32,000 bases of DNA from Edaphobacter aggregans (lineage in GTDB: Bacteria > Acidobacteriota > Terriglobia > Terriglobales > Acidobacteriaceae). Under the pieces are notes generated by a model. That model did no database searches. It saw only the letters and a program-made list of their open reading frames with translations, and was not told the DNA's origin. The stretch is from the NCBI RefSeq assembly GCF_003945235.1, contig NZ_RSDW01000001.1, positions 3,720,001-3,752,000 of the forward strand. Reading direction: 5' to 3'. The position numbers were made by a program, and so were the translations under genes. Shown one piece after another: positions 1-32,000 of this stretch; positions within the stretch are counted from its first letter, which is position 1; each line of letters begins with the position of its first letter.

Positions 1-449
1 ATACGAATCAGTTGTGGGGGTTGGCTTGGGGCGCTCTGGTGTTTGGGGAGTTGGCGGGGGCGGACCGGTCGCATAAGCTGCTGGTGGTTGGCGGGTCGGT
101 GATGATGATTCTGGGGGCGCTGGCGATTTGTACGGCGGTGGCTTCGGCGAAGGAGATGAGCTCGACCAATGAGGCTGTGTTGCGGGAGTGCGACCGGTAT
201 GGGATGGATTACAACCGCACGCTGCTGGCTCAGGCGGGCGATGAGTTTGGCGGGGCGGGGGAGAAGCGGCGGTGGTGGGATTATGCGATCGTGCTGGTTG
301 CTACTGGGGTGTTTGTGACGTTGGGAGTGCGGGCGGTTGTGCCTCCGCTGGAGATGGATTTGAAGTGGGTTGGGGCGCTGGGTGCTGTGTTGGTTGTTAG
401 TTTGGGGTTGGGGGGATGGAGCCTTTGGCGGCGGACCCGGTTTTCTTAG
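1..449 (+). CDS. Integral membrane protein, C-terminal fragment (gene begins upstream of the window); possibly a DMT/GRP-type sugar transporter
   Basis: The frame is open from the window edge (codons phased from nt 3) to TAG 447-449. It has four hydrophobic helices (WGLAWGALVFGEL, LLVVGGSVMMILGALAICTAV, YAIVLVATGVFVTLGV, ALGAVLVVSLGLGGW). The FGE-ending helix recalls GRP/DMT sugar porters, but that family call is from memory only. Confidence 0.5.
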   Translation, partial: TNQLWGLAWGALVFGELAGADRSHKLLVVGGSVMMILGALAICTAVASAKEMSSTNEAVLRECDRYGMDYNRTLLAQAGDEFGGAGEKRRWWDYAIVLVATGVFVTLGVRAVVPPLEMDLKWVGALGAVLVVSLGLGGWSLWRRTRFS

Positions 450-475
450 GGATGTAGTAAGGATTTAGTCGCTAC

Positions 476-559
476 GTCCTTCGGACTTCGCTCCGGCCTT
501 CGGGAGAGCGGTGGGCCGCCTTTGGCGGCGCTTTTGAGACCCGAGGCTGGAGCCTCGGG
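476..559. other. Cluster of four short GC-rich hairpins (REP-like structured element) just downstream of the truncated membrane-protein gene
   Basis: Hairpins read directly: GTCC-TTC-GGAC (476-486), CTCC-N8-GGAG (491-506), GCCGCC-TTT-GGCGGC (515-529), and CCCGAGGC-TGGA-GCCTCGGG (540-559, perfect 8-bp stem). The motif CTTCG-GA-CTTCGCTC (479-493) recurs as CTTCGCTTCGCTC at 651-663. Confidence 0.6.
515..536 (+). terminator. Weak candidate intrinsic terminator for the + strand membrane-protein gene
   Basis: A 6-bp GC-only stem GCCGCC/GGCGGC with a 3-nt loop is followed by GCTTTTG. It starts 65 nt after the stop at 449. The stem is short and there are only four T. Confidence 0.3.
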
Positions 560-565
560 GTACCT

Positions 566-640
566 AGAAGCAAGGGCAAAGGCAAAAATAAGAACAAGGG
601 CAACAGCAAGAACAAAAGCAACAGCAAGAACAAAAGCCAA
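566..640 (+). repeat. T-depleted (A-R-N)n low-complexity tract containing a perfect 18-bp tandem duplication
   Basis: Phased from nt 566, 21 of 24 consecutive triplets are A-R-N; the other three are GGC. There is a single T (nt 589) in 75 nt. CAACAGCAAGAACAAAAG occurs at 601-618 and again at 619-636. Confidence 0.9.
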
Positions 641-670
641 TGCGGGGGTTCTTCGCTTCGCTCAGAATGA

Positions 671-716
671 CAAACAAAAACAAAAACAAAAACAAAAACA
701 ACGGCAACGGCAAAAG
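671..716 (+). repeat. Hexanucleotide microsatellite (CAAAAA)n/(CAACGG)n, second (A-R-N)n tract
   Basis: The sequence is CAAA, then CAAAAA x4 (675-698), then CAACGG x2 (699-710), then CAAAAG, with no T at all. Phased from nt 673, 13 of 15 triplets are A-R-N. Confidence 0.9.
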
Positions 717-784
717 AGAAATGCAGGGATTTTTCCCCCTTCGACCATGGTCAGGGTCAGAAGGACGGCGTTCCTGTTTTCGAA

Positions 785-3424
785 TTATTCGGTGCGGAGG
801 ATGATGACTGGGTCGGTTTGTAGGGCGTGGATTACGGGTGGGAGTGCGGCTAATACGGCGGCGGCGAGGATTGTCAGCGATGGGAGTATGAGCATTGCTG
901 GGTCGGTGGCTTTGACTTGGTAGAAGAGGGTCTCGATGTATCGCACGGATGCCATGCCGAGGGTTAGGCCGGCGATGGCTCCGATGAGCACCATGGAGAA
1001 GACGCGGGCGGTTACGAGTCGGGCTATGACGCTGCGCTGTGCGCCGATTGCCATGCGGATGCCGATCTCGCGTTGGCGTTGCAATACTGAGTAGTTGAGG
1101 ACGCCGTAGAGGCCGATGCCTGCGAGTAAGAGTGCGACGGCAGCGAAGAAGAGTCCCAGCATGGCCAGAAGGCGCTCGCGGACGGTTTGGGCGCGGACCA
1201 GTTCGGCCTGGGTGCGGATGTTGCTGACGCGGAAGTCGGCGCGGGCCCGGGGGACTTCCTGACGGAGGACAGGCGCGAGTGCGAGGGGATTTGCGCTGGA
1301 GGTTCGGATGAGGAAGGTACCGCTGGTTGTGAGTATGGGTGCGCCTTTGGCGTCGACCTGGTGGAAGGGGACGTAGGCTGTGGGAAGGATCGGCTCGCGC
1401 AGGCTGCGGTAGGGGGCGTCGCGGACGAGGGCTACAACCTCGTAACGGTTGTTTCCTTTGCCGAAGAATTTTCCGACGGGATTTTCGCCGTTGAAGTAGG
1501 TCTTCGCGAAGGTATCGTTGACGATGGCGGCGCCGGGTGAGGTGTCGGTTATGCGGAGGTCGCGGCCGTCCAGAAAGGGAATCTTCATGGTGCTGGTCCA
1601 GCCGGGGGAGACGGGCAGGAAGTAGGCGAGATCAGGACTTGTGATGACGCCGTTGATTGCGATGAAGCCGTTCCATGAGTTACCTCCGAGCAGAGGCCAG
1701 CCTGAGAGGGCTACTGCTTCGACGCCGGGGACTGAGCGAAGATCGTCGGCTACCTGATCCCAGAAGACTGGTGGTTGTGCGTGGTGGGCCACGGTTTCGA
1801 GGAGGAGAAGGCGGTCGGTGGAGAAACCCATGGGACGGTTAGAAAGACGGTTGAAGGTTGCCACGAAGAGTCCCGCGACGAAGACGACGAGGAAGCAGAA
1901 GGCTACCTGGACGGCGATCATGCTGTGCATGAGACGGCGGCGTGAGTGTGGGTCGTCTCCGCCTTTGAGTGCGCTGACTGGTTTGACCGCTGAGGCTCGC
2001 AATGCGGGGAGAAGGCCGAAGAGGAGCATTACGCAGAAGATGAGGACGAGGCCGAAGATGGCGACGTGCCAGTCTGCGGGGAGAATGAGGTGAGCTGGGT
2101 TGTCGGGTGGGTTGATCATGCTGACGACGAAGGGTGCGGACCACCAGGCGAAGAATGCTCCGATGATGGCCGCGAAGAAGGCAAGCAGGGCGCTTTCGAC
2201 GAGGACCATTTGGACGAGGCGCCAACGACCTGCTCCGATGGAGACGCGGAGGGCCATCTCACGTGATCGGGCTGCGGCGAGGGCGGTCATCAGGTTGGCG
2301 ACGTTTGCGCATGCGATGAGCAGCACGAGTGCTACGAGCACACCGATGGCTCCGAGTGCACGGCGGTAGTCGCGTTGGAGATTGGAAGCTCCGGTGGCTG
2401 CGGGTTCGAGGACGAGGGTTTGATCGATGAAGCGATCGATAAGCTCCTTCTTGATGCCGGTGAAGCCTTTGGCTCGCTCACGCTCGAAGGCACGGCTGGT
2501 TGTGTTTAGTTGCTGGCGAAGGGGCTCGGTGGGGATGCCGGGTTTCACGATGGCCAAGGTGCGGTGCCAGGTTGTGTCGGAGCGCGTGACCGAGGGGTGC
2601 ATCATCGTGGGCAGGAAGATGTCGGTGATGGTGCCGGGTTCGGTGCCGGTGAAGGGCTGCTCGGAGACGCCGATGATCTCGTAGAGGGTGTCGCCCATGC
2701 GCAGGGTGCGGCCGATTATTTTGGGGTCGCGACCGAAGCGATGTGTCCAGTAGTCGTAAGAGATGACGACGTAGGGGTTGGCGTTGGGCTTGCGGTCGTC
2801 GTCTTCGGTGAAGAGCCTGCCTAATGCAGGGTGGAGACCGAAGGAGTCAAACATCCAGCCGGAGACGTATTGGATGTAGGCCTTCTCGGTCTCTTGATCG
2901 GAGCTGTAGGTGAGGTCCATCCGCTGAGCGTAGGAGACGGCGATTAGCTCGGCCTGATTTTTTGTTGCGGCGCGCATCAGTTGGAAATCCGGGTAGGCCC
3001 AGCCGTCGAAGGTGTTGGGTTTGCCATCGAAGCCAGTTCCCTGACGAGCGAGCTCGTAGAGATGATTGGCGTTGGCGACGGGGAGGGGTCGCAGGAAGAG
3101 TGCGTCGATGAGGCGGAAGGCTGAGGTGCAGGCTCCGGTTGCGAGGGCGAGTGAGAGGATGGCTGTGGCGGAGGTTATCTTGTTGCGCTTGAGTTGGCGC
3201 CAGCCGAAGACGATGTCGGCGCGGAGAGAGTCGAGCCAGGGGATGAGGCGGATGTTGCGGCTGGTTTCGCGCTGGTGGAGGGTGGGGCCGAAGGCTCGGC
3301 GGGCTTCGATGGGGTCGCGGCCTTCGGCGATCGCTTCTTCGATGTGGGACTGGAACTCTTCGTCGAGCTCGCGGTTCAGATGGTCGCCGCGAAGTGTGTT
3401 GGCGATACGCGACCAGAACGACAT
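785..3424 (-). CDS. ADOP-family duplicated orphan permease (two MacB/FtsX-like permease modules, no ATPase domain)
   Basis: The N-terminus MSFWSRIANTLRG...LDEEFQSHIEEAI is followed by a TM helix, a large periplasmic domain and a 3-TM FtsX-like bundle, and this pattern occurs twice. No Walker motifs are present. I prefer the ATG at 3424 (second Met of the ORF) because it lies 1 nt after the PadR stop (TGAgATG). Confidence 0.85.
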   Translation of the reverse strand: MSFWSRIANTLRGDHLNRELDEEFQSHIEEAIAEGRDPIEARRAFGPTLHQRETSRNIRLIPWLDSLRADIVFGWRQLKRNKITSATAILSLALATGACTSAFRLIDALFLRPLPVANANHLYELARQGTGFDGKPNTFDGWAYPDFQLMRAATKNQAELIAVSYAQRMDLTYSSDQETEKAYIQYVSGWMFDSFGLHPALGRLFTEDDDRKPNANPYVVISYDYWTHRFGRDPKIIGRTLRMGDTLYEIIGVSEQPFTGTEPGTITDIFLPTMMHPSVTRSDTTWHRTLAIVKPGIPTEPLRQQLNTTSRAFERERAKGFTGIKKELIDRFIDQTLVLEPAATGASNLQRDYRRALGAIGVLVALVLLIACANVANLMTALAAARSREMALRVSIGAGRWRLVQMVLVESALLAFFAAIIGAFFAWWSAPFVVSMINPPDNPAHLILPADWHVAIFGLVLIFCVMLLFGLLPALRASAVKPVSALKGGDDPHSRRRLMHSMIAVQVAFCFLVVFVAGLFVATFNRLSNRPMGFSTDRLLLLETVAHHAQPPVFWDQVADDLRSVPGVEAVALSGWPLLGGNSWNGFIAINGVITSPDLAYFLPVSPGWTSTMKIPFLDGRDLRITDTSPGAAIVNDTFAKTYFNGENPVGKFFGKGNNRYEVVALVRDAPYRSLREPILPTAYVPFHQVDAKGAPILTTSGTFLIRTSSANPLALAPVLRQEVPRARADFRVSNIRTQAELVRAQTVRERLLAMLGLFFAAVALLLAGIGLYGVLNYSVLQRQREIGIRMAIGAQRSVIARLVTARVFSMVLIGAIAGLTLGMASVRYIETLFYQVKATDPAMLILPSLTILAAAVLAALPPVIHALQTDPVIILRTE

Positions 3425-3425
3425 C

Positions 3426-3755
3426 TCATGCCTCCCGTAGAACGCGATTGATGGCTGCACTTACGGCTTGCCAGCGAGATTCTTCTGCGGATAGCTGCTT
3501 CTTTCCTGTTGCGGTTAGCTCGTACATGCGTGCGCGGCGGCCGGTGTCTTTCGTGATCCATTCGGCGCGAATCCAGCCGGCTTCTTCCATGCGATGGAGG
3601 GCCGGGTAGAGGGAGCCTTCTTCGGCGTTGAGGACGTCGCCGGATGTGTCGCGGATTGCGGACATGATGGCGTAGCCATGGGTGCATGGGCGGCGCGAGA
3701 GGATCTTCAATACAAGCAGATCGAGCGAGCCTTGGAGAGAGTCGGATCGTGGCAT
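3426..3755 (-). CDS. PadR-family transcriptional regulator
   Basis: 109 aa with the winged-helix signature LDLLVLKILSRRPCHGYAI...GSLYPALHRMEEAGWI and a C-terminal coiled helix. It sits directly upstream of, and is translationally adjacent to, the ADOP permease. Confidence 0.9.
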   Translation of the reverse strand: MPRSDSLQGSLDLLVLKILSRRPCTHGYAIMSAIRDTSGDVLNAEEGSLYPALHRMEEAGWIRAEWITKDTGRRARMYELTATGKKQLSAEESRWQAVSAAINRVLREA

Positions 3756-3789
3756 ACTAAGACATCTATATACTAAGACGTCTTAGTAT
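3754..3789. promoter_or_regulatory. Candidate PadR operator: perfect 20-bp palindrome plus a third copy of the 10-mer half-site
   Basis: ATACTAAGAC|GTCTTAGTAT at 3770-3789 is identical to its reverse complement. The half-site ATACTAAGAC recurs at 3754-3763, overlapping the padR start codon (3753-3755). Confidence 0.7.
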
Positions 3790-3796
3790 CTGTCAA
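3767..3796 (-). promoter_or_regulatory. Sigma70-like promoter for the padR-ADOP operon
   Basis: On the minus strand it reads TTGACA (3796-3791), an 18-nt spacer, then TATATA (3772-3767). The spacer is almost entirely the palindromic operator. Only 11 nt separate the -10 box from the ATG, and no SD is visible. Confidence 0.55.
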
Positions 3797-3826
3797 GAAG
3801 AGAGGTCTACGCGCTCTCAGGGATGG

Positions 3827-4408
3827 TTATTGTTTGTAAACGAGCGCTGGGCCGCTTACGCGCTTTCCATGGAGGTCGATATTTACTTCTACACGGTCGG
3901 CTATCTTGATGAAGGGGATGCCGCTGTTCATGCCGTAGTCCTTGCGGTCGAAGGCCATCGTTCCCGTGATAGCGCCTGAGCCAGTTCCCTTGCCGGAGAC
4001 GGTCAGGGTCAGGGTCTCGGGTTTAGAGACTCCGCGAATCGTAAAGGTACCCTGAACGTCAAAGGTGTCCGGGCCGGTCTGAACAACCTTTGTTGAGTGG
4101 AAGGTGATGAGGGGGTCATGTTCGACGTCGAAAAAGTCCTTGCTCTTCAGCTTGCCGTCCTTCATGCCGCTTCCGGTATTGACGGAGGCCGCCTGAATCT
4201 TGACGTCCAAGACGCCTGTTGTGACATCGGGTGAGGTGAAGGTGAGCGTGGCGGCCCACTTTTCGAAGGTGCCGGTCAGGTCGACCGAGGCCTTGACGTG
4301 GAACTTGATCGAGCTATCTTCCGGCGTAATTGTGAAGACAGGAGCCTGTGCCCGGCTCAATGGTGGCAGCACTGTGGATGCCACGAGGCAAAGAATGGCT
4401 AATCGCAT
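3827..4408 (-). CDS. YceI-family periplasmic (polyisoprenoid/lipid-binding) protein
   Basis: It has a Sec signal peptide (MRLAILCLVASTVLPPLSRAQA) followed by YceI-like beta-barrel sequence (IKFHVKASVDLTGTFEKW..., FDVEHDPLITFHS, GTFTIRGVSKP). I prefer the ATG at 4408. The longest ORF starts at a TTG at 4444 with no SD. Confidence 0.8.
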   Translation of the reverse strand: MRLAILCLVASTVLPPLSRAQAPVFTITPEDSSIKFHVKASVDLTGTFEKWAATLTFTSPDVTTGVLDVKIQAASVNTGSGMKDGKLKSKDFFDVEHDPLITFHSTKVVQTGPDTFDVQGTFTIRGVSKPETLTLTVSGKGTGSGAITGTMAFDRKDYGMNSGIPFIKIADRVEVNIDLHGKRVSGPALVYKQ

Positions 4409-4617
4409 GCCGCCGAGTGTCGGCTTTTCCGGCGTTGCTGTCAATTTCAGGATTATGGAAGGACAGGACGAGGTCTGACGGGGCGTCCCGATAGGCGTGG
4501 GGGAGTTAAGTTGAACAATCTAAACCGGGGGCAGCGATCTTCAATGCAGGTTCGAGAAATAGGCAGAATTTGTGACGAAGCTGTGGGATGATGATGCTGC
4601 AGTGAGGGTTAAGCACG

Positions 4618-5640
4618 ATGGCTGTTAGGTTGAAAGATATTGCACGGGATCTTGGGGTCTCGGTGGTGACCGTCTCGAAGGTGCTACGGGGGAATGCCGA
4701 TATTGGCGAGGCGACTCGGCGGCGCGTTCTGAAGAGGATGAAGGAGCTGAATTATCAGCCGAATATGATGGCTCGCGGGCTGGCTAGCGGGCGGACGTAT
4801 ACGGTGGGGTTGGTGGTGCCGGACCTGGTGCATCCGTTCTTTGCTGAGTTTGCGAAGTCGCTGGGCGGGGTACTGCGGACGAGTAAGCGGGCGCTGATTC
4901 TGGCTTCGTCGGAGGAAGACCCGGAGGTGGAGCGGCAGGAGATTCGTACGCTGCTGAGCCGGGGTGTGGATGTTCTGCTGATTGCATCGTGCCAGGCGAA
5001 TCTGCGGAATTTTTATGAGCTGGGGGATGACCGGACTCCTTACCTGTTGTTCGATCGAGATTTTCCGCATCTGGCGGCGCACTTTGTGGGCTCGGACAAT
5101 GTGCAGGTGGGTGAGATGGCGACGAAGCACCTGATCGAGATTGGGCGGACGCGGATTGCGCATATCGGCGGCAAGAATACGAGTCCAGCGTTCGATCGGT
5201 TGCGTGGGTATAAGAATGTTCTGGCGGAGAGTGGGCTTTCGGCGCCGGAGGACTATGTCGTGGTTCGAGAGCGTGTGGAAGAGGCGGGCGATGCGCTGGG
5301 GTTCGAGGCGATGCAGGAGCTGCTGAAGCTAAAGCCGCGGCCGGATGCGGTGTTCTGCTACAACGACCTGACGGCGCTGGGAGCGATGGACGCGACGTTG
5401 AAGGCTGGGCTGCGGGTTCCGGAGGATATTGCGTTTATCGGATGCGGGAATCTGCGGTATGCGAATTATCTGCGGGTTCCGCTGAGCTCGATCGACCATG
5501 GAACGGCGGAGCTGGGGCGGATTGCGGGGGAGTTTGCGCTGGAGCTATCGGCTAAGCCGGAGCAGGAGCCGAAGAGTATTCTTGTGCCGCCTACGCTGGT
5601 GGCGAGGGAGTCCACGGTGGGGGTTTCGGGTGGTAAGTGA
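4618..5640 (+). CDS. LacI-family transcriptional regulator
   Basis: The N-terminal HTH is VRLKDIARDLGVSVVTVSKVLRG...YQPN, followed by a periplasmic-binding-protein-like sugar-binding core. GAGGG lies 9 nt upstream of the ATG. Confidence 0.9.
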   Translation: MAVRLKDIARDLGVSVVTVSKVLRGNADIGEATRRRVLKRMKELNYQPNMMARGLASGRTYTVGLVVPDLVHPFFAEFAKSLGGVLRTSKRALILASSEEDPEVERQEIRTLLSRGVDVLLIASCQANLRNFYELGDDRTPYLLFDRDFPHLAAHFVGSDNVQVGEMATKHLIEIGRTRIAHIGGKNTSPAFDRLRGYKNVLAESGLSAPEDYVVVRERVEEAGDALGFEAMQELLKLKPRPDAVFCYNDLTALGAMDATLKAGLRVPEDIAFIGCGNLRYANYLRVPLSSIDHGTAELGRIAGEFALELSAKPEQEPKSILVPPTLVARESTVGVSGGK

Positions 5641-5645
5641 CGGTA

Positions 5646-7826
5646 ATGAATAAGCGATTTTTGAGTATCCTCGTCCTTCTTGCGGGGGTTGCTCCAGTGT
5701 TTGCGCAACAGGGACCGTACCCGTTTAAAGATCCTGCTCTGCCAGCGGAGAAGAGGATCGATAATCTTCTTTCGTTGATGACGTTCGATGAGAAGATCGA
5801 TTGTCTGGGGACGCGAACGGGTGTGCCTCGTCTTGGGGTTCCGAACTTTGGTAGTTCGGAGGGGATTCATGGGGTCGTTCAGCGAGAGAGCAGGCCCGGG
5901 CGTCCCATGATTACGACGACGCAATTTCCGCAACCTCCTGGTATGGGTGAGTCGTGGGACCCGGAGCTAGTGCGTGAGGCTGGTGGTGTGCAAGGGTACG
6001 AAGCGCGATTCATCACGCAGACGGAAAAGTACAACCGACAGATCCTGATGCTGTGGGGGCCGCAGGCGGATCTTGCGCGGGATCCGCGGTGGGGCAGGAG
6101 CGAAGAGGTCTATGGTGAGGATCCGTTCTTCAATGGAACGATGGTCGTTGCTTTTACAAAGGGGCTGCAAGGGGATGATCCGAAGTATTGGCAGTCGGCG
6201 GCGCTGCTGAAGCACTTTTTGGCGAACAGTAATGAGAACTTCCGGACTAGTTCGTCGTCGGACTTCGATCAGCGACTTTTTTGGGAGTACTACTCGGTTC
6301 CGTTTCGCATGGGCTTTCTGGAGGGCGGTGCGAAAGGTGTGATGGCGTCGTACAACGCCTGGAATGGGACTCCGATGGCTATCAATCCCATTCTCAAGAG
6401 CATTGTTCAGAAGGAGTGGGGCGTCGATGTGCTCTCGAGCGACGGCGGTGCGGTGAAGTTGCTGGTTACTTCGCATAAGCGTTTTGCGAATCAGCAACAA
6501 GCCGTGGTGGCTTGTTTGAAGGCTGGCATTAATCAGTTTCTCGATACGTATAAGGATGAGACGAAGGCGGCGGTGAAGGATGGATTGGTGTCCGAGCGAG
6601 AGATTGATGATCTGCTGCGGCCCAAGTTCAGAGTAACGATTCGGCTGGGATTGCTTGATCCGCCGGAGATGGTTCCTTACGCGAAGATCAAGGATGAGCC
6701 TGAGCCCTGGAACACGGAGAAGGACAAGGCGGTTTCGGAGAAGATGGCGCTTGAGTCGGTTGTGTTGCTCAAGAACGCTAATTCGTTTTTGCCGTTGAAG
6801 AAGGATTCGATTAAGTCGATTGCGGTTATCGGGCCGCTTGCTGATTCGATTCACTGGGACTGGTATGGCGGTACGCCTCCGCATGCGATTACTCCGCTGC
6901 AGGGAATCAAGGATGAAGTGGGGCCGGGGGTTACGGTGAAGTATGCCGCCGATGAGATCGGCAATGCTGCGGTGAATGCGGCGAAGACGTCCGATGTGGC
7001 AGTTGTTGTGGTGGGCAATGATCCGACGTGTGGTCCGGATATGCCGCATGATTGGTATAACTCTGCCGATGGCGGTGGAACGCTGCCGTGCACTGTGCCC
7101 AGCGATGGACGTGAAGGGCGTGATCGCGAGAGTATCACTTTGGCGCAGGAACAGCTGGTCAAGCAGGTGTACGCCGTCAATCCGAAGACCGTGGTGATCC
7201 TGGTCTCGAGCTTTCCGTTTGCGATTAATTGGTCGCAGGCTAATGTTCCGGCGATTTTGCATATGGCGCACTCTTCGCAGGACGAGGGGACGGCGCTGGC
7301 TAAGGTTCTCTTTGGCGGTTACAACCCCGGTGGGCGATTAGTGACGACTTGGCCGAAGTCGGTGGAGCAATTGCCGCCGATGATGGACTACGACGTTCGC
7401 CATGGCCGTACGTATATGTACTTCAAGGGTGATCCGCTTTATCCATTTGGTTATGGCTTGAGTTATACGACCTTCGGTTACTCGAATTTGAAGACGAGTT
7501 CCAAAGAGTTGGCGAGTGACGGAAGCGTTACGGTCAGCGTAGATGTGACGAACACAGGTAGCCAGACGGGCGATGAAGTGGTGCAGCTTTATGTGAAGCA
7601 TCCGAAGTCGAAGGTCGAGCGGCCGGGTGAAGAGCTCAAGGGTTTCCAGCGCGTTACGTTGAAACCGAACGAGACGAAGACGGTGCAGATTCCGCTGAAA
7701 GCGTCGACGCTCGCTTACTGGGACGAGAAGCAGGGACGATTCAAGGTCGAAGCGGAACCGGTAAGCGTGATGGTCGGAAGCTCTTCGAAGGACATCAAGC
7801 TGACCACGGAAGTCCGTGTTCCATAG
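5646..7826 (+). CDS. Secreted glycoside hydrolase family 3 (beta-glucosidase/beta-xylosidase-like) with C-terminal Fn3-like domain
   Basis: Signal peptide MNKRFLSILVLLAGVAPVFAQ. GH3 motifs are GPQADLARDPRWGR, LKHFLANS, and an SD-containing nucleophile region VLSSDGGAV. The C-terminal sequence GDEVVQLYV is typical of the Fn3-like domain. It starts 5 nt after the lacI-type gene stop; an alternative GTG at 5637 would overlap that stop. Confidence 0.9.
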   Translation: MNKRFLSILVLLAGVAPVFAQQGPYPFKDPALPAEKRIDNLLSLMTFDEKIDCLGTRTGVPRLGVPNFGSSEGIHGVVQRESRPGRPMITTTQFPQPPGMGESWDPELVREAGGVQGYEARFITQTEKYNRQILMLWGPQADLARDPRWGRSEEVYGEDPFFNGTMVVAFTKGLQGDDPKYWQSAALLKHFLANSNENFRTSSSSDFDQRLFWEYYSVPFRMGFLEGGAKGVMASYNAWNGTPMAINPILKSIVQKEWGVDVLSSDGGAVKLLVTSHKRFANQQQAVVACLKAGINQFLDTYKDETKAAVKDGLVSEREIDDLLRPKFRVTIRLGLLDPPEMVPYAKIKDEPEPWNTEKDKAVSEKMALESVVLLKNANSFLPLKKDSIKSIAVIGPLADSIHWDWYGGTPPHAITPLQGIKDEVGPGVTVKYAADEIGNAAVNAAKTSDVAVVVVGNDPTCGPDMPHDWYNSADGGGTLPCTVPSDGREGRDRESITLAQEQLVKQVYAVNPKTVVILVSSFPFAINWSQANVPAILHMAHSSQDEGTALAKVLFGGYNPGGRLVTTWPKSVEQLPPMMDYDVRHGRTYMYFKGDPLYPFGYGLSYTTFGYSNLKTSSKELASDGSVTVSVDVTNTGSQTGDEVVQLYVKHPKSKVERPGEELKGFQRVTLKPNETKTVQIPLKASTLAYWDEKQGRFKVEAEPVSVMVGSSSKDIKLTTEVRVP

Positions 7827-7930
7827 TCCCACAGATGTGTTCTGACGGAATTATTTGACTCTTTTGCTTGGGTGCTACTCCGCGGATTTGCAGCGTGGCG
7901 AATTCAGCTGGAATCGTCTATGCTTCGGCA

Positions 7931-8302
7931 ATGGAACCGATCATCAAGGCTGCAATTCCAATTCTGCCCGCTGCTGATACGACGGAATCTCTGAGTTGGT
8001 GGACTGACATCTGCGGGTTCAAGGAAACGTTTCGCGATGCTACGCCGCCGAACTATGCAGGAATCAATCGCGGCGACGCTTACCTGCACATTGCCGGCAT
8101 GAGCGATAAGGTGCTCGCACGAACGGTCGGCGACCAGACCATGGTGAGGATCGCTGTAAAGGGCGTTGAGGCCATGTACGAGGAATTTCAGAGTCGTGGC
8201 GGCACGGTGCATCCCAATGGACCGTTGCAGACGAAGCCCTGGGGGACCAAGGAGTTTGCCGCGATCGACCCCAATGGGGTGTGCGTGACGTTCATGGAGT
8301 AG
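7931..8302 (+). CDS. VOC superfamily protein (glyoxalase/bleomycin-resistance-like)
   Basis: About 123 aa from the ATG at 7931. IPILPAADTTESLSWWTDICGF and KPWGTKEFAAIDPNGVCVTF resemble the paired beta-alpha-beta-beta-beta modules of bleomycin-resistance/glyoxalase proteins. Confidence 0.65.
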   Translation: MEPIIKAAIPILPAADTTESLSWWTDICGFKETFRDATPPNYAGINRGDAYLHIAGMSDKVLARTVGDQTMVRIAVKGVEAMYEEFQSRGGTVHPNGPLQTKPWGTKEFAAIDPNGVCVTFME

Positions 8303-8334
8303 GCGTTTTGAGCCTCGGCATGGCTATTGCCGAT

Positions 8335-8877
8335 CTACTTGACTCCTTTAGCTGGGTCCCAGACGCCCTGGAGCTTGCGTACGTAGATGATCTGGCCGGT
8401 GTGGTAGGCGTTGTGAGTACCGATGCGGGCTATGGTGGGGGCCCAGAGCTCAAGCTTCTTGTCGTCAGCGGCTTCGATTGCCTTCTCCCATTCGGTGAGG
8501 ACTTTGTCGAGCTGCTGGACGGTGGTGGCCCATTGGGCGGCGTCGAAGTTGTTGAAGGTCTCGTCGTTGTTACCGCTGAATTTAGGCGGCTTCTCGCCTT
8601 TGAAGCGGGTCAGCGCTTCGGTGTTCCAGAAGAGGAGATGATTGGCGAGCTGGCCTACGGAGTGGTTACCGGGGCCGGGGGTCCATTTGGCCTGATCGGC
8701 GGTGAGGCCCTGGACGGCGATGTTGACGGGGACGAACCAGTCTTCCTTGTCGTGGGTGGTGTGTAGTTGATCGAGGAGGATGCTTCGGAGGGTGGGTGGG
8801 GTCTTGGGGGGTGGCGGGTCTTGCGCGTAGACCTGCATGGTGAGCGAGAGCAGAAAGGCGAGGGCGATTGGCTTCAT
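8335..8877 (-). CDS. DinB-family protein with Sec signal peptide
   Basis: Signal peptide MKPIALAFLLSLTMQVYAQD. A DinB-like His triad context is present (VGQLANHLLFW, GTHNAYHTGQIIYV). Confidence 0.75.
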   Translation of the reverse strand: MKPIALAFLLSLTMQVYAQDPPPPKTPPTLRSILLDQLHTTHDKEDWFVPVNIAVQGLTADQAKWTPGPGNHSVGQLANHLLFWNTEALTRFKGEKPPKFSGNNDETFNNFDAAQWATTVQQLDKVLTEWEKAIEAADDKKLELWAPTIARIGTHNAYHTGQIIYVRKLQGVWDPAKGVK

Positions 8878-9088
8878 GTTGGCGTCTCCTGGCGATCTGG
8901 CGGGGTCTGGCAGAAAGTGTATGCGAGGACGGGCTTTTTGCCGGGCGGGAGGTATTTTGAGGGGCGCAATTGTGACGAACGGCTGGGACAGGCTGCTTTT
9001 TCCTTGAGCAGAGACGCTAGCTTACTGAATACATTGGTCTTTTTAGCGCTCGGAGGTTGCGAATGTCGCCGGCGAGTGAAGAATTTGC

Positions 9089-9118
9089 TTGCCATGGGAG
9101 ATTCGCAGATCCTATATT
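9089..9118 (+). promoter_or_regulatory. Sigma70-like promoter for the MIOX gene
   Basis: TTGCCA (9089-9094), an 18-nt spacer, then TATATT (9113-9118). The predicted start site falls at the left edge of the palindrome at 9124-9141. Confidence 0.5.
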
Positions 9119-9123
9119 AGTTC

Positions 9124-9141
9124 AACGTTAGCGGTAACGTT
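9124..9141. promoter_or_regulatory. Operator-like palindrome, site 1 (AACGTTA-GCGG-TAACGTT)
   Basis: Perfect 7-bp inverted arms around GCGG. It shares 16/20 positions, including the contiguous 12-mer ACGTTAGCGGTA, with the site at 11090-11109. It lies between the -10 box and the SD (GGAGGGA) of MIOX. Confidence 0.65.
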
Positions 9142-9175
9142 AAACTTGCAGAGCGTTTCTCCGGAGGGAGATCAC

Positions 9176-10036
9176 ATGGCGACCATACCTGTTTCGAGCA
9201 ATGCTCCACTGAAAGATCTTGATGAGTGGGATGACTTTTTAACCGGGCGCTACCAGGAAGGCAAGAGCGAGAGTGAGTTCCGTCAGTATGACGAGAAGGC
9301 GACGCCGGGCGTCGCGGAGTTCTATCGGCTGAATCACCAGTTCCAGACGTTCGACTATGTGATGGCGAAGGAGAAGGAGTACTTCGGGCTGAACAAAGGC
9401 GAGAAGAGCATCTGGGAAGCGGCGGAGTTTTTGAACACGCTGGTGGACGACAGCGATCCTGATACAGACCTGACACAGATTGAGCATCTGCTGCAGACTT
9501 CGGAGGCGATCCGGAAGGATGGACATCCGCGTTGGTTTGTATTGACGGGATTCATTCATGATCTTGGCAAGGTGCTTTGCCTTTGGGGCGAGCCACAGTG
9601 GGGCGTGGTGGGCGATACGTTTCCTGTGGGCTGCGCTTACTCGAAGGACATTGTGTTTCCGGAGTACTTTGCGGCGAACCCGGATATTAAGAATCCGCTG
9701 TATCAGACGAAGTATGGCGTGTATGAGCCGAACTGCGGGCTCGACAAGGTGCATATGTCGTTTGGGCATGACGGCTACATCGGCGAGGTGATGAAGAAGT
9801 ACATGCCGGAGGAGTCACTGTACATGCTGCGGTATCACTCGTTTTATTCGGCGCATCGGCATGGAGCTTACAGGCACTTGATGAATGATCATGACGTCGA
9901 GATGCTGGAGTGGGTGAATAAGTTCAATGTGTATGACCTGTACTCGAAGGGGCATACGAAGCCGAATGTGAAAGAGCTGAAGCCTTACTACGACGATCTG
10001 TTCGCGGAGTTTTTCCCGGAGAAGATTGCCTGGTAG
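9176..10036 (+). CDS. myo-inositol oxygenase (MIOX, di-iron HD-domain enzyme)
   Basis: 286 aa, colinear with animal MIOX as I recall it: [65 protein letters not shown], terminal W. All His/Asp iron-ligand positions appear present. The SD GGAGGGA lies 6 nt before the ATG at 9176. Confidence 0.9.
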
Positions 10037-10059
10037 GTGGCGTATAGCGAAGGATCATG

Positions 10060-10097
10060 GCCCTGGGTGCGGTTTTTCGGCTCAGGGCTTTGCTTTG
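10060..10097 (+). terminator. Candidate intrinsic terminator/attenuator between MIOX and the IolB-like gene
   Basis: Stem GCCCTGGG (10060-10067) pairs with CTCAGGGC (10081-10088) with one G-U pair. The loop is 13 nt and the tail is TTTGCTTTG. It lies 24 nt after the MIOX stop. Confidence 0.5.
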
Positions 10098-10120
10098 CGA
10101 CGATTTGTTATTGAAGAGGC

Positions 10121-10894
10121 ATGATGTCGGAACGATTGGTGCGGGATACGGCGAGTCAGATGGGCCGCCACATTTCTATTCGACCCGGGAGTAGCTCGAT
10201 GCGTGAGGTTAGCTATGGGCGGATACGGCTGGGCGGTGCGCAGAAGGAAGTGAGCTTTGCAAATGAAGGGCAGGAGACGGGACTGATCTGTGTGCAGGGT
10301 GAGGGCGTGGTGCTGGCTGGCGGTGAGCGCTTTGTGATGACTCCACAGGATGCGCTGTATGTGCCGAAGGGGACTTTGATTACAGTGCAGACGGATGGGG
10401 AGGTGGATCTGGTGGAGTGCTCGGCTCCTGTAGATGGGGAGTATCCATTGCAGTTTGTCTCAGTGGAGGATGTGCGGGCGGATGAGAAGCTGCACTTCGT
10501 TGCTGGCTCGGCGGGTGCGCATCGCGAGATCAATATTTTGCTGGGGAGCAATATTCAAGCGGGGAGGTTGGTGGCTGGGGTGACGCGGTCGCTGCCAGGG
10601 AACTGGACGAGCTGGCCTCCGCATGAGCATGCAGCGATGCTGGAGGAGATTTACGTGTACATCGATATGCCGGCGCCGAGCTTTGGGCTGCAATTGGTGT
10701 ATACCGGCGAGATCAGTCCGGCTGAGGTGGAGGTAGTGCGCGAAGGCGATGCAGTTCTTTTACCGGAGGGTTATCACCCGAACGTTGCGATTCCAGGAGG
10801 GACGCTGAATTTCGTGTGGATCATGGCTGCGCATCGCGAGGTGGTGGACCGGAAGTGGGGAGTGGTTCAGGTGGATCGGCGATACGCTTCGTGA
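10121..10894 (+). CDS. iolB: IolB/KduI-family cupin isomerase (5-deoxy-glucuronate isomerase-like)
   Basis: 257 aa. GNWTSWPPHEHAAMLEEIYVY and LLPEGYHPNVAIPGGTLNFVWIMAA match the IolB signature regions as I remember them (GxWSSYPPHKHD...EE.YY and GYHP...PGY..Y.LW.MAG). Confidence 0.75.
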   Translation: MMSERLVRDTASQMGRHISIRPGSSSMREVSYGRIRLGGAQKEVSFANEGQETGLICVQGEGVVLAGGERFVMTPQDALYVPKGTLITVQTDGEVDLVECSAPVDGEYPLQFVSVEDVRADEKLHFVAGSAGAHREINILLGSNIQAGRLVAGVTRSLPGNWTSWPPHEHAAMLEEIYVYIDMPAPSFGLQLVYTGEISPAEVEVVREGDAVLLPEGYHPNVAIPGGTLNFVWIMAAHREVVDRKWGVVQVDRRYAS

Positions 10895-10907
10895 TCGATT
10901 TCTAGCT

Positions 10908-10925
10908 AAAGTTACCGCTTAATTT
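10908..10925. promoter_or_regulatory. Degenerate third copy (half-site) of the operator motif
   Basis: AAAGTTACCGCTTAATTT. Its reverse complement carries AGCGGTAAC, identical to the core and right arm of site 1, but the other arm is degenerate. It lies 14 nt after the IolB-like stop. Confidence 0.35.
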
Positions 10926-11089
10926 ACCTGTGGTTTACATGAGGACTGCAAAATAACACCCACGCAGACATTCTTCCTGAGCAACATCACAGGAGATGTT
11001 CTGCGCGATGATTTCCGTTTGCGCTACATGTACTATAAATAGGATGTAAATACTTATTTTTCATGTATTTATGAATGCACTAGCTGTGT

Positions 11090-11109
11090 TTACGTTAGCG
11101 GTACCGTAA
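11090..11109. promoter_or_regulatory. Operator-like palindrome, site 2 (TTACGTTAGCGGTACCGTAA)
   Basis: Self-complementary at 16/20 positions and identical at 16/20 to the 20-mer around site 1 (CAACGTTAGCGGTAACGTTA). It ends 10 nt upstream of the -35 box of the TonB-receptor promoter candidate. Confidence 0.6.
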
Positions 11110-11119
11110 TGGATTTTGC

Positions 11120-11148
11120 TTGACAGTGCTTCGTGGCGTGGGTAAGGT
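11120..11148 (+). promoter_or_regulatory. Sigma70-like promoter candidate for the TonB-dependent receptor operon
   Basis: TTGACA (11120-11125), a 17-nt spacer, then TAAGGT (11143-11148). It is preceded by a very AT-rich stretch that could act as an UP element. Confidence 0.4.
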
Positions 11149-11235
11149 TTCGCCGTCCGCAGAAATTACTAATCGTACGACGCTAATTCTCTTGCGGGAA
11201 CTAGCGCCGTTTGGGTGCAGTAATCAACCATCTGG

Positions 11236-11263
11236 CAACAAGGATCACGACAACAAGAATCAC
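11236..11263 (+). repeat. Tandem CA-rich direct repeat in the 5' leader, abutting the SD of the TonB-dependent receptor gene
   Basis: CAACAAGGATCAC (11236-11248) and CAACAAGAATCAC (11251-11263) match at 12/13 with a 15-nt period. The second copy contains AACAAGAA, which fits AAnAAnAA. The SD AGAGG follows at 11264-11268. Confidence 0.7.
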
Positions 11264-11273
11264 AGAGGCAATT

Positions 11274-14200
11274 ATGCGAACTATTCCGAAAAGAATGTTG
11301 AAGGTGGAAGGCCATTTTGGAGCATCGGCATGGCTGAGTCTGGCGTTGACGCTGCTACTGCTGTTTCCGGCGTTGAGCGCCTATGGACAGTTTGAGTCGG
11401 CATCCGTGCTTGGGTATGCGAAGGATTCGTCGGGTGCGGCGATTCCGGGCGCTACGATCACGCTGACCAATATTGCGACCAGCATCTCGCAGACGACGAA
11501 GGCCGATGGCGAGGGGCGGTATGAGTTTCCGAGTGTGCCAATCGGCGAGTACAAGGTCGTCGCAGAGGCTTCAGGTTTTGAAAAAGTGCAGACGCAGAAC
11601 TTCACAGTAACGACGAATGCGCGGCAACGCGTGGATGTTGCGATGAAGACGGGATCCGTTTCGGAGACAGTAACGGTGACGGCTGCCGCGGCTGTGCTGG
11701 AGACGGAGACGAGCTCTCGCGGTCAGGTAGTTGGTATGCGAGAGATTCAGAATCTTCCGCTGAATGGCCGGTCTTACGCCGACCTGGCGTTGCTGGCTCC
11801 GGGCGTGCGCAAATCCTTTTTGCAGAATCAAAGCACGACGAGTCGTGAGGCGTCTTTCAACGTCAATGGCCAGCGCAGCGCCTTCAATAACTTCCTGTTG
11901 GATGGTTTGGATAACAATTCTTATGGAACGTCGAACCAGGGTTTTGCCAATGAGAATATTCCGCCATCGCCGGATGCAGTTTCAGAGTTTCGGCTGGAGA
12001 CGAACAACTACAGCGCGGAGTATGGCCGCGCATCGGGTGCGGTGATCAATGCCAGCATTCGGCGCGGCGGCAATCAGTTCCATGGGGGTGCGTGGGACTA
12101 CAACCGGAACACAGTATTCAATGCCATCGGGCCGTTCCCACCTACTTCGGGTCAGAAGCCAGCGTTCATCCGCAATCAGTTCGGTGGAACGTTCGGCGGG
12201 CCGATCTGGCGTGACCATACGTTCTTCTTTGCGGACTATGAGGGCACGAGGCAGATCGCACTGTCGTTTGGAACTGCAACTTTGCCGACAGCGGAACAGC
12301 GTGCGGGAACGTTCCTGCTGCATGCTGCCAATGGGACAACAACGCCGATTCCGCTGCAAAATCCCATCACCGGAAAGATTTACGCTAACGGCATTATTCC
12401 GGCGAGCGATCAGACTCCGTTCGCCAGGGCTGTTATGGCTGCTTTGCCAGGTACAACGAATGGGGCTGCACTCAATACTTCGGCTGCCTATGCGAACAAC
12501 TTCTCGGCGTTTCCGCGCGGCACGATCAATGATGATAAGGGTGACATCCGTATCGATCACACCTTCAGTCAGAAGCTGAGCGTTTTTGGTGTGTACAGCC
12601 AACACCAGACGACCATCTTCGATCCGCCTACATTTGGCGGTCCGGCCGGTGGCAACGCCAATTCCAATGTGCATATCTACAACCGGCAAATTGCGTTTGG
12701 TACGACATACGTCATTACACCGTCGTCGCTGTTGGATTTCCGCATGGGTATCGGTCATAACGAGGGCGGCAAATCGCCTTATGGCGTCGGTCAGCCAAGC
12801 CTGCTCACGCAAAATGGCATCACGAACGGCATTCCGACGGATCCGCTTATTGTCCGCAGCCTGAACGCACAGAGCGTTTCGGGTTTCGCGCAATTCGGAG
12901 CTCAGCCGGCCAGCCCGCAGTTCCAGAATCCTTCGGTCATCAATCCCAAGGCAAACTACACCTTGGTTCATGGAATCCACTCGATGAAGGTCGGCTATGA
13001 GTATCAGGCGATCAACACGCAGATCAACGATTACAACCCGAGCTACGGTCAGGACAATTACGGCGGGGCCTATTCCACTGTTCCAAACTGCACTACTCCT
13101 CCGGCCGCACCTGTAACACCATGCGCAACTAATCCGACCGATGCGTTTTCGCAACTCTCGCAGGCTCGTAATCTGGCGGACTTTCTTTTTGGGAATCGCA
13201 ACTCGTATTCGTTGACGAATTTCTTTATCGCCTCGGTGCGTCAGAGGATGAACTTCATGTACTTCCAGGACGACATCAAGGTGAGGTCAAACCTGACGGT
13301 CAACGCCGGCCTGCGCTATGAGCTGGCAACGCCGCAGTATGAGGCGAACAACAAGCTTGCCAACTTTGATCCTTCTACGAAGACGCTGATTCAGGCTAAG
13401 GATGGTTCAATCTACGACAGAGCTTTGGTAAACATGGCATTGAACAATTTTGCGCCACGCTTTGGCTTTGCTTATAGCGTGACGCCGAATACGGTTATTC
13501 GTTCCGGCTATGGCATCAGCTATACCCAGTACAACCGCGCCGGTGGAGAAAATAATCTGACCTACAACGGGCCTAATGTTGTGAATGCAACTATCAACAA
13601 CGCATCGCCATCGCCCGCAAGCCTTTGCCTCAACGACACGCAGGACCAGACAAAATGCTTCCGTCAGACACAGCAGGGTTACTCGGTGACGCTGACGGCT
13701 CCGTCGGCATTCAATCCGGCACTTGTGACGTCGCGCTATATACCGAAGGACACGAGGACCGGTTACGTGCAGAGCTACCACTTGTCTGTGCAGCAGCAGT
13801 TGCGGGGCGGGCTCGTTATGGATTTCGCGTATGTGGGCAATACTGGCCGGCATCTGCAGATTCTTGCCGACTATAACCAGGCGAATCCTTGCACCGCGGC
13901 GCTGGCTTCTCAGTGCCCTGGTTCCACGCTGGCAGCACGCCGTCCCATACCTACCTTTGGCGATATCGAAATTGCTTACGGTGGTGGACCCTCCAACTAC
14001 AACTCATTGCAGTTCAAGGTTGAAAAGCGCTACGGGAATGGTTTGTATCTGCTCAACTCGTTCACGTACGGTCGCGCTTTTGACTTGTCGTCGGGGCATC
14101 TTGAGACGAGCAACGGTGATAATTCTCGCGTGAATTTTGCTAACCCTGCGGGTGACTATGGCCGGTCGGGCTATGATCAGCCGCTCAACAACACCACTTC

Positions 14201-14768
14201 GATTATTTACGACCTGCCTTATGGAAAGGGACGTCGCTTTGGAAGCAGCGCTCCATATCTTATGAACGCGCTTCTTGGTGGATGGCAGCTGACCGTTATC
14301 AATAATATGAACAGCGGTCTGCCGGTAAACCTCAACTACACGAACAGCACGTCGAACGGGACGAATGTCACGGATCTGTATACGTACAGGCCCAACGTGA
14401 CGGGTAATCCCGTGGCTCCTGCTGCGAATCGAGTGAAGACGGCGACTGCACTGACTGGTTGGCTGCTGAAGTCGACTGGTGCAGGGGTTCCCGGCGTCTC
14501 TGTTCCGACTGGCGGCAGTCCATTCGGCAATGCACAGCGGAACATGGTTGTCTCTCCGGCGTTCTACCAGACGGATCTAGGCTTGCATAAGGCGTTTCCG
14601 CTATGGAGAGAGGGATCGACCTTTGACTTCCGTTGTGAGGCGTTCAATATCCTCAACAAGGTCAACTACCAGGCACCAGACGGCAATATCAGCAACTCAA
14701 CCTTCGGGGCTATCAGCTCTGCTTACCCTGCACGACAGCTTCAGCTTGCAGCCAAGGTGTTCTTCTAA
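11274..14768 (+). CDS. TonB-dependent outer-membrane receptor with N-terminal CarboxypepD_reg-like domain
   Basis: Signal peptide (...LLLLFPALSAYGQ), then a carboxypeptidase-regulatory-like Ig domain (GYAKDSSGAAIPGATITLTNIATS...DGEGRYEFPSVPIGEYKV). The plug carries NLPLNGRSYADLALLAPGV. A long beta-barrel follows and ends in the aromatic residues ...LAAKVFF. I prefer the ATG at 11274 (SD AGAGG 5 nt upstream) over the ORF-track start at 11211. Confidence 0.85.
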   Translation: MRTIPKRMLKVEGHFGASAWLSLALTLLLLFPALSAYGQFESASVLGYAKDSSGAAIPGATITLTNIATSISQTTKADGEGRYEFPSVPIGEYKVVAEASGFEKVQTQNFTVTTNARQRVDVAMKTGSVSETVTVTAAAAVLETETSSRGQVVGMREIQNLPLNGRSYADLALLAPGVRKSFLQNQSTTSREASFNVNGQRSAFNNFLLDGLDNNSYGTSNQGFANENIPPSPDAVSEFRLETNNYSAEYGRASGAVINASIRRGGNQFHGGAWDYNRNTVFNAIGPFPPTSGQKPAFIRNQFGGTFGGPIWRDHTFFFADYEGTRQIALSFGTATLPTAEQRAGTFLLHAANGTTTPIPLQNPITGKIYANGIIPASDQTPFARAVMAALPGTTNGAALNTSAAYANNFSAFPRGTINDDKGDIRIDHTFSQKLSVFGVYSQHQTTIFDPPTFGGPAGGNANSNVHIYNRQIAFGTTYVITPSSLLDFRMGIGHNEGGKSPYGVGQPSLLTQNGITNGIPTDPLIVRSLNAQSVSGFAQFGAQPASPQFQNPSVINPKANYTLVHGIHSMKVGYEYQAINTQINDYNPSYGQDNYGGAYSTVPNCTTPPAAPVTPCATNPTDAFSQLSQARNLADFLFGNRNSYSLTNFFIASVRQRMNFMYFQDDIKVRSNLTVNAGLRYELATPQYEANNKLANFDPSTKTLIQAKDGSIYDRALVNMALNNFAPRFGFAYSVTPNTVIRSGYGISYTQYNRAGGENNLTYNGPNVVNATINNASPSPASLCLNDTQDQTKCFRQTQQGYSVTLTAPSAFNPALVTSRYIPKDTRTGYVQSYHLSVQQQLRGGLVMDFAYVGNTGRHLQILADYNQANPCTAALASQCPGSTLAARRPIPTFGDIEIAYGGGPSNYNSLQFKVEKRYGNGLYLLNSFTYGRAFDLSSGHLETSNGDNSRVNFANPAGDYGRSGYDQPLNNTTSIIYDLPYGKGRRFGSSAPYLMNALLGGWQLTVINNMNSGLPVNLNYTNSTSNGTNVTDLYTYRPNVTGNPVAPAANRVKTATALTGWLLKSTGAGVPGVSVPTGGSPFGNAQRNMVVSPAFYQTDLGLHKAFPLWREGSTFDFRCEAFNILNKVNYQAPDGNISNSTFGAISSAYPARQLQLAAKVFF

Positions 14769-14795
14769 AGCAGGCTATTCAATAAACTGAAAGAC

Positions 14796-14830
14796 CTGCG
14801 GCGCCGATTCCACTGCGAACGGCGCCGCAG
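14796..14830 (+). terminator. Strong GC hairpin without U-tract between the receptor and the phosphoesterase gene (partial terminator or processing/stability element)
   Basis: Perfect 11-bp stem CTGCGGCGCCG (14796-14806) / CGGCGCCGCAG (14820-14830) with a 13-nt loop. It is followed by CAACAAGCGG, with no T run. Confidence 0.4.
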
Positions 14831-14872
14831 CAACAAGCGGAACGCAGTTTCGTTGAAGGATGGGATACGGTT

Positions 14873-15814
14873 TTGAAGATTGATCGGCGTACATTTGCTC
14901 TTAGCGGGGCGGCAGCCCTGGGAACACTTTGGACTCCTCGCATATGGAGTGAGGTGGCACAGACTGCATCTCCTACCCGCTTTCACTTCGCGGTGGTGAG
15001 CGATACACATATCATCGACGACTACTACCAAAAAGGTACTGAGAATGGTGTCGAGGATAATGAGAGCATCCTTCGCACGACGGAACGCCTGGTTTCTGCG
15101 AGGACGTTGATCAACTCGCTGCGGCCTAAGATCGAGAAGGTTTTTGTTCCGGGTGACTGCTTCCACAATTACCCGTCGGCTGACTACGATTTTTATTTCA
15201 AGAACCGCACGCGGATTGATATTGCGAAGGAGCTGTTTGATGGCTTCGAGATGCCGGTGCATCTTGGATTCGGCAACCATGACTATGATGTTCCTCGTGT
15301 GTCGCGCGAGATGTCGCATAGATTGTTTGCCGAGAAGTTGAAGGCTAAGCCATACTCGTCGGTTGACTACAAGGGATTTCGGTTTGTGCATCTGAACAAC
15401 TTTATGGGTGCGACGTGGGATAAGAGTTCCGATCAGTTCAATAAAGGGTTGGGTTCGCTGGGTGTGGAGCAATTGAACTGGTTTGAAGGACAATTGCAAG
15501 ATCGAAAGCCCACGGTAGTTTTCATTCACTATCCGCTTTGGATTGTGGTGCCGACCGAGGTGAAGGATTACGGCTTGCATCCGTTGCTCTACAAATACCG
15601 GGATAGTATTCAGCTTGTGGCTGCCGGGCACTGGCATAAGTGGGTGGATTTTGCGCATACTTATGGGCCGCAGCATTATGTGACTGCGGCTACGCGATAC
15701 GATCCCAATGCGTATATGTTGTTTGAGGCGGATAGTAAGAAGCAGACGCTTCGGTGGATGAATGAGGATCTGGTGCAATGGTCGACGCATTATGCCAAGC
15801 CTTACAAAGGCTAA
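14873..15814 (+). CDS. Calcineurin-like metallophosphoesterase with twin-arginine (Tat) signal
   Basis: All five MPE motifs are present: VVSDTH, PGDCFHN, GNHDYD, IHYP and AAGHWHKW. The N-terminus KIDRRTFALSGAAALG fits the Tat consensus. It starts at TTG 14873, with GAAGGA 12 nt upstream. Confidence 0.8.
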   Translation: MKIDRRTFALSGAAALGTLWTPRIWSEVAQTASPTRFHFAVVSDTHIIDDYYQKGTENGVEDNESILRTTERLVSARTLINSLRPKIEKVFVPGDCFHNYPSADYDFYFKNRTRIDIAKELFDGFEMPVHLGFGNHDYDVPRVSREMSHRLFAEKLKAKPYSSVDYKGFRFVHLNNFMGATWDKSSDQFNKGLGSLGVEQLNWFEGQLQDRKPTVVFIHYPLWIVVPTEVKDYGLHPLLYKYRDSIQLVAAGHWHKWVDFAHTYGPQHYVTAATRYDPNAYMLFEADSKKQTLRWMNEDLVQWSTHYAKPYKG

Positions 15815-15850
15815 TACTAGAAATCAGATAAGAGAGGCTGCAACCTTTTT

Positions 15851-16999
15851 ATGAATAGAGACAATGTGGTGCGGATTTTTTGGGCGGCAGCTTTGCTTGT
15901 ATCGGGTGGGCTGGTTTGGGCGCAGACGACAACGACTGCTGAACAGGACAAGATTGTGCGCATCAATCAGATTCAGGTGATTGGGTCGCACAATAGCTAC
16001 CATGCTGGGTTTGCTCCGAGTGAGCGAAAGTACATGGAAGCGAAGAGTCCTAAGGGATTGCGGAGTCTTGACTATCATCATGCTCCGCTGGCGGATCAGC
16101 TTTCGGGTGGGGTGCGGCAGATCGAGATCGATATCTTTGCCGATAGCAAGGGCGGACGATTTGCTCATCCAGCCATCGTGCGGCAAGTGGCGGCGGCGGG
16201 ATTGCCAGCTGATCCGGACTTTGATCCTCAGCACGAGATGGACAAGCCGGGGTTCAAGGTAATGCACATGCAGGATCTGGATGAGCGGAGTACGTGCCAC
16301 ACGTTTGTGGCTTGTCTGACGGCTGTGCGGACTTGGTCGAAGCAGCACCCGCGGCATCTGCCGATTTTTATTTTGGTGGAGACGAAGGAAGGCCCTATGC
16401 GCGAGTTGCCTAACGCGGTGGAGACGGAGCCGTTTACTTCTGCTGTGTTCGATGCGATGGATGCCGAGATTCGGTCGGTGTTCAGGGCAGACGAGATGAT
16501 TACTCCGGATGAGGTTCGCGGTAGTGCGGCGACGCTGAATGAGGCTGTAAGAGCGGGTGGATGGCCGACGCTGGAGAAGGCGCGGGGGCGCGTGATCTTT
16601 CTGATGGATCAGCAGCATGTGGGGCCGGTTTATCGCGAGGGGCATCCTTCTCTGCGCGGACGCGTCCTGTTTACTAATGCCGAGCCTGGTGCGGCGGACG
16701 CGGCGTTCATCGAGCAGAACGATGGATCACGTGAAGCGATCGGTGCGCTGGTGAAGCAAGGGTATCTGGTGCGGACGCGTACGGACGAGGGGACGGAACA
16801 GGCTCGTACAAACGACACGACGCGGAGAGACCTTGCCCTCTCAAGTGGAGCTCAGTTGATCAGTACGGATTATCCTTCGTCGGAGCCGTCGCCGTGGACT
16901 TCGTATTTTGTTGGGCTGCCCGGTGGAGTGGTGGCTCGGTGCAATCCGGTGAATAAACCTGTTGGTTGCGACGACAGGTTGCTGGAACCTTCGCACTAA
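15851..16999 (+). CDS. Secreted PLC-like phosphodiesterase (Ca2+-dependent PI-PLC-like family)
   Basis: Sec signal MNRDNVVRIFWAAALLVSGGLVWAQ. IQVIGSHNSYH..., RQIEIDIFAD and ILVETKEG resemble the bacterial Ca-dependent phosphoinositide phospholipase C family (PF16670) as I recall it. The family call was not verified by search. Confidence 0.6.
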   Translation: MNRDNVVRIFWAAALLVSGGLVWAQTTTTAEQDKIVRINQIQVIGSHNSYHAGFAPSERKYMEAKSPKGLRSLDYHHAPLADQLSGGVRQIEIDIFADSKGGRFAHPAIVRQVAAAGLPADPDFDPQHEMDKPGFKVMHMQDLDERSTCHTFVACLTAVRTWSKQHPRHLPIFILVETKEGPMRELPNAVETEPFTSAVFDAMDAEIRSVFRADEMITPDEVRGSAATLNEAVRAGGWPTLEKARGRVIFLMDQQHVGPVYREGHPSLRGRVLFTNAEPGAADAAFIEQNDGSREAIGALVKQGYLVRTRTDEGTEQARTNDTTRRDLALSSGAQLISTDYPSSEPSPWTSYFVGLPGGVVARCNPVNKPVGCDDRLLEPSH

Positions 17000-17011
17000 A
17001 TGTATTGCAAC

Positions 17012-17512
17012 TCAGCAGACTACGCGGCGAAGCTTTTCGAGCGAGGCGCGCCATGTCACTTCGTGCCATCGACGATCGCTGTTATCGATAAACCCTGCGT
17101 GAGAGAGATGCAGTGAAGTTGATGATCGTGTCCGGTTGAGATCGATGATGACGGTCGTCTCAGAAGTGAGAACAGGCTGCTTAGCCCAGGTGAAAGCTAC
17201 CTCATATGGCTCCCGGGTGAGATAGGCGGTGCGTATTTTGAGGCTGGGATATCTTCGATGTGCGAAAGTGAGATTGATATCGAAGCCCTTTTGCGTTTGC
17301 GAGACTGCTACACCGCGGAATGGGTCACAGCCCGGGAAACATAGCCATGCCTCGAGGTATTCGGCGATGGTTAGAGCATTGAAGATACGGCGACTATCTG
17401 CCGGTATTTTTACTGAGACTTCGACCCGATGTTGTGTGAAGTTCTGATGTATTGAGAGAACTCTTTGCGTCACGGCCTGCATGGTCATAGGAAAAACCTG
17501 CTTATGCTTCAT
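17012..17512 (-). CDS. SRPBCC/AHSA1-like (START-fold) small protein
   Basis: VEVSVKIPADSRRIFNALTIAEYLEAWL..., the length and the C-terminal W...LEKLRRVV resemble Aha1/SRPBCC ligand-binding domain proteins. The start is uncertain (ATG 17512, ATG 17488/17482 or TTG 17542), and none has a clear SD. Confidence 0.5.
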   Translation of the reverse strand: MKHKQVFPMTMQAVTQRVLSIHQNFTQHRVEVSVKIPADSRRIFNALTIAEYLEAWLCFPGCDPFRGVAVSQTQKGFDINLTFAHRRYPSLKIRTAYLTREPYEVAFTWAKQPVLTSETTVIIDLNRTRSSTSLHLSHAGFIDNSDRRWHEVTWRASLEKLRRVVC

Positions 17513-17551
17513 AGAGGGTATGCAGCCATGTTTATAGCTCAAGAGGGTTAT

Positions 17552-17567
17552 GTGACAGAGTGACAGT
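17552..17567. repeat. Tandem octamer GTGACAGA-GTGACAGT, with further GTGAT/GTGAC copies at 17575-17584
   Basis: Read directly. It lies immediately upstream of the SRPBCC gene and downstream of the LytTR regulator gene. Confidence 0.6.
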
Positions 17568-17819
17568 TGAGGGTGTGATGTGACGCAACTTTTGGTTGAG
17601 TGGCACTGCGGCGAGACGGTCTACCCAGCAGAGGAAGAGGGCTTCGCGCGGATTTCACAGATTTCCATATTCGTTGAGAAACGCGGATTCGGATTTATGG
17701 AACGAACTGTTAGCCGTCCTATGCAGTGACGAATAGGACTGCACGCAGGGCGAGCCGTTGGGGGATGGCGATGGGAAGCCTGAAGGCACGAAGCGGCTTC
17801 CAGATTTTGAAAGGCTGCG

Positions 17820-18569
17820 TTAGCGATCGAGCCAGTATTTGATGCGAGAGCGATAGCTGCGGCTCATGGAGATCTTCTGGCCGTTATTGAGCAGGACGCC
17901 GTATTCGCCGTCGACTTCGGGCCTTACCTCTTTGACATACTGAAGGTTGACGATAGAGGAGCGATGGACGCGCAGGAATGTGCTGGGGTCGAGCTTCTCT
18001 TCGAGGTGGGCCATCGTCTCGCGCAGCAGATGTGTCTCGCTCTGAGTGCAGATGCGTACGTAGTTTTCTTCGGCGCCGATCCAGCAGATCTCCGATACGG
18101 GGAGGAACAGAATGCGGCCCTTGGACTTGAAGACGATGCGTGTCGTGTAAGGAGACCCGTTCTGGCTTTTTGCGGCGTGGGCGTGGGGGTTCTGCTGCTT
18201 GGCTTTGATTTGCTGCAGGGCACGCTCGGTTGCGGCGCGGAATCGCTCCAGGGTAAAGGGCTTCAGTAGATAGTCGACGGCATTGATCTCAAAGGCGCGC
18301 AGGGCGTAGCGGTCGTAGGCCGTAGTGAAGATGATGCAGGGGAGGGACTGTGAGCCGTTGGAGAGTTCACCGACGATGTCGAAGCCGTCCATGTCTGGCA
18401 TACGAACGTCGAGGAAGAGGAGGTCGGGTTTGGTGGCACGCACCAGATCAATCGTTTCCGCTGCGGTTGCGCCTTCACCGGCGACTTCTATCTCAGGTAT
18501 CTCGCGGAGGAGCTGGCGTAGCTTCTGTCGTGCCAGGACCTCATCATCTGCTAAAACAGCCTGAATCAT
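17820..18569 (-). CDS. LytR/AlgR-family response regulator (receiver + LytTR DNA-binding domain)
   Basis: The receiver domain carries DDE...LLFLDVRMPDMDG...K. The C-terminal LytTR domain reads ICWIGAEENYVRICT...FLRVHRSSIVNLQYV. Its start overlaps the kinase stop (ATGA at 18566-18569). Confidence 0.9.
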   Translation of the reverse strand: MIQAVLADDEVLARQKLRQLLREIPEIEVAGEGATAAETIDLVRATKPDLLFLDVRMPDMDGFDIVGELSNGSQSLPCIIFTTAYDRYALRAFEINAVDYLLKPFTLERFRAATERALQQIKAKQQNPHAHAAKSQNGSPYTTRIVFKSKGRILFLPVSEICWIGAEENYVRICTQSETHLLRETMAHLEEKLDPSTFLRVHRSSIVNLQYVKEVRPEVDGEYGVLLNNGQKISMSRSYRSRIKYWLDR

Positions 18570-19663
18570 GACACACCGTACCTAGTAGATTTCTCTATTG
18601 GACGTTCGGAGAGCTGGAGAGGGAGCGTAACAATTACTTGAACGGTATTGTTTTTGATCTCAGTGATGGAAAAGCTGTGATTGTCGCCATAGTGCATCCG
18701 TAGACGATCCTGCACATTGGTCAGACCTACTCCCTTGCTTTTTCCATTCGGCGGGGTGAGATGCAAACCAAGACCATTGTTCGTAACAGATAGGCAGAGT
18801 CGGGAGCCATCGGCAGTAGCTTCAATGTGAAGCAGACCTTCGCTGTTCAGCTTGGAGAGACCGTGAGCGTAAGCGTTCTCGACGATGGGCTGGAGGATCA
18901 TCGTTGGCACGATGGCGTCGTGCAGATGTGGATCAATCGACATCTGTTGTCGTACTCGACCGGCGAATCTGCGGTCCTGCATAGCCAGGTACATCTCAAT
19001 GAACTCCATCTCGTCGCTCAGGGTAATGAATTGGGCTTCGCCCCGGTGAAGAGTGATACGGAGGAGACGGCTAAGTTGTTCCAGCATTAGATCTGCCGCC
19101 TGAACGTCGCTCCGCATGAGGCTGGAGATGCCGTTCATCGTATTGAAAAGAAAGTGCGGATTGAGCTGCATCCGTAGTGCCCGCATCTGCGCCTGAACAA
19201 GCTGTGATTGCAGCTGGGATTCTGCTCTCTCTTTCTCGCGGAAACGCTGGTAGTAACCGAGACCACGGAAGAGGAAGAAAGCGCACCAGAAGAGGACGAT
19301 GTTGTCGATCATCTCGCCGTCGAGAACAAAAGCCAGACGGCGCCAGTACGGCATGGGAGGGCGGCCATGAGGAAGCGTCGGGAAGATAAGGATCCAGATC
19401 ATCTCTTCGAAGACGCCGACGGCAATGCTCAGTGGAAGGAAGAATGTGAGCATGGTGCGGAGGGTCGCGTTATTGATCTGGGGGTTGAGTTTCCACCAAA
19501 TAACCCAGCAAATAACACCCCAGATGAAGTACTGGACTCCCCAGGCCTGGAGAAGGAGACCCAGATGGATCTGATAGTTCCAGAAGCGCGAACTAATCCA
19601 CTCCTGCAGGGCGAAGAGGCAACCCAGCGAGACCGCCGCTCCGATGAATACGGCTGGATGCAT
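18566..19663 (-). CDS. LytS/YehU-type sensor histidine kinase (multi-TM sensor + His_kinase + HATPase_c)
   Basis: Several N-terminal TM helices are followed by the H-box LNPHFLFNTMNGI, an N-box IVENAYAHG, and G-boxes VTNNGLGL and GVGLTNVQDRL. Confidence 0.85.
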   Translation of the reverse strand: MHPAVFIGAAVSLGCLFALQEWISSRFWNYQIHLGLLLQAWGVQYFIWGVICWVIWWKLNPQINNATLRTMLTFFLPLSIAVGVFEEMIWILIFPTLPHGRPPMPYWRRLAFVLDGEMIDNIVLFWCAFFLFRGLGYYQRFREKERAESQLQSQLVQAQMRALRMQLNPHFLFNTMNGISSLMRSDVQAADLMLEQLSRLLRITLHRGEAQFITLSDEMEFIEMYLAMQDRRFAGRVRQQMSIDPHLHDAIVPTMILQPIVENAYAHGLSKLNSEGLLHIEATADGSRLCLSVTNNGLGLHLTPPNGKSKGVGLTNVQDRLRMHYGDNHSFSITEIKNNTVQVIVTLPLQLSERPIEKSTRYGVS

Positions 19664-19697
19664 AAAGAGCGGCTGGTTCGTATCTTGTTTCCACTGT

Positions 19698-20903
19698 TTA
19701 AAGGTCAGGTAAGAATCCTCGACTTTCTGTCTTTTGTTTATGATCGCTCACGGAAGCTAATGGGTCTGCTACACCTGCGGGTTGTGCGTGGGTACTAGTT
19801 GAGGTCCCCTTCATGACGTCCACGTTGGTGGGCAGAGGGAAGAATTTCGCGACCTCTGGATCTTTGACGATGAACTTCTTCGGAGACCGGTGCTGCGCAT
19901 ACCATGCCTGGGCCGCAGAGTTGAGCGATGCCCGTTCCTCTGGTTCGAGGCTGGCGTTGAGTTTGTTGATGTCGTAACGTAACAGATGCTCGGCCTCTCC
20001 TCCCCCCTGAAGCACTGCGATCTGGAAGTGGAGGATCGCTGACTTGCGGTCGACAGGGCCAGCCTTGCCGTCGCGGGCGATGATACCAAGGAGGACGGAC
20101 GACCTCCACTCTCCGGCGTCTGCAGCGGCCTGCACAACGGTCAGTGCTTCGTTGGTAGTTTGCTCCAATTCAGGATGGTTGAGCAACAAGAGTCCAAGTG
20201 AATGCATGGACGGAACATAGCCGGCCTGAGCTGATTCGCGTAGGAGGCTGACTGCTTTGGGGATGTCGTGGGGGTGGACAGGGTCAGTCGAGAAGAGGGA
20301 GCCAAGATCGTACCCGGCAATAGGATCGTGTAGCTTGACGCCACGCTCGTACCACTTTTCCGCAGCTGCCACGTCGGGTGAGCCTGCCATTCCAAAGTAG
20401 TAGATCGTACCGAGATAGGCGGCGGCGGTGCCGTTTCCGCGTCGAGCGTCCTCTTCAAAAAGCTGCATGGCAAAGTTGATGTCCTTGGGCACCCCGAGAC
20501 CTGCAAGATAAAGCACCCCGAGGTTAAGCCTTCCAGCAGGAGAGCCTGAGGCTGCTGCAAGCTGAAACCAATGCCGTGCGCGAACGAGGTCGACGGGAAC
20601 ACCAATGCCGTCCTGGTAGAAGTAACCGATCTGGTTCTGCGCATCGGGATCTCCGCTTTGAGCGGCCTTCTCGTACCAGAGTGCGGCGAGCCGTGCGTCC
20701 TGGGGCACTCCATTTCCGGTCATGTAGTGTGCGGCAAGTTCAAGCTCTGCCTTGACGGCGCCGTGTTGTGCGTCGGTTTGAAGCTTGGCGACCTTCTCCT
20801 CGTCCGGAGAGAGGCCGTGGCTGGATGGGATGTATACGACATACGCCAAGAGTGTCAGCAGGATGGGAATATGAAGTGTCCTCGGTAAGGTCTGCATCGT
20901 CAT
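19698..20903 (-). CDS. Secreted Sel1-like repeat (SLR/TPR-like) protein
   Basis: An N-terminal hydrophobic signal (LHIPILLTLLAYVVYIPSSHG) is followed by about 7 Sel1 repeats (GNGVPQDARLAALWYEKAAQSGDPDAQNQIGYFY, GIGVPVDLVRARHWFQLAAASG..., GLGVPKDINFAMQLFEEDARRG...). The SD GGAGA precedes the ATG at 20903. The gene ends 34 nt before the kinase start. Confidence 0.85.
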   Translation of the reverse strand: MTMQTLPRTLHIPILLTLLAYVVYIPSSHGLSPDEEKVAKLQTDAQHGAVKAELELAAHYMTGNGVPQDARLAALWYEKAAQSGDPDAQNQIGYFYQDGIGVPVDLVRARHWFQLAAASGSPAGRLNLGVLYLAGLGVPKDINFAMQLFEEDARRGNGTAAAYLGTIYYFGMAGSPDVAAAEKWYERGVKLHDPIAGYDLGSLFSTDPVHPHDIPKAVSLLRESAQAGYVPSMHSLGLLLLNHPELEQTTNEALTVVQAAADAGEWRSSVLLGIIARDGKAGPVDRKSAILHFQIAVLQGGGEAEHLLRYDINKLNASLEPEERASLNSAAQAWYAQHRSPKKFIVKDPEVAKFFPLPTNVDVMKGTSTSTHAQPAGVADPLASVSDHKQKTESRGFLPDL

Positions 20904-21111
20904 TTTCTCCAGGCCAGATGGGCGGATTACTCGCAGGCTCGTTCGGAAAGGACTCTTGGAAGTGAGGGCCGTGCACCATTGACGTGTCTGATTACGGACG
21001 GGTTATCAAAGGAGTTCTGCGTTTGCGGACTGCTCGTCACTGCGGAGGAGCGGACGGTCTGGGGAATTCGCAGTTGGCCGTCTCATTGCCGCAGTTCGTC
21101 ACAAATATTCT

Positions 21112-21149
21112 GGTGCAAAGAGAAATGGCCGGAAAGGAGGCTTCCGGCC
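21112..21149 (-). terminator. Rho-independent terminator of the GH51 gene
   Basis: On the minus strand it reads GGCCGGAA-GCCTCCT-TTCCGGCC (perfect 8-bp stem, 7-nt loop) followed by ATTTCTCTTTG. It begins 25 nt after the stop at 21175. Confidence 0.65.
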
Positions 21150-21174
21150 ATGAAGAGTCAAACTATGAGGAACG

Positions 21175-23082
21175 CTAACGAACGTTGAGCTCGACGACTT
21201 GAATCGAGTAGGGCGGCAGGTCGTGAGAGAAGTGACTCGATACGTTGCTCAAGGAAGAGTCGGTTGGAACAATTTTCCTCGGCTCCGTGATGCTGTTTGT
21301 CTCGGTGGGAGAAGAAGCGTGGAGCGTAGTGAGTTTTGCGGATAGAGCTATGTGCTTCGCTCCGTTTAGATTGATGTCGAGCTGCTGCTTTGTCGCGGTT
21401 GCGTTGACAAGCTTCAGATAGAGAACACCCTTTGTGGGATCGCTTGTGACGGAGTAGAAGACACGTTTATCGGCGTTGGTGAGGGTCGAGTCGACGATCT
21501 GGGTCCCGCGGTGATTGCTGAACATTACTTGTGCGTAGTAGCTAGGTGAGCCGTAGCTGGACATGGCATCGTAGCCGATAAGGTCTGTTTTCCATTGCAT
21601 GCCACCGGGGTTTACGTTGACGAACAACGGCGCGTAGCTGTGCATGATGATTACGTCGCTGTTGCGTTCCATGCCGGTCATCCAGGCAGCGTCTCCGAGA
21701 GCGGCGTTGAAGTCCGGTGTGGGTTCGCCTTCGCGGGTGGCCCACTCTCCTACCATGATTTTGGTTCCGGTTCGGCTTGTTTTGTCGTAGTGGTGCACGT
21801 CGTCGAAGAACTGTTCGGCCTTGCGGTAGTAGTGGTCATCGAGTACGTCTGGCTGGCGCGACGTGACCTGCGTGGTTGCGATCACCTGGATCTCAGAATG
21901 GCTCTTCTTGATCGCATCATAGAACTGCGCGAATCGAGCGTCGTAGCTCTTCGACTTATCGAACCAGTCTTCGTTGCCTACCTCAACATACTTGAGAGCG
22001 AAGGGTTTTGGGTGGCCGTCCCGGGCCCGGATGGCTCCCCATTTTGTGTCGGTGCCGCCGCTGACGTATTCGATCTCATCGAGAGCATCCTGCACGTAGG
22101 GCTCGAGAGCTGGACCAGCATCTATGTGCTCCTGCTTCATGGAATAGCCGGCATAGACCGCGAGGAGTGGCTGCATCTTGAGGTCTTCGCACCACTCTAA
22201 AAACTCCAGGAGGCCGAGGCCGTCGGAGGAGTGGTAACGCCATGGGCTGGGGTGGGTTGGGCGATCTACCAAGGGGCCGATCGTCTTCTTCCACTCATAT
22301 CGCTCAGGGATATGATCGCCTTCGAGGTAGTTTCCCCCGGGGAGACGCAGGAAAGACGGCTTCATGGCGGCAAGAAGCTCCATGATGTCCTGGCGATTTC
22401 CGTTGCTGCGGTTAGCGTAGGTGGGCGGAAAAACAGAGACGAGTTGCAGCCAGAAAGTTCCGGGATGGGTCGTGGTGAGGGCGAAGTGATTTGCTGCAGA
22501 GGGTTTGACGTCTTTAGTGGTAAGCACCACGCTGTAGCGCTTCCATTCCTGGCTCAGTGAGGGAATGACCGCAGACGCCGCTGATACGCCGGTGCTGTTG
22601 TCGATGAGGCTGATCTTGAGTGGGCCGGAGAAGCCTGCATCAGCTTTTGCATAGAAGGATGCCTTGTACTGCGTGTGCGGACGAACGGCGATGCCCCAGA
22701 ATCCATCGTTCTGCACGCCCGCTGGATCTGTTGTGCTGGCGGCGGCGACCGATACCTTGAGGCTCAAGGGCAAAGCAGTGCTTGGGCCTGTCGTCTTATC
22801 GATGTCTATGGTAGCTGCGTTCTTATCGTTTGCTGCGATCGACCAATGGACGGGTGAGGATGCGTCATCCTGAAAGGTCCGGTTTCTTATCAACTCGGCG
22901 TAGAGGCCGCCATCGTAGGAGTAGTTGATCTCCTCTGTCATCAGGCCGTGAAGGATAGGGCTCGATGCGCCGACGGATTTATCCACCTGGATGTTAAGAG
23001 TTCCGTTAGGAGTTTGTGCGAGAAGCGTGGTTACAACACACGTCCATAAACCTGCGGCCAGAAAATTTCTAAGTCTGGACAT
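21175..23082 (-). CDS. Secreted GH51 alpha-L-arabinofuranosidase with N-terminal CBM-like domain
   Basis: Signal peptide MSRLRNFLAAGLWTCVVTTLLAQ. LRLPGGNYLEG, WKKTIGP, YVEVGNEDW (acid/base Glu) and IMVGEWA (nucleophile Glu) fit GH51. I prefer the ATG at 23082, with GGAG 5 nt upstream. Confidence 0.85.
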   Translation of the reverse strand: MSRLRNFLAAGLWTCVVTTLLAQTPNGTLNIQVDKSVGASSPILHGLMTEEINYSYDGGLYAELIRNRTFQDDASSPVHWSIAANDKNAATIDIDKTTGPSTALPLSLKVSVAAASTTDPAGVQNDGFWGIAVRPHTQYKASFYAKADAGFSGPLKISLIDNSTGVSAASAVIPSLSQEWKRYSVVLTTKDVKPSAANHFALTTTHPGTFWLQLVSVFPPTYANRSNGNRQDIMELLAAMKPSFLRLPGGNYLEGDHIPERYEWKKTIGPLVDRPTHPSPWRYHSSDGLGLLEFLEWCEDLKMQPLLAVYAGYSMKQEHIDAGPALEPYVQDALDEIEYVSGGTDTKWGAIRARDGHPKPFALKYVEVGNEDWFDKSKSYDARFAQFYDAIKKSHSEIQVIATTQVTSRQPDVLDDHYYRKAEQFFDDVHHYDKTSRTGTKIMVGEWATREGEPTPDFNAALGDAAWMTGMERNSDVIIMHSYAPLFVNVNPGGMQWKTDLIGYDAMSSYGSPSYYAQVMFSNHRGTQIVDSTLTNADKRVFYSVTSDPTKGVLYLKLVNATATKQQLDINLNGAKHIALSAKLTTLHASSPTETNSITEPRKIVPTDSSLSNVSSHFSHDLPPYSIQVVELNVR

Positions 23083-23201
23083 GAAACTCCATTTCGAGAG
23101 GATGATTCGGTCGAACGCTAGAATACGTTTACTTTCGGCTTCAAGGATACATAATTTGAACGGCGTTGCCATCAGTTACCTGCATCCAGGAAAAATGGGC
23201 G

Positions 23202-24773
23202 TCAACCCTGGACCCAGGTTCCATCGATCAGGCGCCAGGTCGCGGGATTTTCGATTTTATCTTTGAGCACGTTGGGCAGGCGGCTCTGGCGGACGTTGTC
23301 ATAGCACTGCAGTGCTGCAAATCGCGTCAGCGAGGTGGGAATACCGACCGCGGTAAAGCCCGGGTGCGAGGTGGAGGGATAGGGGCCTCCATGGTTCATT
23401 GCCGGGCTTACTGCAACGCCGGTTGGCATCTTGTCGTTCAGCAGTCTGCCTACGTGCTGGCGGAGTGCTGGCGCGAGTTGATCGTAGACTACGTCGTCTG
23501 TTCCGGAGTTGGACGAGTAAATGCTTCCCGTTAGATTGCCTTCGAGCGACTGGATGACTTCAAGCAACTGAGCAGGATCGGTCGCAGTTACAGCCAGCGT
23601 GGCGTTGCCGAATACCTCGCGCTGGAGGGCCTTGTTGGAGGAGAGGAAGTGTTGTGCTGTAGTGCGCAGGAGGGTGTTGGCGTAGCGGTAGCCGGGGCCG
23701 TCGGCGATGTCTCCTCCTGTGACGAGCTGAGCGCCTGCATCGCGCAATGCTGTAACTCCTTGTGACAGGTGTTCGCGGCCACCGGATGAGAGCAGCGGCT
23801 GCGAGGGGCGATCTTTGAAGATCGTCGCGACCTTTTGCAGAAGAGTCTCCGTCGCATCGCTTTGAGGCAGAAGAATGAGATTGGGGCTGGTGCAGAACTG
23901 GCCCGATCCAGCGAGGCAACTATCTGCTAGCTCTTGCGCCAGCTGATCGCCACGTTCTGCGAGTGCGCCGGGTAAGAAAATGACCGGGTTGATGCTGGAC
24001 ATCTCCAGGTAAACGGGTGTGCCTGCTGACTCGGCCGCTTCTTTCAGGCGAAGACCTACGGGCCGGCTTCCGGTGAAGGCGATGGCGCCTACCCGCGGAT
24101 CGCTCATTAAACGCAGGCCATCTTCGTTGCTGAGTTGATAGATCATCTGGACTGTTGCCATGGGGAGGCCCGCTGTTGCGAGAGCTTTCAGGGCTTCCTC
24201 TGCCAAAAGACGCGTGGTGTTGGGATGGAGAGGGTGGGCTTTGGCGATGACAGGATTGCCGACCGCGATGGCTGCAGCAAAATCGCCGCCGCTGACGCCG
24301 TTAAAGGCGAACGGGAAGTTGTTCGGGCCGAGAACGACAACCGGGCCTATGGGTGCGAAACAAGAACGAATGTTCAGCTTGAGATCGAGAGCCGCGTGCT
24401 TCCAGGATTCTTCTCGTGCTGCTGCTGCGGCTTGCCTCAGTTGGTTTACTGTCCGAGGTAGTTCCACATCCTTGAGTCTTGGGCTGATGGGAAGGGCTGT
24501 CTCTTCGTGAGCGGCTTCTATGAGTTGTGCCGCAGAAGACTCAATGTTGTTGGCATAGGCTTCCAGAAAGGCAGCGATGCGTTCAGGTTCAATCTTGCGC
24601 AGGTCCTGCGCGGCATGGGACGCGGCTGCGAGCGCGTCGTCACAATCTTTCCAATTGCTTATGGGGAAGGGTGTCGGGAGCTGTTGTCTTGTTGCGGGAT
24701 TCTCGGCTTGAAACGTACTGTCGGAGTTTGCTTTGCGCCAGTCTCCTGCGATCAATACCTTTGCTACATCCAT
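23202..24773 (-). CDS. NAD(P)+ aldehyde dehydrogenase of the alpha-ketoglutarate-semialdehyde (2,5-dioxovalerate) dehydrogenase type
   Basis: 523 aa. ALDH motifs are FTGS, LEMSSINP (general-base Glu) and GQFCTSPN (catalytic Cys). The length and the GQFCT.P motif match the KGSADH subgroup as I recall it. Confidence 0.75.
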   Translation of the reverse strand: MDVAKVLIAGDWRKANSDSTFQAENPATRQQLPTPFPISNWKDCDDALAAASHAAQDLRKIEPERIAAFLEAYANNIESSAAQLIEAAHEETALPISPRLKDVELPRTVNQLRQAAAAAREESWKHAALDLKLNIRSCFAPIGPVVVLGPNNFPFAFNGVSGGDFAAAIAVGNPVIAKAHPLHPNTTRLLAEEALKALATAGLPMATVQMIYQLSNEDGLRLMSDPRVGAIAFTGSRPVGLRLKEAAESAGTPVYLEMSSINPVIFLPGALAERGDQLAQELADSCLAGSGQFCTSPNLILLPQSDATETLLQKVATIFKDRPSQPLLSSGGREHLSQGVTALRDAGAQLVTGGDIADGPGYRYANTLLRTTAQHFLSSNKALQREVFGNATLAVTATDPAQLLEVIQSLEGNLTGSIYSSNSGTDDVVYDQLAPALRQHVGRLLNDKMPTGVAVSPAMNHGGPYPSTSHPGFTAVGIPTSLTRFAALQCYDNVRQSRLPNVLKDKIENPATWRLIDGTWVQG

Positions 24774-24905
24774 TGCGTTATTCCCCTTCAGTGCTCTCTG
24801 ACTCTACGCCCGCTTCCTTAACTCTATAGCCAAGCGGACAGTTCTTAGAGCAAGGAAGAAGATTTGATGCGATTCAGAGTCGCACCCCGAAAACGTTGTT
24901 ATCCA

Positions 24906-27900
24906 TCACGGCTTTTGCGGAGTGGTGGGACAGATGTCATCGCCGATGGTGGACTTGGCAAATGGCGCCATGATGGTGGCGACGGATTGAAGCTGGCCGT
25001 TTTTCATGACGCACTGGACACGGGCGGTGTCGTTGATGTTTTTGAGGGGGTTGCCGGAGACGATGATGAGGTCGGCGAGGTGACCGGGCTCGATGGTGCC
25101 GAGATCTTTTGTGAGACCGTAGGCTTTTGCAGGAAGGATGGTCGCGGTCTCAAGGGCTTGCCACGGGGCCCGGCCATATTTGACCTGGGCGCGTAGGTTC
25201 AGGTGCAGCGAGGTGCTTGGTAGGTCGAGAGGGGAGTCGGTGCCGGCGAGGATAAGACCGTTGGCGTTGAGGACCTTCGTGATGGTGGCTTCTTCGTCTT
25301 TGAGGTGTTGGTAGGCAGACGCCTGATCTGTTGTCTGGGCGGTGTGGAGGGACAGCTTGAGGCGTGCGTTCTCCCACGGCGGCGAGACGGACTGGCGGGG
25401 ATCGGTGGCCATCGACGGGTCTTCACCGTATTGGGCTTGTGCGAAGGTGGTCGAAATCGTCCACATGCCGGATTCGGGGAGCAGCGTTGTGACGTCGGAG
25501 TAGCTCTTGCCGGTGAGAGAGCGGGAGTAAGCCCAACCTGTGCGTGCGGTAGCGGAGAGGTGCGACATACCGTCTTCGCCGAGAGCGACGGCGGGTAAGA
25601 GATAGTGTGAGGCGGTCTCGACGCCCATCTGGCTGTGAGCGAATTGGATGCCCTGCTCGGCCCAGGCGTAGGGCAGCCGGACGTAGAGTTTGACGAAGTC
25701 GAAGTCCAGGGCCTTGAGGCGGTCGAACTCGCGATGGAGCTGGGCCTCGGAGGTAGTGGGGATCATCATCGGGTAGTAGACGCGCTCCCCGTCGACGGCT
25801 TCGGCTGTAGTGAAGAGACGTGGACCGATGGCTGCTCCTGAGGTGTAGGCCTCACGGTGCTGGAGGGCGCGATAGGCGTTGTCAGCGATGCCGCGCAGTT
25901 CGGTGACGCCGTAGATGAGCCAGAGACGGCCCATGCGGTCGCCGTAGTAGATGGAGTTGTCGGAGTCGGGGTGGGCGTGGTTCTCGAAGAGGCCGGGCAT
26001 GACGGTGGAGTCGGCGGCTTCGATGGTGCGAGTTACGCCTGCGGGGGGAGTAGAGCTGTGCGGCGTGACGCTGGTGATGCGATTGTCCGTGACAAGGATG
26101 TCCACGTCGGTTTGTTCGTCGGGGCCGGAGCCCTTCCAGAAGCGGGTGGCATGGATGAGGAGCTTTTGTTGGGGCTTGGCCGGAGTAAAGGTCAGGGTGA
26201 GGGGGACGGGTGTGACGGCTCCGGTGGCACGATTGATGAGCTTGAGCTCGCCGTTGTTGAGATAAAGGAGTTTGGAGGAGTCGCCAGACCATGTGGGCGC
26301 GTCGGTTGTCTCATCATTGAGCTTGACGGCTGTGCCGGAGGGATGACCAGCGGCATCGACGGGCATGGTGTAGAGGAGATCGTCCATGACGAAGGCCATC
26401 TCTTTTCCGTTGGGGGAGTAAATGGGGCCATCTTCGGTGCGGGTGGTGATGGATTCGAAGGGAGCGGGAGCGAAGAACTCAGTTTTGCCGGTGGCGAGAT
26501 CTACGGTGAGGATAGAACTGGTGCCTTCGCGGAAACGCTTGGTGTAGGGCTTGATCGTGGCAATGGCGACTGTCTTTCCGTTGGCTGAGAAGGCGGGGCG
26601 GCCGGGGAAGAAGGTCAGTGGTGCGAGGGGCCTGGTGGCTCCGGTGGTTACGTCAACGAGGAGTGTGGCTCCGGTCTGGTCCTGAAAGGCGATGAGTTTG
26701 CCGTCGGGCGACCAGGCGGGCATGATCTGGGCGGTCTTGCTGGGGGAGACCTGCTTGTCAGCGGAAGTGTCAGGGGCGGAGGTGTCGTGGAGGTAGATGT
26801 TCTCGATGCCGTCGCGGTCGGAGACATAGGCGAGGGTCTTGCCGTCGGGCGACCAAGCCGGACCTTGCTTGTAGAAGGTGTCGTGAGTGAGTGCGACAGG
26901 CGCGCTGCCGATGGTCATGAGGTAGAGCTGGTTCAGGGCCACGAAGGCGATCTGCTTGCCGTCTGGCGAGAGCGCGGGCGCGTAGATGCCTTTCACTTGG
27001 TGCGCGGTGGTTGCGTCGAAGTCGTAGGCCTTATGCGGGTACTGAGGGCGGATGGATTTGATGGTGGCCGTGAAGGGGATGGGCGTCTCGGGCTTGTCGG
27101 AAAGGCTGGTGCGTAAGATGTGGCCGTCGGCGGTGTAGAGGAGCTCTGTGCCCGAGAGCCAGACCGCTGGGAAGGGGAATGTGTCTTCGGCCTTGCCGGT
27201 GTAGGTGGTCGCGCCAGTGATGTTGAGCTCGGCGGTGTTCATGAACATGCCGACGCCGTGGAACTGAACATAGGCAAGGGATTTTCCGTCGGGTGAGAAG
27301 CTGGGGGCTTCGACGCGACCTGCGGGGATGCTGGTGACGGCAGTGGTTTGTTTGCCGGTGGCGAGCGTGATAGCTTCAATGGTCTTGCCTTGGATTCCTG
27401 TGCCGCTAACGAAGGCGATCTGCGAGCCGTCGGGCGACCAGGCCGGTCCGAACTCGTCGGCTTCACTGCTGGTGAGCTGCTTGAGTGCGCCTGTGGCGAT
27501 GTCGACGGTCCAGATGTCGTAGCTGCCCTTGAATGCGCGGTCAGATGCGAAGGCGATCTGTTTGCCATCGGGCGAGATGCGGGGTTCGCGGTCGTCGCCG
27601 TGGCCGGTCGTGATTTGCTTGAGGCCAGAGCCGTCGGGATGCATGGTCCAGATGTGGAAGGTGCCCCCGGAGTACGACTGGAAGGCGACGAGGTCACCTT
27701 TGGAAGACCAATCAGGGTGAGAGGCTTCCTGCTCTGGAGTCGTGAGCTGCTTTGCGGAACCGCCGGTGATGGGCATCGAGAAGAGGAGGCCTTGCAGGTC
27801 CGCGATGATGATTTTGTGATCTGGGGAGACGGTGATCTGCGTGTCGGTGCCTTCGGAGATGGTGATGAGCTTTGGCTTTGCGGGGGGTGCTGCGTGGCCG

Positions 27901-27977
27901 GCTGCAGCGAAGACGGTAAGGAGGAAGGCCGAGACGAAGGCGTGGGCAGTCAGCGTGCGGCGTGATGCAAGGTGCAT
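24906..27977 (-). CDS. Periplasmic fusion protein: about ten PD40/TolB-like propeller blades followed by a COG1228-type metal-dependent amidohydrolase
   Basis: Signal peptide from the ATG at 27977 (MHLASRRTL...AAAGHAAPP). Repeated xSPDGKxIAF motifs occur (ISPDGKQIAFASDR, WSPDGSQIAFVS, FSPDGKSLAYV, LSPDGKQIAFVA, WSPDGKTLAYVSDRDG, WSPDGKLIAFQD, YSPNGKEMAFV, and others). The C-terminal TIM-barrel amidohydrolase carries FENHAHP (HxH), GTDSP and HLADLIIVSGNPL. Confidence 0.8.
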   Translation of the reverse strand: MHLASRRTLTAHAFVSAFLLTVFAAAGHAAPPAKPKLITISEGTDTQITVSPDHKIIIADLQGLLFSMPITGGSAKQLTTPEQEASHPDWSSKGDLVAFQSYSGGTFHIWTMHPDGSGLKQITTGHGDDREPRISPDGKQIAFASDRAFKGSYDIWTVDIATGALKQLTSSEADEFGPAWSPDGSQIAFVSGTGIQGKTIEAITLATGKQTTAVTSIPAGRVEAPSFSPDGKSLAYVQFHGVGMFMNTAELNITGATTYTGKAEDTFPFPAVWLSGTELLYTADGHILRTSLSDKPETPIPFTATIKSIRPQYPHKAYDFDATTAHQVKGIYAPALSPDGKQIAFVALNQLYLMTIGSAPVALTHDTFYKQGPAWSPDGKTLAYVSDRDGIENIYLHDTSAPDTSADKQVSPSKTAQIMPAWSPDGKLIAFQDQTGATLLVDVTTGATRPLAPLTFFPGRPAFSANGKTVAIATIKPYTKRFREGTSSILTVDLATGKTEFFAPAPFESITTRTEDGPIYSPNGKEMAFVMDDLLYTMPVDAAGHPSGTAVKLNDETTDAPTWSGDSSKLLYLNNGELKLINRATGAVTPVPLTLTFTPAKPQQKLLIHATRFWKGSGPDEQTDVDILVTDNRITSVTPHSSTPPAGVTRTIEAADSTVMPGLFENHAHPDSDNSIYYGDRMGRLWLIYGVTELRGIADNAYRALQHREAYTSGAAIGPRLFTTAEAVDGERVYYPMMIPTTSEAQLHREFDRLKALDFDFVKLYVRLPYAWAEQGIQFAHSQMGVETASHYLLPAVALGEDGMSHLSATARTGWAYSRSLTGKSYSDVTTLLPESGMWTISTTFAQAQYGEDPSMATDPRQSVSPPWENARLKLSLHTAQTTDQASAYQHLKDEEATITKVLNANGLILAGTDSPLDLPSTSLHLNLRAQVKYGRAPWQALETATILPAKAYGLTKDLGTIEPGHLADLIIVSGNPLKNINDTARVQCVMKNGQLQSVATIMAPFAKSTIGDDICPTTPQKP

Positions 27978-28056
27978 TCTGTGATCCCTCAGGCAGAGGC
28001 ACAGTGCTGTGACGCACCGCACCTCCTCGTGGATTGAGTATTCAGCTTACGACGGA

Positions 28057-31000
28057 TTAGAACTCGAAACGGGCCAAAAATTGCAATGAGCGCGGACGCC
28101 ATTCGACAGGAATGCCGGTGGCGGCGGAGGTGGTGGCGGCGGGTGTGCCGTATGTAGGTAGCGTTACGATGCCGTTGTAGTTGCCGTAATTCGAATGGTT
28201 GAAGAGGTTGAAGGCTTCGACGGCGACAATTGCACGAAAGCGGTCGTTGATTTGGTGCGATTCCTGTAGCCGAGTGTCCATACGGTAGATGTTGCGTCCG
28301 TAGAGGGCGTCGCGCTTGGTGAGGTAGTAGCCGGTTGCGGTGTCGAGATAGTTGTTGGCTGGATTGTTGTAGACAGTAACGCAAGGGGCTGCAGGGCAGG
28401 TCGCGCCGGGAGCGATTGGGGTTGTGTTGAGAGCGAAGGTGCGGTTATAGCTGGGTGCGTAGCCGGTCGGCTGAGTGGTGTTGACGGTTGTCGGGAAGGC
28501 ATTGCCGGAGCCGTAATGGAAGAGGCCAGAAAGGGAAAGGCCAAACCTCCAGGCGAAGTCGCCCGTGGCGGTGAGGGTGTGTCGCTGGTCGTCCTGGCCG
28601 TTCGCCCACTCGTCATGGATGCCGTTCACGAAGGGTTTGTTGGGGTAGTAGAAGGGCGACTCGCTGGAGTCTTTGAGGCGGGAATAGGTGTACGCGAGGC
28701 CGCTGGTGAAGCCATGTTGCAGTGAGTGGCGAAGACCCATCTGCAGGGCGTCATAGATGGCTCCAGACTCGTTGGGAGTGAAGAACTGGTTGACGTTGGT
28801 GAAGGCCTGAGCGCAGACGTTGAAGGCTCCCGGCGTTGTGTCGGGCATGACTCCGCCTGTTGGGCAGGAGACCGTTGTTCCGGCAACGTACTTGCCGCTG
28901 GGGTTGAGGTTGAACTGAGGATTGGCAGGATTTTGCAGGAGGTTGGAGTTGAGGCGGATCCAGTCGTGATAGACGCGGGTGTGAACGTAGTCTGCGGTAA
29001 TGATGGTGCGGAAGGGAAGTTCGCGCTGGACGCCTGCAGAGACCTGTAGGGCGTAAGGCGTCGACACATATGGGCCGAGCGGCTGGACGGCTTGACGCGG
29101 TGTGGCCGTTGGATTGGCGAAGGGGGATTGCAGGTTCAGCGGATTCGCCGTACTACCAGTGATGGACTGCTGGAGCGACGTGACGCCGTTGAAGATCTGG
29201 CTGTCGATGGTCTGGTTGGCAGCGACATCAGCGAAGAACATGCCAGCGCCACCGCGAACGACCGTCTTACCGCTGCCGGCCACATCGTAGACGAAGCCGA
29301 CGCGTGGAGCGAACTGGTGGTTGTCATTGTTCTGTGGCGTCAGCAGCCCGTTGTTGAGCTTCATACCGGTGTCGAAGATGCCGAGATCGTTGTCGTATCG
29401 GATACCCAGGTTGAGAGTGAGGCGTGACAGGACCCTGTAGTCATCCTGAGCCCAGAAGCCGATCTGGCTGCGAGGGAGAGAGATGTTGAAGTTGCCGGAG
29501 CCTTGAGTGAAGGTGCCCAAAGCGCAGAGGGAGTTGATGCTGGTGTGGGTTGGGTTGGTCGTTGAGTTGGTGTAGTTCCAACTGCTGACATCGGTGGTGC
29601 CATTGGGGAAGAGGTCGGCAGCGACCTGGGCCGCAGTGTAAGAGACGCCGTTGACTGTCTTGGCGGCGATAGCGGCGCAACCGCTTGCTGTGCCGTTGAG
29701 ATTTTGCTGGAAGAGGCCTGTGTTCGAGCTATGGATGAACTCGGCGCCGAACTTGAGGCTGTGTTTGCCAATCAGGTAGTAAACATCGTCGCGGTAGTGC
29801 TGAACGTTCTGGTTGAAGATCTGAGGATAGTTGTAGGGTGCTCCGACAGTGACTGCGCCGAACGTGATGGCCTGCGAGGTGTAGAGAGGAAGATTTTCCC
29901 ACTGGAAGTGACTGTAGCCGCCGTGCACCTCATTGATGAGATTGGTGTGGATGACGCGATTCCAGTCGCCGAGGATGGTGTAGTTGCCGCGGGTGGCGTA
30001 GTAGGCCGAACTTGGATCGGCAGTGCCAGAGGAGAAGGTCTTGTCATTCTTGAAGTTAAAGCCGTTGACGCGTCCGTAGATACGATCCTTGCCACTGGCT
30101 TGATAGTCGACGCGGCCAAGATACTCATTGACCGTGAGGATTTGAGGGAAGACGAGGTTGCCGGCGCTGCCGGGCAGTAGAGGAGAACTGGTGATGCCGC
30201 TGGACTGGTGCTCGCCTTCGTAGGAGCCGAAGTACCAGAGCTTTTCCCTTCGGATTGGACCGCCGAAGGTGCCGCCGTACTGCTGGTCGGAGAGCGGGGT
30301 GACGACGTGGACGACTGGGTCGGCGGCGTTGAAGGCGTCATTGCGGAAGTAGCCGAAGCCTGAGCCGTGGATGTCGTTGCTGCCGGTCTTGGACTGGACG
30401 TTGACGGCGACACCGGCGGAGCGGCCAACGGTTGCGTCGAAGCGGTTGGTGATGATCTGGAACTGGCTGATTGCGTCGGGCGAGAAGCGTGGCTGGCCGA
30501 AGCTGGCGTCGGCGGTGTTCTGTGTGACCTGGAGGCCATCGAGATTGATCTGGAACTTACCGGAGTTGGCGCCGCCGAGTGGCGTGTCGTTGACGATGGC
30601 GTTGACGCGTACGCCGGGAACGAGAGTGGCGAGTTGCATGTAGTTGCGTCCGTTGATAGGCAGGTTCCTGACGTCGTCGGGGGTGATGTTGCCGGCGACG
30701 GTAGAGGATGTTGTGTCGACTGCCATGTCCTCAGCGCGGACGATGACGGATTCGGTGGTGCTTCCGATGGGCAGCACGACGTCGACTGTGGGCGTCTGGC
30801 CGATGAGCATGGAGGTCTTTACTTGCACCGTCGTGAAGTTGGGTGCTCTGACGGTGACGACGTAATCGCCTGCGGTAAGAGAGGGAACCTGATAGATTCC
30901 GTCGGCGTTGGTCTTGGTGTTGATGATGGTTCCGCCGACCTGGCGGACTTCGACGGTGGCGTCGGCGATGACGGCTCCCTGAGCGTCGGTGACGTGTCCG

Positions 31001-31077
31001 ATGATTCCGGTCTGCTGAGCATGAAGCGCGGAGACTGAGAGAAGGAGGGCGAGGAAAACGCGATAGATCGGCTTCAT
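28057..31077 (-). CDS. TonB-dependent outer-membrane receptor with CarboxypepD_reg-like domain (paralogue of 11274-14768)
   Basis: Signal peptide MKPIYRVFLALLLSVSALHAQ, then GHVTDAQGAVIADATVEVRQ...DGIYQVPSLTAGDYVV. The plug carries NLPINGRNYMQLATLVPGV. The long barrel ends ...LQFLARFEF. Confidence 0.85.
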   Translation of the reverse strand: MKPIYRVFLALLLSVSALHAQQTGIIGHVTDAQGAVIADATVEVRQVGGTIINTKTNADGIYQVPSLTAGDYVVTVRAPNFTTVQVKTSMLIGQTPTVDVVLPIGSTTESVIVRAEDMAVDTTSSTVAGNITPDDVRNLPINGRNYMQLATLVPGVRVNAIVNDTPLGGANSGKFQINLDGLQVTQNTADASFGQPRFSPDAISQFQIITNRFDATVGRSAGVAVNVQSKTGSNDIHGSGFGYFRNDAFNAADPVVHVVTPLSDQQYGGTFGGPIRREKLWYFGSYEGEHQSSGITSSPLLPGSAGNLVFPQILTVNEYLGRVDYQASGKDRIYGRVNGFNFKNDKTFSSGTADPSSAYYATRGNYTILGDWNRVIHTNLINEVHGGYSHFQWENLPLYTSQAITFGAVTVGAPYNYPQIFNQNVQHYRDDVYYLIGKHSLKFGAEFIHSSNTGLFQQNLNGTASGCAAIAAKTVNGVSYTAAQVAADLFPNGTTDVSSWNYTNSTTNPTHTSINSLCALGTFTQGSGNFNISLPRSQIGFWAQDDYRVLSRLTLNLGIRYDNDLGIFDTGMKLNNGLLTPQNNDNHQFAPRVGFVYDVAGSGKTVVRGGAGMFFADVAANQTIDSQIFNGVTSLQQSITGSTANPLNLQSPFANPTATPRQAVQPLGPYVSTPYALQVSAGVQRELPFRTIITADYVHTRVYHDWIRLNSNLLQNPANPQFNLNPSGKYVAGTTVSCPTGGVMPDTTPGAFNVCAQAFTNVNQFFTPNESGAIYDALQMGLRHSLQHGFTSGLAYTYSRLKDSSESPFYYPNKPFVNGIHDEWANGQDDQRHTLTATGDFAWRFGLSLSGLFHYGSGNAFPTTVNTTQPTGYAPSYNRTFALNTTPIAPGATCPAAPCVTVYNNPANNYLDTATGYYLTKRDALYGRNIYRMDTRLQESHQINDRFRAIVAVEAFNLFNHSNYGNYNGIVTLPTYGTPAATTSAATGIPVEWRPRSLQFLARFEF

Positions 31078-31421
31078 TTTGGAGGAACCTCGAGGAACAG
31101 AGTCAGGTGCTTGTTCTACGTCAGCCCGTTCAAGTGGCTCAGAGGAGATGAGCGGGGCGAGAAGTTGAGGATCAGCAAAGGGGCGCTATCTTGAACTGCT
31201 TTGTCAGATTCGATCCCGAGTAAGAGGGAGATCGTGCTGAACGGGAACAAGTTATATCCCGAAGGTAGGGTGCAATTGCGCCTGCGTCGTTGGGTTGCGG
31301 GACAGGAAGCTTTTGGGTTGAATGATTGGAGCGTAGAGGCTTTCCGGCGCCGTGTCTAATCGAAAGATTTTCGCGCGTGATAGAAAACTGCGAGGAAATG
31401 TAGGTCTGTCGCGGGTTTTCG

Positions 31422-31450
31422 TTGACAAAATGCGGAACTGCCGTGAATAT
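31422..31450 (+). promoter_or_regulatory. Weak sigma70-like promoter candidate for the LysR gene
   Basis: TTGACA (31422-31427), a 17-nt spacer, then GAATAT (31445-31450). The -10 box is poor (3/6) and the implied leader is long (about 140 nt). Confidence 0.25.
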
Positions 31451-31593
31451 GTGATTAAGCCGCGATGAACTTTTGGCTGTGATTCAGCAAAAATAAATCG
31501 GTCTTACCCACCACAACTTCATACGCATCTCTAACTTGCTTGGAACAGCCCGTAGCAGTGCACAGGTTTTTTTATTTGACCGCGAGGCCTACT

Positions 31594-32000
31594 TTGGACT
31601 TCAGAATCAGGCAGCTGAAGTGTTTTCTCACACTCTCTGACCTTCTCAACTATGGGAAGACGGCGCGCGCTTTGTATATGAGCCAGCCGACGATCACGTT
31701 CCAGATCAAGTCGTTGGAGGAGTCGTTCGGCGTTAAGTTGTTTGAGCGCGATCGGCAACAGGTGCGGTTGACCGATGCCGGATTTGCGTTTCGTGAGTAT
31801 GCGCAGAGCATCATGGATTCGGTTGACGCTGCTCAGGAGTGCCTGAGCGGACTGCATGCACGACTGCGGCTGCGCGTCAGTTGCGGGCCGGTGGGACAGT
31901 TCGTGTTGCTGCCAGCGGTGATTCGAGCATTGGCAGAGCAGTATCCGAAGTTCGAGCTCGAGGTGAGCGAGCTGACGACCGAGCAGATGATGTCGAGGCT
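31594..32000 (+). CDS. LysR-family transcriptional regulator, N-terminal part (runs off the window); absent from the supplied ORF track
   Basis: My own translation from TTG 31594 is MDFRIRQLKCFLTLSDLLNYGKTARALYMSQPTITFQIKSLEESFGVKLFERDRQQVRLTDAGFAF..., a classic LysR wHTH. The frame is open to nt 32000. The SD GAGG lies 6 nt upstream. The gene is divergent from the receptor/amidohydrolase genes. Confidence 0.8.
   Translation, partial: MDFRIRQLKCFLTLSDLLNYGKTARALYMSQPTITFQIKSLEESFGVKLFERDRQQVRLTDAGFAFREYAQSIMDSVDAAQECLSGLHARLRLRVSCGPVGQFVLLPAVIRALAEQYPKFELEVSELTTEQMMSR

Follow-up and report, generated by a model that had tools for sequence, protein, structure and literature searches.

A mosaic LacI-operator locus of Edaphobacter aggregans with predicted roles in the catabolism of inositol and inositol-phosphodiester headgroups

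Myo-inositol oxygenase (MIOX) converts myo-inositol into D-glucuronate, and in Francisella a bacterial MIOX is clustered with uxaC, uxuAB and kdgKA. Genetic evidence from 2026 shows that Flavobacterium johnsoniae needs its Pus1 system, composed of an outer-membrane transporter, a PI-PLC and a calcineurin-like phosphoesterase, to grow on phosphatidylinositol and glycerophosphoinositol; the structure of PusCD1 holds bound inositol-1-phosphate, and the module, which is under Pho control and induced by phosphate depletion, acquires phosphorus (bioRxiv 10.64898/2026.09.03.749221). The receptor, PF16670 and PF00149 set of Pus1 is mirrored in the 32,000-nt stretch of Edaphobacter aggregans DNA analysed here (the window), as a likeness of gene set rather than a claim of orthology between its enzymes and Fjoh_4172/Fjoh_4173. 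We posit, at a probability of roughly 0.6, that the locus directs substrate-inducible catabolism of inositol and of inositol-phosphodiester headgroups from eukaryotic and microbial membrane lipids under one LacI-family repressor. Phosphatidylinositol and glycerophosphoinositol are likely candidate substrates, and glycosylated inositol-phospholipids probably are as well. The catabolic locus is real and regulated, with every function assigned from sequence. The five + strand genes in a row that a preliminary description had reported are all present, each domain call holds, and Pfam recovers all five families (PF05153, PF04962, the receptor models, PF00149 and PF16670). Of the route proposed there, headgroup release, TonB-powered uptake, ring cleavage by MIOX and a shared operator stand as far as computation goes; the dephosphorylation step lacks an assigned enzyme. 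For comparison we used 80 species-level Acidobacteriaceae loci, of which 68 were informative, having 7 kb or more of sequence after MIOX.

Inositol oxidation genes and their LacI-type operators

The MIOX gene (9176..10036, + strand; PF05153, E 1.1e-103) encodes a predicted cytoplasmic protein of 286 aa; the maximal ORF spans 9089-10036, and the true start is almost certainly the ATG at 9176, since homologues are 286 aa long. Alignment with mouse MIOX 2HUO (E 2.9e-73) matches the HDLGK, GHD, HSFY and DLY ligand motifs and the first histidine, and the enzyme would oxidise inositol to D-glucuronate, as its family membership and metal ligands suggest. The KduI/IolB-family cupin that follows (10121..10894, + strand; PF04962, 5.1e-36) scores under both NCBIfam cut-offs (98.8 versus 205 for IolB, 57 versus 250 for KduI), and its best solved-structure match is 2QJV, an "uncharacterized IolB-like protein". 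At the 13 loci with a clustered orthologue, the cupin gene belongs to the + strand block after MIOX and, wherever gene order is listed, comes immediately next; chemical analogy and adjacency suggest that it could isomerise D-glucuronate to D-fructuronate for the mannonate/KDG route. The window holds no glucuronate-pathway gene besides this putative isomerase. An inner-membrane permease falls outside the bounds first given to the locus (9089-16999): the 3' end of a PF06800 (Sugar_transport/EamA-like) gene, cut by the window edge, was found by tblastn at 1..449 (+ strand). Permeases preceding LacI-MIOX in three related loci, L004, L005 and L006, match window 3-446 at 78-80% identity (tblastn), the L005 orthologue belongs to PF06800 (Pfam, 1.4e-13), and 38 of the 80 loci have this permease in the + strand block that precedes MIOX, making it a candidate inositol importer. 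L004 and L006 also carry glpK-glpD-glpF upstream of permease-LacI-MIOX.

The operator claimed to be shared by the MIOX and receptor genes is borne out, and the regulator, overlooked at that stage, is proposed to be a LacI-family transcriptional repressor (4618..5640, + strand; LacI HTH and Peripla_BP_3 by Pfam) binding GTTASCGSTAAC operators. In most of the 80 loci an orthologue of this LacI, 80-97% identical, immediately precedes MIOX; in the window, inserted GH3 and DinB genes separate the two. The GH3 beta-glycosidase, predicted to be secreted (5637..7826, + strand; GH3 N and C domains and an Fn3-like domain by Pfam), is probably co-transcribed with LacI because its start overlaps the LacI stop (ATGA). 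Its nearest solved structures are beta-xylosidases and beta-glucosidases, and the window, L001, L003 and L085 are the only loci to have it in this place, a distribution that marks it as a lineage-specific accessory glycosidase. The DinB_2-family gene (8335..8877, - strand; PF12867, 1.1e-13), whose product has a signal peptide, is transcribed away from the MIOX promoter region; L001-L003, L017, L043, L049 and L057 have it in the same position, and in L038, L052 and L060 it is no more than 1.5 kb away from MIOX.

The MIOX promoter is sigma-70-like (9089..9118, + strand; TTGCCA, an 18-nt spacer and TATATT; 10/12 in a promoter scan), and most of the 80 loci keep a TTGCCA ... TATAGT arrangement in the corresponding position before MIOX. 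Operator O1 (9123..9142; 28.3 bits) comes shortly after the -10 box, and its core, GTTAGCGGTAAC (9127-9138), forms an imperfect palindrome around a central CG. Operator O2 (TTACGTTAGCGGTACCGTAA; 11090..11109; 23.5 bits) precedes the start codon of the receptor gene by ~165-185 nt. The palindrome reported before both genes is thus real: allowing up to 3 mismatches, a search of the 32-kb window finds two places only (ACGTTAGCGGTAACGT at 9125-9140 and ACGTTAGCGGTACCGT at 11092-11107) against 0.12 expected, a count reached in 0 of 100 shuffles. A weaker operator-like site just past the IolB stop codon (AAAGTTACCGCTTAATTT; 10907..10926; PWM 14.6 bits), one of only three sites in the window at 10 bits or more, is the inverted-repeat partner of O1. 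Among relatives, the exact GTTASCGSTAAC core stands upstream of MIOX and adjoins its promoter in 60 of the 80 loci, and exact cores number 63 in 1.49 Mb of loci versus 0-2 in shuffles. The exact operator tracks the presence of LacI in the locus (counts 52/5/8/13; Fisher p = 4e-6, with loci treated as independent despite shared ancestry). Degenerate copies of the O2 class precede the receptor orthologue in at least 16 other loci; they are intergenic, mostly 130-220 nt from the receptor ORF start, and align as ACGTTAnCGGTnnCGTAA in nearly all loci. A third operator class lies upstream of the permease gene. Operator conservation and the linkage to LacI fit a scheme in which LacI, free of its inducer, would bind O1 and O2 and repress two transcription units. 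The gaps between the five genes measure 84 nt (MIOX-IolB), 379 nt (IolB-receptor), 104 nt (receptor-metallophosphoesterase) and 36 nt (metallophosphoesterase-PLC). Because the second operator lies in the IolB-receptor gap and a hairpin and U-rich tract follow MIOX, the five genes are read as at least two transcription units, not one operon. The hairpin, followed by UUUGCUUUG (10059..10098, + strand; fold of 10037-10120, -28.7 kcal/mol, z = -1.8), may conceivably act as a partial terminator or attenuator; a simple terminator scan makes no call there.

The receptor, metallophosphoesterase and PLC module

The TonB-dependent outer-membrane receptor (11274..14768, + strand) combines an N-terminal CarboxypepD_reg domain with Plug and OMP_b-brl_4 (6e-222) and has no SusD-like partner; its maximal ORF begins at 11211, and the ATG at 11274 is the likely start. 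Its orthologues are 60-92% identical where they follow MIOX and 53-54% where they stand beside a metallophosphoesterase without MIOX, versus 25-30% for unrelated receptors. Inositol phosphate, glycerophosphoinositol or an inositol-phosphoglycan is the proposed cargo: orthologue linkage and the PusCD1 precedent suggest that the receptor would carry a water-soluble headgroup across the outer membrane. The GC-rich spacer downstream (14769..14872, + strand) is strongly structured (-37.9 kcal/mol, z = -3.0; 0 of 200 shuffles fold as well), with an inverted repeat formed by CTGCGGCGCCG (14797-14807) and CGGCGCCGCAG (14820-14830) and no T-run.

Both enzymes of the module carry predicted export signals. 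The calcineurin-like metallophosphoesterase (14873..15814, + strand; PF00149, 1.6e-9) is predicted to leave by the Tat route: in its N-terminus, MKIDRRTFAL, residues R5, R6 and F8 are invariant among 27 homologues, and so are the RR motif and the metal-binding residues D44, H46, D95, N135, H136, H219, H253 and H255. The top Foldseek matches of its AF2 model (pLDDT 77) are GpdQ (E 1.7e-9), SMPDL3A, SMPDL3B and acid sphingomyelinase, so that by its model the protein looks like a phosphodiesterase of the GpdQ or acid-sphingomyelinase-like kind, not a monoesterase. We propose that it acts as a periplasmic phosphodiesterase on glycerophosphoinositol or on the inositol-phosphate diesters of sphingolipids or glycolipids. 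The last gene encodes a Ca2+-dependent PI-PLC-family phosphodiesterase with a Sec-type signal (15851..16999, + strand; PF16670, 4.5e-140, profile 1-329 of 329), whose GSHNSYH motif (G45, S46, H47, N48, S49, Y50 and H51) does not vary at any residue among 23 homologues. By sequence it matches the two characterised PF16670 enzymes, 3H4W and 5FYO, at a distance (E 3e-10 over ~110 residues); its model is poor (pLDDT 58), yet Foldseek still ranks only these two at E ~1e-10, the next match standing at 3e-3. For the PLC we propose a role in freeing inositol phosphate from lipids of the phosphatidylinositol type. Judging from homologues and Flavobacterium Pus1, the two exported enzymes would cleave inositol-phosphate diesters, before or after uptake, to yield inositol phosphate or inositol-phosphoglycan together with diacylglycerol, ceramide or glycerol phosphate.

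The metallophosphoesterase had been cast as the dephosphorylating enzyme, a role at odds with a model nearest to phosphodiesterases, and the window contains no inositol-phosphate monoesterase gene. Its phosphodiesterase-like character therefore leaves the step from inositol phosphate to inositol without an assigned enzyme; some other phosphatase would free myo-inositol. The same result bears on whether the locus serves phytate or inositol polyphosphates of the soil organic-phosphorus pool, which the preliminary description mentioned. Some metallophosphoesterases are phytate-active purple acid phosphatases, and anionic organophosphates can be imported by TonB-dependent receptors, both general facts. 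Such use is nevertheless very improbable here: the enzyme is closest to diesterases, the associated genes are PI-PLC, glycerol catabolism genes and glycosidases, and Pfam scans of genes in the window and related loci yield no domain of a phytase type, whether histidine acid, beta-propeller, PTP-like or purple acid phosphatase N-terminal. Neighbouring genes at related loci direct attention instead to lipid headgroups and inositol glycans.

Mosaic structure across relatives

Conservation of the five-gene neighbourhood as one fixed unit is not what relatives display, the full order occurring in only 4 of the 68 informative loci. Downstream of MIOX, in counts uncorrected for shared ancestry, the receptor is found in 29 of these loci, the PLC in 26 and both in 24. 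The module also occurs without MIOX, and it is missing from one close relative that is 97% identical. In Silvibacterium and Granulicella aggregans the metallophosphoesterase follows the receptor gene after a gap of only 26 nt. Where a metagenome contig has a PLC of 72% identity or more, with 5 kb or more of sequence upstream of it, MIOX is present too (8 of 8 cases). In a more distant clade, many PLC genes are close to neither a receptor gene nor MIOX. In gene content, the locus forms a mosaic of two parts: a LacI-MIOX core (with the permease and sometimes the IolB-like gene) and, joined to it, a receptor-metallophosphoesterase-PLC module that we call mobile. In the more distant clade, receptor-(MPE)-PLC-LacI arrangements without MIOX have a variant palindrome upstream of the receptor; since LacI and the palindrome thus attend the module without MIOX, LacI control would be older than the fusion to MIOX.

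Such variability, together with one close relative lacking four of the genes, counts in favour of five unrelated neighbours with a coincidental palindrome. Chance adjacency is effectively refuted, however, by an operator conserved at two promoters in dozens of species, at least 30-fold enriched over shuffles, and by the recurrence of the same orthologous receptor, PLC and metallophosphoesterase after MIOX.

A different reading takes non-phosphorylated inositol glycosides or free inositol as the primary substrates and makes both phosphodiesterases accessory or unrelated. It draws on a conserved core of permease-LacI-MIOX only, on the absence of the receptor from 39 of the 68 loci and on frequent GH3, GH92, GH89, GH2, GH1 and GH127 neighbours. 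We judge it quite unlikely: among downstream partners the PLC is second in frequency only to the receptor (26/68), its close clade always occurs with MIOX, and PF16670 enzymes of known activity are specific for inositol phosphodiesters. The glycosidases differ by lineage (GH3 in the window; GH92, GH89 with an HGSNAT homologue, GH2, GH1 or GH127 elsewhere). Genes for GH92, GH89 and HGSNAT, which at related loci belong to the same operon-like blocks, fit phospho-inositol glycans (GIPC or GPI headgroups) at least equally well, and their presence points to glycosylated inositol-phospholipid headgroups.

Comparison with Flavobacterium Pus1

The likeness to Pus1 raises the question of which element the cell gains. 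As in Flavobacterium, the module may supply phosphorus rather than carbon: the receptor, metallophosphoesterase and PLC could mainly scavenge phosphorus, with MIOX clearing away the remaining inositol or standing next to them for some unrelated reason. The homologous set of F. johnsoniae is induced by phosphate depletion and needed when phosphatidylinositol or glycerophosphoinositol is the phosphorus source; receptor-MPE(-PLC) sets lacking MIOX occur in Silvibacterium, Granulicella aggregans and many metagenome contigs; and Silvibacterium has a parallel receptor-GDPD pair nearby. We nonetheless consider a mainly phosphorus-directed role unlikely, because the receptor unit and MIOX have the same conserved LacI-type operator, LacI regulators are typical of sugar catabolism, and even loci without MIOX have a LacI homologue and a palindrome, with no obvious two-component Pho arrangement; moreover, phosphorus and carbon gain can coexist. 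Catabolism of the headgroups thus remains our preferred reading. Since the phosphatidylinositol-harvesting system of Flavobacterium resembles the importer and enzymes found here, this soil acidobacterium probably feeds on inositol headgroups from the membrane lipids of plants and fungi, with Pho control governing the Flavobacterium module and a LacI-type operator standing before its acidobacterial counterpart.

Enzymes and receptor of the locus

Five + strand genes in a row at 9089-16999 encode a myo-inositol oxygenase (MIOX), an IolB-like cupin, a TonB-dependent receptor, a metallophosphoesterase (MPE) and a PLC-like phosphodiesterase (PLC), and Pfam bears out each of the domain assignments made for them by eye in the preliminary description. 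The overall reading proposed there, scavenging of inositol phosphodiesters joined to MIOX catabolism, holds in outline and needs five amendments, which concern the regulator, the modularity of the unit, a diesterase in place of a monoesterase, lipid headgroups in place of phytate, and a permease that lies outside this interval.

MIOX matches the full length of the PF05153 profile (346.6 bits, cut-off 25; positions 4-249 out of 249; E = 1.1e-103), mouse MIOX (2HUO) matches the protein at E = 2.9e-73, and its H(llqt), HDLGK, GHD, HSFY and DLY align with identical residues of the mouse enzyme, whose aligned His and Asp residues we take to be the di-iron ligands and whose lysine in HDLGK we take to be the substrate lysine. 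Because homologues are 286 aa long, the start is placed at ATG 9176, behind GGAGG. Judged by its family, the window MIOX would turn inositol into glucuronate. The cupin belongs to the PF04962 superfamily (124.8 bits against a cut-off of 23.9; E = 5.1e-36) and falls below the NCBIfam equivalog cut-offs for both IolB (TIGR04378, 98.8 bits versus 205) and KduI (NF002091, 57 bits versus 250); its substrate is thus probably other than 5-deoxyglucuronate, given the score below the IolB cut-off, and its nearest structural relative is an uncharacterised IolB-like protein. A role as a glucuronate isomerase is speculative, with chemical analogy and adjacency as its sole basis. The hairpin between the MIOX and cupin genes reaches a z of only -1.8, and a simple terminator scan found nothing convincing between the genes.

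The receptor, most likely starting at ATG 11274, shows the features expected of a TonB-dependent receptor (plug, 22-strand barrel, signal peptide): Pfam reports Plug (PF07715) at 26.4 bits against 23.9, OMP_b-brl_4 (PF25183) at 739.8 bits (6e-222) and CarboxypepD_reg (PF13620), and the hydrophobic N-terminal leader ends in ...ALSAYGQ. No SusD/RagB domain was found by Pfam in any neighbour scanned. Neither an Rfam scan nor a tRNA scan of the whole window gave a hit, so the long receptor leader contains no known riboswitch. The MPE gene comes next, 104 nt downstream, and the spacer between them (14769-14872) is unusually structured (-37.9 kcal/mol, z = -3.0). It includes a GC-rich inverted repeat of 11 bp, lacks a T-run and may serve in RNA processing or stability. 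By analogy with homologues and with a Flavobacterium precedent, the cargo of the receptor would be an inositol phosphate, glycerophosphoinositol or an inositol-phosphoglycan.

Both remaining proteins carry export signals. The PLC has a Sec-type leader and matches PF16670 over the full profile (466.8 bits, cut-off 29.9; positions 1-329 of 329; 4.5e-140). Among solved structures its only sequence matches are 3H4W (Streptomyces antibioticus) and 5FYO (Pseudomonas), at a distant E of 3e-10 over the central third. The same two lead the fold search (E of about 1e-10, the next match at 3e-3), a result that we count as agreement with Pfam and not as independent proof, the AF2 model being poor (pLDDT 57.8). 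The protein thus resembles the characterised Ca2+-dependent PI-PLCs (3H4W/3H4X and 5FYO) in Pfam family over its full length and in best sequence and fold matches, and is ~40-80 residues longer than the two. The GSHNSYH motif, noticed in the preliminary description, is invariant in 23 homologues (G45, S46, H47, N48, S49, Y50, H51); S-H-N-S/T-Y is the catalytic His-Asn motif of PLC X-domains.

The MPE matches PF00149 (38.9 bits, cut-off 21.5; E = 1.6e-9) and has all canonical metal-binding motifs (DxH ... GD ... GNH(D/E) ... H ... GHxH), with D44, H46, G94, D95, G134, N135, H136, D137, H219, G252, H253 and H255 invariant in a 27-homologue alignment (A1). Its N-terminus, MKIDRRTFAL followed by a hydrophobic stretch, forms a twin-arginine leader, as had been noticed from RRTFAL; R5, R6 and F8 are invariant in the 27 homologues. 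Since a phmmer search of solved structures yielded nothing above noise (E >= 0.047), we turned to the predicted structure (AF2, pLDDT 77), whose top Foldseek matches are GpdQ, SMPDL3A, SMPDL3B and acid sphingomyelinase, at E of 1.7e-9 to 1e-7 and at TM of only 0.5-0.6 and 14-18% identity. With GpdQ of Enterobacter aerogenes and the acid-sphingomyelinase-like enzymes it shares the binuclear MPE fold and all metal-ligand motifs, at TM-scores of only 0.54-0.61 and 15-18% identity; the saposin domain and the C-terminal domain that acid sphingomyelinase has are missing from it. These relatives are phosphodiesterases that act on lipid headgroups, and the MPE model is therefore read as a probable second diesterase, which displaces the dephosphorylating role first assigned to it. 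No gene for an inositol-phosphate monoesterase was found in the window. Homologues and the Flavobacterium precedent point to inositol phosphodiesters as the likely substrates of PLC and diesterase; where in the cell the PLC resides, and whether cleavage precedes import, is a matter for speculation. Phytate, which belongs to the inositol-phosphate pool of soil mentioned in the preliminary description, was also considered as the target, a reading that we reject because Pfam showed no phytase-type domain in the genes scanned.

The LacI gene and its candidate operator

A LacI-family gene lies at 4618-5640 (PF00356 HTH, 58.1 bits; PF13377 sugar-binding fold, 115.9 bits). For comparison, species-representative genomes were searched with MIOX as the anchor. 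They gave 80 loci, each of them Acidobacteriaceae-like, in which MIOX is 74-98% identical. Most of these loci have an orthologue of the window LacI directly upstream of MIOX, 57-97% identical across loci and 80-97% in closer relatives. This orthologue is usually preceded by a permease of the PF06800/EamA type (428 aa). The window opens inside the 3' end of the permease gene (1-449, + strand), with its last 148 codons at 3-449. Between permease and LacI the window holds an FtsX-type gene (785-3460) and a YceI gene (3827-4444), both on the - strand; LacI and MIOX are parted by two inserted genes, one for GH3 and a divergent one for a DinB-like protein, as in the related loci L001 and L003. The GH3 start overlaps the LacI stop, and its product could not be narrowed past a generic beta-xylosidase or beta-glucosidase. 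The DinB_2/mycothiol-S-transferase-like gene (8335-8877, - strand) encodes a signal peptide and points away from the MIOX operator region; some ten related loci have it at or near the same place. Export is unusual for a DinB protein; mycothiol contains GlcN-inositol.

The preliminary description had noticed one palindrome before both MIOX and the receptor gene, and the two copies are indeed there: ACGTTAGCGGTAACGT (9125-9140) and ACGTTAGCGGTACCGT (11092-11107) are the sole matches at <=3 mismatches in 32 kb, where shuffles predict 0.12. The core, GTTAGC followed by GGTAAC, is a near-palindrome with CG at its centre, and this is the usual form of a LacI-family operator. The MIOX-promoter copy (O1, 9123-9142) sits immediately 3' of a promoter-like TTGCCA, 18 nt, TATATT, ~35-50 nt before the MIOX ATG; the copy in the receptor leader (O2, 11090-11109) lies ~165-185 nt before the receptor ATG, inside a 379-nt gap.

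The arrangement recurs. Upstream of MIOX in nearly all loci, TTGCCA, about 17 nt and TATAGT are followed by GTTASCGSTAAC. Across 1.49 Mb of loci this 12-mer has 63 exact occurrences, versus 0-2 in shuffles, and 60 of the 63 lie at MIOX promoters, beside the -10 box (60/80 loci). A LacI orthologue and the exact operator tend to occur in the same loci (counts of 52/5/8/13; Fisher p = 4e-6, without correction for phylogeny), and the five exceptions, with LacI and without the exact operator, bear variants with one mismatch. Scored with a weight matrix derived from these operator sites, the window yields three positions at >=10 bits: 9123 (28 bits), 10907 (14.6) and 11090 (23.5). Elsewhere the matrix recovers a second class of intergenic sites 5' of the receptor orthologue, in at least 16 loci and mostly 130-220 nt from the start of the receptor ORF, and a third upstream of the permease. 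Such conservation across loci makes the shared operator a regulon signature and not a coincidence, and the predicted regulon is made up of the permease, of MIOX together with IolB in loci that have it, and of the receptor unit.

When the receptor leaders are aligned, ACGTTAnCGGTnnCGTAA is kept in almost all loci. Conservation extends to another element, (A)GTTTGCGCTA, at 11013-11033 in the window, ~70 nt upstream of O2, and at aligned positions in L001, L008, L030, L033 and L057; its likeness to an operator half-site makes it a possible auxiliary operator or looping site.

Modular make-up of the related loci

Whether the five genes form one unit was asked of the + strand block after MIOX in the 68 loci with >=7 kb downstream. 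The expected conservation of the neighbourhood proves to be one of modules: a receptor orthologue follows MIOX in 29/68 loci, the PLC in 26/68 and the two together in 24/68; the metallophosphoesterase does so in 10/68 and the IolB-like cupin in 11/68, directly 3' of MIOX wherever gene order was listed. All five genes in the window order occur in 4/68 loci (L001, L027, L029, L030). The receptor orthologues after MIOX are 60-92% identical, versus 25-30% for unrelated receptors. In L003, where MIOX is 97% identical and the flanks on both sides are the same, the IolB-receptor-MPE-PLC block (window 10049-17819; counterpart region in L003, 10875-11953) is absent, which marks it as recently gained or lost. 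L085, a contig from a JGI metagenome, is essentially identical in sequence to the window, whose organism belongs to the Edaphobacter/Granulicella/Tunturiibacter group of the Acidobacteriaceae.

The harvesting genes also exist apart from MIOX. Receptor-MPE pairs without it, with a 26-nt gap and a receptor 53-54% identical, occur in Silvibacterium bohemicum and, with the PLC, in Granulicella aggregans. On metagenome contigs with a PLC >=72% identical and >=5 kb of upstream sequence, MIOX was found on 8/8. A more distant PLC clade (55-66% identical) includes many contigs with receptor-(MPE)-PLC, all without MIOX, and others on which the PLC has neither receptor nor MIOX nearby. Several of the distant-clade contigs (L111, L115, L138, L142-L144, L152, L154, L162) carry a LacI homologue, 57-60% identical, after or before receptor-(MPE)-PLC, and in six of these (L138, L142, L143, L152, L154, L162) a variant palindrome, ACGTAAGCGCTAACGT, lies 5' of the receptor. 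A LacI-linked harvesting module with its palindrome and without MIOX argues that LacI control predates the fusion to MIOX.

Several further arrangements are of note. In Silvibacterium bohemicum (L081, 15206-19427) a receptor-GDPD pair lies ~5 kb from the receptor-MPE pair, and receptors with periplasmic phosphodiesterases may be a general acidobacterial theme. The window itself holds, on the - strand, a second CarboxypepD_reg TonB receptor (28057-31077) followed by a TolB-propeller/amidohydrolase fusion of 1038 aa (24906-28022), a pair also present in L031 and L056, on the opposite strand shortly past the MIOX gene. In L061, from a Terriglobus MAG, a phage terminase large-subunit gene (11713-13965) is directly 3' of MIOX, and a prophage thus adjoins the locus. 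MIOX loci 77-93% identical appear on MAG contigs titled Planctomycetaceae, Rhodanobacteraceae, Sphingomonas, Novosphingobium, Janthinobacterium or Vulcanimicrobiota (L007, L040, L046, L070, L076, L077); these loci are of the acidobacterial type and probably reflect binning contamination rather than gene transfer.

Accessory genes, counted in blocks co-directional with LacI-MIOX, bear on the nature of the substrate. These blocks include nine genes for GH92 alpha-mannosidases and, in five loci, a GH89 alpha-N-acetylglucosaminidase always paired with a multi-pass membrane homologue of HGSNAT (PF07786; E = 3e-22 to human 8VKJ), as in L006 (15655-19102), L025, L042, L050 and L066; GH2 with GH1, and GH127, also occur in such blocks. 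The genes glpK-glpD-glpF adjoin the permease-LacI-MIOX block in L004 (3308-7140), L006, L050, L032 and L034, consistent with a substrate derived from glycerophospholipids. In L038 (8898-9887), L044, L051 and L052 a gene of the metallo-beta-lactamase fold stands directly 5' of MIOX; these loci have the receptor and the PLC without the metallophosphoesterase, and the gene may stand in for the diesterase as a non-orthologous substitute. Alpha-mannose and alpha-GlcN(Ac) attach to inositol or to inositol-linked glucuronate in fungal and plant glycosyl-inositol-phosphoceramides (GIPCs), GPI anchors and phosphatidylinositol mannosides, and NAGLU with HGSNAT constitutes the lysosomal route for terminal alpha-glucosamine. 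The GH92 and GH89-HGSNAT neighbours thus suggest that this family of loci targets glycosylated inositol-phospholipid headgroups; for the window, which has only the generic GH3, we infer such a target.

A proposed route and its known counterparts

The locus is real and regulated; the gene identities, the export signals, the positions and conservation of the operator, the LacI linkage and the modular co-occurrence are observed, and the effector of LacI is a subject for speculation. We tentatively posit, with a probability of roughly 0.3, that the Acidobacteriaceae loci are 'inositol-glycan utilisation loci' that dismantle the headgroups of GIPCs, GPI anchors and phosphatidylinositol mannosides. 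The PI-PLC and the acid-sphingomyelinase/GpdQ-like diesterase would sever the headgroup from the lipid, and the dedicated TonB receptor would take it in. Lineage-specific glycosidases would then trim it, GH92 removing alpha-mannose and GH89 with HGSNAT alpha-glucosamine, with GH3 in their stead in the window; MIOX would convert the freed inositol into glucuronate, the uronate already present in plant GIPC headgroups, and a new glucuronate isomerase of the KduI/IolB family would feed central metabolism. No gene for the rest of the uronate pathway or for an inositol-phosphate phosphatase was found in the window. Among the membrane glycolipids of plants and fungi, these targets would be the most abundant. 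Inositol lipids (phosphatidylinositol, GIPCs, GPI anchors) are a large, poorly traced input of carbon and phosphorus to soil, and Acidobacteriaceae are among the most abundant soil bacteria, with substrates that are largely unknown. For work in cultivated strains such as Tunturiibacter lichenicola, Granulicella and Edaphobacter, the locus offers a defined operator, a repressor that may respond to inositol and a possible new isomerase of glucuronate, all of them directly testable. T. lichenicola has the MIOX core alone; Granulicella paludicola and Edaphobacter modestus are examples of strains with MIOX-receptor-PLC.

Each part of this scheme has a partial counterpart. Like the classical iol operon of Bacillus subtilis and others, the locus combines predicted inducible inositol catabolism with a dedicated repressor and an IolB-family cupin; IolG, IolE, IolD, IolC and IolJ were not found, and an oxygenase would open the ring instead. 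The inner half of the locus resembles a cluster of Francisella TX07-7308, where MIOX is encoded with uxaC, uxuA, uxuB, kdgK, kdgA and a sugar symporter (PMC3479022). There, too, a bacterial MIOX lies beside a transporter, together with glucuronate-processing enzymes that imply a path from inositol through glucuronate to KDG, but the window lacks UxaC, UxuAB and KdgKA and has the KduI/IolB-like cupin after MIOX instead, whereas the Francisella cluster has neither an outer-membrane receptor nor phosphodiesterases. Our literature search found nothing linking MIOX to Acidobacteria, TonB receptors or phytate; a Rhodanobacter paper that mentions MIOX concerns the plant gene. The adjacent GH89 and HGSNAT-homologue genes of the related loci parallel NAGLU and HGSNAT, a pair that acetylates and then removes terminal alpha-glucosamine, and appear to reproduce the lysosomal acetylate-then-cleave route in bacteria. 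The differences are that these loci are bacterial, with periplasm and inner membrane as the setting, that the presumed substrate is an alpha-GlcN-bearing inositol glycan versus heparan sulfate, and that the pair is absent from the window.

The closest counterpart is Pus1 of Flavobacterium johnsoniae, with PusCD1, PI-PLC1 (Fjoh_4172) and a calcineurin-like phosphoesterase (Fjoh_4173). It was described as the phosphate-starvation-induced PUSI, in which a SusCD-like transporter lies beside PF16670 and PF00149 proteins (Lidbury et al. 2020, PMC8115612). Growth on phosphatidylinositol or glycerophosphoinositol as phosphorus sources needs the Pus1 locus and its transporter (Connolly et al. 2026, bioRxiv 10.64898/2026.09.03.749221), and the same preprint, which makes no mention of MIOX or Acidobacteria, reports inositol-1-phosphate bound in the transporter structure and finds the phosphoesterase structurally similar to the acid-sphingomyelinase-type GIPC-PLC of Botrytis. 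The Botrytis enzyme, GIPC-PLC1, is an acid-sphingomyelinase-like phosphodiesterase (PMC11496612), and this likeness matches the SMPDL3A and acid sphingomyelinase hits of the window MPE. At the family level the two systems agree in placing a TonB transporter gene beside PF16670 and PF00149 genes, each with an export signal, and the logic proposed for Pus1 is headgroup import with periplasmic phosphodiester cleavage. They differ in that the window has no SusD-like surface lipoprotein, its phosphoesterase gene follows the receptor, and the receptor is of the CarboxypepD_reg/OMP_b-brl_4 type common in Acidobacteria; its phosphoesterase is predicted to be exported by Tat, versus Sec in Pus1, and control is by a predicted LacI repressor and a palindromic operator, whereas Pus1 is controlled by phosphate limitation and an ECF sigma/anti-sigma pair. 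The outer half of the locus may thus work like Pus1, yet it is not a PusCD system, since it has no SusD-like gene. Unlike Pus1, the window module has been joined to MIOX, and by implication the carbon of the inositol would be consumed.

The sole characterised bacterial importer of these headgroups is that of Flavobacterium, described in 2026 and framed purely as a means of phosphorus acquisition. The locus would extend that system to a further abundant phylum. It suggests that the same enzyme and transporter logic operates there without a SusD partner, wired to sugar-type (LacI) control, and that a eukaryote-like MIOX links it to the oxidative breakdown of inositol. If the proposed dismantling of glycosylated headgroups is correct, the locus would be a carbon-catabolic counterpart of Pus1, under an inositol-responsive LacI regulon.
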